DNA from: a virus
Reading direction: 5' to 3' (one strand)
IMG/VR virus record: IMGVR_UViG_3300042878_001565
Location: 1 to 64,000 of that record
Length of the DNA stretch: 64,000 bases
The translations under genes were made by a program, and so were the position numbers. The notes under the pieces were generated by a model, which did no database searches, was not told the origin of the DNA, and saw only the letters and a program-made list of their open reading frames with translations. The stretch's first letter is position 1. Each line of letters starts with the position of its first letter. Positions 1 to 64,000 of this stretch are shown here, one piece after another.

Positions 1-1
1 A

Positions 2-223
2 AAAGAAACATTAGAAGAAGCTGCTGAAAAATACATAGTAGAGGACAACAACAACAGGTACTACAATGATTTTATTGAAGGTGCTAAATACCAAGCAGAA
101 AGAATGTATAGTGAGGAAGAAGTATTGCAATTATTATATAAGAGAGATTTATACTTACTTAATAGAGATGAAACAGTAGAATTAGAATTACCCGAAGAAT
201 GGTTTGAACAATTTAAAAAATAG
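2..223 (+). CDS. 5'-truncated hypothetical protein (ETLEEAAE...ERMYSEEEV...WFEQFKK type, seen in Flavobacteriia phages)
   Basis: Own translation of frame 2: KETLEEAAEKY...FIEGAKYQAERMYSEEEVL...WFEQFKK, ending at TAG 221-223; not in the ORF track because the start lies outside the window. Confidence 0.75.
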   Translation, partial: KETLEEAAEKYIVEDNNNRYYNDFIEGAKYQAERMYSEEEVLQLLYKRDLYLLNRDETVELELPEEWFEQFKK

Positions 224-224
224 C

Positions 225-554
225 ATGAAACCTGCAAGAACTATCTACATCAAGCATTCAGGTAGTTTAACTGCAAAAGAAGTCTTTGAAATGATTTCAG
301 AAAATACTTCCAGAACTGAAGATTATGAACAATCTAAAAAGAAAGAAATGAAAACAATCACACGTTCAGTAATAACTCTAATGGAAATTCCAAAAGAGTT
401 TCACGATCATCCAGTACTAAAAAGACCTAAAATACATACGTATCTTGAATGTCACATAGATGGATTACCAGATGATGATTTTACAAAATGGTTGGTAAAA
501 ACATACCCAACTATAAAAAGAAAGATCAGTTTCTTAATTCACATAAACTTTTAA
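225..554 (+). CDS. hypothetical phage protein
   Basis: ORF track 204..554; ATG at 225, just after the upstream TAG, is the likelier start. Confidence 0.6.
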   Translation: MKPARTIYIKHSGSLTAKEVFEMISENTSRTEDYEQSKKKEMKTITRSVITLMEIPKEFHDHPVLKRPKIHTYLECHIDGLPDDDFTKWLVKTYPTIKRKISFLIHINF

Positions 555-914
555 GTGATATATATTGAATCAGAATGCGAACCAGAAGGTTCCATTGAAA
601 CAATTGTAGGAGTTTATTTAGAATTATCAGATGATGCAATCGCAGCAATTAGACAGGCATCGGCAGTATTACAAATACACGAGTCGTTTGACCACATTCA
701 ATTGTATATAGAAACAGCCTTTGGTGAAAATAAAAGTAAGTTGGTTACTGAAGAAGGAATACCAACAGAATGGAGATACGATACAGAAGTCATACGTATC
801 TACGGTAATACATTTAACTATAGAGCCCAAGGTAAATGGGATTCACGTGACTTGTATGAAAGCAAAGACTTTGAAATTAAAAACCTTAATAAACAAGAAA
901 AATGGACAGATTAA
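555..914 (+). CDS. hypothetical phage protein (acidic)
   Basis: GTG start directly after the upstream TAA; overlaps the next gene start. Confidence 0.65.
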   Translation: MIYIESECEPEGSIETIVGVYLELSDDAIAAIRQASAVLQIHESFDHIQLYIETAFGENKSKLVTEEGIPTEWRYDTEVIRIYGNTFNYRAQGKWDSRDLYESKDFEIKNLNKQEKWTD

Positions 915-2086
915 AATTAAATTCAGACGAGATTAAAGTAACATTGAAACACATTATTGAAAACAATAAAAACTTGCAAGCGCGTGGTAAAAAACCAGTT
1001 GCAATATCTATATGTGGTCCGGCTGGACTTGGTAAAACATCTTCTGTTCAAGAATTAAAAGAAGAATTAGGTATCAAACATTTCGAAAAGATTAATCTTG
1101 GACAAATGGATGAACTTGGTGATTTAGTTGGTATTCCTGTAAAAGAATACTGGATGACTACACCAGAAGGAAAAGGTAAATGGATTGATGAAGCGGTGAT
1201 AACTGAATTCAGAACTCAAGGATACACATTAACCAACAACTCACGCATGGGTTACTCAAAACCATCATGGATTGCAGGTAAAGGTGAAGGTGGTGTATTA
1301 GTTCTTGATGATTACACTCGTGCTCAACCAAGATTCATGCAAGCAATCATGGAAATTATCAATGATCAAGAATATATTTCATGGAAATTACCAAAGAATT
1401 GGACTGTAATCTTAACAGAAAATCCTGATGATGGAACATATAATGTTACTGACATGGATGCTGCTGCACGTTCAAGATTCATTACAATCGATATGAAATT
1501 TGAGGTTGAACCTTGGGCTGCATGGGCTGCAAAAGATGGTATTGATGAGAGATGTATCAACTTTATGTTGATGAATCCAGAGATCATTAAACCAGAAACA
1601 CCAGAGGTAAATCCAAGGGTTCTTGTTAAGTTCTTCGACTCATTGATTTCTATTCCTGATTTCAACGAACAACTACCATTGATTCAAATCATTGGTGAAG
1701 GTTCAGCAGGTCCTGAAGTAACGAGTATGTTCACGTCATTCATCCATAACAAGATGGACAAAATGATTTCTCCTAAAGAGATCTTGGACTTGACAAAACC
1801 GTTCGAAGGTATTGCACACAAAATTAAAGAACTTGTCAAAGAAGGCGTGGATTATCGTGCTGATTTAGGATACGTGTTAACAACGCGTTTGATTAACCAC
1901 ATGTTGATTAATGTTACAGACAAAGAAATCACTACAAAGTTCTTGGAAAGAGTTAAAGACTTAACTACAAGCGATGTACTTGGTGCAGATTTAAAATTTG
2001 TAATTGCAAAAAAAGTAATCAGTTCAAACAACAAATACAATTCATTGTTGATTGACGCTGATATTGTTGACATGATATTAGATTAA
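902..2086 (+). CDS. MoxR-like AAA+ ATPase
   Basis: Walker A GPAGLGKT, GDLVGIP segment, Walker B VLVLDDYTRA, sensor ILTENP, arginine finger DAAARSRF, later NPR motif. Confidence 0.88.
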   Translation: MDRLKLNSDEIKVTLKHIIENNKNLQARGKKPVAISICGPAGLGKTSSVQELKEELGIKHFEKINLGQMDELGDLVGIPVKEYWMTTPEGKGKWIDEAVITEFRTQGYTLTNNSRMGYSKPSWIAGKGEGGVLVLDDYTRAQPRFMQAIMEIINDQEYISWKLPKNWTVILTENPDDGTYNVTDMDAAARSRFITIDMKFEVEPWAAWAAKDGIDERCINFMLMNPEIIKPETPEVNPRVLVKFFDSLISIPDFNEQLPLIQIIGEGSAGPEVTSMFTSFIHNKMDKMISPKEILDLTKPFEGIAHKIKELVKEGVDYRADLGYVLTTRLINHMLINVTDKEITTKFLERVKDLTTSDVLGADLKFVIAKKVISSNNKYNSLLIDADIVDMILD

Positions 2087-2089
2087 AAA

Positions 2090-3091
2090 ATGAAAGTATT
2101 CAATCATGCAATCTTATTACCCCAGGAACTTTATTCTGGGGTTGATAAGATAACAGTATTAAATAATAATGGAATTGGATTCAAAAGTTATTCGTTTATA
2201 GCGATGTACATGGAGAATCAAAGAACAGGTAAATGTGCAAGTAAAGAAATAGATGAAGACGTTAAAGAAGCAATGTTTGATTTAGGAAATCAAGTCATTT
2301 ATGCTACAAAAAATTATGGCTTCAATGATATACCTGCTATATGTACCAAACCATCTTTTGAAAAAAAATTAAGACATCGTATTGTAGGAATAACTGATTT
2401 TTCTCAATATCGATTTATAACAATTGAAAAATTGTTAGATGTATTGTCCAAAGAAGGAACAAAGTTGCGTGACAATCAGGAACAAACTAAAAAAATTAAT
2501 AGGATCTACGAACTATTATCAAGAGAAGTTGATGAATATGGTGATTTAGGATTAGGTGACTATGTTTACATGCCAGCATTTGCAGTTGTATCGACACCAG
2601 AAACATGGGAACATTTGGTCATGAAAATTCCTGGAAAGATTGCAAGTGCAACTTGTTTCATATCAGATGCGGATGTAAACCTAATCCATCCTAAAGAAAT
2701 AATTCATTTCTCAAATCGAAAAGTGCTAGATGAAAAATCATTCTTTACATTAAGAGCATTACTTGAATCAACTGAAACTGAAGGGATGGCGTTAAAATTA
2801 ATTGATGGTTGTAATATTAGTAAATCATTAATGTATGTAGCATTATTAATAAATCATTTAAGGCTTGGTTTAGTTCGCCAAAAGAAAAGTCCGTTACCAA
2901 ATGTATCATTATGGTTTACAATGCACAACATGTTAACAGTAGATCAAATTGTAGAAACAATTAATTCTGAACAAGGTGGGTTAAATAAATTAACCAACGA
3001 TAATATGGAATTTATTGCTGATAACTATTATATCTCATCACAACAACAAAGCAGTCATTTTGAATTTAAACTTAAACCAAAAAAGAAGTAA
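2090..3091 (+). CDS. hypothetical protein coupled to the AAA+ ATPase gene
   Basis: 333-aa ORF starting 3 nt after the ATPase stop; no catalytic motif recognised. Confidence 0.7.
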   Translation: MKVFNHAILLPQELYSGVDKITVLNNNGIGFKSYSFIAMYMENQRTGKCASKEIDEDVKEAMFDLGNQVIYATKNYGFNDIPAICTKPSFEKKLRHRIVGITDFSQYRFITIEKLLDVLSKEGTKLRDNQEQTKKINRIYELLSREVDEYGDLGLGDYVYMPAFAVVSTPETWEHLVMKIPGKIASATCFISDADVNLIHPKEIIHFSNRKVLDEKSFFTLRALLESTETEGMALKLIDGCNISKSLMYVALLINHLRLGLVRQKKSPLPNVSLWFTMHNMLTVDQIVETINSEQGGLNKLTNDNMEFIADNYYISSQQQSSHFEFKLKPKKK

Positions 3092-3092
3092 T

Positions 3093-4130
3093 ATGGAAAG
3101 ACAACTAAATGAAGTTGAACAAGTAAACCAGGCATCATTTTATGAAAACCTGGATGAATTAAAATTAAGTGCTAGTGCAATCAAGTTGTTATTAGACAGC
3201 CCAAAATATTATTTTGAGCGTTACGTTCTTGGAAACAAAGAAGAGAAGCGTGGTAAACACTTTGATGAAGGTTCATTGGTTCACGCCTTTGTATTGGAAC
3301 CAGAACACGTACAAGAAAACTTTGTAAACATGGGTGTTGCTGCACCATCAGATAAAACAAAAGATTGTATTGATTACTTACTCGCTTTAGAAAGAAGTGC
3401 AACTGAACTGGAAGAATATTTTCCTGAAATCGTAGAATTTCTGCAAGAAATTAATCTTCACCAAGCACTTGTTGATGACAAAAAACCTAACAAAGAAGGG
3501 TTTATGTTTACAGGAGATGAGAAAAGAGTAGCAAAAATTGTTACTGATAACACCAGAGAGTATTTTAGATTGATGGTTGAAGCACGTGAAAAAACAATTG
3601 TTGATTCAGCTTCTTGGCAAAAATGTTTGGAAAAAGCAGAAGCAATTAACAGCAACCTACATGCTCGTTTCTTATTGAACGCAACTAAATCAACTGATGA
3701 AATCAGATTTGAATTAGAGTTGTCGGATAAACCAGCAGAATTAAAATACCAAATTAAAGGTGTTCTGGATGTAATCAAAGTTGATCGTGAAACAAAAACG
3801 ATTTACGTAAGTGATGTTAAAACAACCAATGGTACATTGAAAGATTTTGTAACATCTTCAGAAAAATTCAACTACTGGTTGCAAGAAGCTATCTATAATC
3901 GATTAGCACAATCATTAACTGTTGGAGCTGCATTTGATTACAAAGTAGTGTTTCATTTCATTGTTGTTGACAGAAACAATGACGTGTATTGTTTCCCTGT
4001 ATCTGAAGAATCGTCAGCAATGTGGAATGAAAACTTGAAAGAATTAATTAATGTAAAAGTTGATTATCATATTGCAAAACAAGACTTCACTTTACCATAC
4101 GAATTTGCAAACAATTTAATATCTTTGTAG
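3093..4130 (+). CDS. PD-(D/E)XK-family (RecE/RecB-like) exonuclease
   Basis: LSASAIK N-terminal motif, GSLVHAFVLEP, E...KGVLD...DVKTT catalytic core, YWLQEAIY; start set at ATG 3093. Confidence 0.82.
   Translation: MERQLNEVEQVNQASFYENLDELKLSASAIKLLLDSPKYYFERYVLGNKEEKRGKHFDEGSLVHAFVLEPEHVQENFVNMGVAAPSDKTKDCIDYLLALERSATELEEYFPEIVEFLQEINLHQALVDDKKPNKEGFMFTGDEKRVAKIVTDNTREYFRLMVEAREKTIVDSASWQKCLEKAEAINSNLHARFLLNATKSTDEIRFELELSDKPAELKYQIKGVLDVIKVDRETKTIYVSDVKTTNGTLKDFVTSSEKFNYWLQEAIYNRLAQSLTVGAAFDYKVVFHFIVVDRNNDVYCFPVSEESSAMWNENLKELINVKVDYHIAKQDFTLPYEFANNLISL
4120..4127 (+). promoter_or_regulatory. candidate Bacteroidota sigmaA -7 element (TAnnTTTG)
   Basis: TATCTTTG about 21 nt upstream of ATG 4149; no correctly spaced -33 element seen. 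Confidence 0.4.
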
Positions 4131-4148
4131 CCAAATAAATAATTAATT

Positions 4149-4529
4149 ATGTCAGAAGTAAACCAACAAAAAAACATGATGATTGTTTCTCAACTACACA
4201 TGGGAGAACCAACATTTAGCTTAATCGCTGTAACTGATAACTGTCCATACGTGGAGTGTGTTTATACACCACAGACAAAGCAGTTAGCAATCATTACTAA
4301 AACGCAAAAGGATACATTCCATTTCTTTCCAAGACTGGATGACAATGGTGATACAGTTCCTGCAAAACGTAGAGTTGATGGTCGTAATCTATACAAAGAA
4401 GAGCGTAAACAGATTAAAACTTTTTACGAATACTATCTTTCAGATGAAAAAGAAATCATTGCTTTCATAAACTTATTTGCAGTAAATGCAGAAGGTTTTA
4501 AAATTGCAAATTTCACAAAGAAAAAATAA
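4149..4529 (+). CDS. conserved hypothetical phage protein
   Basis: 126-aa ORF (CPYVECVY...PRLDDNGD...FAVNA) between a candidate promoter and a terminator. Confidence 0.75.
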   Translation: MSEVNQQKNMMIVSQLHMGEPTFSLIAVTDNCPYVECVYTPQTKQLAIITKTQKDTFHFFPRLDDNGDTVPAKRRVDGRNLYKEERKQIKTFYEYYLSDEKEIIAFINLFAVNAEGFKIANFTKKK

Positions 4530-4545
4530 TAAAATTAACATCTTG

Positions 4546-4581
4546 AAAGTGCGAGGTTCTACTTGAATCTCGCACTTTTTT
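4546..4581 (+). terminator. intrinsic terminator
   Basis: Stem AAAGTGCGAGGTTC / GAATCTCGCACTTT (one G-U), 5-nt loop, T-run. Confidence 0.85.
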
Positions 4582-4593
4582 ATTAACACGCGT

Positions 4594-5022
4594 ATGAGTT
4601 CAGTAGTTAACATAGTGAATTTATGGTATAACGACAATAGATCAGACAAGGTTTATAATGTCAAACTCGAATTATCAGATCCAAACGAACAAAAATGGAT
4701 AGTTGATTTCGAATATGGTAGAAGAGGAAATCATCTTGTTGAAGGCACTAAAACACCAACGCCAACAACATATCAAAAAGCAAAACAAATTTATGATAAA
4801 CTTATTCAATCCAAGGTAAACAAAGGATATGAGTATATTCAAAATCAAGAACAACTTCAAGCAAAAGTTTCATCGATGTTATTAAATCTACTTGATGTAT
4901 TTTACAAAAAAGATTGGATTAGCAACAATGAACTGCAAAAGTTACAAGGAATGTTACGCTCTCAAGATTGGGAGAGTCAACGATTAGCAGAGAAATTAAT
5001 TAATACTAAAATTATAAAATAA
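4594..5022 (+). CDS. WGR-domain protein
   Basis: SDKVY...WIVDFEYGRRG...A..IYDKLIQSKVNKGY matches the WGR signature; short helical C-terminal extension. Confidence 0.75.
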   Translation: MSSVVNIVNLWYNDNRSDKVYNVKLELSDPNEQKWIVDFEYGRRGNHLVEGTKTPTPTTYQKAKQIYDKLIQSKVNKGYEYIQNQEQLQAKVSSMLLNLLDVFYKKDWISNNELQKLQGMLRSQDWESQRLAEKLINTKIIK

Positions 5023-5585
5023 TGGGAGCAAGCAATTATACAAATTACGCACGTGCTAAAAACATGAATGAAGCATACAAACAATGTGTTGAAAATGCAG
5101 ATGATGAGTATGGTCACCAAGAAGGTTATTCAGGTGAGATAAATTGTTCAAATGGATTTGCTGATAAAACAAATGCATGGAAAGCAAGCAAATTAAAACT
5201 TGAAGATTACATCAACAAAAATGAAGATGCTGATGGAAAAGGTGGTGATGCCTGGGGTATTTGTTACAAAGAACCTGTAGGAAATGCAAACAAAGTTAAG
5301 TCTGTTGTTGAGCATGCTGTATTTAAAGGAACTCGCAAATGGGAATTGTTATACATACCATCAACGCCAAGCGATTCATGGGTTGGAAAAGGATCTGACA
5401 ATAAAGCAGAAGCTGTAAAAAGAGCCAGAACTTACACTGAAGAAACAGGCGAAACAACTGTTGTTAGAATAGAAAGAAGGCTTGCTAAAGATTCAGGAAG
5501 TAGTCAAGTAGCAAGAATAAATTATAAATCAAGTCCAAAAGAAGACAGAGGAAGTTATGTGTTTTTCGGATTAGCACCATGTTAA
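5022..5585 (+). CDS. hypothetical phage protein (MGA...EYGH.EGYSG type)
   Basis: 187-aa ORF; start overlaps the upstream stop (TAATG). Confidence 0.7.
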   Translation: MGASNYTNYARAKNMNEAYKQCVENADDEYGHQEGYSGEINCSNGFADKTNAWKASKLKLEDYINKNEDADGKGGDAWGICYKEPVGNANKVKSVVEHAVFKGTRKWELLYIPSTPSDSWVGKGSDNKAEAVKRARTYTEETGETTVVRIERRLAKDSGSSQVARINYKSSPKEDRGSYVFFGLAPC

Positions 5586-5586
5586 A

Positions 5587-7671
5587 ATGACATTAGCCAA
5601 AGGATACGTATATGATTATGAAACAACAGTTAATTGTTTTCTTGCAGTGTTTATCAACGTGCAGAATCCAAATGACATAGTTTCATTTGAAGTTAGTCAG
5701 TATGAAGATCAGATGCCTGAATACATGGGCTTCTTGCAATCATGCATAAAAAATAAAACATTGCTCGTATCTTACAATGGATTAAAATTTGACAGTCAAA
5801 TTTCAAGATATATACTAACAGAAGGATACAGCAACCGGTTACCCGGTTTTGCTGGTTCTTCGTTGGCTATTTATCAAATAGCACAGGAAGTCATTCGTCG
5901 TAGTAACATACATGAATTTCCAATGTTCCATCCAAAAGATAATCCGTTTAGAGAATGTGACATCCTTGCTATTAACAACTATGATAACCCTGCAAAAAGG
6001 TCATCGTTAAAATGGTTGCAATATAGTATGGATTGGTACAACGTAGAAGACATGGCCAAAAGTCATACAGAAATGCACGATCAAAAAGACATATTGTTAT
6101 TGAAAGCGTATTGTATAAATGACTGCTTATCTACCAGAGAATTGTTTATCAAAAACAAATCAGAGATTCTTTTACGTGGAAACTTATCGAAACACTTTAA
6201 GTTAGACCTACACAATGCGTCTGAACCAAAGTTAGCAAAGAAGATTTTCCTGAAACTGTTAGCTGAAAGAATGGGTGTGCCTGAATACGACCTTAATAAA
6301 AAGAGAACGTATAGAAAGAAGTTAGCTTTGAAAGAAGTCATCTTACCATACATTGCTTTTGAAACACCTGTATTTAAAGAAACATTGCGAAAATTTAAGT
6401 CATTAGTTCTGGATGGTGAAAATCTAAAAGGTTCATTCAATCATGACGTTATCTATCGTGGTATGCCAATTACATTTGCATTAGGTGGAATTCATGGTGC
6501 AAAGAAAGGTATATACAAATCAGATAAAGACTTTATTATAAAGTCCTTTGACGTTACATCGTACTACCCTAACCTTGCTATTAGAAACAAGTGGGCTCCA
6601 GCGCATATTCCAAAAGAATTGTTCTGTGAAATCTATGAAGGATTCTTTGAAGACAGGAAATTGTACAGCAAAAAAGATCCATTGAACTATGTGTATAAAA
6701 TTTTGTTGAATGCAACGTATGGTTTATCGAATGAAGAAAACTCATTCCTAAAGGATTCCATGTTCACTATGCGTATTACAGTAAATGGTCAGCTACTACT
6801 TATCCTATTAATGGAAAAGATATGCGAAACTATTCCTGGAGCACGTCCTGTAATGATTAATACAGATGGTGCAGAGATTATCATTCCAAGAGAATATGAA
6901 GGCTTGTACACACAGCTATGCGAAGAATGGGAAGAACTAACAATGCTTAATCTTGAGTATGAAAACTATCAAAAATTAATTACACCTGACATTAATAACT
7001 ACATCGGTATTTATGAAGGTAAGGAAATTGATGAAGCCACTGCTTTAGAAAGGATTCAAGAGATTCCAAAACCATTAATTAAAAGAACGCGTGATGGAAA
7101 GTTTAAATACTTTGGTGTAAAATGCAAAGGTAGATTTGAGGTTGATAAACCACTGCACAAAAATAAAAGTTACAGAATTAACCGATTGGCATTCTATAAT
7201 TATTTTGTACATGGTACACAACCAGAAGTTACAATTGCACAAAACAAGAGTATATATGATTACTGTGCAGGTGTTAGAGCAAAAGGTGAATGGAAATTTG
7301 TAGCAACTTGTTTAGAAGATGGTTCCATATTGGACAACAAACTTCCAAAAACACTTCGATATTATGTATCCACACAAGGATGCAAACTTCGAAAGTTAAA
7401 AGAAGAATGGGGTGTTCCAGTTAAACCTACAACAGAAGATTTATTTTCAGAACAAACGGTATGGTCAAATACACCTATACTGTTACAAGTAAAATCCATC
7501 AAGCTGGAAGCAGATAAATGCATGGAACAATTAGTAAACAGAGTAGATCCAAAAAAACAATTTGAAGACTATGATGTTGACTATAAATTCTATATCAAAA
7601 AAATAAGAAAAGAGATCAAAAATATTGATCCGGAGTATTCACAAGCAATGCAAGATTTTTATGCAGAATAG
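5587..7671 (+). CDS. polB: family B DNA polymerase with 3'-5' exonuclease
   Basis: Exo I YDYET, Exo II SYNGLKFD, Exo III YCIND; polymerase motifs A SFDVTSYYPN, B KILLNATYG, C NTDG. Confidence 0.93.
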   Translation: MTLAKGYVYDYETTVNCFLAVFINVQNPNDIVSFEVSQYEDQMPEYMGFLQSCIKNKTLLVSYNGLKFDSQISRYILTEGYSNRLPGFAGSSLAIYQIAQEVIRRSNIHEFPMFHPKDNPFRECDILAINNYDNPAKRSSLKWLQYSMDWYNVEDMAKSHTEMHDQKDILLLKAYCINDCLSTRELFIKNKSEILLRGNLSKHFKLDLHNASEPKLAKKIFLKLLAERMGVPEYDLNKKRTYRKKLALKEVILPYIAFETPVFKETLRKFKSLVLDGENLKGSFNHDVIYRGMPITFALGGIHGAKKGIYKSDKDFIIKSFDVTSYYPNLAIRNKWAPAHIPKELFCEIYEGFFEDRKLYSKKDPLNYVYKILLNATYGLSNEENSFLKDSMFTMRITVNGQLLLILLMEKICETIPGARPVMINTDGAEIIIPREYEGLYTQLCEEWEELTMLNLEYENYQKLITPDINNYIGIYEGKEIDEATALERIQEIPKPLIKRTRDGKFKYFGVKCKGRFEVDKPLHKNKSYRINRLAFYNYFVHGTQPEVTIAQNKSIYDYCAGVRAKGEWKFVATCLEDGSILDNKLPKTLRYYVSTQGCKLRKLKEEWGVPVKPTTEDLFSEQTVWSNTPILLQVKSIKLEADKCMEQLVNRVDPKKQFEDYDVDYKFYIKKIRKEIKNIDPEYSQAMQDFYAE

Positions 7672-9328
7672 AACAAAAACAGAAGAATTTTTAAGAGCAA
7701 TTAAATTGCCAGAAGAAACAAAGACGTATGCTGTAATCGGACATGGTTACATAATCGATAAGGTTAGAGAAATGCTTGCGTTAAAAGGGTTCGTTGTAAC
7801 AGAAGAACTATATAAAGGTGAGAACAAAGGACAGGAAGCAATGGCTTTCATGCAACTGGAAAATTCAAAAGATCCAGACATGGGAATGACATTCAACTGG
7901 ACCAATTCCTACAACAAAAAATTGAAATTCTCATGTGCTATTGGTGGATTTATCTACGACAGCAAAGTACCGTTTGTATCATCTGATTCTAAATCAAGAT
8001 ACAATCGACTACACAAAGGAACTGCATTAAGTGAAACAACTGAAGTGATTGAACAAATGATTGAACAAGCTGAAGAACATTTCGATAAGATTATTGAAAT
8101 GAAAGAAAAATTTGCAAGCATAGACGTGTCAAGAAAAGACTACGCTAAACTTATGGGTTTACTTTATTTTGATAAACAGGCAATCAGTTCAGAGCAAATA
8201 AACATTGTAAAACGTGAATACGATAAACCTTCGTTTAAATGTAATCATCCAGGAACATTGTGGAGTTTGTACAAAACAATTATGTTTGCTATTGTAGATC
8301 AATCGCCAAACCAATGGTATCAACAGCAAATTAAAATCAACAACTACGTTCAAATCTTGTACAATATTGCACATGAAGACAATCGTGATGGAGATAACTT
8401 TGTAGCTGAAGATGAACCAGAAATGCAAGTATCGTTAACAATGACGGATGAGCAAATTGAAATGATTGAATCTGAATATGCTTATCCATTGGAAACAGTA
8501 GGCGTAAGAGAATTTCCATTGGAAGATGGTCAATACGGAAAACCTTTTGATGAAGAAAATCCATTAGTTGAAGGTGAGGTAACTTTAGAAATAATTCCTG
8601 TAGAAGAAAAGTCTGAAGAACTCCAAGAAATTGATGAAGTTCTTATTGAAAAAGCTCAACCAGCTGTATCATTCTTTGATTCAATTGACAAAAAAGATAC
8701 ACCTACAGATTTTCCTCCAATTGGTTGTGAAGCAACATGTGATAACTGTGGTTCAGAAGATGTAATCTTTAATGCATCTGCTCAAATGATTTGTGATAAT
8801 TGTGGTCACGAAGAAGATACAGGATTAGCTATTAATGACGAAGAAATCATTGAAGAAGAACCAGAACAAGTTTTTGAAGAAGAAGTAGATGAATTGAACG
8901 ATATGTTCTTAAATGAAGATACATCAGATTCATTCGTAGAAGTTGACGAAATAGTTCTTCCTACAGCAAAACCTATTGAAGATGAATTTTCAATGGAAGA
9001 AGAAGAACCATGGCAAACAACTGAAACTCCTGAACAAATGAATGCATTGCGTAATGCAATGATTGCAGATGAAGAAGATTCAGTTATGCCTGAACCAGCA
9101 AAAGAACTACACATAGAAGATTTGTTTGATTTAGAAGAAGATTTCAATTTTGATGAAGAACCTGAACCTGTAGTTATACCTGTAGCAAAAACAGTTAAGA
9201 ACCCTAAAATTGGAGAGTTCATTGAGCGTTTCTATAAAGGTGATCCTAATCAAGGTAACTTACAAATTACTGAAACAGAACAGTACACCATCGTTGAATT
9301 AGATTCACACGAAACTTTTGTACTATAA
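7661..9328 (+). CDS. DUF932-like protein with a long acidic C-terminal region and a CxxC-CxxC zinc ribbon
   Basis: N-terminal TY..I.H...NSYN....F..AIG...R.HKG pattern; CDNC..CDNC; D/E-rich tail; start set at ATG 7661. Confidence 0.65.
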   Translation: MQNRTKTEEFLRAIKLPEETKTYAVIGHGYIIDKVREMLALKGFVVTEELYKGENKGQEAMAFMQLENSKDPDMGMTFNWTNSYNKKLKFSCAIGGFIYDSKVPFVSSDSKSRYNRLHKGTALSETTEVIEQMIEQAEEHFDKIIEMKEKFASIDVSRKDYAKLMGLLYFDKQAISSEQINIVKREYDKPSFKCNHPGTLWSLYKTIMFAIVDQSPNQWYQQQIKINNYVQILYNIAHEDNRDGDNFVAEDEPEMQVSLTMTDEQIEMIESEYAYPLETVGVREFPLEDGQYGKPFDEENPLVEGEVTLEIIPVEEKSEELQEIDEVLIEKAQPAVSFFDSIDKKDTPTDFPPIGCEATCDNCGSEDVIFNASAQMICDNCGHEEDTGLAINDEEIIEEEPEQVFEEEVDELNDMFLNEDTSDSFVEVDEIVLPTAKPIEDEFSMEEEEPWQTTETPEQMNALRNAMIADEEDSVMPEPAKELHIEDLFDLEEDFNFDEEPEPVVIPVAKTVKNPKIGEFIERFYKGDPNQGNLQITETEQYTIVELDSHETFVL

Positions 9329-9337
9329 TTATTTACC

Positions 9338-9367
9338 AGCCGCATCTTAATTGGTGCGGCTTTATCT
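9338..9367 (+). terminator. hairpin, probable weak intrinsic terminator
   Basis: AGCCGCATC / GGTGCGGCT stem, 6-nt loop, followed by TTATCT; intergenic. Confidence 0.6.
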
Positions 9368-9374
9368 TAAATCT

Positions 9375-10700
9375 ATGAGCAATACAATTTTTGACACACG
9401 TCGTGTGCAAATAGAATACACCCCTGGTCAAAGAACAGCTCTTGAAAAAGTAGAAGAGTTTCTTCGTGGTAGTGACAATTTCTTTTTACTTGCAGGTTAT
9501 TCAGGATGTGGTAAAACAACCATTGCTGAAAATATTGCAACGTATGCAAAAGCAGACCTAATGGCTCCAACAAATGCAGCAGTAAACAGGTTAAAAGAAA
9601 AAATTAATACAGGAAGTTCATTCACCCAATTCTCTACAATACACAGAGTGTTGTTTTCACCTGGAGAAAAGAAGGGAAAGTTTTTTGAAAAAGGTGGATT
9701 AAGGCCTAATAAAACTTATATCATTGATGAATGCTCCATGATTGACAAGTACGTTCTTGAAGTAATTATGAAGCGTGCTAAAGAAGGTCGTTGTAAAATC
9801 ATATTCATGGGAGATAGCTTTCAGCTAGAACCAGTAGGAGAAAACCCTTTCATCTTTGATTGGGAAAATTCTTATCCTGAAGACTTTTTAGTAGAGAATA
9901 AGTATGAACTTACCGAAGTTAAAAGATATGATGGGAATTTGCTTAAAATCGCAACAGAAATGCGTACAAGTAAAGAACCAGCATTCGATGCAATCGATAA
10001 CAATGACTTAATCATAGCAGATAAGTTTACAACATCATTGATTAAAGACATCAAAAGTGCATCAAGCTACGTTGTATTGACATCCACTAATGCTAAACGT
10101 GTAACCTATAACAGAAAAATTCGTTCTGCTCGTTTCAAACTTAATGGAAATGATTTAAACTATGCTATGAACAATGACAAATTAGTTAGTGTAAGCAATA
10201 GTGCATTGTTTTCCAATGGGGAAATATATGTGTTAGAGAACGCAAAACTAATGCACGAGTTTACTATCACTGTTGAACATAAACGCGAAGAAGATGGTTA
10301 CAAAACATATCGTGCTTTAATTTACACAGAAGGAGAGCGTACTACGTTATTGATACCAGAGTTAGAAGAACCATCGTTACAAGGACCAACCATCATCAAA
10401 TCATTTGATAGAGGTCACAGCACACTTCCATTACATCTGTACAAATTATTAATAAGTGAATGGAAAGATAAGTTTGGTAATAAGAAAAAGATGTTGCAGA
10501 AAAACATTATCGTTTCCACTTATGGTTATGCAATCAGTTGTCATAAAGCACAAGGACAAGAATGGGATAATGTTTACATCGATGCTGAATGGTTAATGCC
10601 TGTATGGGATTATGCTAAATGGTTCTACACAGCAATCACTAGAGCTAAATGTAAAGTTGAAGTTACAACTAATAAATACTTAAAAATAAATGAGTTATAA
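9375..10700 (+). CDS. SF1B (Dda/RecD-like) DNA helicase
   Basis: GYSGCGKTT, APTNAA, STIHR, IIDECSM, MGDSFQLEPV, YAISCHKAQGQEW, YTAITRA; start set at ATG 9375. Confidence 0.92.
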   Translation: MSNTIFDTRRVQIEYTPGQRTALEKVEEFLRGSDNFFLLAGYSGCGKTTIAENIATYAKADLMAPTNAAVNRLKEKINTGSSFTQFSTIHRVLFSPGEKKGKFFEKGGLRPNKTYIIDECSMIDKYVLEVIMKRAKEGRCKIIFMGDSFQLEPVGENPFIFDWENSYPEDFLVENKYELTEVKRYDGNLLKIATEMRTSKEPAFDAIDNNDLIIADKFTTSLIKDIKSASSYVVLTSTNAKRVTYNRKIRSARFKLNGNDLNYAMNNDKLVSVSNSALFSNGEIYVLENAKLMHEFTITVEHKREEDGYKTYRALIYTEGERTTLLIPELEEPSLQGPTIIKSFDRGHSTLPLHLYKLLISEWKDKFGNKKKMLQKNIIVSTYGYAISCHKAQGQEWDNVYIDAEWLMPVWDYAKWFYTAITRAKCKVEVTTNKYLKINEL

Positions 10701-10953
10701 CTTATCAATTCCAGTAACTAAAGTTCAGGTTGAACCAAGTGGTTACAAAGAAATGACTGTTGATATTACAGTCGAAAATTATGCAGTAGTTCTTGACCAA
10801 ATTGAAAACAATGTGATTCTAAAATACATTGAACATCAAGATGGATTTAATACAGAATGGTGCATGGAACGAATAACAATTGAAGAATGCATTGAATACT
10901 TTGGTGTATTAACAATGCGCGACCAAGTAGTAAAAACTTTAATACACGAGTAA
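10690..10953 (+). CDS. hypothetical protein
   Basis: Overlap-coupled small ORF in a tight gene run. Confidence 0.65.
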   Translation: MSYNLSIPVTKVQVEPSGYKEMTVDITVENYAVVLDQIENNVILKYIEHQDGFNTEWCMERITIEECIEYFGVLTMRDQVVKTLIHE

Positions 10954-11231
10954 TGGCATATTTTTTAGATTTTAAAATAACAACCTGGAAGCGAGTTCGA
11001 ATTCCAGATGAAAAATTAGAAGAAGTAATTCAAAAATTAAAAGAAGGTGATTGCGATGCACCTTATGATATAGCGGATGAAATTGATGATTGTTATATTG
11101 ATTATTGCGATATTGATTTAGAAAGCGAAGAACCAATGACAGTTGAAGAAAATGGCGGTGCTTCCACACAGGAAATATATAACACCGATGGAGAAATAAT
11201 TTATAGAAACGGAACAGCAGATGACGAATGA
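10953..11231 (+). CDS. small acidic hypothetical protein
   Basis: TAATG-coupled ORF, strongly D/E-rich. Confidence 0.7.
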   Translation: MAYFLDFKITTWKRVRIPDEKLEEVIQKLKEGDCDAPYDIADEIDDCYIDYCDIDLESEEPMTVEENGGASTQEIYNTDGEIIYRNGTADDE

Positions 11232-11544
11232 AGATGAACCCTTAATGAAATTAGGTGCTCCCACACAAGCTGAAAAGTTATTGTGGGAGCGATATTCCAA
11301 TCAAAACCTTTTAAGTCAAATCAAAGAAGTAAGAGCGGAATTAGAAAAAGTACATAAAGAATATGCTGAATACAAAAGTACAGTGTTAAAAAACAATATT
11401 GCGCAGATGTTAAACAAACTTAATCGAATGAAAGATGAAAAGGCTTTTACTGTAGAAAAGATTAGGAAGTTACAGCAAGACAATGAAAAACTTTTGTTAA
11501 GATGCATAAAGTATCAAATCGAACTGCGACCAATAAATGAGTAG
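11221..11544 (+). CDS. hypothetical coiled-coil protein
   Basis: Overlap-coupled; heptad-like K/E/L pattern. Confidence 0.65.
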   Translation: MTNEDEPLMKLGAPTQAEKLLWERYSNQNLLSQIKEVRAELEKVHKEYAEYKSTVLKNNIAQMLNKLNRMKDEKAFTVEKIRKLQQDNEKLLLRCIKYQIELRPINE

Positions 11545-11752
11545 TTGGACTGGTTTTAGTGAAGAAACAAAAGCAATCAAAGAAGTAAATCTGGAGATTG
11601 AAAGATTCCAGAAAAAGATGGACGCATTTAAATTAAGAATGGCAAAGGAACTTCTTGAAAAACGTCCATCATATACAATAAAAGAACGCGGTGCAATCAA
11701 ACGTGCAGCATTAGATTTAAGAGAGTCCTTATTATTAATAACAAAATTATGA
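11537..11752 (+). CDS. hypothetical protein
   Basis: Overlap-coupled ORF. Confidence 0.6.
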   Translation: MSSWTGFSEETKAIKEVNLEIERFQKKMDAFKLRMAKELLEKRPSYTIKERGAIKRAALDLRESLLLITKL

Positions 11753-11970
11753 GCAAGTATAAAATTGACAGAGCAAATAGCAGAGATGACTATGATAACA
11801 TGTGTTTCCAACCATCTGATGGTGCATTATATGACAAAGAAATAGCATTAAGTGTTCTTGAGAATAGATGTGGTGGAAGTATGCAAAATGCAAAAACTGG
11901 AGCAGGATTTATGGTAAGTTATAACCGAAATGAAAATGATTGGTTACGTAAAAAATTAAAAATCAAGTGA
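11749..11970 (+). CDS. hypothetical protein
   Basis: ATGA overlap with the upstream gene. Confidence 0.6.
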   Translation: MSKYKIDRANSRDDYDNMCFQPSDGALYDKEIALSVLENRCGGSMQNAKTGAGFMVSYNRNENDWLRKKLKIK

Positions 11971-12425
11971 TGGAAAGAAGATTTACAGTTTGGATAGGTG
12001 GCCTTGAAGCAAATGACAACTACCTAACCAAAAAAGAAGCAGAAAGTTTAGCAGCTAATTGTGTAGCTACAGGTTATGATGATGTAGTAATTGAAGAAAT
12101 GAAAGGTTCTATTACAGCATCTGATTTTATTGCATGGTATTTTTCAGATGAAGATGATGTATTGAATATTGGCAGAGAAGTTATTAATGCAATAAGAACA
12201 ACAGGTTCTAACACAATAACAGTAAAAAGTTTATTTGATTCCTGTGGGTACATACCAGAAGATAAATGTACAATATTTGTAAATGTTGATGATGATTATG
12301 AGTTTGATCCAATTGATTTAATATTCATTGATGATTTGACTGAACAAAAAGAATGTCACAAATGTCACCATGAGTACACTGGCGATATAAGTTTTTGTCC
12401 TAAATGTTTAACCTGCGTATCATAA
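11967..12425 (+). CDS. hypothetical protein with a C-terminal zinc ribbon
   Basis: N-terminal TVWIGG.E.ND...GYDDV module; C-terminal CHKC...CPKC. Confidence 0.7.
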   Translation: MMERRFTVWIGGLEANDNYLTKKEAESLAANCVATGYDDVVIEEMKGSITASDFIAWYFSDEDDVLNIGREVINAIRTTGSNTITVKSLFDSCGYIPEDKCTIFVNVDDDYEFDPIDLIFIDDLTEQKECHKCHHEYTGDISFCPKCLTCVS

Positions 12426-12437
12426 AATTTAAAAATC

Positions 12438-12662
12438 ATGGCTAAAATAGATTATAACAAACACATCTGGGAAGGATGGACTGTAGCAGATTTCATCAAA
12501 GAATTATCACCGACTTTTAATTGTATAATGCGCGGAAATGGTTGGACCAAACCTTTTATATGCAAAGAAGATCTTAAAAAATGGTGTAAGGAAAACCAAC
12601 CATATTACAAAAAACATATTCCTGGTGTGTACAATCACTTTCTTAAACTATCAAACTTATGA
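12438..12662 (+). CDS. conserved hypothetical protein (HIWEGWTV.DFI..L...NQPYYKK type)
   Basis: A-rich leader, W/Y-rich compact domain. Confidence 0.7.
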   Translation: MAKIDYNKHIWEGWTVADFIKELSPTFNCIMRGNGWTKPFICKEDLKKWCKENQPYYKKHIPGVYNHFLKLSNL

Positions 12663-12913
12663 TTTACATTGTATATGAATGCGATAAACATCGCACACAT
12701 ACATCGACTTGTGTGAAAGAAATTTTCACAAGCAAGCAACAAGCACTTTCATTTTACAATAAAGGTGTAAAGTTATTCAAGATGCAGGGAGAATCCGAAT
12801 GGTTCCTCAACTTGGCTACACATTCACCAAGAATAAATTTAAGTTTGGATAATGATGTGTTGCATGACATGGTGTTAATTAAATCAAACGAAGATGGCTT
12901 TGTCAGCAGATGA
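12659..12913 (+). CDS. hypothetical protein
   Basis: ATGA-coupled ORF. Confidence 0.6.
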   Translation: MIYIVYECDKHRTHTSTCVKEIFTSKQQALSFYNKGVKLFKMQGESEWFLNLATHSPRINLSLDNDVLHDMVLIKSNEDGFVSR

Positions 12914-13424
12914 TATATCAAGAGATGATACAATTAGATTGGTAAGGATTGCGATTAAATGCGCAGATCTTTTACCAGATTTCGATATAGTAAATGACCT
13001 TTACTTAGATGGAAAATCGAAATATGTAAAACACGAAATCAAAGAACCGTTTGAAAGGCTTGGAGCAAAATTAGATTCATTTAGTTCAGCTTTTTTAAAA
13101 CCATTTGTAGAAGCGGATTCGCAAACACAAATGGAACTACAACAAATGTTCCGCGATTTTACAAACAGAGTATGGTTTGTAAACGAAGAAATGACCGCAT
13201 TGGCTATGATGTATGCAAAGGCAAAAAGTATTTCAGCAGACATTGCCGAAATGGAATTTAACGACATCCCTTTGTCCTACATCAAAACATTATGTGATGA
13301 CTTCGCCAAAAAAACTGAAACCAAATACAAAGGTGTATTTGGAATGACCGACAAAGATGGTTTAGGATTACCCCACATCATTGAAGGACTTAATAACTTG
13401 GGTAAAAAAATAATGCACAGCTAA
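12894..13424 (+). CDS. hypothetical helical protein
   Basis: 176-aa ORF coupled to the next gene by TAATG. Confidence 0.7.
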   Translation: MALSADDISRDDTIRLVRIAIKCADLLPDFDIVNDLYLDGKSKYVKHEIKEPFERLGAKLDSFSSAFLKPFVEADSQTQMELQQMFRDFTNRVWFVNEEMTALAMMYAKAKSISADIAEMEFNDIPLSYIKTLCDDFAKKTETKYKGVFGMTDKDGLGLPHIIEGLNNLGKKIMHS

Positions 13425-13804
13425 TGGAAAAACAATTAGAACAAGTAAAAGAATTTCATGAAAAATTCTTGCAAGACATGAACAGTACTCCTGAACTTCT
13501 TTCTATAGAAGAGTCTAGGTTACGTTACGCTCTGATGAAAGAAGAGAACCAAGAATATCTGGATGCTGCAAAAGACGAAGATATTATTGAAGTGCTTGAT
13601 GCATGCGCAGACCAATTGTATATTTTATGTGGAACCATTTTAAAACATGGATTACAGGATATGATTGTTCCTGCATTTAATTTAGTTCATGCAAACAATA
13701 TGGCAAAGCTAGGTCCAGATGGTAAACCAATCTTTAGAGAAGATGGTAAAATAATCAAACCTGAAGGATTTGAAAAAGTAGAACTTAAAACATTGTTCAA
13801 ATGA
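13424..13804 (+). CDS. MazG-like / all-alpha NTP pyrophosphohydrolase
   Basis: V.EFH.KF, LMKEENQEY (EExxE), EVLDACADQLY, VHANNMAKLG.DGKPI.REDGKI.KP. Confidence 0.88.
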   Translation: MEKQLEQVKEFHEKFLQDMNSTPELLSIEESRLRYALMKEENQEYLDAAKDEDIIEVLDACADQLYILCGTILKHGLQDMIVPAFNLVHANNMAKLGPDGKPIFREDGKIIKPEGFEKVELKTLFK

Positions 13805-13950
13805 GTGCTGGCATAACATATAACGGAAAGGTTGTCTATATCAGGGCAACCTTTGAACACAGCACTATGGTGCTTGTAAGTTACAAGAAAAAAGGATCAC
13901 AGTTTAAAGTACAAACAACTGAATTAATAGGATACACAGAAAAAAAATAA
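13801..13950 (+). CDS. small hypothetical protein (49 aa)
   Basis: Own translation MSAGITYNGKVVYIRATFEHSTMVLVSYKKKGSQFKVQTTELIGYTEKK; ATGA overlap upstream; fills the gap to 13957. Confidence 0.6.
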   Translation: MSAGITYNGKVVYIRATFEHSTMVLVSYKKKGSQFKVQTTELIGYTEKK

Positions 13951-13956
13951 AACGAT

Positions 13957-14505
13957 ATGTTTAATCTTGAAGATGAATTAAAAAAAGAAACACAAAAAAG
14001 TTATATGTTTCTTTGGCCTTTGTTGAACTTACCAACAAATATAAAACCTATCAACACGTATTTAGGTTTTAAAGATGCAAACACAGACAAGCCTTTGATA
14101 ATTGGAATGTTCCACAAAGATTTGTTTAATTACAAACAACAGAAAAGAATTCTAGTGCAAAATAAAAATTACCAAGTCTATTTTATAGATGAAGGTTTTG
14201 AATATTTTGTTTTTGAATTAAAAGACTATAAACATGATTACGCGTTAATCATTAATGGAATGTATTCTGATGTCAGTCAACGTACTAAAAATAGAATCAT
14301 TGGTTCTTCTGTACATAAAATGACTGGACTAGCATTATATCCAGATGATATACGAAATGAAATCGCAGATCTTTTTAATGTAAAAGAAGGACCAAAAGAA
14401 ATTCTTGGTCCTCCTAATTTTGAAACTGAACTTATATCAGCGTCTGAACGCATGATTAAATTATTCAAAGGATGCTTTATTAAAACTTGCGAAATTCTTG
14501 TTTAA
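13957..14505 (+). CDS. conserved hypothetical protein, last gene of the + strand arm
   Basis: S.MFLWPLL...G.YS.VS pattern; 3' end overlaps the convergent giant gene by 26 nt. Confidence 0.7.
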   Translation: MFNLEDELKKETQKSYMFLWPLLNLPTNIKPINTYLGFKDANTDKPLIIGMFHKDLFNYKQQKRILVQNKNYQVYFIDEGFEYFVFELKDYKHDYALIINGMYSDVSQRTKNRIIGSSVHKMTGLALYPDDIRNEIADLFNVKEGPKEILGPPNFETELISASERMIKLFKGCFIKTCEILV

Positions 14506-17500
14506 GTCCGTATGCCGCGTCTATCATTTTGCCATCAAACCCTTCGTATTTTAAATATAAATTAAAAAGTTTACTACGACCTGATTGTTGCCAACGTAAT
14601 GGACCGGCATCTTTTTCATAAACTTCACCTTCTAAAGCAATGTCAAATCCGTTAAGTATATCACTTAATGGATTTGCTGTTGAAAAAACACCTTTCATCA
14701 TAGACATATTAACACCTTGGTTCATCATAGGCATTGGATAAAAAGCACTTGTTTCTTTTCTTACACCAACAATTGTTCGTAAAAGTTGTATTTTAAAAAA
14801 ATTAGTAGCATCAAACTCACGCCCACTTGCATCGGTATATTGTTCATCTACAATAGGACCTGTAATATCTGTAATAAATTTAGGTGCTTGCGGAACACTT
14901 GTTGATGCAGCCATCCATTTAAACATCCCTTCTTTTTCTTCATCAAAAAGAAAAGCTTTAGATTCATCATCATCATCGTTGTTGAGTTTAAATCTCATGT
15001 TTTTTTGAACAAGATACAATGCAATTTCAATTGAAATACCAATAGCAATCTTTAGAAGCCCTGTATAGTTTTCATACGATAAATGCTTACCTCTTGTTCT
15101 AATAAGTTCTCCAACGGACTCTAACAGTGCAACATAAGAACCTAATTCTCTTGTACCAGATGCAACATTATTTCTTGGTGTAAATCGAACGCCTACTGCT
15201 ACTTTTTTTCCTAAAATTTCTTTATGTTTAAATTTAACTTTACCGTATGTAATTCTATCTCTTAATAAGTTTGGAAAAAATTTAATTAAAAATAATCCCA
15301 TTTTTCCCATAAGATTCCTATAAATATCAGGAGCATTCAAATCATTTGCTGCACCAATAGTTTTGGTTAAAGTATTTTGATGAAGATCTATTAACTGATT
15401 TAATTTAGAACCAAGTATGATTTTGTTATCATCCGAATAAGAAATAGAATATTCAACTGGAACATTTGGCATTGTTACAACACGCCCTTGAGCATCTAAC
15501 TGTATTGCTTTAAACAAAGTAGTTTGTTTACCATTTAATTCAAACTTATTATGATTTAAAATTGCAAAAAATTGATGCAACGGAACCATGTCACCAAGAT
15601 ATTTTCTTATAGCATATCGTTGATTACCTTTAAAAATAGACTGCATAAATGTTGTACCTCCGTTATGACCTGCACGTTTTTTAGCAAAGTCTGGAATAGC
15701 ATCCATAACTGTTATCAATTGTATAATTGGATCTTTTTGTTTTTTAGTCCATGATTCTGATACAATTTTATTAGAAGCAGCCATAGCCATTCTTTTTGTA
15801 ACACGTAAATCATTTGGATTTAAAACTTTACCTTCTGCCGATGTTGCCGCTAACATAATTTCACCACTGGCGTAGTTTTTTACACCACTATACACATTAT
15901 AACTAAAGAATCGTTTACTTAATGCTTTACTTGTAAATTGCGTAATTCGCAATGCATAAGTACCATATCTACCATCAAAACCATCAGGCATTACAACTTG
16001 AACACCATCAATATGTTTATCAATCATTTTATTAATATTCTTCAATCGACCACTTTCAGCAGCTGAAAGTGTAGGTTTAGCCATATTTAATGTTTCAAAT
16101 GATTGTTTTAATTTAATAAGATCTGGATCAGCACCAAGATTTTTAATTGTATCCTGTAACATTTGTACAACAGGGTTAATATCACGAGCAACTTTATATG
16201 TTTCAACTGAATGCAACCATCTACCCATAATAGAAACAATATTTCTACTTTGTTCAGCTAAAGGCATTTCATAATTACCAGTAATCGGTCTGGTCATTGT
16301 GTTTGCTAATGCATTTGAATCATATCCTACAGAAGCTTTACGATATTGATCACTATCAAAATCATCAGTATTGCTTTTACTAAAAGCTCTTATTATACCT
16401 AGACGCTTTCTTTCAAAAAATCCTTTTGTAGTAACATTTTCTATAGTTCCATGAATTTTTTCTTTAGGAAAAGCAAGTCCGTTTGTTTGTGATGAATCTA
16501 ATCCAATTTGATTATCCAAGTATGTATTTTTTAAGTACATCAATGCATCAAATAATTCTGGTTTAGAACGTAACATTTCTTGATATTCATCATTAATAAA
16601 GTTAGTTCCTATTGCACCTTCATTAACAGTCTTTGGTAACCATTGTCCTTTTGAATCTTTATTTGCAAGAATCAATTGACCATTTTGAAGTTCATCTCTT
16701 TCAATTTCAGGTGTAACATAATCGCTTTTTACAATCTTTGATTTATATGCTTTATTTGGAACACGTGGTTCACCATTTACTTCCAATGTACCATTAGGAA
16801 ATAAATCATGATTCATAATTTTAGTGTTGTAATACTTATCTACATCGTAAGGTCCTGAAAAATTCCATACTGTAGATTTTGTCCATATACTAACAACACC
16901 TTTTGGAACTTGATACCCAATTGCTGGATCTAATGCATAAACAACTTTTTCATCAGCAAAATGATTTGCTTCAAACCATGTTTTAAATTCAGGTGATAAC
17001 TCTTTTAATTCATCGATTAAATCTAAATCAGATAACAATATATCAACCATGTCTTCTGATAAAACAGGATTGTTATACAAGTCACTATGCTTATATGTTT
17101 TTTTTACAGCATTGTAAACAGCATCATAAACATCAGAATTTTTATACATGAAATCAAACCACATATTTTTATAATCTTCTGTGCTTCTTGAATATGACAT
17201 TTCACGTAAATCATTGTCAATTTGATCAACTTCAAGTAAGTCTTCATCATTAACCTCAAGTCCTTGAAGTTTAGTGCGTAGAATTAATTTAAAAGCTTCC
17301 AGTCTTAATTTTTCATGAGGTTTAAGATTTTTTCTATTACTTAACCTAACATAATCTAAATACTGATGCTTACTTAAACCACTTTTAGTAATAAACAATT
17401 TTTTACCATCTTGAATTTGTTTATTCAAGTCAGTTATTTTTTGTTGTTCCTCTAATGATAAACGTGTACCTTCATAAATACCTGATTCATTTACAGTTGG

Positions 17501-20500
17501 TTTAACTATATTTGAAACTTCTTCAAACAATATAGTTGAATCAATAATACCTTTAAGGGCTGCAATTTTAGTATTTGTTTGATCAAGTTTTTCTAATAGT
17601 TCTTTACGTCTATCCAATTTTGCTTTTCGTAATTCATAATAATTAGAATTAACTTCAACCTGTGTATTTTGACTCAACCAAGTATTCATTTCATACTCGT
17701 ACTCTAAACTTCCTTTTGTATATTTAGTCAAAATTTGTGCTTCAAACGCAGCAAATACACCTTCAAATTTACCTGGAACTTCTTCATAGTCATGAAAATC
17801 TTTTGTCAACTTATCATAGTTGGTTAACAATTCAGCTATTTGTAAATCATCGCCTGTTTTTAATTGACCTGTTCTATCAAATTTATTTTTAAGTTGTTTT
17901 AAATCAAACCAAAGTCGTGAAGATTCTGTTTGATAATCACCATCAGTAATATTTTCTGAATAATCTCTATTCAAAGCATTCATTTCTGTGTAAATATCGT
18001 CAATCAATCTACGTGCTTTTCTTCCTATAGGTGTACGCATTAAATAATCGTGCTGGTAATATTCAGCAGTATTATCACGATGCATATAATCAGATTCAAA
18101 TTGAGCTTTTGCATCAATAGCATCTAACCATAAATCATAATTGCTACCATCAGGAATTGCAACATAATTACTACGTGCAAGATCAATAGCAACATCTAAT
18201 TCTTTTATTTTAACACGATGGTTTCGAAAATTACTCATAAAAGCATACTCTTCTTTTATTTCTAACTTTCCATCTGCACCTTCAACAGCGTATGTATCTA
18301 CATGACTAATTGCTTTTCCAAGACCAGCTTCTCCAAAAATATTATTACCAAACGATGTACCTTTTAACGCATCATTTAAACCATCTAACAGAGTTGCTTC
18401 TTTTGCATTTACATTACCTGCAATTGTATTAAAATGTTGATTAATATATTTAGCAAAACCACTTGTTATAATATCATCAGACGTAATAAAACCATACATA
18501 GCATTGCTTAAACCTTTAGCATCGCCTAAAAAGTTAGCACTTGTAAGTTTAACTTTATCTTTTGTAATTCTTTCACCTTTAGCTATATTAAGTCGAAGAA
18601 CCATGTGTCTTCGTTGTTCATCATAAGTTAAAGGTTCTTTGTTTTTAACACGAGCATCTAATATATTAAATTCATATTCTTCAGCAAGAGTTACACCGTA
18701 GTAATCAGCATATACCAATTCGTATTCAGCCCATAATCCTTTGTCTTGTAGTTTTTGTAACTTATCTAAATAAGCTTCTTCAATAGGTTTGTGAACTTCT
18801 ACAAGATGATCATGAAAAGCATCAATAGATAATTCTGTAACCTTACTACTTACACGTTGCTGTAATTGTTCTATTTTAGTTTTAATTTTTGAAAACTTTT
18901 CATATACAGGGTTATCTTTTTTAACATGATAATTAAAATAACCGGTTTTAGAATCATCTAATTTGTTAAAATAATCATTCCAGTTATTAGCATAAAGCCA
19001 CATTGAATACAATGTTTCAATATCTTCTTTTGAATCCAAAGTTACATTGTCCATTGTATCAAACTTTTCAGAAAGTTTGTCAAAAAGAATTCCTGTATTT
19101 ACAACTACCGATATAAATTGTTTTAATTTATTATGGAATTGTTCCATGTCTTGAGTAACATCAGCTTCATCTTTAATTTTAACTAAAGACTTAACAGGCT
19201 TTCTTTTATTGAACGTAGTTAATTCTTCTACATCTTTTCTTAACTGCTGTATAATTCCTTGATTATATTCATCGGAAATTTCACCAGCAATCCATTTAAA
19301 GACATCGTTTTCTTTTGTTAAATTACCAACTTGTTTTTTTAGAACTTCGTAAAATTCATTTATAGTCTGTTCTGTTTCTTCAACAGAAACAGCAGCCATA
19401 ATTTTTACTTCATCCTCATACATCTTACCAAACATTGCAACATCATCCATGTCAATGAAATCTCTATCTAAAAGAAATTCTTCACCTGCATTGATCATAT
19501 CAGCAATATCTGCTATCGTAGTGTTCGGATTAAGTTTTGAAATGTTAATTTTTTTACCAAACAACTTTCTTAAAAATTGTTTAATTTGAAAAAACAATTC
19601 TTTAAAAAACCCATCTTTTTGTAGATCAGCTTGGTTAGCGTGCGCATATTGTAATGCATACACTAATGCTTCTTCTTTATACTCATCTGATTCTTTTTCA
19701 AATTCAGATGAGTACATTGTATCCAGGTGTTTTTCAATTTCAGAAAATTCTGGCGATGCTTTTAATTTATCATATAGTTCATTAAATAAATCTCGATTTG
19801 AATTAAAGATTGATTTAATAATTGGATGACCAAACTCATGAACAACTGTACTAGCATTAAAGCGTTCTTGTATTAAAAAGATTTTTCCATTTTTGAAATA
19901 ACCCGTAGTTGTTTTTTGGTTTGGATATTCTTTATCAAAATCTTCTTCAGATATAATTTCAAAATCAACACCTAATTGGTTTGATAATTTTGAAAGTATC
20001 AACATTGCTTTTTGATTGTTGGTTATTTTAACCAAGTCCTTCACTTTAGAAACAGCTCGTGACATTTCAAAAGGTTCTGCTTCTGCATAGTAATCTTCTT
20101 CTATCGTTTCAAGATTGTCGTAATCACGCGTTGTAAGCTTTTGAAAAACTACCTCTGGACTTCTGACTTCACCATGTTGTTCTAATACATCACGTAAAGC
20201 TTCTTCACGACCTACAACCGCAGCAACTTCGTTAAACTTCTGCAAGTCTTCTTCTGATAAATCCAATTTGTTTTCGTCATACGTTTCAAGAACTTTATTC
20301 GAAACAACATCGCCTGTGTTTGGAGATGATTGCCAAGAACGAGTATTACCCAAAACGGTATTGCCACCATCTTGGGTACCTCTATCAACATTTAATTGAG
20401 ATGTTTCTAAACCTAAATCTTTTGCAGTTGGATACTCATCCGTACTGTTTTCTTCCATCCATATCCCAATTTTTGCTGCAAGGATTGAAGGATTAATGTT

Positions 20501-20554
20501 AACTTCTTCTTGAAGCTTTATAAAATCCGGATGTGATTTATTTATACAACTCAT
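14480..20554 (-). CDS. giant virion (probably ejected) protein, 2024 aa, with an N-terminal zincin-like module
   Basis: MSCINKSHPDF start; GYFKNGKIFL...VVHEFGH...EEAL; third of three giant genes around the RNAP, as in crAss-like phages. Confidence 0.75.
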   Translation of the reverse strand: MSCINKSHPDFIKLQEEVNINPSILAAKIGIWMEENSTDEYPTAKDLGLETSQLNVDRGTQDGGNTVLGNTRSWQSSPNTGDVVSNKVLETYDENKLDLSEEDLQKFNEVAAVVGREEALRDVLEQHGEVRSPEVVFQKLTTRDYDNLETIEEDYYAEAEPFEMSRAVSKVKDLVKITNNQKAMLILSKLSNQLGVDFEIISEEDFDKEYPNQKTTTGYFKNGKIFLIQERFNASTVVHEFGHPIIKSIFNSNRDLFNELYDKLKASPEFSEIEKHLDTMYSSEFEKESDEYKEEALVYALQYAHANQADLQKDGFFKELFFQIKQFLRKLFGKKINISKLNPNTTIADIADMINAGEEFLLDRDFIDMDDVAMFGKMYEDEVKIMAAVSVEETEQTINEFYEVLKKQVGNLTKENDVFKWIAGEISDEYNQGIIQQLRKDVEELTTFNKRKPVKSLVKIKDEADVTQDMEQFHNKLKQFISVVVNTGILFDKLSEKFDTMDNVTLDSKEDIETLYSMWLYANNWNDYFNKLDDSKTGYFNYHVKKDNPVYEKFSKIKTKIEQLQQRVSSKVTELSIDAFHDHLVEVHKPIEEAYLDKLQKLQDKGLWAEYELVYADYYGVTLAEEYEFNILDARVKNKEPLTYDEQRRHMVLRLNIAKGERITKDKVKLTSANFLGDAKGLSNAMYGFITSDDIITSGFAKYINQHFNTIAGNVNAKEATLLDGLNDALKGTSFGNNIFGEAGLGKAISHVDTYAVEGADGKLEIKEEYAFMSNFRNHRVKIKELDVAIDLARSNYVAIPDGSNYDLWLDAIDAKAQFESDYMHRDNTAEYYQHDYLMRTPIGRKARRLIDDIYTEMNALNRDYSENITDGDYQTESSRLWFDLKQLKNKFDRTGQLKTGDDLQIAELLTNYDKLTKDFHDYEEVPGKFEGVFAAFEAQILTKYTKGSLEYEYEMNTWLSQNTQVEVNSNYYELRKAKLDRRKELLEKLDQTNTKIAALKGIIDSTILFEEVSNIVKPTVNESGIYEGTRLSLEEQQKITDLNKQIQDGKKLFITKSGLSKHQYLDYVRLSNRKNLKPHEKLRLEAFKLILRTKLQGLEVNDEDLLEVDQIDNDLREMSYSRSTEDYKNMWFDFMYKNSDVYDAVYNAVKKTYKHSDLYNNPVLSEDMVDILLSDLDLIDELKELSPEFKTWFEANHFADEKVVYALDPAIGYQVPKGVVSIWTKSTVWNFSGPYDVDKYYNTKIMNHDLFPNGTLEVNGEPRVPNKAYKSKIVKSDYVTPEIERDELQNGQLILANKDSKGQWLPKTVNEGAIGTNFINDEYQEMLRSKPELFDALMYLKNTYLDNQIGLDSSQTNGLAFPKEKIHGTIENVTTKGFFERKRLGIIRAFSKSNTDDFDSDQYRKASVGYDSNALANTMTRPITGNYEMPLAEQSRNIVSIMGRWLHSVETYKVARDINPVVQMLQDTIKNLGADPDLIKLKQSFETLNMAKPTLSAAESGRLKNINKMIDKHIDGVQVVMPDGFDGRYGTYALRITQFTSKALSKRFFSYNVYSGVKNYASGEIMLAATSAEGKVLNPNDLRVTKRMAMAASNKIVSESWTKKQKDPIIQLITVMDAIPDFAKKRAGHNGGTTFMQSIFKGNQRYAIRKYLGDMVPLHQFFAILNHNKFELNGKQTTLFKAIQLDAQGRVVTMPNVPVEYSISYSDDNKIILGSKLNQLIDLHQNTLTKTIGAANDLNAPDIYRNLMGKMGLFLIKFFPNLLRDRITYGKVKFKHKEILGKKVAVGVRFTPRNNVASGTRELGSYVALLESVGELIRTRGKHLSYENYTGLLKIAIGISIEIALYLVQKNMRFKLNNDDDDESKAFLFDEEKEGMFKWMAASTSVPQAPKFITDITGPIVDEQYTDASGREFDATNFFKIQLLRTIVGVRKETSAFYPMPMMNQGVNMSMMKGVFSTANPLSDILNGFDIALEGEVYEKDAGPLRWQQSGRSKLFNLYLKYEGFDGKMIDAAYGLKQEFRKF

Positions 20555-23500
20555 TTAACATTCTTTTATATCGTTAATTACTCGTTTCATTTCTTTCAAA
20601 GGTAATACTTTAAATTCTTCTAATGGAATGTTAGTGTTTAAATCAATGAATTCTTCAACTAATTTTTGAGCATTATCAGTTAAAGTTTTTGGTTTATCTG
20701 CTTTAACACCATTGATTCTTTCATCTAAAATAGATGCATGATTAAATGCTTCATTTTGAGAATTACTGTAACCAAGAACTGTTTTTGTTTCTTTAGCTTT
20801 CAATCTATCTATTGTGCTATTAATCCAGTCACGTCTTTCTTTTGCATACTCAAGACTAATTACGTTATCAAATTTATCTTTAAATACATCTTGACCATCC
20901 AACCATTCTTCATACGCCATTGAAGCTACATCAACACTTTTCATTTTAATTTGACCTTCTACATTAGAACCAGTAAAAGGATTGCCAAAATGTTTATTTT
21001 CACTTAAACCTTTAAATCCAAATTGCGCAGATGCAGCTTGTGCTTTTGACACACGCATTGTATATAAAATATCACCTTTGTTGTGGGCTTCTCTTAAATC
21101 TGCCATTTTCATAATTTTTAAAGTAGGCGATAAAATTTTTGGTTCATAAACTTTTTGAGTATTTACTTGTGTTATACTTTCAACATATTTTTTAGCAAAT
21201 GGTATTTCAACCTGCATTAAGTATTGTTCAATAAAAGAATCTGTAACAGAAGATCCAATATTAATAGCAGCTCTTTCAAAATCAGATAGTGCAATTGAAA
21301 ATCCATTTTTGTATGTAGGATTTTCAGCAAAATATTTTTTTGATTCTGCATCTACCATTTTAAATCCTTTTTCAGAAATATCTTTTTCAGACATTCCTTT
21401 AAATAAATTAAGGCCTGTTATGTGATAAATGTAGTTGTCAATTCCAATCTTACGTCCAGATTTAACACCAAGAGTAACATCGTACATTGGAGAACTAATA
21501 CCATCTAAACTTTTTACAACCTCATAGTATTTTCCTAAAGGAGAATAACGAACAACTTTTGTATATCCTTTTTCTTCAAGAAACTTTAAAGCCATTTCAT
21601 CAATACCATTTGCAGAACCTACATTAAATGTTTTAACACCAGCTTCAATTGCTTTTGTAATTTTAGGTTCGTAATTTTTTTTGAAATCAGCGGTAACTAT
21701 ATCAGTATATCCTTTCAAATCAGTTAATCCTTCGTATGCACTTTTAAACAATCCTGCACCAAAAATCCAAACGCTATCGGTGCTTTTATATTTATTATCA
21801 AAAGCTTTTTTGTTTGTTTGATTGATAACATCAATGTAGTTTCTTGTAGAAGAACGTGCAACATAATTAGGATTTGATTCAGAAGGAGTAGCAATTGCTT
21901 TAGTAGAATTGTTTGCCATTGACTCATCTTTAACCCAATGATTATCTTTTCTATTTTTAGATTCAGCAATTGACAATCCACCAGCCACAGCATTAATTGC
22001 TTTTGCAACTAATACAGGATGATCACCGTAGTTATTAAACCCAAAGTATTCTAACAATAATTTATTCCAACTTGAAACCGCTATATTTTTATTTGGTACA
22101 TCTAAAATTTGCATTGGCATTGCTAGTTTTTCACCAGACAATGCTATAATTTTTTCTTTTATTTTTGTAGCAGTATCTTTTTCATCAAATATTTCAGACA
22201 TATCAAACGGAGTCATCTCTGATGGATCAACCGCTAAAATGTTTTCAACTAATGTAATGTTATTATATGTTTGAACTGAATTCAAATACTCTTGTTCAAT
22301 TGACAATGACATTGTTTCTGGCTGTACATAATTATAACCTCTATTACGAAGTTTATAAACACTAACAGCCATATTGTTGAATGCATTGTAAAACTTACCA
22401 ACTACTCCACCAACTGCTTTAGCAATCTTTTTTTCTTTTTCATTTTTCTTTGCAATCTCATTTAACGATTGTGTTAAACCTGCTGATGAGAATGTTGAGT
22501 CGATAACATTTTTTACATTGTTAGTAGTAATAAGTTTTCCTAAATAATATTTAGCTGCAGTATTCATACCTGATTGCATAAATATCATGTGCTCAAATGC
22601 ATTTTTAGAAAAGAATTCTTTTACTGCTGGATCAGGAAAATTCTGAAGCTTGGTAAGATTTTCCAAATAAACTTTAGTCAAAATTGGATCTGCTTTTTCA
22701 GCCAAATAAAAATTTGATTTTCTTGTACCTTCGCTTTTATTTTCAGTGTCAAACTTCATATCTTGAATTAATGAAAATTCACTAAAAGCATCTGCATGTT
22801 TTGCTTTCATTGCTTTAAAAATACCAACTAACCCAACTTCTTTGTCGAATAACATCCCTGGTGTTTTTGTTCTATACAATGCTTCAAGTTTTAACAAGTC
22901 ATCCATCGGTAACTCATTTCCAAACTTTTCTTTTTTGTATGAATAGTAATAAAAGTTTTCACGAATTTGAGCATCAATTGCATCTAACTTATCTTGAATA
23001 GGTTTCATTTTAGCATCAACTGCATCAAGTTCTTTTTCTGTTGCACCTTCTAACTCTAAATTTTTTCTTTCAATTTCAATTTCTGACAAATCAGTTAATG
23101 CATCAAATCGACCATACTCATCTTGAATTTCGTCTTTAAGTAATTCTAATTCAACTTTGTATTTAACATACTCTACTGGTGAATTAATTGAATCAAATAA
23201 ATGCGATACATGACCATCTTGCAAAATCTCATTTTTAACTGCACCAAGGTTGTAATAAACTTTACCATTTGATCGATCAATCTTGTATGCAGTTGTTAAT
23301 TTATTTGCAGGATTAACACTAGAAGCTGGTTGAGCAATTTGATCTTCTAATCTTTTAAGTTCTTGTTGTAAGAATTTAAATGTTAGTGGAGCTCTTGTAG
23401 GTAATTCAGCTAAACCAACACCCATTTGAGGAATTATAAGTTTATTATATTTTCCTGTATTCCATTCTGCAATTGCTTTGTTTATATCTGCAGTAATAAT

Positions 23501-26500
23501 TTTTTTGTTTTTTTCTAGTTCAGCATCTGATTTATATGCTTCTTCATTACTTGCTGGTAATTTTTTAGTAGATATACCAATAGCATTTGATTCACCACGC
23601 ATTTCTTTTGCTTGACCGCCTAATCCTTTTCTTATATCATTATCTCCAAATAAATATAAAGTTGTAGGATTTGCTTTTAACTCACTTCTTACAATAATTT
23701 TATTTGTTTTTTCAACACTAGCAGATTGTGCAGTAGGTTTTACAGTAGATTCAACTTCTTTAACTAAATCAAACGTAGCATTGCTTTCTCCAACTCTACT
23801 AGCACTTGTATATGTGTCTGTTCTATATACTGAATTTTGGTACAAGAACCACATTAAATCGTTTTTAAAGGCGTTACGTAATACAATTGGAAGTATTCCT
23901 TTTTTATTACCGCCATTCAATGACAAGGCTAATCTATTAACAACAGGATTGTTTTTAATTTTGAAAAAATTCTTAAACATATTAATAACCAAATTGGTAT
24001 TGTTGTAAATACCAATTGGAGATGTTTCAAATTTAGTCCACCATTCTGCTGGTATAGCAGTATGACCACTTTTTAATTTCATGACATCTGCAATATTTTT
24101 TTCAGCATCTGTTATATTGCTAATCTTTGTCGTATCGTATTTAGAAACTTGTGAAAACTTTGTTACATCTGCAGACAATTCTTCTAGTGCAACATATTGT
24201 GCAAAGATTTCAATGTCATCTTTGTTCACTGTAGAAGAACCTATTCGTCCTTCAAGAAAGTTAGTTTCAAAAATAGAATTATTGGACGCTACATTGTTGA
24301 TACCAAAAAAGGAATGCTTTGCGTATCCAGCATCAAACAATTCTTTTTCATACTCTTTCTTTAAAATATCTAAAGCTTCTTCTCTAATTGCATCTGGTGA
24401 TAAAGATTTACCGATTGGATTATTTTCATTTAATTTTGAATACGTTCCTGATAATTCTTTTTTAATGGTATTATATCTAATCGTTAACGGATTAGAAGAA
24501 ATATAAATTGCATCATTAATTGGAACACCTGCCATAACCATAAACAAAAGGTTCGGAGTATTCTCTTTATTACCTTGGATGTTAAATACCCATGCATTTT
24601 TACCAACATCGACATAACCATTAATCAACTGTGAAATAATATCCGCTGTTAATTTTCCATCTTTAGCATAACGAGAACCAACTGATATTCTACCATCAAT
24701 TTCATTATGGTTTAATTTTAATGTGTATGCTTTAAAATTATTAATTCTTTCTAAAGCTTTTGCTTTTAAAGCACCGTTAGATTTTGGATCATTGTAAATT
24801 CTTATGTCATCATTAAATTTCTCCAAGTCTTCTCTTTTAGCTGTGTTTAATCTTGAATCAAACGTACTAAACATTGCAAAGAATGTAGATACAACAGCAG
24901 CAATACCCAAAGACTCCATACCAACAGAGTTCTCTTGATGTTTTTGCAAGTTATACATGTAATCCATTACTGTTGTACGTGATATTGAATCAGATTTATC
25001 AGCATGTATTTTTTCAAGTTTGTTGTATTTACCAGCAGTAATTTTTGTTTCCAAAGCGTTCGCTATTGGTAATACATCTCTTGTTGTATTCGGTGTAACC
25101 AAATCAACAAAATTATCTTTAGCTAAAATCTTTCTATTAAACAAATTAACCAGTTTATTCTCAAGTCCTTTTACAGAATGGCCAACTTTCTTACGTTCTA
25201 ATTCAGCACCAATTTCTTTTTGAGCTGCAATCTTTTCTTTAAGCGATGCTTTTTGTTTTTTGAAATTATCAAATTTCGCACTTAATTCTGTAGAAAGGGT
25301 TCCAACATATTGCAAAAATATTCCATCACGCAGTGTATTGATTGAATCTATTTGTGCATTTATTTTAGATATTTCTGTTTCAATAAGTTCTTTATATTCA
25401 TTTGCTGCAGCTTTACCTAGTTTAGTTCCAAGGTACGTTCCAGTTGATTTTAATTCTTTTAATTGATCGTTGTATTTTTTACGCTCTGGATACAATAAAT
25501 CTAATGCAGGTTGATACAACTCTGCTTTTTCAAATGCAACCGTTTGATCTTTAAATAATTTTTCAGACTCATCGTAAACTGCAGATAACTCTTTTTCTAA
25601 AGGTGTAATGTTTGATTCATAAAAGTCAGTGTACTCTGCAGCGTAACGATCATAAGCACCAGTATCTCTACCGTAGTAGTTATTCAATTCAGGTTTGCTG
25701 TTGATAATAGAAATACTTGGATACAAGAAGAACATTTTATCAATATCGTAATCCGCTCCTGATTTAGCCACAATCTCTGATGGTAAAATTACTTTTGCAC
25801 CAGAATATTCAGGTAAAAATTCAGCAACCGTAACCGAGTCTAAAGCATTAGGACCTTGTGTTGGGATACGAGTTCCAGGAAAGTTTAACATTGCTTTATG
25901 TTTTGCATTCCATTCAGGATCTTTAATCGATTCATTCAATCTTTTTAAAGATGCATCGTAATCCATAACGCCTTTTTTATCTAAAACACGAATAGGCTTT
26001 TTATCTGGATGATCTGCATATAATAATTTTTTGAAATCCCCCTGCAATGAAATTTTAACTTCCATTGCAAACGTCAATGAACCATCTTCATCACGACTTT
26101 CATAAAACTTTAATCCATTAGTTCCATTAGCGTCTGCTTCCATGTCTGAACTTTCATACATAGCACCAGACACTTGAACCAAAGCTTCACCATTAACTTT
26201 TATTTTACGAAGAGATGAATCAATTAAGGTAACCACAATTTCTTCGATCTTCTGACTGTTTAATGAATATGATAAATCCTCAACCAATCTACCAGAAGCA
26301 TCAGTTAAAAAAGCAACTTCATGTGGTAGATAATCATTCTTAATCATTTCACGTTTAATGTAATCTGCTAGTTTTGTACTATCTCCTTCATACGTTCCTG
26401 TAGTAGGATTGTATTGGTAATCAATATTCTCAAGCAAATCTTCTCTTACGTGATCTCTATACGTTGTTAATATGTCAGTGTACTCTTTATACCATCCATA

Positions 26501-29500
26501 ATTTTTAGATGCAGCAAGGCGTTCTTTTTCAGTTTTAATAGACTTCCATTTAGCAATTCTATCTGCATCACCTTTTAAATAATCCATTGGCACACCATTA
26601 TCAGCAATACCATGAAGAATCATTTTTTTCATTTGTGTTGGTAACACTACTTTTCCTTTATATCCTTCATCAATAAACACCTGATTTTTCAAATGTTTAA
26701 CTGAAATTATATTCGGAACAAATTTTAAATCAGCATCTACAGAACGATCTTTTTTATAAAACGTATCTGGTTTTTTAACAATTACTTTTTTACCATCAGC
26801 ATTAGTTTCTACAGCTACGCGTGACAATGTAGAAAGTTTGGAACCTGATTGCATAGTAGCATAATCAATTCCTTGTTCCATCATTGACTTGTGTAATCCT
26901 TCAAGTTTAGTTCCTTTAATTTCATTTGGAATCAATGGAGCTAATGAATACTTATGAAAAGCAGTAAGCCCTAAATTCATTGATTTAAACTTATCTGTTG
27001 TACTTAACGGTCCGTAGTATTGAAACTTTTTTACTGGAAACGTAGAACTCATATCAGTTTGCTCAATAGTTTCACCTTTAATAATTTTCTGATAAAGTTT
27101 TTCTTGACCTGCTGACCATTCACCACATGAAATATTTAACAGCCTGTATGTATCAAAAGTTATCCAACCTTGACCATCGGCTTCTTCCATGTTACTGTAT
27201 GTTTCTGCAGTTTCTTTACCAAGTTTTTTTTCAAGCTCTTCTAAATATGATGATGGTACTTTAGACTCATCTAAAATTGCAGTTTTTAAATCACCAGTAT
27301 ATTGATAATCACGCTCAATACCCAATTGTTTAGCGTAACCAAAATTATTAAATTGTGCATTATTGTTTACAAAATTTTTGAATGATTCATCTGATGCAAA
27401 TATTTTTCCAGTAGAAATCATACCGGCATTACGTTTGTGGAAATCACCACCCTCAATGTTGTATAACGCCAAATCACCTAAAAACAATGATGTGTAATTA
27501 GTATTTTGGATAAAGTTATTTACAATGTGTGCTCTAAAAATTCTAAGTTTTGTATCAGAAATTGATTCATTTTCTACAGCGGTACTTTTATATTTCTCAA
27601 TTAATTCATCTGGAAATACTGTATCTGATTTTAATTTATTTAATGTTTCAGCTTTTTTACTAAAGTATGACTTCAAATTAGATTCAATGTTCTTCTTTAA
27701 TCCAGGACTTAATTGTTTTCTGATGCTGAATGATTGCAGGTCGTCTATAGAAAGAGAACGAGCTAACTTCAACAAATCATTTTTGGTATCGACATCTAAA
27801 ATATCATCAAACAAAAAGAAGTTTTTACCACGTTCAAAATACTTAAAGTCAATTGCAAAGTTTTCAGGATCAATTAAAATCTCCTGTTCTAATTTTTCCA
27901 ATCGAACCATTCGAATTAACTCTGCTTCTAAATGACCAATCATTTCATTACTTAAAATAGAACCAGCGTATCCATCTGTAAAAATAGTATCAATGTCTTG
28001 TGCATTTACAATCAATTCTTTGGTTTTACCACCAACAATTGAATTGTTTCTCATTTGATTTGCAAGAACTGTTAATGAAGAAGATTTTGCTTCTGTTCTT
28101 GGTATCTCTTGAACACCATCTAATGTCAACAATACATCGGATAAAAATTTTGTTTTTTCATCAGAACCAATTGATGATATACCTTTATCTTCAGATGTCA
28201 TGTCTATCAATCTACCATCTTCGTCAACACGTTTTACAGTGTGTATTAATTTGGAACCAGATAAATTCTCAACTGAAATTCTAATGCCAGGGTTTCTTTT
28301 ACCACGTACCGTTGGATTAAAGTGATCTAATTGAAACATATCAACAAACCATTTAGAACCAGCAACAGAAGGATTTTCTAAATAATTAAATTTAGACATC
28401 CCTTGCATTGCAATTAATTCATCATAATGATTTGCTTTATTTAAAGCCTGCACCTCAACTGTAAGTGATGAGTTTAATACTTTTTCACTTGCCTTCTCAC
28501 CATACGCTGTCATCGACATAAACGATGTGCTATCGCTTGAATACATTGAGTGTAATTTGATTAAACTATTTATGAATCCAGCTTTTCCAATTTCGTCAAT
28601 TCTCACACCATCTTCATAGTAATAAAAATCTTTTGCTAAATCAGATAAACTTCTAATCCCTGTACCATTAATTGCATCTTGTTTTTTTATAAGAAAATCA
28701 ACAAAATATGGGTAATCACTAGCTTTAATTTTTAAATCATCAGAACCTTCTTTTAGTATTTGTTTAACAATTGGATCATCTGAAATATTAATTCCAAATA
28801 ATTTTAAAAACTCTACTGGTTCTGCGTATGCTCTTAATTTTGGCGTTGATGAAAACTGTGCTTTAGTTGCTTTTGGTAATTTAAGATACGCACTTTTTGA
28901 AATAGAAATTCCACCATTAACAGACTCATGCACTTCTTTTAAAAACTTTGAATGATTTTTATTTTCAAAAAAAGATTTAAGGTTTAATGTATATGGTGAA
29001 AATTTATTTTCGCCTTGTTCTATACGTTCACCAATAATTTCTAATAACGATGTGAAATTATCATTCCAATCATTTTTAATAAATGTTTCCGATGCTGCTG
29101 TTCTACCTGAATGCGAAGTAGTACGACTTTCTACAAAGTTTTCATCCTTTTCTTCATTTGTATATGTAACCGTTTTTTCAATAATTTGTTCTCGTAATAA
29201 TACATCCGCTTTATTAAGAGATTGCCAAAATGCTAACCATTGATTCTGTTCTTCAAAAGTTGAAGAAGGTGAACCAGGATTACCAAGTTTTGAAACAAGT
29301 TCTTTAATTTGAAAATCATCAATACTAGCTGCAAGTAATTTTTGATACATGTCGTCACGATCTAATGTATTAGTTAACAACTTTGCAGTTTTAGCAAGCA
29401 TTGTTTTAAATGGTGCAAGTTTTGCAAAACCTAGAGCATTAACTTCTAATGTACCTTTACCATTTTTAGAATAAGAACTGATGGTACTTAAAAGTTGTTT

Positions 29501-32500
29501 AGTTTGATCATCAACTAATTCTGAAATTGAAAATTCAGCACCAGTTCTTTCAAAAATAACACGTTCGTCATCTTCATATTTTTCTTTTTCGGTATTGACA
29601 TAACTGTACTCATTAATAAACAAAGATGCCATGTCACCATACGATTCTTGTTTGGTTAAAATTGTATCAATGTTTTCTAAATTTCCAAAGTTAGCAATGG
29701 CTTTATTTAAAGTATCAATAGCAAATTTTGCTGAAAGATTATTTGGTTCATCTTCTAATGTTAATTTGTGAATTGCAACCTTTTGTTGTAATCTTTTTTT
29801 AACAAAATCTAAACCCATTTGTGTTAAAACAGGATTATTTTGAATTCTAAAAATACCATACCCATTGTATTTATCAGCATAAGATTTTTTAAAATCAGCA
29901 ACGATTGCTTGAGCTTCTTCATATTCTAATTTATTCGTAATAGGATTAATTGAAGCTAAATGAGTCATAGCAAATATACCATTTTGCGAATTCTCATCTG
30001 AATTATCCATTGCATTTACACCTTCAGTAACAAATTCGGTAAACAATGCCTGCATTGAGTCCATTACTAAATGAGTTTCTTCTAATGAAAAATTAAGTTC
30101 TTTTTGTAATTCAGCTGATTGATATACAGCATGTGAATCTCTACTACTAAATTTAGAAACATCAATGTTACCTTCATACAAGTTATTAAACATTGCATTC
30201 GTTACACCTTGAACACGATTCAATGCTATTGCATCAGATAGACGCATATTACCAAATAACCCTTTTAAAAGATTAGATATTTTTTCAAAGAATTGTGATA
30301 CTCTTGTTGAAAGTTTATTTGAATACTTTCCTTTTGACATAGCAAACTTACGGAACTCTTCAGCTAAATATTCTTCAAGTTCTAATTCATTTGCATTTGC
30401 AAAAGCAAGTCTTTTTTCAACGCCTTTAACTGTTACATCAAAGTATCCAGGTTTGTTTTTTAATTCAGCATACATGTTATTTCTTTCTACCGCAGTAAGT
30501 ATTCCCATACTATATGCGTGAAATGATTCGTGATATAAATCTGTTTTGCTAGAACCCAAATACATATTAATTGAATTACCCACAAACTCTGCTAAAAAGT
30601 TTGGACCAAATTCATGAATTTCGTCTGAAAAATTTACCTTCAGTACACGCAATAATGGATTAGTTTTCATCCATGCATCTGCCCGCAATTCTTGTGCTTC
30701 AGAAACAGATTCTCTATTTTGAGATGCAAGTGATTGAAATAAACTTTTTCCTTTATAGTTTTCTTTTACCGTATCAAGAACATCTATGTTAGTCACAACG
30801 TCTTCAACTTGTTCAGTAAATGAAACGTATGGATCAGATGCTTTAAACTCTCCTTGATTGTTTAATTCATACATTGTACTACCAAGATCAATTACGTTAT
30901 CTAAAATTGTTGTAAGCTTTGTTTTAACAACGCCATCTTCAATACCAGTTATAACATGTAATTGAGAATCTATGTTTGATTTTGGTTTTAATCCAAAATT
31001 TATTGCAGGTGATTTAGAAATATAAAGCTGACCATTGTTGTAATACAACTGTTGTTCATCAGTTGTTTCTTCTAATGAATTAAAAATCTTTACATCTGTC
31101 ATATCACCTTTTGGTACAAAAGGAACACCTGTCCTATTGTAAACAAAATTTCGCAATGCTTCTTTAATGTCAGAAAAATTTTCTTCTTTTATTTCAAATA
31201 AAACATTTTGAATATAAACGTGTGGTAATTTTTTCTTACCGTTTTCTGGTAAAAGAAATTCTGTAAATACTTTATCTTTTGAACGCTGTATTAAACTTGA
31301 TATAAGAATATTTCTATCTACTGTGGACCATGCAGCATCTTCTTGATTTTCTTTTGTAGTTGCTACTTTTGGTTTAGTATTTACAATTAATTCATACAAA
31401 GCTTCAAACTGTTCATCAGATATAGAACTTAACAATTTACTAAAAACGCTTGTTGGCTTATTTGAACCCTCTGCTTTTAATTCTATCCAATATCTTTTAT
31501 CGCGTTGATTTACCGAAAAATTTAATTTAGCCAAGTTTGCTATGGCCTTTAATGGATTTCTTTTATTGATGTTATATTTCATGACACCATGATCACTATT
31601 CTTGTAATCAATATCTAAAAGAATTGTTTTTCCATCTTCTATCCTTTGTGCAATTCTTGCAATTGATTTTAAATAGTTATCAATTTTAGTTTGAACAATA
31701 CGAGTGGCTTCTTCTATAGAAACACCATTATTTTCTGCATAGATTGCAGGCAACAATTCAGTCTGTCTTTTAAAGTGATGCGGTTCTGTTTTAATTTTCA
31801 TTACAGGAGAACTTCCTGTTTCAGAAACATTACCAGCTTCATTGAATTTTACAATGTTTCCTTTTGCGTCAGTAAACAATAGAACTACGTCATTATCTTT
31901 TATACGAGCGTATTCAGAAACAACATCTGTTTTTGATAAAACATCTTGGCTTTTAAAAGCTCTTAATTTTAGATCAGATGTTGGTGAATTTAAAATAGAT
32001 AATTGAACACTCTGTCTGAATTTAGAGTTTCTTTTTTCTTCAACCGTAGAAGGAATTTCAGATAAATCTAAATTAAGATTGTATGTTTTGTTAAACTCTG
32101 AAGACATTGCATCAAATCCCTCTTGCATGTTAACAACTGGAGGAAGTTGACTAACCCCTCCAACCATTTTACCTATTTGATTAACAATATTTGGAAACTC
32201 TCCGTTTTCATTAACACTTGCATTAATTATTTCATCACGTAAAGCTTTAATGTCAGAAAATAAACTTTCATTTTTTTTCGTCATTGGTGCATTTAAGTGT
32301 GCATATAACATTTCAGGCGCAATAGTTAAATGCTGTAACACAATCTCTCTGGTCTTTTCTTTTGAAAAACCTAACTGTGGTTCAAAATCAGACAACGCTT
32401 TGTTAAAAAGCATTGTCATCATTTGTTTTGCAGTAACATTTCCGTCGTAAAAACTTGGAATCTCTTTCTTAAAATAAGCAGCAAAAAGATTAATTGAATT

Positions 32501-32521
32501 CGGAGTAATACAAATATTCAT
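20555..32521 (-). CDS. giant single-polypeptide virion DNA-dependent RNA polymerase (crAss-like, double-psi barrel type) with accessory domains
   Basis: Catalytic loop KSGADYDIDK (DYDID at 25739-25753) preceded by RIPTQG (~25850-25870); EADGQGWIT (~27160-27185) and HKYSLAPL motifs; zincin HESFH at 30518-30532. Confidence 0.9.
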   Translation of the reverse strand: MNICITPNSINLFAAYFKKEIPSFYDGNVTAKQMMTMLFNKALSDFEPQLGFSKEKTREIVLQHLTIAPEMLYAHLNAPMTKKNESLFSDIKALRDEIINASVNENGEFPNIVNQIGKMVGGVSQLPPVVNMQEGFDAMSSEFNKTYNLNLDLSEIPSTVEEKRNSKFRQSVQLSILNSPTSDLKLRAFKSQDVLSKTDVVSEYARIKDNDVVLLFTDAKGNIVKFNEAGNVSETGSSPVMKIKTEPHHFKRQTELLPAIYAENNGVSIEEATRIVQTKIDNYLKSIARIAQRIEDGKTILLDIDYKNSDHGVMKYNINKRNPLKAIANLAKLNFSVNQRDKRYWIELKAEGSNKPTSVFSKLLSSISDEQFEALYELIVNTKPKVATTKENQEDAAWSTVDRNILISSLIQRSKDKVFTEFLLPENGKKKLPHVYIQNVLFEIKEENFSDIKEALRNFVYNRTGVPFVPKGDMTDVKIFNSLEETTDEQQLYYNNGQLYISKSPAINFGLKPKSNIDSQLHVITGIEDGVVKTKLTTILDNVIDLGSTMYELNNQGEFKASDPYVSFTEQVEDVVTNIDVLDTVKENYKGKSLFQSLASQNRESVSEAQELRADAWMKTNPLLRVLKVNFSDEIHEFGPNFLAEFVGNSINMYLGSSKTDLYHESFHAYSMGILTAVERNNMYAELKNKPGYFDVTVKGVEKRLAFANANELELEEYLAEEFRKFAMSKGKYSNKLSTRVSQFFEKISNLLKGLFGNMRLSDAIALNRVQGVTNAMFNNLYEGNIDVSKFSSRDSHAVYQSAELQKELNFSLEETHLVMDSMQALFTEFVTEGVNAMDNSDENSQNGIFAMTHLASINPITNKLEYEEAQAIVADFKKSYADKYNGYGIFRIQNNPVLTQMGLDFVKKRLQQKVAIHKLTLEDEPNNLSAKFAIDTLNKAIANFGNLENIDTILTKQESYGDMASLFINEYSYVNTEKEKYEDDERVIFERTGAEFSISELVDDQTKQLLSTISSYSKNGKGTLEVNALGFAKLAPFKTMLAKTAKLLTNTLDRDDMYQKLLAASIDDFQIKELVSKLGNPGSPSSTFEEQNQWLAFWQSLNKADVLLREQIIEKTVTYTNEEKDENFVESRTTSHSGRTAASETFIKNDWNDNFTSLLEIIGERIEQGENKFSPYTLNLKSFFENKNHSKFLKEVHESVNGGISISKSAYLKLPKATKAQFSSTPKLRAYAEPVEFLKLFGINISDDPIVKQILKEGSDDLKIKASDYPYFVDFLIKKQDAINGTGIRSLSDLAKDFYYYEDGVRIDEIGKAGFINSLIKLHSMYSSDSTSFMSMTAYGEKASEKVLNSSLTVEVQALNKANHYDELIAMQGMSKFNYLENPSVAGSKWFVDMFQLDHFNPTVRGKRNPGIRISVENLSGSKLIHTVKRVDEDGRLIDMTSEDKGISSIGSDEKTKFLSDVLLTLDGVQEIPRTEAKSSSLTVLANQMRNNSIVGGKTKELIVNAQDIDTIFTDGYAGSILSNEMIGHLEAELIRMVRLEKLEQEILIDPENFAIDFKYFERGKNFFLFDDILDVDTKNDLLKLARSLSIDDLQSFSIRKQLSPGLKKNIESNLKSYFSKKAETLNKLKSDTVFPDELIEKYKSTAVENESISDTKLRIFRAHIVNNFIQNTNYTSLFLGDLALYNIEGGDFHKRNAGMISTGKIFASDESFKNFVNNNAQFNNFGYAKQLGIERDYQYTGDLKTAILDESKVPSSYLEELEKKLGKETAETYSNMEEADGQGWITFDTYRLLNISCGEWSAGQEKLYQKIIKGETIEQTDMSSTFPVKKFQYYGPLSTTDKFKSMNLGLTAFHKYSLAPLIPNEIKGTKLEGLHKSMMEQGIDYATMQSGSKLSTLSRVAVETNADGKKVIVKKPDTFYKKDRSVDADLKFVPNIISVKHLKNQVFIDEGYKGKVVLPTQMKKMILHGIADNGVPMDYLKGDADRIAKWKSIKTEKERLAASKNYGWYKEYTDILTTYRDHVREDLLENIDYQYNPTTGTYEGDSTKLADYIKREMIKNDYLPHEVAFLTDASGRLVEDLSYSLNSQKIEEIVVTLIDSSLRKIKVNGEALVQVSGAMYESSDMEADANGTNGLKFYESRDEDGSLTFAMEVKISLQGDFKKLLYADHPDKKPIRVLDKKGVMDYDASLKRLNESIKDPEWNAKHKAMLNFPGTRIPTQGPNALDSVTVAEFLPEYSGAKVILPSEIVAKSGADYDIDKMFFLYPSISIINSKPELNNYYGRDTGAYDRYAAEYTDFYESNITPLEKELSAVYDESEKLFKDQTVAFEKAELYQPALDLLYPERKKYNDQLKELKSTGTYLGTKLGKAAANEYKELIETEISKINAQIDSINTLRDGIFLQYVGTLSTELSAKFDNFKKQKASLKEKIAAQKEIGAELERKKVGHSVKGLENKLVNLFNRKILAKDNFVDLVTPNTTRDVLPIANALETKITAGKYNKLEKIHADKSDSISRTTVMDYMYNLQKHQENSVGMESLGIAAVVSTFFAMFSTFDSRLNTAKREDLEKFNDDIRIYNDPKSNGALKAKALERINNFKAYTLKLNHNEIDGRISVGSRYAKDGKLTADIISQLINGYVDVGKNAWVFNIQGNKENTPNLLFMVMAGVPINDAIYISSNPLTIRYNTIKKELSGTYSKLNENNPIGKSLSPDAIREEALDILKKEYEKELFDAGYAKHSFFGINNVASNNSIFETNFLEGRIGSSTVNKDDIEIFAQYVALEELSADVTKFSQVSKYDTTKISNITDAEKNIADVMKLKSGHTAIPAEWWTKFETSPIGIYNNTNLVINMFKNFFKIKNNPVVNRLALSLNGGNKKGILPIVLRNAFKNDLMWFLYQNSVYRTDTYTSASRVGESNATFDLVKEVESTVKPTAQSASVEKTNKIIVRSELKANPTTLYLFGDNDIRKGLGGQAKEMRGESNAIGISTKKLPASNEEAYKSDAELEKNKKIITADINKAIAEWNTGKYNKLIIPQMGVGLAELPTRAPLTFKFLQQELKRLEDQIAQPASSVNPANKLTTAYKIDRSNGKVYYNLGAVKNEILQDGHVSHLFDSINSPVEYVKYKVELELLKDEIQDEYGRFDALTDLSEIEIERKNLELEGATEKELDAVDAKMKPIQDKLDAIDAQIRENFYYYSYKKEKFGNELPMDDLLKLEALYRTKTPGMLFDKEVGLVGIFKAMKAKHADAFSEFSLIQDMKFDTENKSEGTRKSNFYLAEKADPILTKVYLENLTKLQNFPDPAVKEFFSKNAFEHMIFMQSGMNTAAKYYLGKLITTNNVKNVIDSTFSSAGLTQSLNEIAKKNEKEKKIAKAVGGVVGKFYNAFNNMAVSVYKLRNRGYNYVQPETMSLSIEQEYLNSVQTYNNITLVENILAVDPSEMTPFDMSEIFDEKDTATKIKEKIIALSGEKLAMPMQILDVPNKNIAVSSWNKLLLEYFGFNNYGDHPVLVAKAINAVAGGLSIAESKNRKDNHWVKDESMANNSTKAIATPSESNPNYVARSSTRNYIDVINQTNKKAFDNKYKSTDSVWIFGAGLFKSAYEGLTDLKGYTDIVTADFKKNYEPKITKAIEAGVKTFNVGSANGIDEMALKFLEEKGYTKVVRYSPLGKYYEVVKSLDGISSPMYDVTLGVKSGRKIGIDNYIYHITGLNLFKGMSEKDISEKGFKMVDAESKKYFAENPTYKNGFSIALSDFERAAINIGSSVTDSFIEQYLMQVEIPFAKKYVESITQVNTQKVYEPKILSPTLKIMKMADLREAHNKGDILYTMRVSKAQAASAQFGFKGLSENKHFGNPFTGSNVEGQIKMKSVDVASMAYEEWLDGQDVFKDKFDNVISLEYAKERRDWINSTIDRLKAKETKTVLGYSNSQNEAFNHASILDERINGVKADKPKTLTDNAQKLVEEFIDLNTNIPLEEFKVLPLKEMKRVINDIKEC

Positions 32522-32522
32522 A

Positions 32523-35500
32523 TTATTTACATTGAGTTTTTAAAGTTTCAATAATGGAATCTTCCACAAAAAGATCAGCCGCTACTGATGTGTCAAAGTT
32601 ACTAAAAACATTTTGAAGCGCATCTTTAATAATCTTGCCTTTTTTACTAGAAGGTTTTGTTTCAAAAGTATCCTTTTTTACAGGAACCTCTTCCGCAACC
32701 ACATCCTTTATATTACTCAAAAAATTCAACATATCCAAGTTTTCAAGGTTCGAAGTTTCAACATTAAAAACTGAAACCGTATCTTTTGTGGAAGACATTA
32801 TTTTATAACGTGTACCATCTTTCATTAAAACATCCTCTTTCGAGTGCTCGTTTTTATAAAATCCTTGTGCTAATTTTTCTTTAATTATATTTTCAACAAC
32901 TTTAGATTGCTTATCAGAAAATAAAGAACCTTGTTGCATTTCATATTGATAAACACCAACAGCATAAGCTAACGATATAGCAGTAGGTCCATTTTTTATT
33001 TTTTTAACAAACTCTTGATGCAGAGGATGTGTTTCATATGCTTTTTGTGGTGCTTCTTTTACATTTTCTTTAATGAAAGCATTAACTAAAACATTTAATT
33101 CCTGTTCAGCTTTATCCTGTTCTGTTTTTTCTTCAAGTCCTTCTGTGAATAAATCACGTTTAGGATCTTTCTTTGGAGCTTCTATAAACTTTGTAAGAGG
33201 TTCATCTGCTATGTCTTTTAACATTTCGTTATACAACTTCACATGACGATCAATCGTTTCATCTGAAACATCAGCACGATCTTCACCTTTACTAATTTGA
33301 GCTTTAATTCTTTTTTTAGCAAGCTCGCCATCTAAAGGCATAAGTTTATATTCCAAACTTAATTCTGGAAATTGTTTTTTAATAGCGTTTGTAAAATCAC
33401 GTCTTCTTTCTTTTTGAAGATTAGTTGTATCAATAACAACTTTTTTGCCATTTTTAATTGCAGCAATAGTTCTCTTTTTAACCTCTTCATAAATTTCAGT
33501 GTCTTTACTTTTATCATTCATATCGCCTGTAAATTCTACACGCATAGCGTCAGGAGAAATTACAACATACTCATCTGCAGGTAAAGATTTAATCCATGTG
33601 CTTTTACCAGAACCTGATGTTCCAATTGGTAAAACAACTTTTAAATTAGCATCAAGTTTTTTAACGTCTTCTTTTTCATATAAACCTTCAAATGCAGCAC
33701 GATCATAAATTATACGTTCTGTTTCAGATAAGTCTTCTAATGCACCAGTGTAACTACCAGTTTCAATTGTAAACAATTTAGAGTTATAGTATTCTTCCAA
33801 ATATTTAAACTCATCCTCAATCATTTTTTGACCTTCTTCTGTAGAAAAGAAGTCAATTTCTTCTGGTGTTCTTGGTTCCTCTTCTGTTGACAATACATCT
33901 TTCTCTTCAGTAACAAGTTTGTTTTCAATAATCTTGTTTTCTTTTTTGACTGATGGTAACGCTACAGTTCCTTTCAGTTGTGCTTTTGTACCATGCTCAA
34001 TCGAATAGATTGTACCAATTGGCTTATAACCTTTCTTATTGATTATACGAATACGATATGGATTCTTAACCTCAAGCAGTTTTTTGTTTATTTCTGTAGC
34101 AATTACAGGAACCAACATTCCTTTTCGTTCCAGTTTGAAAAACAAATCAACCAGTTCTTTTGTAGCCAATACTTCGTTTTCACTGAATTTTATATTATCG
34201 CTAATACGTTTCTTTTCAGCAGTAACCTCACGTTTAAAATCACGTACTGATTTTGCAAATGTTTCAGCTTCTTGTTTGAAAATCTTTGGATGGTAAATAC
34301 TAATGAATCGACCAAGGGCTTTTCCAATTTTAACGGATACTGTTTTAAGTTTTCCTTTTGCATCTTCTTCCTGGAACTCTAATGTACCTGTAGTTAATGC
34401 ATCCAAGTTTGTTGATGTACTTGTAGCTCTTTTCTTTTTACGATCTTTTTTACGTTGGAACTCTTCTTCAGCGTCCAACAATTCCATAAATTCAGCTTCG
34501 TAACGTGCTTGTGCTTCAGCATCAAGTTTATCTTGTGCTTCCAATTCCACTAGCATTTTCTTTTCAAAAATGAAATGAATTATTCCAGGAACATCTAACG
34601 CGCGTTCTTTAAAAGCTTTAATCAAATCACTACGTTCAGCATCTGTAAGAATTGATGTATCGATTGTTAATCCAGATTTAGTTAACAAATGATCCATTAA
34701 CTCATCATCAGACAATACTTCTTTTACAGGTTTATCTTTACGTTCTTTACGTTCAGATTCTACACGCGCAGCATTATCTTTTTGAGATTGAGTTATAGCT
34801 TTTGCATTTTGATTGTATTCTACAATAGCATCAATAAAGTCTTTGTGACCATCTTTGATGTATCGATTGATTACATTCATTTCAGACTCTGTTATATTAC
34901 CATGCGATTTACCGAATACATTTGCCATAGCGTATTGCAACGTCAATGGAAATTGTTGGTATGGTACGTTTTGATCATATATCAATGAACCATCTGCATT
35001 GTAATTAAAGTCATCTTCACTATATTCGATTGGTTCTAAAGAAGAATCTACAAGAGTATCTGTTACAACATTTGTAGTAGGAGAAACACTAACAGGTAAT
35101 GCATCTAATTCTTGTTGTAATTGCTTTCTTTCAATAAGCAGTTTAGTACGTTCGGAGTTAAGCGATGTAATCTCACGACTCTTTGTTATAGTACCACTAG
35201 ACAACTTACCTGCTATGTTATTAACCATAGCATCAATATTTCTAATTCGGTTCTGCAAATCAGTTCTTTCTTCGGTAGTATCATTTACTACTTCAAAAGG
35301 TGTTTCAGTTTCTTCCGTTTCAGTTTCTTCAGTTTCTTCAGTTTCCGTAGTAGGTGTAATGAAATCAGAAATAATCTCAACCGCATCAGGTTTAATGTTA
35401 GCATCGGACCAAAATTCAAATTGAGTTCGGTCTTTTACTATCATCGTTGCCAACTCATCAACCGTTGTTAAAAAATCAAGTTCATCAACAAAAGCCACTT

Positions 35501-38500
35501 GTTGGTTACCCATCAACTTTTTAAACATTCTTTGAAAGAACTCTTTAAGTTTTTGTAAGAAATTACGATTAAGTTTTTGATTTATAACTCTACCAGCAGC
35601 AATATCAAATGCTCTTGCAACTAACTCATGGTGATATTGTCTTGTTCCAAGTTCTTGTTCTGTACCATATACTTGAATTACATATTCACGAACAGAATCA
35701 TCACTAATTGCATTTGCTACTAACTGACCATATAAATCTACATTATTTCTTTCAGCATCAACAAGGAATGGATGCAAGAACATTTCATGCAACATAGTTG
35801 TTTCATTCACATTATCAGCAACAATATATGCAGTATTAGTGCTTTCATCATAGAACCCAGCAGTATTTGCATCATCTAACTGAAAGAATATGTTTGAAAC
35901 AGCTTCTATACCATCCTGTAAGTTATCTGCATTTCTTGTCAACCAATCAATAACAGGACCTAGTTGACCAGCTTCATACGCAGTCAAGTCTTTTAAGTTC
36001 TCAATCAATTCAGAAATAGATTCAGACTTATTGTACACGTCACGTAACAACTGACTTAATGCAGGTGAGTCAAATGATTTTCTTAATTCAATTACTTTAT
36101 CGTTAATACCGTATCCACGAACAGCTTCAAATAAAATGTCAGCAAATTTTTGATGCATTGGATTTTTAAGACTATCCACTATCTTTTTAGCAACGTCTGT
36201 TGACGTAACAATCGATACATTGGTTCCAAATTGCTTATTCAGCTTTCTGGCCATCTTTTCAAGATCCTTTAATCTCTTTACTTCAGTTTTAGATTTAGCG
36301 TTAGTAGAGGTACTTAATTTACGTTCTTTTTTAGGTTTAGTTTTTTCATCTTCAATCTGTACATCTATAGCTCCTGGTATATCCAGTGCTTGAGATGCTA
36401 TATTAATACCACGATCAAGCATTGTTCCATTAAGCGCAGACTCTTTGCTCAATGATGTTTTAACCATAATCATCATATTTGTCCATAGAGAACGACGAGA
36501 AGAACTAACTTCATCCTTAACTTGAGATAGTGTAGCCTGTAATGATTTATTGTTTAATACTTCTATTATAAACTCTTCAACATTATTGAACATTGATAGT
36601 CCTTCTACATTCGCTGTAGGAACAGTTTTCAAGAACAACGCTTTGGTTTGTTCCATCATACGTGTAGCAGTAGCTTTTAATGTAGCATTGTCTTCAATGT
36701 TTCCAGCAATTTTTTCTTGAACTATTGCAGAAATAACTAAATTTTCAAACGATACCTGCGCATCTTTAAATTCAGAAGAAGCATATCGAATATCAATGTA
36801 AACAACATCTCCTACTTTCATTACAGGTGCTTCTGCATTATCAGTAAAAATAAGTTTTGCTTTTGTAGTGCTAACTGCTTTTAATAATTCACGTTCAGTG
36901 TTTGATAAGTCTTTGTTAGAAATTAATTTATTTAAAAATACATCTCCTTCTTTTTCATTCAAATCAATCATCTGATTTAAAGTAAGACCGTACTGTTTAA
37001 GAATGTCTTTTGATTTACGAGTGTCTGCTTTAGAACGTGAGTTTTTTCTAGCCAATCCATCTTTACCACCAGTAATAACTTTACCAGTTAAGTTTTTATA
37101 GAACCCTTCAACAACACCCTGCGCATATTTTAGTTGTGCGTCAGTAGCTTCTTTTTGAGTCGCGATGTCATAAAATTTAGAAGGCATAATTCCTTTTTTC
37201 ACAAGGTCATCCAGTTCAGTTAAACTGAAATAAATACCTTTTTCCGACAACATCTGCATCATCTTGCTTGACTCTTTTCGAACTTGGAATGCTTCTAAAG
37301 AGTTACTGATGTGTTGCGTCTTGTTATCAAGAATATGATTAAGAACTTTTTCCTGTTCTGCAATAAAGTTTCCAGCATACGTTGGATCAGATAAAGTGTT
37401 TGCAAGTTTTTTAAATGCTTTACCTTCTTTTGTTAGATTAACATGGTCATATACTGAATCAAATGTACGATTAGCAAGTGCACGTTGTTCTTCTTTTGAT
37501 AAACCACTTGTTTGATCAAATGACGCTAATACGTCAACGTATGCATCAAACATATCACTATGATCACTTTCATTAAATTCACCTACTTCTGCTTTTTCAA
37601 CTTTATCAATAGATTCTTTATATTTTTTTAATGCTGCAAGTTTAACAACAGCTTTATCATACTCACGTTTAGCTGTACCTTTTAAATCTAATCCTTTGCT
37701 TCCTTCTACTTGTGTTTCTAACACTTCAATATTTTGATTCAATGAACTAGAGTCTAATAATGAATCACGTTCAATTGTAGAAAGATTTAATGACTTGCTT
37801 AATTTTTCATCCATTGCTTTATTTCTATCAGCAATAGATTGAATATTTACATTCGAAACAAGCATTTCTTTTTTAAGATTTTCAAATGCATGGTATCTAA
37901 CTACATTAGCTCTATAGTCCTTATCTGATGGACGAAGATCACTAACCGTAATTGGATTAATCATTTCATTTTGAATCTTGTCATATTGATCCTTATGTTC
38001 ATTTACACGATCTGCTTTCTGTACAAGTTTAGCTCTAAATTCTGAAGCATTCTGTTCAGTAATATCAGTTCTATTAAAAGCTTGATTTAATTCTTGAGCT
38101 GTTCCATCTTTAGCCATGCTTTTCAAATGCTTTACAAAATCATCTTGCAAATCATTATCAAACATAGTTTGTAATTGAAGACCAAAGGCTTCTTGTTTTA
38201 AATCCTCAAGGTCTTTTGTATTACCATTTTGAACAGCTTCCAGTATTTTATCTTGAATAGCTTTTTGTGCAAAGATTGGTTTTTTAATTTCCTGTAGGAA
38301 GGCGTGTTCATTTTTGATAAAAGCATTTAATAATTCAGCTTTAGCTTGAATTTGTTTAAACTGCGAGTCTTTATCTTTTTTATACTGATCGCGATTAAAT
38401 GCAGCATTGTATAATGTTTTGTTACCACCACCTTGAGTAAAATCAAACATTAAACTTTGTACTGTATTAACTGGGCCCATAAAACCACCTATCAAAGCAC

Positions 38501-40049
38501 CACCCAAAAATGTTTCCAATCCTGCAGGTTTTCCTTGATTATCAGCGTTCATTACCCATTTTCCATTTACTTTAACTTTACCATGAAACAAAGAATTGTA
38601 TGAACGATCAAAGTCTTCTGATAAAACATCCCATTGAGAACCGCGTAACTGACGTTCTTGCTCTGTCTTACCATAATAATACTTACTTGTATTTGAAATT
38701 AAGTCTTGACCAAGTTCTTGCGAACCTTCAGATACACCACTTAATGCAAATTGGCCCCAGTATTCAGCAGCACCACGTCCACCACGACCACCAAAAGCAA
38801 CAAGTTTTCCACCAATGTATCCTGGTTGACGAGCAACAACATTAAATCCAGCCTTTCCAATTTTATTTAATTTAAAAGCTCTGCTTAAAGCTTTTTCGCT
38901 TGTAAACATATTATCAAGACCTAAAGCATTTGTTGCATAAATTAAACCAAAGTTTGCGCTGTATGTAGATGAATAAACATTATTTCCACGAGAAGTAATA
39001 TCATTTAATGCATCTTTAGAAAGACTTTGTTCCGGATTAGCCTTATGCCATTGTTTCATTTCATCGTTAACAAATTCTTGACGAGCCATGTTAGCTTCAA
39101 GTTTTGCTTCACCATGCGACATTGTAAATTTACGAGCATCTCTAACAATAGCACCAACACCAACAGATAAACGTGCAAGACCATTAAGATCTTTTAATTT
39201 ATCAGCAGTTCTTAAAAAGTCAATTGTGTTAGCTGCAGGGTTTAATGCATGAAATGCACCTTTACCTAATTTACTCCAAAATCCACGAGCAGTATTTAAA
39301 TCAGTAAGATGATCAAAAGTTCTAAAATATTTATTTGATTGCGATGATGCTCTCCAAGCTTTACTTATACCATTAAAACCACGCTCTAAATTTTTAGAAG
39401 TTCTAGCCAGCGCAGCTGTTCCGCCAAGACCACCACTTAAAAATGTACCAATGGCTAACAATCCTTCTTCTGCAGCAATACCACCAATAATACCAGCAGT
39501 ATATCCAGCAGATAACATAGCATTACTAGCACTTCCTAATTTACCTTCACGTGTAGAAGAATAGGTTTTCATAATGTCACCAAAATCTTCGTAATTATCA
39601 CTAGCTGAAAGGGAACCTTCTAAAAAAGTATCTTGTGCACCAATACCAGCAAGTTTTAAAAACCCTGTTCCAGCACGACCAATATCATCCCATCCATCTG
39701 TAGCAGCATTAAAAGCAGTGTTATTATCTTCATATGGATTAAAACCAACTTTACCAAATACATCAGAACCAAAAGACTTTAATCTTTTTAAATCTGTTTG
39801 TGTGTATGAAAAGTTTTGAGATTTTCCAAAAGACTCATTTCGTTTAGGATTTTTTTGTGCAACCAGACTAGAAGCCTGGTTAAATAATTCTTGATTTTTT
39901 TTACGAGAATCAATGCCTTTCTGAATAAGCTCAAGTTTTTTTGCATCTTCACCTGATAGTTTTTGTACAGGTTTATTATCAACATATTGAACATCTTTTG
40001 CAGATGCTTGATCTACACCGCTGCTTTTACCAGTAACTACCTTTGCCAT
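32523..40049 (-). CDS. giant virion (probably ejected) protein, 2508 aa: Gly-rich hydrophobic N-terminus, zincin-like module, P-loop kinase domain
   Basis: AGIIGGIAAEEGLLAIGTFLSGG and EGSQELGQ segments; AGFYD...LHEMFLH...HELVA; IGTSGSGKST...ISPDAMR...VVIDTTN. Confidence 0.75.
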   Translation of the reverse strand: MAKVVTGKSSGVDQASAKDVQYVDNKPVQKLSGEDAKKLELIQKGIDSRKKNQELFNQASSLVAQKNPKRNESFGKSQNFSYTQTDLKRLKSFGSDVFGKVGFNPYEDNNTAFNAATDGWDDIGRAGTGFLKLAGIGAQDTFLEGSLSASDNYEDFGDIMKTYSSTREGKLGSASNAMLSAGYTAGIIGGIAAEEGLLAIGTFLSGGLGGTAALARTSKNLERGFNGISKAWRASSQSNKYFRTFDHLTDLNTARGFWSKLGKGAFHALNPAANTIDFLRTADKLKDLNGLARLSVGVGAIVRDARKFTMSHGEAKLEANMARQEFVNDEMKQWHKANPEQSLSKDALNDITSRGNNVYSSTYSANFGLIYATNALGLDNMFTSEKALSRAFKLNKIGKAGFNVVARQPGYIGGKLVAFGGRGGRGAAEYWGQFALSGVSEGSQELGQDLISNTSKYYYGKTEQERQLRGSQWDVLSEDFDRSYNSLFHGKVKVNGKWVMNADNQGKPAGLETFLGGALIGGFMGPVNTVQSLMFDFTQGGGNKTLYNAAFNRDQYKKDKDSQFKQIQAKAELLNAFIKNEHAFLQEIKKPIFAQKAIQDKILEAVQNGNTKDLEDLKQEAFGLQLQTMFDNDLQDDFVKHLKSMAKDGTAQELNQAFNRTDITEQNASEFRAKLVQKADRVNEHKDQYDKIQNEMINPITVSDLRPSDKDYRANVVRYHAFENLKKEMLVSNVNIQSIADRNKAMDEKLSKSLNLSTIERDSLLDSSSLNQNIEVLETQVEGSKGLDLKGTAKREYDKAVVKLAALKKYKESIDKVEKAEVGEFNESDHSDMFDAYVDVLASFDQTSGLSKEEQRALANRTFDSVYDHVNLTKEGKAFKKLANTLSDPTYAGNFIAEQEKVLNHILDNKTQHISNSLEAFQVRKESSKMMQMLSEKGIYFSLTELDDLVKKGIMPSKFYDIATQKEATDAQLKYAQGVVEGFYKNLTGKVITGGKDGLARKNSRSKADTRKSKDILKQYGLTLNQMIDLNEKEGDVFLNKLISNKDLSNTERELLKAVSTTKAKLIFTDNAEAPVMKVGDVVYIDIRYASSEFKDAQVSFENLVISAIVQEKIAGNIEDNATLKATATRMMEQTKALFLKTVPTANVEGLSMFNNVEEFIIEVLNNKSLQATLSQVKDEVSSSRRSLWTNMMIMVKTSLSKESALNGTMLDRGINIASQALDIPGAIDVQIEDEKTKPKKERKLSTSTNAKSKTEVKRLKDLEKMARKLNKQFGTNVSIVTSTDVAKKIVDSLKNPMHQKFADILFEAVRGYGINDKVIELRKSFDSPALSQLLRDVYNKSESISELIENLKDLTAYEAGQLGPVIDWLTRNADNLQDGIEAVSNIFFQLDDANTAGFYDESTNTAYIVADNVNETTMLHEMFLHPFLVDAERNNVDLYGQLVANAISDDSVREYVIQVYGTEQELGTRQYHHELVARAFDIAAGRVINQKLNRNFLQKLKEFFQRMFKKLMGNQQVAFVDELDFLTTVDELATMIVKDRTQFEFWSDANIKPDAVEIISDFITPTTETEETEETETEETETPFEVVNDTTEERTDLQNRIRNIDAMVNNIAGKLSSGTITKSREITSLNSERTKLLIERKQLQQELDALPVSVSPTTNVVTDTLVDSSLEPIEYSEDDFNYNADGSLIYDQNVPYQQFPLTLQYAMANVFGKSHGNITESEMNVINRYIKDGHKDFIDAIVEYNQNAKAITQSQKDNAARVESERKERKDKPVKEVLSDDELMDHLLTKSGLTIDTSILTDAERSDLIKAFKERALDVPGIIHFIFEKKMLVELEAQDKLDAEAQARYEAEFMELLDAEEEFQRKKDRKKKRATSTSTNLDALTTGTLEFQEEDAKGKLKTVSVKIGKALGRFISIYHPKIFKQEAETFAKSVRDFKREVTAEKKRISDNIKFSENEVLATKELVDLFFKLERKGMLVPVIATEINKKLLEVKNPYRIRIINKKGYKPIGTIYSIEHGTKAQLKGTVALPSVKKENKIIENKLVTEEKDVLSTEEEPRTPEEIDFFSTEEGQKMIEDEFKYLEEYYNSKLFTIETGSYTGALEDLSETERIIYDRAAFEGLYEKEDVKKLDANLKVVLPIGTSGSGKSTWIKSLPADEYVVISPDAMRVEFTGDMNDKSKDTEIYEEVKKRTIAAIKNGKKVVIDTTNLQKERRRDFTNAIKKQFPELSLEYKLMPLDGELAKKRIKAQISKGEDRADVSDETIDRHVKLYNEMLKDIADEPLTKFIEAPKKDPKRDLFTEGLEEKTEQDKAEQELNVLVNAFIKENVKEAPQKAYETHPLHQEFVKKIKNGPTAISLAYAVGVYQYEMQQGSLFSDKQSKVVENIIKEKLAQGFYKNEHSKEDVLMKDGTRYKIMSSTKDTVSVFNVETSNLENLDMLNFLSNIKDVVAEEVPVKKDTFETKPSSKKGKIIKDALQNVFSNFDTSVAADLFVEDSIIETLKTQCK
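35304..35347 (-). repeat. low-complexity (T/E)n linker repeat
   Basis: TETEETEETETEETET encoded by GAAACT/GAAGAAACT units. Confidence 0.6.
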
Positions 40050-40052
40050 ATC

Positions 40053-42416
40053 TTATTTTTCTTCTTGTTTTTGTAACTCCTTGTATTGTTTCAAAGCTTC
40101 ATAAAAATGTAACTCTGCATCATCCCATTTTGTTGAAGATGCAGGACCTATGTTAAATTCCATATCTTCAAATGAACCAGGCATGATTAACGAAGGTATT
40201 GAAGTTTTACCAACTAACATACCTTCTTTATTAACTATTTTTGATTGTTTAAAATCACGTGTATTCAATAAAGGTTTTTCACCAGTGTAATTGTATGTAA
40301 AATCAGAAGTTGATTCTTGAGATGCAGTATAATGAGGATCTTTAATTTTTTGCAATTGATCGTTTGGAATAAACATTGCCATTTTTTTACCTGTATCTTC
40401 ATCTCTAAAAACATAAGAACTGAACTGACGATTACCACCAGGGTGTGCATAAAATTCAGCTGTTACATTTTCACCAGCAGTTTTAAGAAATGAATGTAGT
40501 TTTTTTATAGTTTCATCATTTTCTTGAAACTCATTTTTAAATGAATTTAATTTTTTGTCAATATTTTGATCAGTAATATAAACGCCACCTTGGATATTGA
40601 AAATACTATTTTCAACAGATTGATTATTAACCATTGATAAAACATTTTGAATGGTTTTAAATTTTTCCATGTTGCCTGTTGAGTTTTTATTAGAAAAATC
40701 TAATCCTCTTAATGCCACAACTTGAGATGTGTTGTTACCAAAACCACCAATTTTATTTCCATTTTTATCTTCAGATAAAACCATCAATGAATTTTTATAT
40801 CGTTCAGAAGGATCAACCTCATTAAACTTTTTAACAAAAATTTTATTTAATCTGTCGTATGCTTCATCATATTTTTTTCCATGTCTATTGTCATCTTGAG
40901 TTATTTTCAAACCTACAGGCGACCAATCCGTTTTGCCTTGATACGTATATTTACCATCTTTAAACGTCATTTCATCAAAGTTAATTTTAGCACCTTTGTA
41001 TGCTTTTTTCATTGACTCTCTATTCACAGTTTGTTCAAAATCAGCACGAGTTCTAACTCTACCATCTTTTGTTAAAAATGAATTAACAAGTGTATTTTGA
41101 TCAACAAAATCAGATAAAGTAACATCTAAATTTTCACCATACATTTTTTCTTTTGCTTGGTTTCTTGATGCAGAATCTACTTTAGACCAATTATTGAATA
41201 ATAAACCTGTACGAACCATTCCCTGGCGACCTTTTAAAATTTCATCTTTTTGTCTATCGACACCGCCTTGATTAAAAGAAGCAGCAACTGAATCAGAATT
41301 ACCATAAAAGTCATCGTGGTTTAAAGAATCATGATGTTTTTCAAACAAATATTTAGTTCCATAAAAACCTAAACTGCTTGCAAGTTTTGTAACAGCGTCG
41401 CCTTGTTTTGCCAGATATGCATATTTAGCTTTTGGATCTTTAATTCCATTTGCTTCTCTTAATATTCCTAACGCAACACCGCGATCTTTATTTTTAGAAT
41501 CTCCTGTAACAGTACCATATTTAGATACATGTGTCAATAAATCTGTAGTATATGCAAATGATTTTTGTGCATTATCTATATCATCCTCATCTAAATCTTT
41601 ACCACCTGCAGCATACTTATTTAATATTTTTGATGAGTTGGCTGTCCAAGCACCCATAACTGGCGTAGAATACTTTAAATACGTTTGCTGTATAGCTTTT
41701 TCATGATTGACAATAGTTTTGTATCCTAAATCAAAATTAGTATCAAGCGTAGAACTCATTGCAGGAGCACCTGTTTTTTTATTCCATACACCAGATGGAC
41801 CATCATGTTCACGATCATAATCTTTTTGAGCCATGAATTTATTGTCTTCCGGACGTATAACATACTTTGAATCATTTTTAAAATTCTCTGGAGCCAATGT
41901 AGTTTTAAAATCTTGAAACGCGTTATATGCATTAGTGTATGTTGATGCCATATCACTACCACCATTCTTTAATGCTTTTAGAAATGCAGTATTATGCTTC
42001 TCTAAAGTCTTATACTTATCAACAAAATCTTCAGAATATGATTTGTTTTTTTGTTTTAAGTTTGCTAAAACATTTGGAATTCCTACATCTATTTGTTTTA
42101 AAAAAGGATTATTTTTATTAGGATTAGTTATCTGTTCTGTAATAGCTCTAGCAACAGCATCTCCTTGAGCTTTTTTAGAGTTTTCAGCATATACTTTAGA
42201 AAATTGACCTTCATACATAGAAGCTATAAAACCCATATCAACATCTTTAATACCAAGTTGTTTAACAATTGGTGCATAATCAGTTTCAAATTTTTTAGGT
42301 GGTACAACTGCTTTAAAATTTTTAAGAGGATCTTTTAAATCAATAGGTGTTTTAGGAACTGAAACAGGTTTATCTGGTTCAGTGCTCGCTTTAAAATTTT
42401 TAAGAGGATCGTTCAT
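40053..42416 (-). CDS. putative internal virion/cargo protein (787 aa)
   Basis: Lies between cargo genes and the giants; no Cys seen; K/D/N-rich. Confidence 0.6.
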   Translation of the reverse strand: MNDPLKNFKASTEPDKPVSVPKTPIDLKDPLKNFKAVVPPKKFETDYAPIVKQLGIKDVDMGFIASMYEGQFSKVYAENSKKAQGDAVARAITEQITNPNKNNPFLKQIDVGIPNVLANLKQKNKSYSEDFVDKYKTLEKHNTAFLKALKNGGSDMASTYTNAYNAFQDFKTTLAPENFKNDSKYVIRPEDNKFMAQKDYDREHDGPSGVWNKKTGAPAMSSTLDTNFDLGYKTIVNHEKAIQQTYLKYSTPVMGAWTANSSKILNKYAAGGKDLDEDDIDNAQKSFAYTTDLLTHVSKYGTVTGDSKNKDRGVALGILREANGIKDPKAKYAYLAKQGDAVTKLASSLGFYGTKYLFEKHHDSLNHDDFYGNSDSVAASFNQGGVDRQKDEILKGRQGMVRTGLLFNNWSKVDSASRNQAKEKMYGENLDVTLSDFVDQNTLVNSFLTKDGRVRTRADFEQTVNRESMKKAYKGAKINFDEMTFKDGKYTYQGKTDWSPVGLKITQDDNRHGKKYDEAYDRLNKIFVKKFNEVDPSERYKNSLMVLSEDKNGNKIGGFGNNTSQVVALRGLDFSNKNSTGNMEKFKTIQNVLSMVNNQSVENSIFNIQGGVYITDQNIDKKLNSFKNEFQENDETIKKLHSFLKTAGENVTAEFYAHPGGNRQFSSYVFRDEDTGKKMAMFIPNDQLQKIKDPHYTASQESTSDFTYNYTGEKPLLNTRDFKQSKIVNKEGMLVGKTSIPSLIMPGSFEDMEFNIGPASSTKWDDAELHFYEALKQYKELQKQEEK
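42310..42410. repeat. perfect 23-bp direct repeat (two copies of DPLKNFKA)
   Basis: GCTTTAAAATTTTTAAGAGGATC at 42310-42332 and 42388-42410. Confidence 0.9.
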
Positions 42417-42425
42417 AATATTAAT

Positions 42426-44213
42426 TTATTTTTTTGTCAATTTTTTATAATAATTTGAAGCATGTGTTGCATAAGGAATATTAGCATAATCTGGTTGAGC
42501 ACGAACATATTCAGCAAAAGCATCTACATCTTTATCTTCATGTTTAATATTTGCATTTTCTAATCTTTTTTTAAGAAAAGTTTTAGTTTGTTCTTGGTCA
42601 TAATATGTATTTCCTGCTAATTCAGATGGACTAACAACATCAGGATAAATATAAGGATCTTGTTGTTCTTTTAACAAGCCATTATATTTCATTTTTTCTT
42701 TTTTAAGTGTAGACTCATATGCAGCTATACCTGACTTAACATTTTCATTAGTAGATTTACCAGCTTTATAGTCAGCAAGCATTTTACCAATTTCTACATC
42801 ATCTATTGGTCCAGCACCATTTGCTATAATTGCATTAGAAATAAAACCTATTTTTTTTGTATCAGCTCCATTTTCCATTAAAGCAATAGCTTCTCGTTGT
42901 TCATTTAACTCGTCAGATTTATCTTTTGGTGCTTTTGCAGTAGCTTCAGCTGCATCATTTTTCATTTTTTGAATTTCTTTATCAGCAGCAATACGTTTAT
43001 TTTCTATTGTAAGTTTTTGTGAAAACTCAATTTCATTTAATTTATAAGCATCTACTTCTTTTTTTGTACTATAATCAGAATACGCTAATATTTTTGCAGA
43101 ATCTTGAATCTCATCCATCATGAAAGATGCACCAGCTTGTTGATCTAATAAGTTACCAGCTGAAATAATACTCATGTTATTATTACGATTAGCAGATACT
43201 TTATTTACATACTCTAAATAATCATTTGCTTCTTTACTACTTTGTTGTAAAGCTAAAATTTCTCTATACTCATTGTACTTTTGAGAACCTTCTTTGATTT
43301 TACCTTCATTGATTTGTTTTTCATAAGTGATCACTTTAGAATCAAGTATATCTTTATCAATTTTTAATGTTGATGCAGCTCTATCAATCTTATCAGTATA
43401 AACTTTGTGCTGGCTATTCATATAACCAACCATAGCGTCATTCTCATCTTTGTATTCACCATTATTAATCTTACCTCTCATCCAACCTTTTCTTTCAACA
43501 AATGCTTTTGTAGCATACATCTCTGTAAATTTTGGATCATCTGCTAATGCTTTTGTAAACAATGCAGTTAAAGGATTAATTAATTGTGTGCCATTAGTAG
43601 TTGTAACCATGTATCTACCATCTTCTGATAGTTTGTCTGTGGACATTTTAAGACCAGATGCTTTAAAATACGTTAATGCTTTATCAAATACTTTATTGTA
43701 TGGAACATAAGTTACATCACCATAACTCATAGCTTCAGTTGAATTTAATCCTTTAAACTCTTCCATTCTATAGTTTAATGCATCTACACCTTCTTGCCAG
43801 AATTGACCACCACATTTTTCAGGATCAATGCAATTTTTAAATGATTCGGCTTTGCCTATTTCATTATTGTAGTTTTTAGTCCAAACCATATCCTTAACAA
43901 TATTTTTGTTAGTGTATATTGATTGGAAAACATTTGCTGCTGCTTGTACGTTTGTATCCAATGAGAAATCAAGACCTCCCATTTTTTTAATATCATGATT
44001 GATTACTTTAAAAAATTCATCACGAGCAGCAACATTTTCAGCTCTGCTCATGTCTGAATTAAGTATGGAACCATATAAATCATTAATTTTTTTATGACCT
44101 GCAACATACGCAGACTCTTTTGTTTGCAACATTTGTTGATCAAACGCCAAGTTGCTTTGCGTTGGATGTGTCTGTGTTACATAATCTGTTACTCCATTTA
44201 AAAAAGTTGCCAT
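42426..44213 (-). CDS. putative internal virion/cargo protein (595 aa)
   Basis: MATFL.GVTDY start, helical/coiled-coil composition; position matches crAss cargo genes. Confidence 0.65.
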   Translation of the reverse strand: MATFLNGVTDYVTQTHPTQSNLAFDQQMLQTKESAYVAGHKKINDLYGSILNSDMSRAENVAARDEFFKVINHDIKKMGGLDFSLDTNVQAAANVFQSIYTNKNIVKDMVWTKNYNNEIGKAESFKNCIDPEKCGGQFWQEGVDALNYRMEEFKGLNSTEAMSYGDVTYVPYNKVFDKALTYFKASGLKMSTDKLSEDGRYMVTTTNGTQLINPLTALFTKALADDPKFTEMYATKAFVERKGWMRGKINNGEYKDENDAMVGYMNSQHKVYTDKIDRAASTLKIDKDILDSKVITYEKQINEGKIKEGSQKYNEYREILALQQSSKEANDYLEYVNKVSANRNNNMSIISAGNLLDQQAGASFMMDEIQDSAKILAYSDYSTKKEVDAYKLNEIEFSQKLTIENKRIAADKEIQKMKNDAAEATAKAPKDKSDELNEQREAIALMENGADTKKIGFISNAIIANGAGPIDDVEIGKMLADYKAGKSTNENVKSGIAAYESTLKKEKMKYNGLLKEQQDPYIYPDVVSPSELAGNTYYDQEQTKTFLKKRLENANIKHEDKDVDAFAEYVRAQPDYANIPYATHASNYYKKLTKK

Positions 44214-44250
44214 CTTGTAATTTTTATAAAGGTATTAATTAAATGTAAAT

Positions 44251-46428
44251 TTAAGAGTGTTTAGTTGTAACTTCATCTGGTTTTAATATGTCATCTTCCT
44301 TAAATTTCCAGTCACCACTCATCTGTCCTTTCAAAATAGCCAACACTGTTTTTTCATCAGTACCTGCAGGTAATTTAGATTTTAAATCACTGTATTTTTG
44401 AGCAACATCTTCCGAACTTGTTTCTCTACCATCTAATGGTTTAGCATTTGCTAAATAGATTTTACCTGTAAGAGGATCAATTTTTTCGTAGTTACTATTA
44501 ACATTTAAGTTATAACGATTACTTCTTTCAGTATAAGCATTGTTTATTGCTGCAGTAATTGCATCATCTGCTTTTTCATGTGAATTAACAAAGTTTTGTA
44601 CACGTGTTGCATGTTGAGCCCAAAGATTGGTAGCTTCTTGCGACTCTTGTGCATGTTTAGCATTTGCCAACTGTGTATTTGATTGATTAACTTGATTATA
44701 TAAACCAATGTTTTTCGTAGAGTTATCATCAATTGCACCAGCCGCTTTAGCATAAACTTGAGCGTTAATACTATTTATTGCAGCTTGTGTCGATGCTTGA
44801 CTTCCAAAAGCACCAGCAGTTCTTATTGCACCAGCCGCTAAAGTATTTGCTTCTGCAATCTTACGTTCAGGACTATCAAATTGTGGTTCTAATAAATTAA
44901 ACTGTGATGCTTTTTGCCATTCAGGAATATTAATAATATGGCGTTTAGCAGCAAAAGTACGATTCATTGTATTTATATCCTGTATTCTAAATCCATCTGG
45001 ATTAATAGATGGTGGAATTGGATCTAAATTTTTGATTGTACCTTTTTTATAAACATCTTCTGGTGCAGGTTTTATTGTAATAGGTGCTTGAGGGTTACCT
45101 TTAAACCCTGCAGTTTGTCCTGTAGTAGTATCAGTATAAATACCATCAGCTTTTGATAACGGATACGCTTTATTATTAAAAGTACTTTCATCAGCAATTC
45201 CTAATTTAGGAGCTTCAAATGGAGATAATACTGTTTGTAAATCTTTACTATATGAATTTTGATTTAATGCTAATTGATGGAATGCAATATAAGATGCTTG
45301 CTCTTGAGCAGTTTTATCTGAACCAGGTATTTCTAAATCTTTTTCTAAACCTTTACCTTTTAAAAAGTCATTTGTATATTTTGATGTATTTTTATCAGAC
45401 GAAGCTTGACCAATTTGTGTATAATCAATTCCATGAGCTCTTAATGCAAGATTTCTTTTTTGCATATCAAGGAAGTTATCCATAACTTCTTTTTCAGTAC
45501 CTGCAGCTGACCATTTTTTATCTTTAATTGCCTTACCGTAATCTCTACCATGTATAGTCGAATTAGTCCAAGCATTATTGTATTCAGTAAATAATGCTTT
45601 TTTAAATTCAGGGTTATCCCGAAGACTTTCAAGGTATTGCCATTGTGCAGCAATTTGTTTATTACCATTAAAGTATTTTTTTAAATCTTCGTCTTTACCT
45701 TTCCATTCAGGAACAACACCTCCACCATCAACGTATTTTTTTATACCGCCTAATGATAAGAATTGTGAATCACCACCAAGTGCTGCTTGATTCAATGGAC
45801 CGCCAAACGCAGCTTGTATTGCATCTGTTGCTTGTTCAGCTTGTTCTGCATCAACTGAAAATAATTCTTCTGGTGTAACATGCGTTTTATCAAACCAAGG
45901 ATTGAATATATCGGTCATTCCATCTTTAAAGTTCTTTTTAGATTCTTGCCATAACGCTAAACTTGAAAGATTAAACGCTGCATTTTTCATTGTCAATGTA
46001 GCACTATCTTTTGCAATTTTATCTTGGTATTCATCTTTAAGAATTGCTTTTGCTGTTGCTAATGCATCTAACCATTTTTTAGAAACTTCCGCAGGTGTCT
46101 TTTCACCTTTACCAGTTTCACCAAAGTATTTTAATAACTCTGGATCTTTGATAATCATTTTACGATTATTAGAAAAAATAAAAGAAGAGCTTTCACCTTC
46201 TTCTCCAGCAGAAGGTGGATCCATTGGAGTTCCGCCTTTAGCATGAGTTTTACCACCAATAGCTTTTAGTTCAACAAGATTATCCACATTACGATTGTAA
46301 TTAGTCCAAATTGTTTCACCTTTTTCTGCTTCAATGGTAGCCTTTTTTTTATCAATCGGCTTTACCGTCTTATTTAGGTTCCCATCAGCTTGTCTGTTAG
46401 GAAGTCCTACCACTTTGTATTGAGCCAT
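44251..46428 (-). CDS. putative internal virion/cargo protein (~725 aa)
   Basis: IEAEKGET...GKTHAKGGT...FIFSN N-terminal module; A/Q/N-rich helical C-terminus; start set at ATG 46428. Confidence 0.65.
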   Translation of the reverse strand: MAQYKVVGLPNRQADGNLNKTVKPIDKKKATIEAEKGETIWTNYNRNVDNLVELKAIGGKTHAKGGTPMDPPSAGEEGESSSFIFSNNRKMIIKDPELLKYFGETGKGEKTPAEVSKKWLDALATAKAILKDEYQDKIAKDSATLTMKNAAFNLSSLALWQESKKNFKDGMTDIFNPWFDKTHVTPEELFSVDAEQAEQATDAIQAAFGGPLNQAALGGDSQFLSLGGIKKYVDGGGVVPEWKGKDEDLKKYFNGNKQIAAQWQYLESLRDNPEFKKALFTEYNNAWTNSTIHGRDYGKAIKDKKWSAAGTEKEVMDNFLDMQKRNLALRAHGIDYTQIGQASSDKNTSKYTNDFLKGKGLEKDLEIPGSDKTAQEQASYIAFHQLALNQNSYSKDLQTVLSPFEAPKLGIADESTFNNKAYPLSKADGIYTDTTTGQTAGFKGNPQAPITIKPAPEDVYKKGTIKNLDPIPPSINPDGFRIQDINTMNRTFAAKRHIINIPEWQKASQFNLLEPQFDSPERKIAEANTLAAGAIRTAGAFGSQASTQAAINSINAQVYAKAAGAIDDNSTKNIGLYNQVNQSNTQLANAKHAQESQEATNLWAQHATRVQNFVNSHEKADDAITAAINNAYTERSNRYNLNVNSNYEKIDPLTGKIYLANAKPLDGRETSSEDVAQKYSDLKSKLPAGTDEKTVLAILKGQMSGDWKFKEDDILKPDEVTTKHS

Positions 46429-46429
46429 A

Positions 46430-49400
46430 TTATCTATTTCTTTCAAGTTTAATTCCAGCTGCTTCTAAAGCGGCCACGTCTGCATCAGTTAAATCATAAG
46501 CACCACCAAGGTCATATACTTTTCCACCATGTGAAAACGTCATAGGTCCACCCATAGCTGATTTAATAACTTCACTATTCCATCCGTTAAATTGCGGTGT
46601 ATCAATTGCACCATAAGTATTACCCATGTTGTTAACTTGGTCACCTCTATTAATACCACCTTCGTTTTCACCCCATTGATTAAAATTACCTTGGTCATTC
46701 ATACCAGTACGAGTAGTATTCATTGCTGAATTCATTGCCATATTTTTACCAGGTGTATTATTATGCATTTGATCAGTCCAATTACCAAATTTTTCCATAC
46801 CTGCACTTGCAGCTTCATATCCATCAGCCCAACTTACTTTTAATTTACTTTTACCAGTAACTTTTCCTTTACCAGATTTAGCTGCTTGATTTGGATCAAT
46901 AGTTATATTGTCATTTTTTTGCATGCTTGCAGGAAGAGTAGGATCAATTTTATTTCCAGCAACATCTGTAGTTGGTGTACCAGTACCCCAAACCATACTG
47001 TTTGGATTAGTTGCTAATCCTTCTACAGGAATCATACCTGTTCCATCAACCGCTTTAGGAAGGAAATCATAATTATTTTTATACGTCATACCACCCAAAG
47101 CCATTTTTAAAACTTGAAGCGCATTATGTATATCATTATCAGAAGGACCACCAAATGCATATTCTTTATACTTGCCTTCATAAGGATCGTAATAAACATC
47201 CTTTCCCTCTGCATTAAATAAACCATCTGTGTTTTTTTCAGTAGGTGTTCCTTTTACTATTGATTGCTCCTTTTGCATTTTAGTTTTAGCAACATTTAAA
47301 GCATCAGATTCTCTTTTGCTTTTTGCATCTACTTGGGGTAAAAGAAATTTATCCCAATATTCATTTGCTGCTTTTTTCTCGGTCGGTGAATTTGTTGGCA
47401 TTGCACCCCACGCAGAACTGTGCTTACTGTATTCAGCATCGTTATATTCAATAGATCCTGGATCCACATTTGATGCAGTAACTGCACTTTGCGCAGTAGT
47501 TGTAGAACCAACATTGTTTGCTACAGGCTTTATAACAGCAGCAGGATCTGCAGTGTTTGTTGCTACTTGAGTTTTAGCAGTTAAACTTGGAAAAACTGTT
47601 GCAGGATTAGTAGAACTTGCAGGAACTGCTTCCTTTCCAATATATGGATTTGCTGCATCTAATGCTCTCTGTCTTTCTTCTTCCGCTTTTGTTGCATCTA
47701 ATTCTTTTTGATATTCATTTGCATTTTCAGTTGGTGAATCATGAAAAGCTCTATACACACGCCCTCTTTGATTATATACTTCATCTGCTTTAGTTAATGT
47801 AGCTGTACGATCTTCTCCTGCTTTTTTTGTAGCGGCAACCGTTGCAGCATCTGTTGCAGTTTTAATTTTAGCATTAGCATCAAACTGTGAAAAGCGTTGA
47901 TAATCATTTGCTAATCCAGCATTAGGATTAGCGGTAGTAATTTGATCAATACGTGTTGACTCATCAAAGTTTTTACCTATATAATCTGCTAATAATTTAT
48001 CACCAGTTTCTGTACCAATGCTACCATTTAAATTAGCATTTTTACCAAAAGTTTTAAGTTTATAATCATTAATTCCTTTAGTAAAAGCATCATCCCAAAC
48101 TCCTGTTTCAGGTACACCCATAGTTGCTTGAAGGGCTTTAATATCATCTGCAGGCAATGGTTTATCTTTTGTATAAATAGTTCCATTGTTCCATGAACCT
48201 GTATTTACTTTTCTATCAACTTTTACATCAGCAAATTTACCAGTTGCCGGATCGTATGTTTTATCAGCTTTGTATTGTGCATACAAATCATCCTCTTTTT
48301 TAGCTTGTTCGGCACTAGCCCAACCTTTAGGATCATATTTACTTACACTTAATTGATTACCCATAGCATCAAACCTCAATGTTTGATCACCTACCTTTTT
48401 TTCAGTTATTCCCGGTGCAGCTGGTATTGAACCTGGTGCGTTTCCAGTATTACCTGCAGTACTCCAATCTAAATCAAATGCTACCTTTTGCCTACCAAAA
48501 ATACCTTTTTTTGCTTCTGCATGAGTAACTTTAAATTTAGCATTAGGATCATTTGTTAACCCACTTGAATCCCATTTCATATCACCATTATCCCATCCTG
48601 AATTACTCATAAATCGTCCAAAAGGAGATGCTTGTAATTTAGCAAGGTTTTGTTGTTCAGGTGTATTGTTAAAATATTTAGGTTGATTTGCACCAGCAGT
48701 AGCTGCAGCATCTGCTACAAACTTACCACCAATCATTTTACCAGATGCGCCCTCTGCTATTGTAGGTTCAGCATTTGGAACAAATTTATTACCAGCCCAT
48801 GTACCAGCAGTTCCATCTGCAATTGGTGCAGACCATTTAGAAGCTAAATCATCTACGTTTAAATGTTTTGTTGCATCTTTTTCAGCAGCATTATGTTTAT
48901 ACATTGCAACTTGATATTCAGCAGATGTTTTATAATCATTTGGATTTGGTCCACCCCCTGCAAATTTTGGTGCAGATTTTTTTAATGATGGAAACTCATT
49001 TTCAAAATCATTAAGTAATGCATTCTTTTTAACACTTTTTACAAAAGCAGCTTGTCTATCTTGAATGTAACTATTAGATGTAGAATCAACTTCAGGCATA
49101 CCGCCACCTAATGCTTTTTGTATTAAAGCACGAGCGTTACCACCAAAACGAGCTACTGGTGCTTGTTGTTGACCGCTTAATTGTTGTAAAACATAAGTTC
49201 CAACTTGTTCATCAATTTCACCGCTTTTGATTGCAGCCATTAATTCTTGTTGAACTTGTTCTGCACTAGCTCCTTTTTGCATCATATCCTGAACTTGTGC
49301 AGTCACTTGATCCGCTTGCGCTTGCAAATCTGGAGCACCCCCTTGAGCCATACCTGGCATTGGTGGAGCACCTTGTTGCTGTTGCTGTTGCATCATAGCC

Positions 49401-49720
49401 ATTTCTTCAGGAGATGGCTGACCGCCTTGAGGTGCGCCTTCCATTTGCTCTTCTCCTTGCCCTTGTGGTTGTTGACCACCTTGCATAGCTTGTTGAATAA
49501 CAGCTTGTGCTTCTTCAGGTGGCATACCAAGTTGTGCAAATACTTCCATGATTGCTTCTGGCGGCATTTGTTCTTGTAACAATTTTTGTGCTACATCAAT
49601 AGGTTGCGCACCTTGTTGCATCATTTGCTGAACCATTTGCATCACTTGTTGCATTTGTGCACCTTGCCCTTGTTGACCTTCTTGAGGATTTGCTTGAGGA
49701 TTTGCTTCTGGATTTTCCAT
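46430..49720 (-). CDS. putative internal virion/cargo protein with a Q/M/P-rich N-terminus and a possible peptidoglycan-binding motif
   Basis: Low-complexity Q-rich start; repeated xxxGG motifs; DIKALQATMGVPETGVWD...NGSIGTET. Confidence 0.65.
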   Translation of the reverse strand: MENPEANPQANPQEGQQGQGAQMQQVMQMVQQMMQQGAQPIDVAQKLLQEQMPPEAIMEVFAQLGMPPEEAQAVIQQAMQGGQQPQGQGEEQMEGAPQGGQPSPEEMAMMQQQQQQGAPPMPGMAQGGAPDLQAQADQVTAQVQDMMQKGASAEQVQQELMAAIKSGEIDEQVGTYVLQQLSGQQQAPVARFGGNARALIQKALGGGMPEVDSTSNSYIQDRQAAFVKSVKKNALLNDFENEFPSLKKSAPKFAGGGPNPNDYKTSAEYQVAMYKHNAAEKDATKHLNVDDLASKWSAPIADGTAGTWAGNKFVPNAEPTIAEGASGKMIGGKFVADAAATAGANQPKYFNNTPEQQNLAKLQASPFGRFMSNSGWDNGDMKWDSSGLTNDPNAKFKVTHAEAKKGIFGRQKVAFDLDWSTAGNTGNAPGSIPAAPGITEKKVGDQTLRFDAMGNQLSVSKYDPKGWASAEQAKKEDDLYAQYKADKTYDPATGKFADVKVDRKVNTGSWNNGTIYTKDKPLPADDIKALQATMGVPETGVWDDAFTKGINDYKLKTFGKNANLNGSIGTETGDKLLADYIGKNFDESTRIDQITTANPNAGLANDYQRFSQFDANAKIKTATDAATVAATKKAGEDRTATLTKADEVYNQRGRVYRAFHDSPTENANEYQKELDATKAEEERQRALDAANPYIGKEAVPASSTNPATVFPSLTAKTQVATNTADPAAVIKPVANNVGSTTTAQSAVTASNVDPGSIEYNDAEYSKHSSAWGAMPTNSPTEKKAANEYWDKFLLPQVDAKSKRESDALNVAKTKMQKEQSIVKGTPTEKNTDGLFNAEGKDVYYDPYEGKYKEYAFGGPSDNDIHNALQVLKMALGGMTYKNNYDFLPKAVDGTGMIPVEGLATNPNSMVWGTGTPTTDVAGNKIDPTLPASMQKNDNITIDPNQAAKSGKGKVTGKSKLKVSWADGYEAASAGMEKFGNWTDQMHNNTPGKNMAMNSAMNTTRTGMNDQGNFNQWGENEGGINRGDQVNNMGNTYGAIDTPQFNGWNSEVIKSAMGGPMTFSHGGKVYDLGGAYDLTDADVAALEAAGIKLERNR

Positions 49721-49727
49721 GTTTATA

Positions 49728-49748
49728 AACTTATATTTTAATATACAA
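49728..49748 (-). promoter_or_regulatory. candidate late promoter/leader motif (TATATTA...TATAAGTT)
   Basis: Lies between a terminator and ATG 49720; the same words occur upstream of ATG 56881. Confidence 0.35.
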
Positions 49749-49758
49749 AAAATAATTA

Positions 49759-49786
49759 AGAAAAGGTAACTATAAAAAAGTTACCT
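49759..49786 (-). terminator. probable intrinsic terminator overlapping the muzzle-gene stop
   Basis: 8-bp stem AGGTAACT / AGTTACCT, 7-nt loop, followed by TTTCT on the minus strand. Confidence 0.5.
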
Positions 49787-52700
49787 CTCCGATACTAATA
49801 AATTACCTAACGCTAAACTAACTAGCATTTCAACGTTACCGCTTTTAATTTTACGCAATATAACTTTGTTTTCAAAGTGTCTGAATTTTTTTCTTTGCAG
49901 TTCATTTTTTTGATAATCTAAATTATTAATGTTTAGACTGCGAATATAACCATTCTCTTCTGTTTTCCATATAGTTTCATGTACACCAGAAAATTCACCA
50001 CGATCTTTAGTTATATCCCAGAACTGATTAAAACGACATTTCTGTTCTTCTTTTGAATAAAGAATATCAATATAATTCAAATGAACTTTTGGAAAGTTAA
50101 CAATGTCAGTTAAACTGTTTTTTGGATTCAATTTTAGTTTTAATAATCCTGAACATTGTTCCGAGTTATAAATTATAGCTTCATCAAAACCATGATCTAA
50201 TACATGATGGCGATCAAAACAATTATTGTCATAAATGTATGACTCTAAATAGAATTCAACATTACGTAAAGTAGATACAGCAAACTTACTATTCATTTGA
50301 AACTCTACTTCAAACGGATAGTCAACACCATAAAAATTACAATAACTTTGACAAGTTTGATTGTGTTTCCAAATACTACCTTTCTTTGTTGTTAAAAATG
50401 AATTTCTACCTGTAAATGATAAATCTGGATGCCAGTCATGATACGAAATAAATTCAGCTGATTTTGGATCAAATGAAAGTGTCCACGAACATTCTTTAAA
50501 GTACATTGGATCTTGAACAGTTGTTGGGTATTTACCATTCACTAAAAAATTTCCTTTACCTACATATACAAGTGTCGTTCCTGTAGGAAGGTCTTTCCTT
50601 AAATGATAATCTTTTTTACAGAAGTACAAAAGCATATATTCATTATCATAAACTGTTTGACATCCAATTCCTGCAACAGGATTATCGCTTATATCATAAG
50701 AAGGAAAATCTTCTAATAATTTATATGGTAAATATGTATTTAACCAAAACTTATTATTTTTTAATGAAATTTCTTTTAAACCTCCAGCGTATGAAAATAT
50801 TTTTCCTTGATTTAAATTAATCCAGTATAAACCAAATGGTGTATTAATTACAGATAATCTACTTTGACATGAACCATACTCCATTGATTTATCAGCATTA
50901 ACAATATTTTGAACATCGCGTGCAAGCAATGAACCATCTCCAATAGTTAATTCGTCACCATTAGAAGTTTGTAATGTATTAACACCAGGCAATCTTCCAG
51001 GAGCTGTATTATTAAATAAAATTAATGCACCTGTTTGATCAATAGCTTTTATTGCAACTATTTCACTTTTAAAATCTTTATTATTTAATGGAAGAAATAC
51101 ACTCCAGTTATCAGCTTTGTATTCTGTTAACTGCGGCAATGACCACAATAATCTACGCGGCCTATACGTATAACATGATGAATACAATAATGGATCATAA
51201 TCATTTAATTGAATAGTGTTCCATGAAAATTTAGTAAAAGGTAAATATGAAACAGCAAGACTTCTATCCATTTTATAATAATTGTCTGTTTTAATTATGT
51301 TCATATCAAACATAGTTTTTAAATCAGAAACAATTGGATAATGTTTTTGAACAACTAAATCACCATAATCTCTATAATCTAAATTATATTCAGATTCACA
51401 GTAAAAATCTTTTACACCTGAATTAAATAAATAAATGTATGCATTTTTAACTACCAACCAACCACGAGGACCGGGTACTCTATCAAAACAATGTTTATCA
51501 GATGGTGTTACAATACCCTGCCAAAATGAACTAATAGAACCATTATCAACTGCAGTATAAATTGCATTCGGCAAACTTTGAATAAACTCACCAAAATCAA
51601 ATGGTTCAGTATCCATCCAGAAAGCTGTACTCTCAAACATCTGATAATCCTTATAGTTAAATTCAGCACCATCTGGTTCACCATTTAACCATCTTTGAAA
51701 ATAAAAGAATGTATTTTTTTCAGAATATCTTCCGATGTATGTGTCACCACCAAAAATTGTTTCTGTAGATGTATTAAAAATAGTAACCCCTGAAACATTT
51801 TTTATATACGCATTTGTGTAATTACTTTGAGTTGGTAATTGTTTAATTCCAAACAGTTGACTATACTGATTTCTTAATCTTGTTTTAATAGCAGTATAGT
51901 GTGATGATGCTCTACGTGCATAAGTATTAAATACACCTTTTGCAGGAAGATCTGATGCTTTTTTTCCACGCGATGTATCAGAAATAGTTGGATTATCTAT
52001 TAATTGATTAGTATTTAAAACAACCATCTCTTGACGGTTTAAATGATTTATGACGTGGGTTGTTAAAAAATCATGGACACCATCATTAAGGTATCTAATA
52101 GTACCAATATCCTTTCTTCTGTTAGTTGCTTTAGGACTAGCAAAGTTTTCATAACCACACACTGCTTGAAACTGTAATGCATGTTGTCTATATTTATTTA
52201 AAGCTTTTATCATTGTTAATAATGCATCCGAACCTTCTCCTACATAATGTGTAAACATTTGAATTGCTGAAACAGCACGAAGTAAACCAGGAGAACGATT
52301 TTGATCTTTATAATGTATTTCAGATGTTCCTGAATTTACGTTAGAACCAGGTATAGCACCAGCAACTCTACCTAGTGTATTTTGTAATTTATTTTTCATA
52401 TAGTTGGTAGATGCAAGCCCCCAAGATTGACCAGTTATACCATCAATAAACGAAGTCATATTTTCAGTTGATTGCAATAAACCTTCTGCAGCTAAAGGTG
52501 CAACTTTAGCAAGTATCGCAGCAATTTTACCAAAAGCATTGGTAGAACCAACACCTAATGTAATAGTTTCTTGATCAAAATATTTGTTACCTGTCCAAAC
52601 AAGATCTTTTGTACCATTAATTTTACTAATAGCAAATCCAATACCATAAATTATTCCAATACCAAAAGAAAGGTCTGTTACAAATTTATGTTTTGGATGA

Positions 52701-54781
52701 TTACGAGGTTCTACAAAAGAACCATTAGAAACACCCCATTGTTCACCATAAATTTTTAATTCATCATCAACCAAAAATGGTTTTGAAAACATTGTATCCG
52801 GTGAATGAAATGTAAATTTATCTTTTACATATCGATCATTCGGAACATAGTTTACAATATTTCCTTCTGCACCAAAAACAATATTCTCATACGATGTGTT
52901 AACAGGATTACCTGAACCATCTTTTCCTATAGAAATAAAAGGATCTGCAGTCAAATCATTAAATGGATAGTTAGCATATAATCCAGTACGTGAAGAACCA
53001 TTTAAAACTTTTGGTATATCATACTCAAACATATTATTAATAAGTCCTTTGTACAATACAGTTTTATTTCCATTACGACTTCCACGTAAAATTTCATAAC
53101 CAACAATGTTTTTAATTGTAACACCGTTGTTATCTACAGGTGGTCTAACATTTTTAAATGCAACACCCATTACACGAATGGTTCTTGTACCACTTTTATA
53201 ATGATTAGTTAAATCATTAAATCCAATTCCAATTGTATTTTCTGGAAATTTATGATGTCTAATTGGTTTACCACATAAATCAAAATTAGAATTTCCAACA
53301 TCAGACCATAGATGTGATGAAGAATTCCATCTTGATGGATGTTTATCATCATAAAATTCAGATGACTCATGGTAACCCATTCTACCTTCAGCAACTAAAG
53401 TACCACCATCATCTGTTGGCACACCTAAAAAAGCTGTAACCCATGCAGTATTATAAACTTCAAATACTTTTGGACTATAACCAGATTCAATAATATTTGG
53501 TGTAGCTGGACATACCGCATTTTCTAATATAGAACTACCTGCAGATGAAGAATCTGATGGTAATATATAATTACTTGGAGCACGTCCGGGAATATGATAC
53601 GAGCTTGTTTTATCACCTGTATTATAAATCCATCGAATAAAGAAAGGATAATTCTCATCTCTCATGTATCCTACATTGGTTCCGCCATTCTTATAATAAG
53701 TATCAGGATACTCTACTAATTGCCAAAATGATTCTATTTGATTTGCTAACGGTTGATAATTAAAATCAAATTTTTCTGTAGGACCAACACGCATTAAATA
53801 ATTACCATTTTCATAAATAGCATCAGATTTATCAGGAACAGCTGTAACTAGAAAAAGTTCTTTTTCATCTGGAATATCCGGTAACTCTGGTGATAAAAAA
53901 TCTATAGTAATAAAAGTTTGGTTTGTGCTATATTGACCAAGAATTTTTGATATTGTTTTATCAGCAATAGTAAATGTAACTACAACTTCATATTGTTCAA
54001 AAGTTGTATCAAGATCTGATAAAGTTAATTCTAATGCACTATTTACATTTTCATGTGTAAATACTGAAACTACATTAGACATTACAGTATAATCTGTTTT
54101 TTTTAAACCATTAACTAAATAGTAAATCTGAAAATGGTAACTACCGTTTTTAATACTTCCAGAACTCGGTCCTTTTTTTATTTTTAATTTTGGCGTTTGA
54201 ATAAATGATTCTAATCTAATCTCATTGCAATCCAAAATCTTGCGTCCTAAAGTATCTAGTTTATCAACACATGTAATACAACCACCAGGTAAAGAACCAT
54301 TGCTGTCAGTACATACCTGCACCCATGGAATATTTTGAATATCCATAGTTCTATCGGCATTTAAACCATCAGCCCAATATGCTTTAAATGAACAATCAAA
54401 AGTAGGTCTTACAACACCTTTTATTAAATGAGTTTGTTTAAATGCAAGACATGCATTATTTACTAATCTTGTATATGTACATGTACCCTCTACAAACCTT
54501 CCAATTTCTGATTGAAAGTTGTTTGTAGAAAATATTAACCATTCATCATTCACAATATGTAATGCACTAATAATAGTATATGGAGCTTCATCACATATTA
54601 TATTAGAAAACTCATTACTTAATTTTCCTAAATCTCCTTTATGTGAATTATTAATTGCGTTACGTGCATAAGTCCATGCATTTTCTGGCAGATGAAAATC
54701 ATTTACATCTGATACAAATCCAGCTTCAAAAGTTTGAGATTCCTGACTAGACTGGTTTGATTTTTTTTGTTTCTTTGCCAT
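49781..54781 (-). CDS. tail muzzle/stabilisation protein (crAss-type, P22 gp10/T7 gp12-like)
   Basis: 1666 aa, beta-rich; N-terminal GFVSD......P.NAW.YARN, IFGGDTYI, EYGSCQS..SV..TPFG.YW, WTLSF.....FISYHDWHP; follows the ring genes. Confidence 0.75.
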   Translation of the reverse strand: MAKKQKKSNQSSQESQTFEAGFVSDVNDFHLPENAWTYARNAINNSHKGDLGKLSNEFSNIICDEAPYTIISALHIVNDEWLIFSTNNFQSEIGRFVEGTCTYTRLVNNACLAFKQTHLIKGVVRPTFDCSFKAYWADGLNADRTMDIQNIPWVQVCTDSNGSLPGGCITCVDKLDTLGRKILDCNEIRLESFIQTPKLKIKKGPSSGSIKNGSYHFQIYYLVNGLKKTDYTVMSNVVSVFTHENVNSALELTLSDLDTTFEQYEVVVTFTIADKTISKILGQYSTNQTFITIDFLSPELPDIPDEKELFLVTAVPDKSDAIYENGNYLMRVGPTEKFDFNYQPLANQIESFWQLVEYPDTYYKNGGTNVGYMRDENYPFFIRWIYNTGDKTSSYHIPGRAPSNYILPSDSSSAGSSILENAVCPATPNIIESGYSPKVFEVYNTAWVTAFLGVPTDDGGTLVAEGRMGYHESSEFYDDKHPSRWNSSSHLWSDVGNSNFDLCGKPIRHHKFPENTIGIGFNDLTNHYKSGTRTIRVMGVAFKNVRPPVDNNGVTIKNIVGYEILRGSRNGNKTVLYKGLINNMFEYDIPKVLNGSSRTGLYANYPFNDLTADPFISIGKDGSGNPVNTSYENIVFGAEGNIVNYVPNDRYVKDKFTFHSPDTMFSKPFLVDDELKIYGEQWGVSNGSFVEPRNHPKHKFVTDLSFGIGIIYGIGFAISKINGTKDLVWTGNKYFDQETITLGVGSTNAFGKIAAILAKVAPLAAEGLLQSTENMTSFIDGITGQSWGLASTNYMKNKLQNTLGRVAGAIPGSNVNSGTSEIHYKDQNRSPGLLRAVSAIQMFTHYVGEGSDALLTMIKALNKYRQHALQFQAVCGYENFASPKATNRRKDIGTIRYLNDGVHDFLTTHVINHLNRQEMVVLNTNQLIDNPTISDTSRGKKASDLPAKGVFNTYARRASSHYTAIKTRLRNQYSQLFGIKQLPTQSNYTNAYIKNVSGVTIFNTSTETIFGGDTYIGRYSEKNTFFYFQRWLNGEPDGAEFNYKDYQMFESTAFWMDTEPFDFGEFIQSLPNAIYTAVDNGSISSFWQGIVTPSDKHCFDRVPGPRGWLVVKNAYIYLFNSGVKDFYCESEYNLDYRDYGDLVVQKHYPIVSDLKTMFDMNIIKTDNYYKMDRSLAVSYLPFTKFSWNTIQLNDYDPLLYSSCYTYRPRRLLWSLPQLTEYKADNWSVFLPLNNKDFKSEIVAIKAIDQTGALILFNNTAPGRLPGVNTLQTSNGDELTIGDGSLLARDVQNIVNADKSMEYGSCQSRLSVINTPFGLYWINLNQGKIFSYAGGLKEISLKNNKFWLNTYLPYKLLEDFPSYDISDNPVAGIGCQTVYDNEYMLLYFCKKDYHLRKDLPTGTTLVYVGKGNFLVNGKYPTTVQDPMYFKECSWTLSFDPKSAEFISYHDWHPDLSFTGRNSFLTTKKGSIWKHNQTCQSYCNFYGVDYPFEVEFQMNSKFAVSTLRNVEFYLESYIYDNNCFDRHHVLDHGFDEAIIYNSEQCSGLLKLKLNPKNSLTDIVNFPKVHLNYIDILYSKEEQKCRFNQFWDITKDRGEFSGVHETIWKTEENGYIRSLNINNLDYQKNELQRKKFRHFENKVILRKIKSGNVEMLVSLALGNLLVSER

Positions 54782-54783
54782 CT

Positions 54784-55725
54784 TTAGTATCTTTTAAACA
54801 TGTTCCAGTAATTATGATATTGAGCTTTACGATTGGTTTCCCATATTTTTCTCAATTCCCCAAAGTCTGGTGTATTCACTAATGTATTTGCATTGTTACG
54901 AGCGGCTTTTAATCTTTGTTCAACAATTTGAAATTGCATTTGTGTAACAGCTTCACCATTCATAACAGCATTTTCAAGTACACGTTGTTTGATTGCATAC
55001 TCGTAATACTCGTTTAGCATATCATGATCAGGAACTAATAAGTTTCCTTCATCATCTTCAAGTAATCCTTGATAGTTTAAATACAATTTTCCTGTAGGAA
55101 AGGAAGTGTATATAAATCCATTTTTAATATATGCTGTATTTGAGGACATCCATTTTTGATTTGGACAATCTAAATCAATTACATTTCCATTATCAACAAT
55201 TTTTATTGAATGAAATTCAGTCCATGTTCTTGTTTCATATTTCAGTTTTTGAACCAACATCATTGATTGGCCTGTACAACTTAATGTTACAGAACAAGAA
55301 GTATTGCAACCACATGTTTGTGGAACTTGTCCACATGAATTACATAAATTTGCTTGAGGATTAACAACTGGTTCAGCACAAATATGAACTTCACCTGGGG
55401 GTGGTGTATATAATCCACCTACCGGCATATATTCAGTATGTGTTCCTTGAATTACAGGTTCTGTTACTTTATGCTGACTAACGATTAATGCAAAGTTTAA
55501 TACATTAAAATTGTTTGGAAGTTTTGCTTTTCCTTTTTCAATTTCAAGTACTGTTTCATGTGTTTTAAAAACCCTTAATCCAAGGTCATAATTAACACGC
55601 TTTGCAATTTTAATAAATTCTTGAGGATTGATTAAACCGTCTAAATCAAAATTTCTAAAATCAGTTTGAATCTCTGCCAATAACTGGTCGTAAGTTCTAT
55701 ACTTTAACTCTGTGTGTGCTGCCAT
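54784..55725 (-). CDS. tail ring / head-tail adaptor protein with a Cys-rich insertion
   Basis: L.I.KGKA.LP.NF, Y.IKNG.IYTSF.TG.LYLNY.G...DDEGN.LVPD pattern; synteny. Confidence 0.7.
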   Translation of the reverse strand: MAAHTELKYRTYDQLLAEIQTDFRNFDLDGLINPQEFIKIAKRVNYDLGLRVFKTHETVLEIEKGKAKLPNNFNVLNFALIVSQHKVTEPVIQGTHTEYMPVGGLYTPPPGEVHICAEPVVNPQANLCNSCGQVPQTCGCNTSCSVTLSCTGQSMMLVQKLKYETRTWTEFHSIKIVDNGNVIDLDCPNQKWMSSNTAYIKNGFIYTSFPTGKLYLNYQGLLEDDEGNLLVPDHDMLNEYYEYAIKQRVLENAVMNGEAVTQMQFQIVEQRLKAARNNANTLVNTPDFGELRKIWETNRKAQYHNYWNMFKRY

Positions 55726-55726
55726 T

Positions 55727-56392
55727 TTATCTGATTATATTTTGTTTATCATCTGATTGATCTATTGGAATTTTTGCCAACGTCATTAACTCTTGTGTAC
55801 TCATTTGTTCCATTTCTGCAAATAAATAATCTGGAAGATTAAATGCTTTTTCCTGCATAATTGAACAATCATCTTTACCACAATATCCATCTAAAGAATC
55901 TTCCCACATTGCTTCAACCATTACAGCTTCCCATTCAATATCTGGAAAATACAAATAACCATTGTTAAACCAAAAATAGTTAGTCTTGTTATATTTAAAA
56001 TTAGTTGAACGAACCATAGCAACATAAACAGTTGATGAAACTTGTTGAAACGTATCGCTAAAATCAATTGGGCTTACGTTTCTAAATATAGGACCATTGC
56101 TTCCACTAAATACTTTAGGTAATTTTTCTTTTGTTCTTCGAATTGTACAACCGGTTTTAATACCAGCGCAGTTTGCTTCAATTTTATCAACTTCAATTAG
56201 TTCAACAAAAGGAAGTGTTTCAAACAAGGAATCATAAACCATAAGTTTACGTTCATTATCCTGTCTTCGAATTAATGCTTTAGAATACTTTAAAAGTATA
56301 TTGTATATCAAACGATCTGTAAGAAATGCATCTTCATTTACCGCTTTAAATACATTTCTTATTCTGGACGTTGCTTCTTGTATTGTTGTCAT
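55727..56392 (-). CDS. tail ring / adaptor protein
   Basis: LTDRLI...RTKEKLP...YFWFNNGYLYFP...F.LPDYL; synteny upstream of the muzzle gene. Confidence 0.7.
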   Translation of the reverse strand: MTTIQEATSRIRNVFKAVNEDAFLTDRLIYNILLKYSKALIRRQDNERKLMVYDSLFETLPFVELIEVDKIEANCAGIKTGCTIRRTKEKLPKVFSGSNGPIFRNVSPIDFSDTFQQVSSTVYVAMVRSTNFKYNKTNYFWFNNGYLYFPDIEWEAVMVEAMWEDSLDGYCGKDDCSIMQEKAFNLPDYLFAEMEQMSTQELMTLAKIPIDQSDDKQNIIR

Positions 56393-56401
56393 AATACTTA
56401 T

Positions 56402-56881
56402 TTAAAAATTGTAACTCAATGTTAAACACCGTTGCCAATGTTTTCTGAAATACTTACTTGCTGTTCTTTTAAATTCAAGCACCGGAGTAAATGAAAATAA
56501 GTTATTATTCTTTATTACATTTCGAACTGAACCAGTGGAATAAACAATTCTCATGTAGTGTCCATCTGTTTCCCAATTCTTATGATATACTGTTATCCCA
56601 ACTTCTTTAGAACGCTTGTAATCTACTAATTTCTTTTTTGGTTTACCTGCATTATTAATACAGATCATACCTATGTTTTCTGGAAGCACTACACCATAAG
56701 TATTATTCATAGTTTCTGCTACCATATTTTTATTAAATGTTCTTGCAATGTTTATCAAATCATGCATGGTAATGTTTGCATATTCCGGATGTAATTTTTT
56801 AAATTCCTTCAATTCTGCATACTCAATTACTTTTCCTTTCTGTTCTGTTACCCTTGCTTTCTTTAAATCTGGTATTTGCAT
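56402..56881 (-). CDS. IHF/HU-like basic DNA-binding protein
   Basis: Basic 159 aa; I...FN.........GV.LP.N.G.I; final F.P...FKR; position matches the IHF-like gene of crAss tail modules. Confidence 0.6.
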   Translation of the reverse strand: MQIPDLKKARVTEQKGKVIEYAELKEFKKLHPEYANITMHDLINIARTFNKNMVAETMNNTYGVVLPENIGMICINNAGKPKKKLVDYKRSKEVGITVYHKNWETDGHYMRIVYSTGSVRNVIKNNNLFSFTPVLEFKRTASKYFRKHWQRCLTLSYNF

Positions 56882-56898
56882 AACTTATAATATAAGAA
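56882..56898 (-). promoter_or_regulatory. candidate late promoter/leader motif (TATATTATAAGTT-ATG)
   Basis: Downstream of a strong terminator, so re-initiation is likely needed; shares words with 49728-49748. Confidence 0.35.
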
Positions 56899-56926
56899 TT
56901 TTAAGTCAAAAATACAAATTAAAATG

Positions 56927-56956
56927 CAAAAAGAAACCCTCTATTCCTAGAGGGTT
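56927..56956 (-). terminator. intrinsic terminator with a GNRA loop
   Basis: Minus strand AACCCTCTA-GGAA-TAGAGGGTT followed by TCTTTTT; perfect 9-bp stem. Confidence 0.85.
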
Positions 56957-56969
56957 CAAAATACAAAGA

Positions 56970-57041
56970 GTAAAAATTGGCCCCAGATTATCCCAGGACC
57001 AATTCTAGTCAGCCACATAAACCAACCTCTCTGTGACAGCG
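56970..57041 (-). ncRNA. candidate structured RNA element (two G-U-containing hairpins) in a 3' UTR
   Basis: AATTGGTCCTGG-GATAAT-CTGGGGCCAATT and GTCACA...TGTGGC; GC-rich relative to the flanks. Confidence 0.35.
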
Positions 57042-57042
57042 T

Positions 57043-58827
57043 TTAATATTTTATAATATATCTCATTGTAATACTTTTTTGTCTGTTATCTCCTGATGAT
57101 GTACCTGTTGCAGTACCAGTAACTGGTCCAGCACCAGTTCCTGAAATAGTACCGCTAGCAGGAGTAGGAGAACCAGTGCCACCAGAAGGTGCAGTATTAC
57201 CAGCAAAATATTCTTTTTCGTGAATGTGAGTTGTTGGAGTAATAAATAAATCAAATTCTCCTGGATTATCAACATCTTCATAATCAGGATTATCTACCCA
57301 ATCTTTATCCATTGATGTATAACTACCTTCACCTACACCATCACTTCTAAAAATATTATGCTTGTGAGAACCAGAAGCAATAATATTTGCAGTAGATCCA
57401 TCAGTTGATGCTAAAGAGTGAACGTGACTTGGAAGATTGGCAACACCAACATTTACAGATGCTGTACCTGTTAAAGTAACAGCAGCAGTACCAGTAATAG
57501 TTCCGGTAATAGTTCCAACAATAGCATTATCTCCAACTTCAGTTCCAGTATTTGCAGCTGTTCCACCATAAGGAATTTTATCAATTAAATTTGGAACCGA
57601 AAATGTATTTATGGGCACTGGATTTAAATCGTATTCAGTACCAATTACATCCCATAAATCACCATAAGTAATTTTAGAAACTACTTGACCATCGCATAGC
57701 AACCATCCTATTGGAATAGCAACACCTATGCCACCAGCCCATGGAATAACACCACCTACAGGAAATAAACCTGCACCTGCAGCTTGAGCTGTTGAATTAC
57801 CACCACCTGTATTTGGTATAGCATCTTGTCCTGGAACATTATATGATACACTAACTTCTATACCAGCAGCCGGAATGCTTCCATTTCCATGTATTAAAGT
57901 TACAACATATATATGGGTATTACCTGAAACTCCAAATCCATCAACTTTATAAATACCAAAGTTTGCAGAATTTTGAGCATCAACTAATTGTATAATACTA
58001 TTTTTTACAATTCCTACCACCCATTGTATCCCACCATTTATAGCACCTATAGTACCACCATATCCATTTATTGTAGTATGACTAAGTGCTATTTGTGTAA
58101 CGCCAGCATAAGTTGTTGCAGCACTAACACCAACCGTACCGGCAACCGCACCGTCACCTTTCTTATAGAGAACTGAATTAGCACCCATGTTTCCTTGAAT
58201 ACCCAATGAGCCAGCTGCACCAGCTAAACCAGGACTTCCCGGATCTCCTTTAGGAAGAGTAAAGTTTAATGCATACGGATTGGTTCCAGTAATTGCTACT
58301 GCAGGTGTTGTTCCTTGTGTGACAACACCAATAGTTATTGTAGGAGCAGGTCCAATTTGACCTGGTGCACCATTTTGTCCGGGATTTCCTGGTTGACCTT
58401 GTTGACCAGGATTTCCTTGAGGGCCAGCTGGACCTGGAGTTCCACTTCCAACACCAGCTGGACCTGGAGGGCCTGAAGGTCCTTGAAAACCACGAGGTCC
58501 TCTTAATCCTGTTGCTCCACCAGCTCCTGCACCACCACCGGCTCCAGTACCACCATTAGCTCCACCTGCTCCATTAGCACCGTTTCCACCAGCTCCGCCA
58601 TTAGCACCGTTTCCACCAACACCGCCATTATTACCATTAGTTCCGTTTCCACCAAAACCGTTTCCACCAAAACCATTATTTCCATTTGAGCCATTGCTTC
58701 CATTTGAACCACCGCCAAAACCGCTGTTTCCATTTCCACCAAGACTATTGCTTCCGTTTGAATTATTTAAAGAACCGTTGTTTTGACAAGATCCTTTACA
58801 AGTTTTAACTTTACATTTTATACACAT
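57043..58827 (-). CDS. tail fibre: Cys-rich N-terminus, Gly/Asn repeats, collagen triple helix, phage tail-collar domain
   Basis: GGNG repeats, G-X-Y repeats, FPVGGVIPWAG..IP.GWLLCDG..VS...Y.DLW.VIG..Y.......F.VPNL, C-terminal MRYIIKY. Confidence 0.85.
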   Translation of the reverse strand: MCIKCKVKTCKGSCQNNGSLNNSNGSNSLGGNGNSGFGGGSNGSNGSNGNNGFGGNGFGGNGTNGNNGGVGGNGANGGAGGNGANGAGGANGGTGAGGGAGAGGATGLRGPRGFQGPSGPPGPAGVGSGTPGPAGPQGNPGQQGQPGNPGQNGAPGQIGPAPTITIGVVTQGTTPAVAITGTNPYALNFTLPKGDPGSPGLAGAAGSLGIQGNMGANSVLYKKGDGAVAGTVGVSAATTYAGVTQIALSHTTINGYGGTIGAINGGIQWVVGIVKNSIIQLVDAQNSANFGIYKVDGFGVSGNTHIYVVTLIHGNGSIPAAGIEVSVSYNVPGQDAIPNTGGGNSTAQAAGAGLFPVGGVIPWAGGIGVAIPIGWLLCDGQVVSKITYGDLWDVIGTEYDLNPVPINTFSVPNLIDKIPYGGTAANTGTEVGDNAIVGTITGTITGTAAVTLTGTASVNVGVANLPSHVHSLASTDGSTANIIASGSHKHNIFRSDGVGEGSYTSMDKDWVDNPDYEDVDNPGEFDLFITPTTHIHEKEYFAGNTAPSGGTGSPTPASGTISGTGAGPVTGTATGTSSGDNRQKSITMRYIIKY

Positions 58828-58837
58828 GATTTTTTAT

Positions 58838-60607
58838 TTATGGACATGATAAATTTATACCTAAATCATTTAAAGCAGAAACAATTTCATTTTTATAATA
58901 AACAGCTGTACTTCCAGCAACAGTATCTAATCGATATTTATATATGTTTGCTGCAAACTCTGCTGATAAATTATAAGGATTTGTATAAGCACCTTCATCT
59001 ATAAATGTTGCTTGAACCAATGACCTAAAACCTTGAAAACTATTTGGTCCTGTATTTATTCTAAACATACAACCTCTGATATCATAGTTTTGAGTTGCCG
59101 CATTTGCTAAATTAGTTTTAACTTGAACAATATCTGCATCATATCTTTTTGAAGCATCATTACCCCATTCACCTCTTCTTACCGTATTATCCCATGTTGG
59201 ACTACCTGCATTTCCATACCAGTATGGAGTATTTTCATCTGAAAAAACTAAGTTAATTACAAGATTGGTACTTGGATCAAGTGTTCTACTAATATTTCTA
59301 TCAGCTCCTAAACATAAAGCAAATGCTTCAAAAGTAGAAGCTCCAGTTACTTGAGTATTATTCATACTTAACACTTTAACTTTTTCATTATAAAGTGCTA
59401 CATCATTATTATAAAGTTGAATTAAACAAGCTTGCAAAATAGTACTTTGCATTGTTTCTAAAGGACTAAGAGTACTACCCATTGAACCTGAATCATCAAA
59501 CCAAATATTAATTTCGGTTGATTCATCAATTTGAGGTGTTGGTGGTACAATTGGAACACCGCCATTTTCAAGACAATCTACATCTATTCTACAAACTGGT
59601 ACACCAGCACATACATCTAATACTCCTACTGGACACGAATATTCACTTGATAATGTTCCACTAGGTGCGGTTGCTATACCAATTAAATTTTTTGATGAAA
59701 AATATATGTATGGATTAATATCAGCTTCAACATTTGTAGCTTTTAACAAAGTTGATTGAAAAGTAGCTAATGGTATATCATATATTTCAGCAAGAATAGC
59801 TGCTTGTGACTTTACAGGTCCGTTAAAGTTTTTACCAGTAAGTCTTATTACGTGATTACCTGATGGCAATGTAATAGGAAAAGCAAATAAGTTAAAAAAA
59901 CAACGATCTCCTTGATTAGAAGTAGTTCCATCAAATATTGTTGTGTATGGACCAACTCCACCAATTGTATTTAATGCTACTTCTAATTTTACATAGTTGT
60001 CACCAGAAATAGCACATATATATTCTTTAGATGTTGCTATATTAAAACATACATTAAATGAAAATTCTTCACCTGGATCAACTAGTGTAGTATCATCTCT
60101 ATTCCAAACACCAGCATTATTTAAACGACCAAGTGGTATATTAGAAGCACCTATATCTCTACCCCACAAATCACTTTCAGTTGTACTTAATATAGGAACT
60201 GTTGTCGAAGCACTATCTTTAATAACACTACCAACATAAGTTAAAGGTAGTGAAAATATAGGTGCAGTTAAATCACCTAAAGATTTAAATAAAAGTACAC
60301 CTAGTTTATTATAAGCTGCATTTCGACTAGCTTTTTTAATAACTTGTGGTGTACCTGGAAAAACAGGTGTTTGAAGTGCTTGACACTTACCTGTTGTTGG
60401 ATCAGGAATACTAAATTCAGGACAAGTACATATACAGGTTATTGGTTTCCACGTAGGAAAACCAGCTGTCATTGTACCATCATGATAATTAATATTTCTT
60501 GCGTTTGGATCAAGTATTTGCCATCCAAGTTGTTGATCTAAAAAATATATATCATGGAAACATGGATCTAACCAATCCGTTCCATCAAAAACTTTATAAT
60601 TTCCCAT
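58838..60607 (-). CDS. virion-associated protein with a beta-sandwich (PA14-like) region and a C-terminal vWA-like domain
   Basis: MIDAS-like INIWFDDSGSM and later LVFSDE; ISGDNYVKL...PITLPSGNHVI. Confidence 0.6.
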   Translation of the reverse strand: MGNYKVFDGTDWLDPCFHDIYFLDQQLGWQILDPNARNINYHDGTMTAGFPTWKPITCICTCPEFSIPDPTTGKCQALQTPVFPGTPQVIKKASRNAAYNKLGVLLFKSLGDLTAPIFSLPLTYVGSVIKDSASTTVPILSTTESDLWGRDIGASNIPLGRLNNAGVWNRDDTTLVDPGEEFSFNVCFNIATSKEYICAISGDNYVKLEVALNTIGGVGPYTTIFDGTTSNQGDRCFFNLFAFPITLPSGNHVIRLTGKNFNGPVKSQAAILAEIYDIPLATFQSTLLKATNVEADINPYIYFSSKNLIGIATAPSGTLSSEYSCPVGVLDVCAGVPVCRIDVDCLENGGVPIVPPTPQIDESTEINIWFDDSGSMGSTLSPLETMQSTILQACLIQLYNNDVALYNEKVKVLSMNNTQVTGASTFEAFALCLGADRNISRTLDPSTNLVINLVFSDENTPYWYGNAGSPTWDNTVRRGEWGNDASKRYDADIVQVKTNLANAATQNYDIRGCMFRINTGPNSFQGFRSLVQATFIDEGAYTNPYNLSAEFAANIYKYRLDTVAGSTAVYYKNEIVSALNDLGINLSCP

Positions 60608-60609
60608 AT

Positions 60610-61266
60610 TTATTGTTTAATCCAAATATCTCCAGCACGTAGTTTATTTGCAACATACGTTCCACCTACAGCTGTTGTGTCGATAAAGTTAGTAGTAAAA
60701 CCTGGAATAGCCGCATAAACATTTTGAAAAGTTACATTTGTTGGTTCACCATTAGGACCGCCACCAGGAAAACCACTTGCTGGGCTAACAAATACTGCTA
60801 CACCTCTACCATCGAATCCATTACAACCATTTTCAATAACAAACGATTGACTTACTGCATTATCAGTTCCATTGTGCAAATCAATTTGAGCACCACCTCT
60901 ACATCCAATATTTTGTGAAGCAACAACAGAAACATAGTTTCCATCTTTACCTTTATCACCTGGCAAACCTTGATCACCTTTAAGTCCAGGTGCACCTTGT
61001 AATCCATCAGTACCATTAACACCAGAAGCACCACTTGGTCCTAAAGGTCCTGACGTTCCATCTTTTCCTGGAGGTCCTGATGGTCCTAATTGTCCAGGAT
61101 CACCTTTATCACCTTTATCTCCACCAGAACCAGAAGGTCCTTGAGGTCCAGCTAAACCTTGTTCTCCTTTCTCTCCTTTCTCCCCTGCATCACCTTTAAA
61201 ACCGCGTGGTCCACGTACTCCTTTAGGAACAGGTGAACATAAACTATTTTTTTCGCAATCTCCCAT
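60610..61266 (-). CDS. collagen-like fibre protein
   Basis: About 30 consecutive G-X-Y triplets; C-terminal GDIWIK. Confidence 0.85.
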   Translation of the reverse strand: MGDCEKNSLCSPVPKGVRGPRGFKGDAGEKGEKGEQGLAGPQGPSGSGGDKGDKGDPGQLGPSGPPGKDGTSGPLGPSGASGVNGTDGLQGAPGLKGDQGLPGDKGKDGNYVSVVASQNIGCRGGAQIDLHNGTDNAVSQSFVIENGCNGFDGRGVAVFVSPASGFPGGGPNGEPTNVTFQNVYAAIPGFTTNFIDTTAVGGTYVANKLRAGDIWIKQ

Positions 61267-61285
61267 GATTAATTTTTTTTCAAAG

Positions 61286-61879
61286 TTAATAATGTATTTT
61301 AATATTTGGTCTATTTGATGTCAATGTACCTACACCTGTAACCGGTGCAGTAGCACTTGCTTTTGTTATAACAGAACTTATAATAGTAGATCCATCATTA
61401 CCACCAGAATCTCCTTGATATGTACCCCAGTTATTTTCCCAAACCAGCATAAGATTTTTTACGCCATCATAAACAAAAGGAGTATCAAGTGTAAATTGAT
61501 ACCATACATTATTATTTGATATTCCAAATGTAAAAGCAGCTTTAGCAGTAACTAATCCAGTAAGAGTTAATCCTGCAAATGACATGTCCGGACTTGCACT
61601 AAAAACAGCTTGATCAACCATTGCTAGTTTAAGCACTTGATTAGGAAAAGATCTAGGTGTTGCATAACTTCTAAAATACAAACTTATGGCTGTAATAGTT
61701 TTAGCACCACCTAATTCAGCAGCTTTCCAAATAACAGCGGTCTTACCATACTGATCTGAACCATTTAATATCAAATTATAAACACGTGTGGAACCTGTAC
61801 CAATTTGTAAAACCCCACCAGTAATTGGAGGGGTTACACCAACATCTCTGTGTCTTAATGTTCCTATATGATTTTGCAT
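61286..61879 (-). CDS. beta-sandwich protein resembling a domain of Bacteroidota surface proteins
   Basis: IW.AAELGG..TIT.I...W..FTLDTPF.YDG..NL...W; C-terminal RPNI. Confidence 0.6.
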   Translation of the reverse strand: MQNHIGTLRHRDVGVTPPITGGVLQIGTGSTRVYNLILNGSDQYGKTAVIWKAAELGGAKTITAISLYFRSYATPRSFPNQVLKLAMVDQAVFSASPDMSFAGLTLTGLVTAKAAFTFGISNNNVWYQFTLDTPFVYDGVKNLMLVWENNWGTYQGDSGGNDGSTIISSVITKASATAPVTGVGTLTSNRPNIKIHY

Positions 61880-61881
61880 AA

Positions 61882-63633
61882 TTATACTTTTAAATCACCA
61901 CCTAAAAACCAAACTCCGGCTGAATTAAGTGTCATTGTTGCAAATGAATATTGTACTCTTAATCTTTTTTCACCACCAGTTGAATTAAGTATTTCCGGTT
62001 GTGCTGGTGATACTCCACTTGTTCCACCAACAAAACTTACTTCACCTGTACCTTGTCTAATAATTGTACATGTAAATCCAACAGGGGGCAATGCATTAAG
62101 AAAGCTTGATGTTTTTGTACTAATTATTACAGCACTAGAGGAATTAACATAAATAATACTATTGTTATGCCATGGTCTTAATATAAAACTACCAGTTACA
62201 GTAAATATTTCTGGAATTGAATCACAAACCCAACCATAAGTATATGAATAAACTCCAGTAAATGAATCATAAAAAGTTGTTCTTAAACTATATGTATAAA
62301 CAGCATTTTTTTCTGTATTATAAACTTGATAACCAACAGGAACAGTTAATGCAAGCATCTCTGCTTGTGTTTTACTTGGTATAATGTATTGATTACTTAA
62401 CTGTACACCAGGAGTTGACCATATTCCAGCTGCTTTAGGTCCATACATAATGTATGTAGTTGTGTCTAAATAGAAATCACCATTAACACCTAAAATATTA
62501 CTTGGAACAGTTGTTCCATTTAAAACAGTTTTTCCAGCAGGACCAGTTGTTCCAACAGCACCGCGATCACCAGCAATACATAAATTAAAAGTGTCAGTAA
62601 TTGTTCCTGTACCTACTACATAATCAACACTTATAACTACAGTAGATGTTGGATTGGCAATAAGATTATTTACAATCCCTTCCATCCAAAAAGAATTCTC
62701 TAACCAAATTTTTACGCGAGTTCCTATTTTCCATCCAAGATTATTAATAGCCGGAGATAATGTAAATGTTTTTAAACCAGTACTAAAAGTTAAAGGACCG
62801 TTCCAAACTACACATGTTACAGCATTTTGTCCAGCTGCTCCTGTCGAACCAGTTGGTCCAATTGGACCAGTTGCTCCAATACTTCCAGTTGCGCCAGCAC
62901 TACCTGTTAACCCAGTAGGTCCAGCAGGTCCTGTTGGGCCGGCAGGTCCTGTTGATCCAGTTGGACCTGTAATACCTGCAGGTCCAGTAGGTCCAGTTGC
63001 ACCACCTGTACTTAATAAAGCCCATTCTGCTCCATTAGCTGTTGGAGTAACTCCAGTTACAGGTCCATTATAAACCCAATAAGAAGCTCCATTATACAAA
63101 ACAGTATCATCTGTAACATAAGTTGTAGCTGCATTGTAAGTTCCTTTCCAAGTTAATCCACCAGGAGAAACTCCAGGGTTACCTTGAATACCAGTAGCAC
63201 CAGTTGGGCCAGTAGCTCCGGTTGGACCTGTGGGGCCAGATGGCCCTGTAGGTCCTTGTGAACCATTAGTTCCGTTTGTACCATTAGTACCATTAGAACC
63301 ACGCATTGATGTAGCTGAACCCCAAACGCCTGCGGCTTTAGGTCCATATAAATCTAATGTAACAGTGTTAATGTAAAAATCTCCATCAACGCCTAATGCA
63401 TTTGATGGTACAACCGCACCATTTAAAGTTGATTTTCCATCTTCACCTGGATCACCTTTAACACCATTAATACCATTTACAGGAACACCAAAGATTTCTT
63501 CCCATGCTGAATTTCTCCATACATAATATTTATCATCAACATCTACATAATATGCAACATGCGGCAAAGTTCCTAATGCTGGTCTATTAATAGCCAACGG
63601 AACAACAATAATTTGAAAACTTGAATTTGACAT
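61882..63633 (-). CDS. collagen-containing tail fibre protein
   Basis: (GPT/GAT)n runs; two copies of a LNG..VPSN.LGV.GDFY......YGPKAAG.W module; [19 protein letters not shown] module; C-terminal W.L.GDL. Confidence 0.85.
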
Positions 63634-63643
63634 ATCTTAATAA

Positions 63644-64000
63644 TTAATCTGTTATATTAGCAATTTGTTCAGAATCTACAGAATCATAATATGATAACCT
63701 TAATCCATTGGCACTGTTCATAAACAGTTTTTTATTATAATTTGCATAAACGTGTAATGCAGGTGTAAAATCTGTAGTTGCTACATCAATTTCTATCGAT
63801 GTATTTTTAAATGTATTTACAGTAATATTACCATCAAATAATAAACCTGTTACATTAAGCATTGAATTAATTTTATTAAATCTAAATAATCCAGTAAATG
63901 ATACATTTGTACAAGTACCTGTAAATAAATTTGAAGTAAATTCACCAGAAAATGATGTATTATATACATGATCTAAAAAAGTTCCGTTTTCAGAATCATT
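63644..64000 (-). CDS. 5'-truncated tail fibre/spike protein (N-x-x-F beta-helix-like repeats)
   Basis: Frame is open from the window edge (NDSENGTFLDHVYNTSFSGEFTSNLFTGTCTNVSFTG...) to TAA 63644. Confidence 0.65.
   Translation of the reverse strand, partial: NDSENGTFLDHVYNTSFSGEFTSNLFTGTCTNVSFTGLFRFNKINSMLNVTGLLFDGNITVNTFKNTSIEIDVATTDFTPALHVYANYNKKLFMNSANGLRLSYYDSVDSEQIANITD

Follow-up and report, generated by a model that had tools for sequence, protein, structure and literature searches.

Junction-facing cysteines suggest disulfide tethering of consecutive RNA polymerase cargo proteins in crassviruses

Why do three giant, consecutively encoded phage proteins hold almost no cysteines except at the ends where one gene product adjoins the next? 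The window that raises this question is a 64,000-nucleotide stretch of the virus record IMGVR_UViG_3300042878_001565, in which the gene of a giant RNA polymerase lies between two other giant genes. Crassviruses are the most abundant human-gut phages, and the protein cargo that they package and inject, a polymerase of this kind included, amounts to about 1 MDa. A sequence-only reading of the window had proposed that C-to-N disulfides, or shared metal sites, could join the three proteins into one chain, which is threaded through the tail in fixed order and released in the cytoplasm. The features on which the analysis rests are as follows:

40053..49720, minus strand: four upstream proteins, presumed cargo (787, 595, 725 and 1096 aa, with 0, 2, 0 and 0 cysteines)
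32523..40049, minus strand: protein A, 2508 aa, first chain member, whose sole cysteine is residue 2507
Protein A, residues 2138-2270: AAA_33/polynucleotide-kinase-like P-loop
32529..32531, minus strand: TGT codon of A Cys2507, the penultimate residue (...LKTQCK*)
20555..32521, minus strand: protein B, crAss-type virion RNA polymerase, 3988 aa, middle chain member
Protein B, residues 664-668, 2257-2261 and 2940-3053: invariant HExxH, invariant DFDID and DUF7831, respectively
32510..32512, minus strand: codon of B Cys4 (MNICITP...)
27125..27127, minus strand: codon of the internal B Cys1799 (NISCGEW)
20558..20560, minus strand: codon of B Cys3988, the final residue (...NDIKEC*), invariant across an alignment of 31 sequences
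14480..20554, minus strand: protein C, 2024 aa, last chain member, whose sole cysteine is residue 3
20546..20548, minus strand: codon of C Cys3 (MSCINKSHP...), an invariant column in 42- and 26-sequence alignments
Protein C, residues 239-243: invariant zincin HExxH

The open reading frames and cysteines agree exactly with the sequence-only count: A, B and C comprise 8520 aa with five cysteines, four of which lie within four residues of the junction-facing termini, and the outer ends, the N-terminus of A and the C-terminus of C, have none. The fifth, B Cys1799, is kept solely in the window's own subclade and falls outside the terminal rule. As the other open reading frames of the window average 1.05% cysteine, about 90 would be expected in 8520 aa. 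The probability that at least four of five randomly placed cysteines fall into the 16 junction-facing positions is 6e-11, or 1e-8 when scored over six 10-residue terminal windows, and the doubt that attaches to any pattern noticed post hoc is removed because the arrangement is conserved in relatives. The four upstream presumed cargo proteins have no terminal cysteines, and their cysteine-free junctions provide an internal negative control.

Protein B matches the characterised virion RNA polymerase of the Cellulophaga phage phi14:2, g066, with a tblastn E of 6e-20, and a further 89 records from Crassvirales. Its DFDID sequence is the catalytic DFDxD motif of two-barrel RNA polymerases and is invariant in 31 homologues. 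The gene map of the window agrees with those of phi14:2 and cr111_1: the polymerase lies between two giants, one of which has a zincin HExxH domain, smaller cargo genes are found upstream, and the block adjoins the point where the coding strand changes towards the replication module, whose DNA polymerase and helicase genes are on the plus strand of the window. The phi14:2 genes g067-g066-g065 and the crAss001-like gp47/gp50/gp49 likewise show a homologous polymerase and the same gene order. By sequence comparison, A-B-C is the RNA-polymerase cargo block, equivalent to phi14:2 gp67-gp66-gp65. The window proteins carry extra domains, B having 3988 aa compared with 2180 aa for the phi14:2 polymerase, at an identity of about 23%; the variable C-terminal third of B gave no match among phages with megablast and tblastn, and only the polymerase core is conserved. 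The cargo proteins of phi14:2 and crAss001 have been located in the virion by mass spectrometry, and by homology A, B and C are probably packaged and ejected as well. A structure of phi14:2 gp66 has been reported in a preprint; a PDB sequence search of B with phmmer returned no match and missed this structure, because the sequences are too divergent for phmmer.

The same cysteine rule is obeyed by phi14:2, in which the only cysteines are Cys1797, the last residue of gp67, Cys3 and Cys2179 of gp66, and Cys3 of gp65. Among 120 polymerase homologues with 25-100% identity, 112 have a cysteine at both ends (first 7 and last 10 residues), and in 71 of the 112 these are the only cysteines of the protein; of the eight exceptions, at least six seem to be gene calls that were cut short or given a wrong start. 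The sole cysteine is the last or second-to-last residue in 10 of 11 homologues of A, and every complete A among 73 loci ends with a C-terminal cysteine. All 30 homologues of C have a cysteine at position 3-6, which is the sole one in 24. A cysteine at an outer end occurs in none of the A and C homologues, and the terminal cysteines persist down to 21-25% identity, so that the conservation anticipated from the window alone holds for distant relatives. As separate observations, the homologues P0114 and P0116 have no N-terminal cysteine, and the A-like homologue P0129 contains no cysteine at all.

The second expectation, that both cysteines of a junction are gained or lost together, is borne out at the protein junctions of 73 unique related viral loci, of which 129 have a cysteine in both partners and 49 have none, while a cysteine in only one partner never occurs; as these loci share ancestry, the ratio of 129:0 overstates the number of independent events, and about eight are truly independent, comprising splits, insertions, fusions and one relocation. 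In proteins of at least 1000 aa from these loci, 255 of 286 cysteines are terminal. The relatives' termini have 0-9 residues after the C-terminal and 2-6 residues (Met included) before the N-terminal cysteine, and these distances and the flanking residues differ between junctions. At eight of the Cys-Cys junctions the two genes lie 100-1111 nt apart, and in the crAss001-like PhiCrAssBcn1 (Kehishuvirus), which obeys the same rule, the homologue of A lies on the opposite strand and retains its C-terminal cysteine. The cysteine rule tracks the protein chain and not DNA adjacency.

Chain length varies between relatives, and the number of pairs follows it. The two-member chains of cr118_1, cr4_1, cr1_1, cr50_1 and ctbg_1 have one cysteine pair only, and residues 1-4025 of the large cr1_1 protein are free of cysteine. 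In apparent fusion proteins, whose A part was assigned by synteny, size and the start of B homology, no cysteine is present at the approximate joined point, as had been suggested for fused genes; the N-terminal halves of these proteins had no homology to A detectable by BLAST or phmmer. In the four-member chains of loci L013, L037, L043 and L049 every internal protein has a cysteine at both ends, and two of these chains arose by independent gene splits, each of which gained a new pair: in alignments, A1 and A2 of L013 each match one half of the A proteins that are not split, which are cysteine-free at the break, and protein X of L037 matches residues 74-642 of long, unsplit C proteins, which are cysteine-free there. 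A C-terminal module, GITQEEWDxLTxEEKDNIxKC, is found on A1 of L013 and on B of L049 and L043, and in each case the N-terminal module of the protein that follows is a homologue of that of window C, which comprises about the first 50 aa and recurs on other proteins placed after junctions. Judged by these sequences, the end modules are portable. A profile of the C-terminal module gave weak matches in L010 and L076 and none at E < 1 to the C-terminus of window B; because the latter is unmatched, we limit the claim of a junction cassette to L013, L043 and L049.

A structural precedent comes from the cyanopodophage A4 (Anabaena phage A-4L), in whose pre-ejectosome the C-terminal helix of gp27 is docked in gp26 and locked by a disulfide between gp27 Cys1715 and gp26 Cys5, as seen by cryo-EM (PNAS 2025, PMC12002296). 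These two residues are the sole cysteines of the 1717-aa gp27 and the 1114-aa gp26, which are encoded by consecutive genes. As in the window, large ejection proteins that are otherwise almost free of cysteine carry it near the C-terminus of the upstream and near the N-terminus of the downstream partner. However, A4 belongs to the Saffermanviridae, has a single junction and no RNA polymerase in the chain, and no BLASTP match of its gp25-gp29 to A, B or C was better than E = 0.02. On sequence comparison, the window block, which probably works like A4 gp27-gp26, is not a member of the same family. The sequence-only reading had known of no description of such a mechanism, and this has to be corrected, as the A4 bond is a published precedent for a single junction. 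In the A4 paper the disulfide is treated as a structural detail, whereas the crassvirus chains have two to four members and the rule can be tracked across fusions and splits. We found no description of terminal cysteines in crassvirus cargo, or of a rule across Crassvirales chains, in the open-access literature and bioRxiv; cysteines go unmentioned in the preprint on phi14:2 gp66, as do terminal cysteines in the phi14:2 and crAss001 literature examined.

The scarcity of cysteine as such is shared with N4-like phages (Schitoviridae; DEV gp71-gp73, N4 gp50-gp52), whose giant virion RNA polymerase and co-ejected proteins are nearly cysteine-free. The N4-like polymerase is a T7-like single-subunit enzyme, unlike the two-barrel enzyme of the crAss block. 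The N4-like ejection proteins are essentially without cysteine; in the crAss block precisely those at the junction-facing termini are retained. Suppression of cysteine in N4-like ejection proteins has been explained by their passage through the periplasm (PMC11445570), and the block analyzed here is purged in the way known from phage proteins that cross the periplasm on ejection, with the junction-facing cysteines excepted.

Taken together, we assume with a probability of about 0.65 that consecutive cargo proteins are tethered head-to-tail by a disulfide in the virion, a reading based on the sequences and on analogy to A4. The linkage itself is well supported by the pairing of the cysteines and because the A4 virion structure shows the same signature as a C-to-N disulfide. 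In favour of a disulfide, crAss001 virions also have structural disulfides, which lie in the tail and at the portal vertex (PMC10172136). The C-terminal segment of one protein would dock on the N-terminal module of the next, and the two junction cysteines would be joined in an inter-protein disulfide once exposed to the oxidising extracellular medium. As the host cytoplasm is reducing, this bond would have to wait until the particle is assembled or released; the anoxic habitat of gut crassviruses counts against a disulfide tether. As the overhangs measure only 0-9 and 2-6 residues, A, B and C would be linked covalently into a single, nearly linear chain, in which each disulfide would substitute for the peptide bond of relatives with apparently fused genes. 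The link might set the stoichiometry of the proteins, or the order in which they leave through the tail. The remaining parts of the original proposal are more speculative: the chain may be threaded through the tail in fixed order, and host thiol reductants may separate the proteins in the cytoplasm. In its most far-reaching form, which we regard as tentative and rather doubtful, the polymerase and partner giants of the Crassvirales would be one disulfide train of about 8500 residues or more, with portable cysteine connectors as a reversible peptide-bond substitute, so that genes can be freely cut and joined, with 1:1:1 stoichiometry, a fixed tail exit order and uncoupling by host reductants. 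A predicted complex of B residues 3739-3988 and C residues 1-350, computed from single sequences without alignments, had a score of 0.16 and a mark of 0.34, which speaks neither for nor against binding.

Several other readings of the terminal cysteines have to be weighed against this tether. Along with other ligands they could coordinate a metal ion (Zn, Fe or Cu) that bridges the docked termini and holds them together, an option already named in the sequence-only reading. Such a bridge could form even in the reducing cytoplasm during assembly, and all three giants carry or adjoin metal-dependent HExxH modules, but two cysteines per junction are too few ligands to make a structural site stable, no conserved His, Asp or Cys partner is found in the terminal profiles, two-member chains have just two cysteines in total, and the sole solved example of the signature, A4, is a disulfide; we therefore consider metal binding unlikely. 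Bonding to a different partner seems quite unlikely too, whether within homodimers, to the portal or the inside of the capsid, or to a cargo protein other than the neighbouring giant. Virions of crAss001 contain many inter-protein disulfides as structural elements of the tail and portal vertex, and the cargo proteins are unresolved in these maps (PMC10172136). However, bonding elsewhere does not predict a cysteine-free first N-terminus and last C-terminus, the both-or-neither pairing of 129:0, or two cysteines at each split and none at the apparent fusion points, and the adjacent cargo proteins offer no terminal cysteine that is left over for such a bond.

An improbable further reading takes the cysteines as reactive handles for autoprocessing, acylation, a thioester or other non-disulfide crosslink, or a ligation into a polyprotein that resembles trans-splicing. 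It is in line with the many inteins and unusual modes of expression known for these genes of crAss-like phages (PMC7886860) and with relatives that encode the same proteins as apparent fusions, but signal peptide and lipobox are absent and no conserved catalytic partner residues adjoin the cysteines. Split inteins and protein trans-splicing were rejected on overhang length, as 0-9 and 2-6 residues are far too short for intein halves, which have tens of residues. Finally, the pattern could be a by-product of stop/start overlap and translational coupling at tight gene junctions, or of chance. Both window junctions are indeed similar at the DNA level (AATGT..TAA..ATG..TTGT), with genes 0-1 nt apart. 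Yet the distance to the terminus and the flanking residues vary, and 49 equally tight upstream cargo gene junctions have no cysteine; the opposite-strand case, the gaps of up to 1111 nt and the probability of 6e-11 from the window alone refute a DNA motif or chance, which we regard as having virtually no likelihood.

The rule in its simple, universal form is that n cargo proteins have n-1 junction cysteine pairs. It would explain why gene boundaries in the block vary freely between relatives, and the A4 disulfide may be one instance of a wider podophage design. There is an analogy of working to modular polyketide and non-ribosomal peptide synthases, in which short portable docking domains order separately translated subunits; their contacts, however, are non-covalent, cytoplasmic and non-homologous to the crAss modules. 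The connector modules may serve as a natural pair for ordered, reducible coupling of proteins. Furthermore, annotators can use the rule to recognise the true ends and start codons of proteins, and it corrected the start of P0065, one of the exceptional polymerase homologues, which from the internal Met10 reads MKICITP.

The giant minus-strand proteins A, B and C, of which B is a crAss-type virion RNA polymerase (RNAP), are encoded by contiguous open reading frames:

32523-40049, minus strand: A, ORF of 2508 aa, contiguous with B
20555-32521, minus strand: B, ORF of 3988 aa, contiguous with A and C
14480-20554, minus strand: C, ORF of 2024 aa, contiguous with B

A script count returned the same five cysteines, at the same positions, that the sequence-only reading had listed: Cys2507 alone in A (ending KTQCK), Cys4 (MNIC), Cys1799 (NISCGEW) and the last residue Cys3988 (ending IKEC) in B, and Cys3 alone in C (MSC), with none at the two outer chain ends, the N-terminus of A and the C-terminus of C. 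At the average of 1.05% cysteine in the other ORFs of the window the 8520 residues of A, B and C should contain about 90, and at least four of five randomly placed cysteines would fall within the 16 junction-facing positions with a probability of 6e-11. The four proteins just upstream of A, of 787, 595, 725 and 1096 aa, likewise contain almost no cysteine and none at their termini; a 1666-aa large structural protein further upstream contains 23. At the B/C boundary (20552-20557, minus strand) both genes are in the same frame with TAA alone between them (GAA TGT TAA ATG AGT TGT), and stop read-through would yield a 6013-aa fusion; at the A/B boundary (32519-32526, minus strand) TAA and 1 nt intervene, which places B in the +1 frame with respect to A. 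Neither read-through nor a frameshift showed signs of use.

Two motifs of B are invariant, DFDID (2257-2261) and HExxH (664-668). B also contains a DUF7831 domain, and in tblastn it matched, besides 89 other Crassvirales records, g066 of Cellulophaga phage phi14:2 (E = 6e-20), a virion RNA polymerase that has been characterised. Close to the C-terminus of A lies a polynucleotide-kinase-like P-loop, and C contains an invariant zincin HExxH. The gene order is that of crassviruses, running from smaller cargo genes through A, B and C to a strand switch and the replication module (DNA polymerase, helicase). Taken together, these motifs, the g066 match, the domain content and the layout identify A-B-C, as judged from sequence, as the block of RNA-polymerase cargo genes in a crAss-like phage from the environment; the database sequence closest to it is an IMG/VR contig with 92-93% identity. 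The HExxH codons lie at 30518-30532 (B) and 19826-19840 (C) of the window, and the motif of B is kept in 31 of 31 aligned homologues. In the papers a zincin is discussed for the gp65-like protein only, and a protease within the RNAP protein could be an alternative route to separate or activate chain members.

The terminal cysteines are conserved, as expected if they link the proteins in the way the sequence-only reading had proposed. Of 120 B homologues listed, which span 25-100% identity and 2451-4984 aa, 112 have a cysteine within both the first 7 and the last 10 residues, and these two are the sole cysteines in 71 of the 112; at least six of the eight exceptions seem to be gene calls that were truncated or given a wrong start. 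Ten of 11 A homologues have a single cysteine, placed last or second to last in the sequence, and all 30 C homologues have one at position 3-6 (24 of them no other). Cys3988 of B and Cys3 of C are invariant alignment columns, as strictly kept as the catalytic residues. In the B homologue P0065, which is among the eight exceptions, the motif MKICITP is read from the internal Met10, which points to Met10 as the true start, so that the rule can correct start-codon calls; the database gene call begins 9 residues too early (MRNLIDVSKMKICITPK).

To follow the junctions, i.e., the meeting ends of consecutive proteins, an alignment-based scan of viral contigs yielded 76 loci (73 unique), in which all plus-strand ORFs of at least 400 aa were taken from the first ATG and each adjacent pair was scored for cysteine among the 10 C-terminal residues of the upstream and the 7 N-terminal residues of the downstream protein. 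In the unique loci 129 junctions have cysteine on both sides, 49 on neither and none on one side only, which bears out the anticipated paired gain and loss, although these counts are not independent events because the loci share ancestry. The 49 cysteine-free junctions are found among the upstream cargo genes or between these and A. Proteins of at least 1000 aa (519,640 residues in total) contain only 0.055% cysteine, and 255 of the 286 cysteines are terminal. The C-terminal one is preceded by an acidic, amphipathic stretch and followed by 0-9, mostly 0-3, residues; the N-terminal one is preceded by 2-6 residues including Met and followed by family-specific motifs (CITP, CPN, C(I/V)N and similar).

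The informative evidence for the rule is therefore the architectural variants of the chain, differing in strand, gaps, length and splits, in which the cysteines track the succession of proteins rather than the DNA. In PhiCrAssBcn1 (Kehishuvirus, crAss001-like) the A homologue, encoded on the other strand and away from where the RNAP starts, has residue 2339 of 2341 as its sole cysteine; Cys5 and Cys2600 are present in the RNAP (2608 aa), and the protein after it has Cys5 alone. At eight junctions with cysteine on both sides the genes are 100-1111 nt apart, with other sequence in between. Two-member chains occur in Suoliviridae (cr118_1, cr4_1, cr1_1, cr50_1), where a single 4491-4946-aa protein occupies the syntenic slots of A and B and homology to phi14:2 gp66 starts only about 1760-2030 residues in. 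These proteins lack the N-terminal and keep the C-terminal cysteine, followed by M(I/Q)C proteins. Residues 1-4025 of the cr1_1 protein contain no cysteine, so that an uninterrupted backbone goes with the lack of the A/B pair, in agreement with the suggested loss in fused genes. In the two-member chain of ctbg_1 (Intestiviridae) a 2312-aa protein ending KWVCT precedes a 4407-aa RNAP beginning MSC, which is the last chain member and lacks the C-terminal cysteine. Four-member chains (L013, L037, L043, L049) have cysteine at both ends of each internal protein. In L013 two proteins take the place of A: in alignments with the unsplit A proteins of L063, L019 and L016, whose sole cysteine is C-terminal, A1 covers residues ~90-1200 and the end of A2 covers 1687-2168, and the new ends read KCR (A1) and MSDRC (A2). 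In L037 a 574-aa protein ending NNCFR, followed by one beginning MYTC, is 47-50% identical to residues 74-642 of the unsplit long C proteins of L064, L051 and L046, a stretch without cysteine. Thus, two independent backbone breaks each came with a new cysteine pair.

Gaps of ~350-1100 nt separate chain giants in L013, L016, L019, L025, L049, L063, L068 and L076, lying between B and C, or between X and C in L049; the extra sequence probably represents small inserted genes. The RNAP gene of cr108_1 (L005) is annotated in two pieces (2967 and 798 aa, ~290 nt apart, 21380-21671), the second with a non-ATG start codon, which suggests that an intron or something else interrupts the gene, as reported for crAss-like phages (PMC7886860); its real C-terminus obeys the rule (NLCK, then MANVC).

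Furthermore, the C-terminal ~36 residues of L013 A1 share 67% identity with the RNAP C-terminus of L049, and both have in common with the L043 RNAP the module G(I/Y)TQE.WD.L(T/P).E(E/K)K(D/N)(D/N)I..C. The first ~50 residues of the next protein form a second module in all three loci (M..C(I/V)N...FK.L...), to which the N-terminus of window C is homologous (BLAST E 2e-11 to 2e-5). Hence, a matched C-terminal/N-terminal pair recurs on different carrier proteins, in L013 even mid-way in what elsewhere is one A protein, which would fit cognate docking elements moving together. We do not extend this to window B, since its C-terminus did not match the C-terminal module profile.

We consider it fairly probable (about 65%), and the reading with the best support, that successive cargo proteins are docked head to tail and disulfide-locked in the virion. 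The disulfide would then be a reducible stand-in for the peptide bond of seemingly fused relatives; the very short overhangs would fit a chain staying nearly linear for a narrow channel, and the absence of other cysteines would fit a need to keep wrong crosslinks from forming. The cargo might further be loaded 1:1:1, leave in a fixed order and be released by reduction. A bridging metal site, also considered in the sequence-only reading, is improbable as each junction offers too few ligands. Slightly less credit goes to bonds with other partners or to homodimers, which do not predict that the first and last members are asymmetric or that cysteines are gained and lost in pairs. Other cysteine chemistry or trans-splicing seems unlikelier still, the overhangs being far too short for intein halves. 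Chance or a DNA-junction artefact is refuted by the opposite-strand A homologue, the junctions across gaps in the locus scan and the probability calculation.

The closest precedent for such disulfide-locked docking is the cyanopodophage A4 (A-4L), in whose pre-ejectosome the C-terminal helix of gp27 is inserted in gp26 and locked by a Cys1715-Cys5 disulfide, as seen by cryo-EM (PMC12002296). Consecutive genes of the A-4L genome encode the two proteins (gp27 1717 aa, gp26 1114 aa), and neither has any other cysteine. As at the window junctions, a cysteine lies near the C-terminus of the upstream and near the N-terminus of the downstream protein, and the same signature has thus been seen once as a real disulfide; unlike the window, A4 belongs to an unrelated lineage and has a single junction, and BLAST detected no similarity of gp27 and gp26 to the window proteins. 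In N4-like phages, cysteine suppression in ejected proteins is established, vRNAP and partners being essentially cysteine-free (PMC11445570). Disulfides stabilise the tail and portal vertex of crAss001, in whose maps the cargo proteins gp47, gp49 and gp50 are not resolved and their cysteines are not discussed (PMC10172136); the phi14:2 gp66 preprint does not mention cysteine. That the mechanism lacks a prior description holds for Crassvirales as far as the literature searched goes, in which no terminal-cysteine rule was found, but the rule is not categorically new because the single-junction disulfide of A4 was already published.

The 595-aa cargo protein (MATFLNGVT..., 42426-44213, minus strand) has exactly two cysteines, at residues 128 and 134 (C-x5-C), and the pair is kept in homologues of many loci (125/131, 127/133, 128/134, 128/133). 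Close pairs also occur in PhiCrAssBcn1 gene 18 (280/288), a 742-aa cargo protein of cr111_1 (224/232) and phi14:2 g069 (369/378). The C-x5-C pair may form a small intramolecular disulfide loop or half a metal site. The highest cysteine share of the window (8 residues, 5.3%) is found in a 151-aa ORF at 11970-12425 (plus strand), which gave no PHROG match and may belong to the replication/early module as a small zinc-binding protein.
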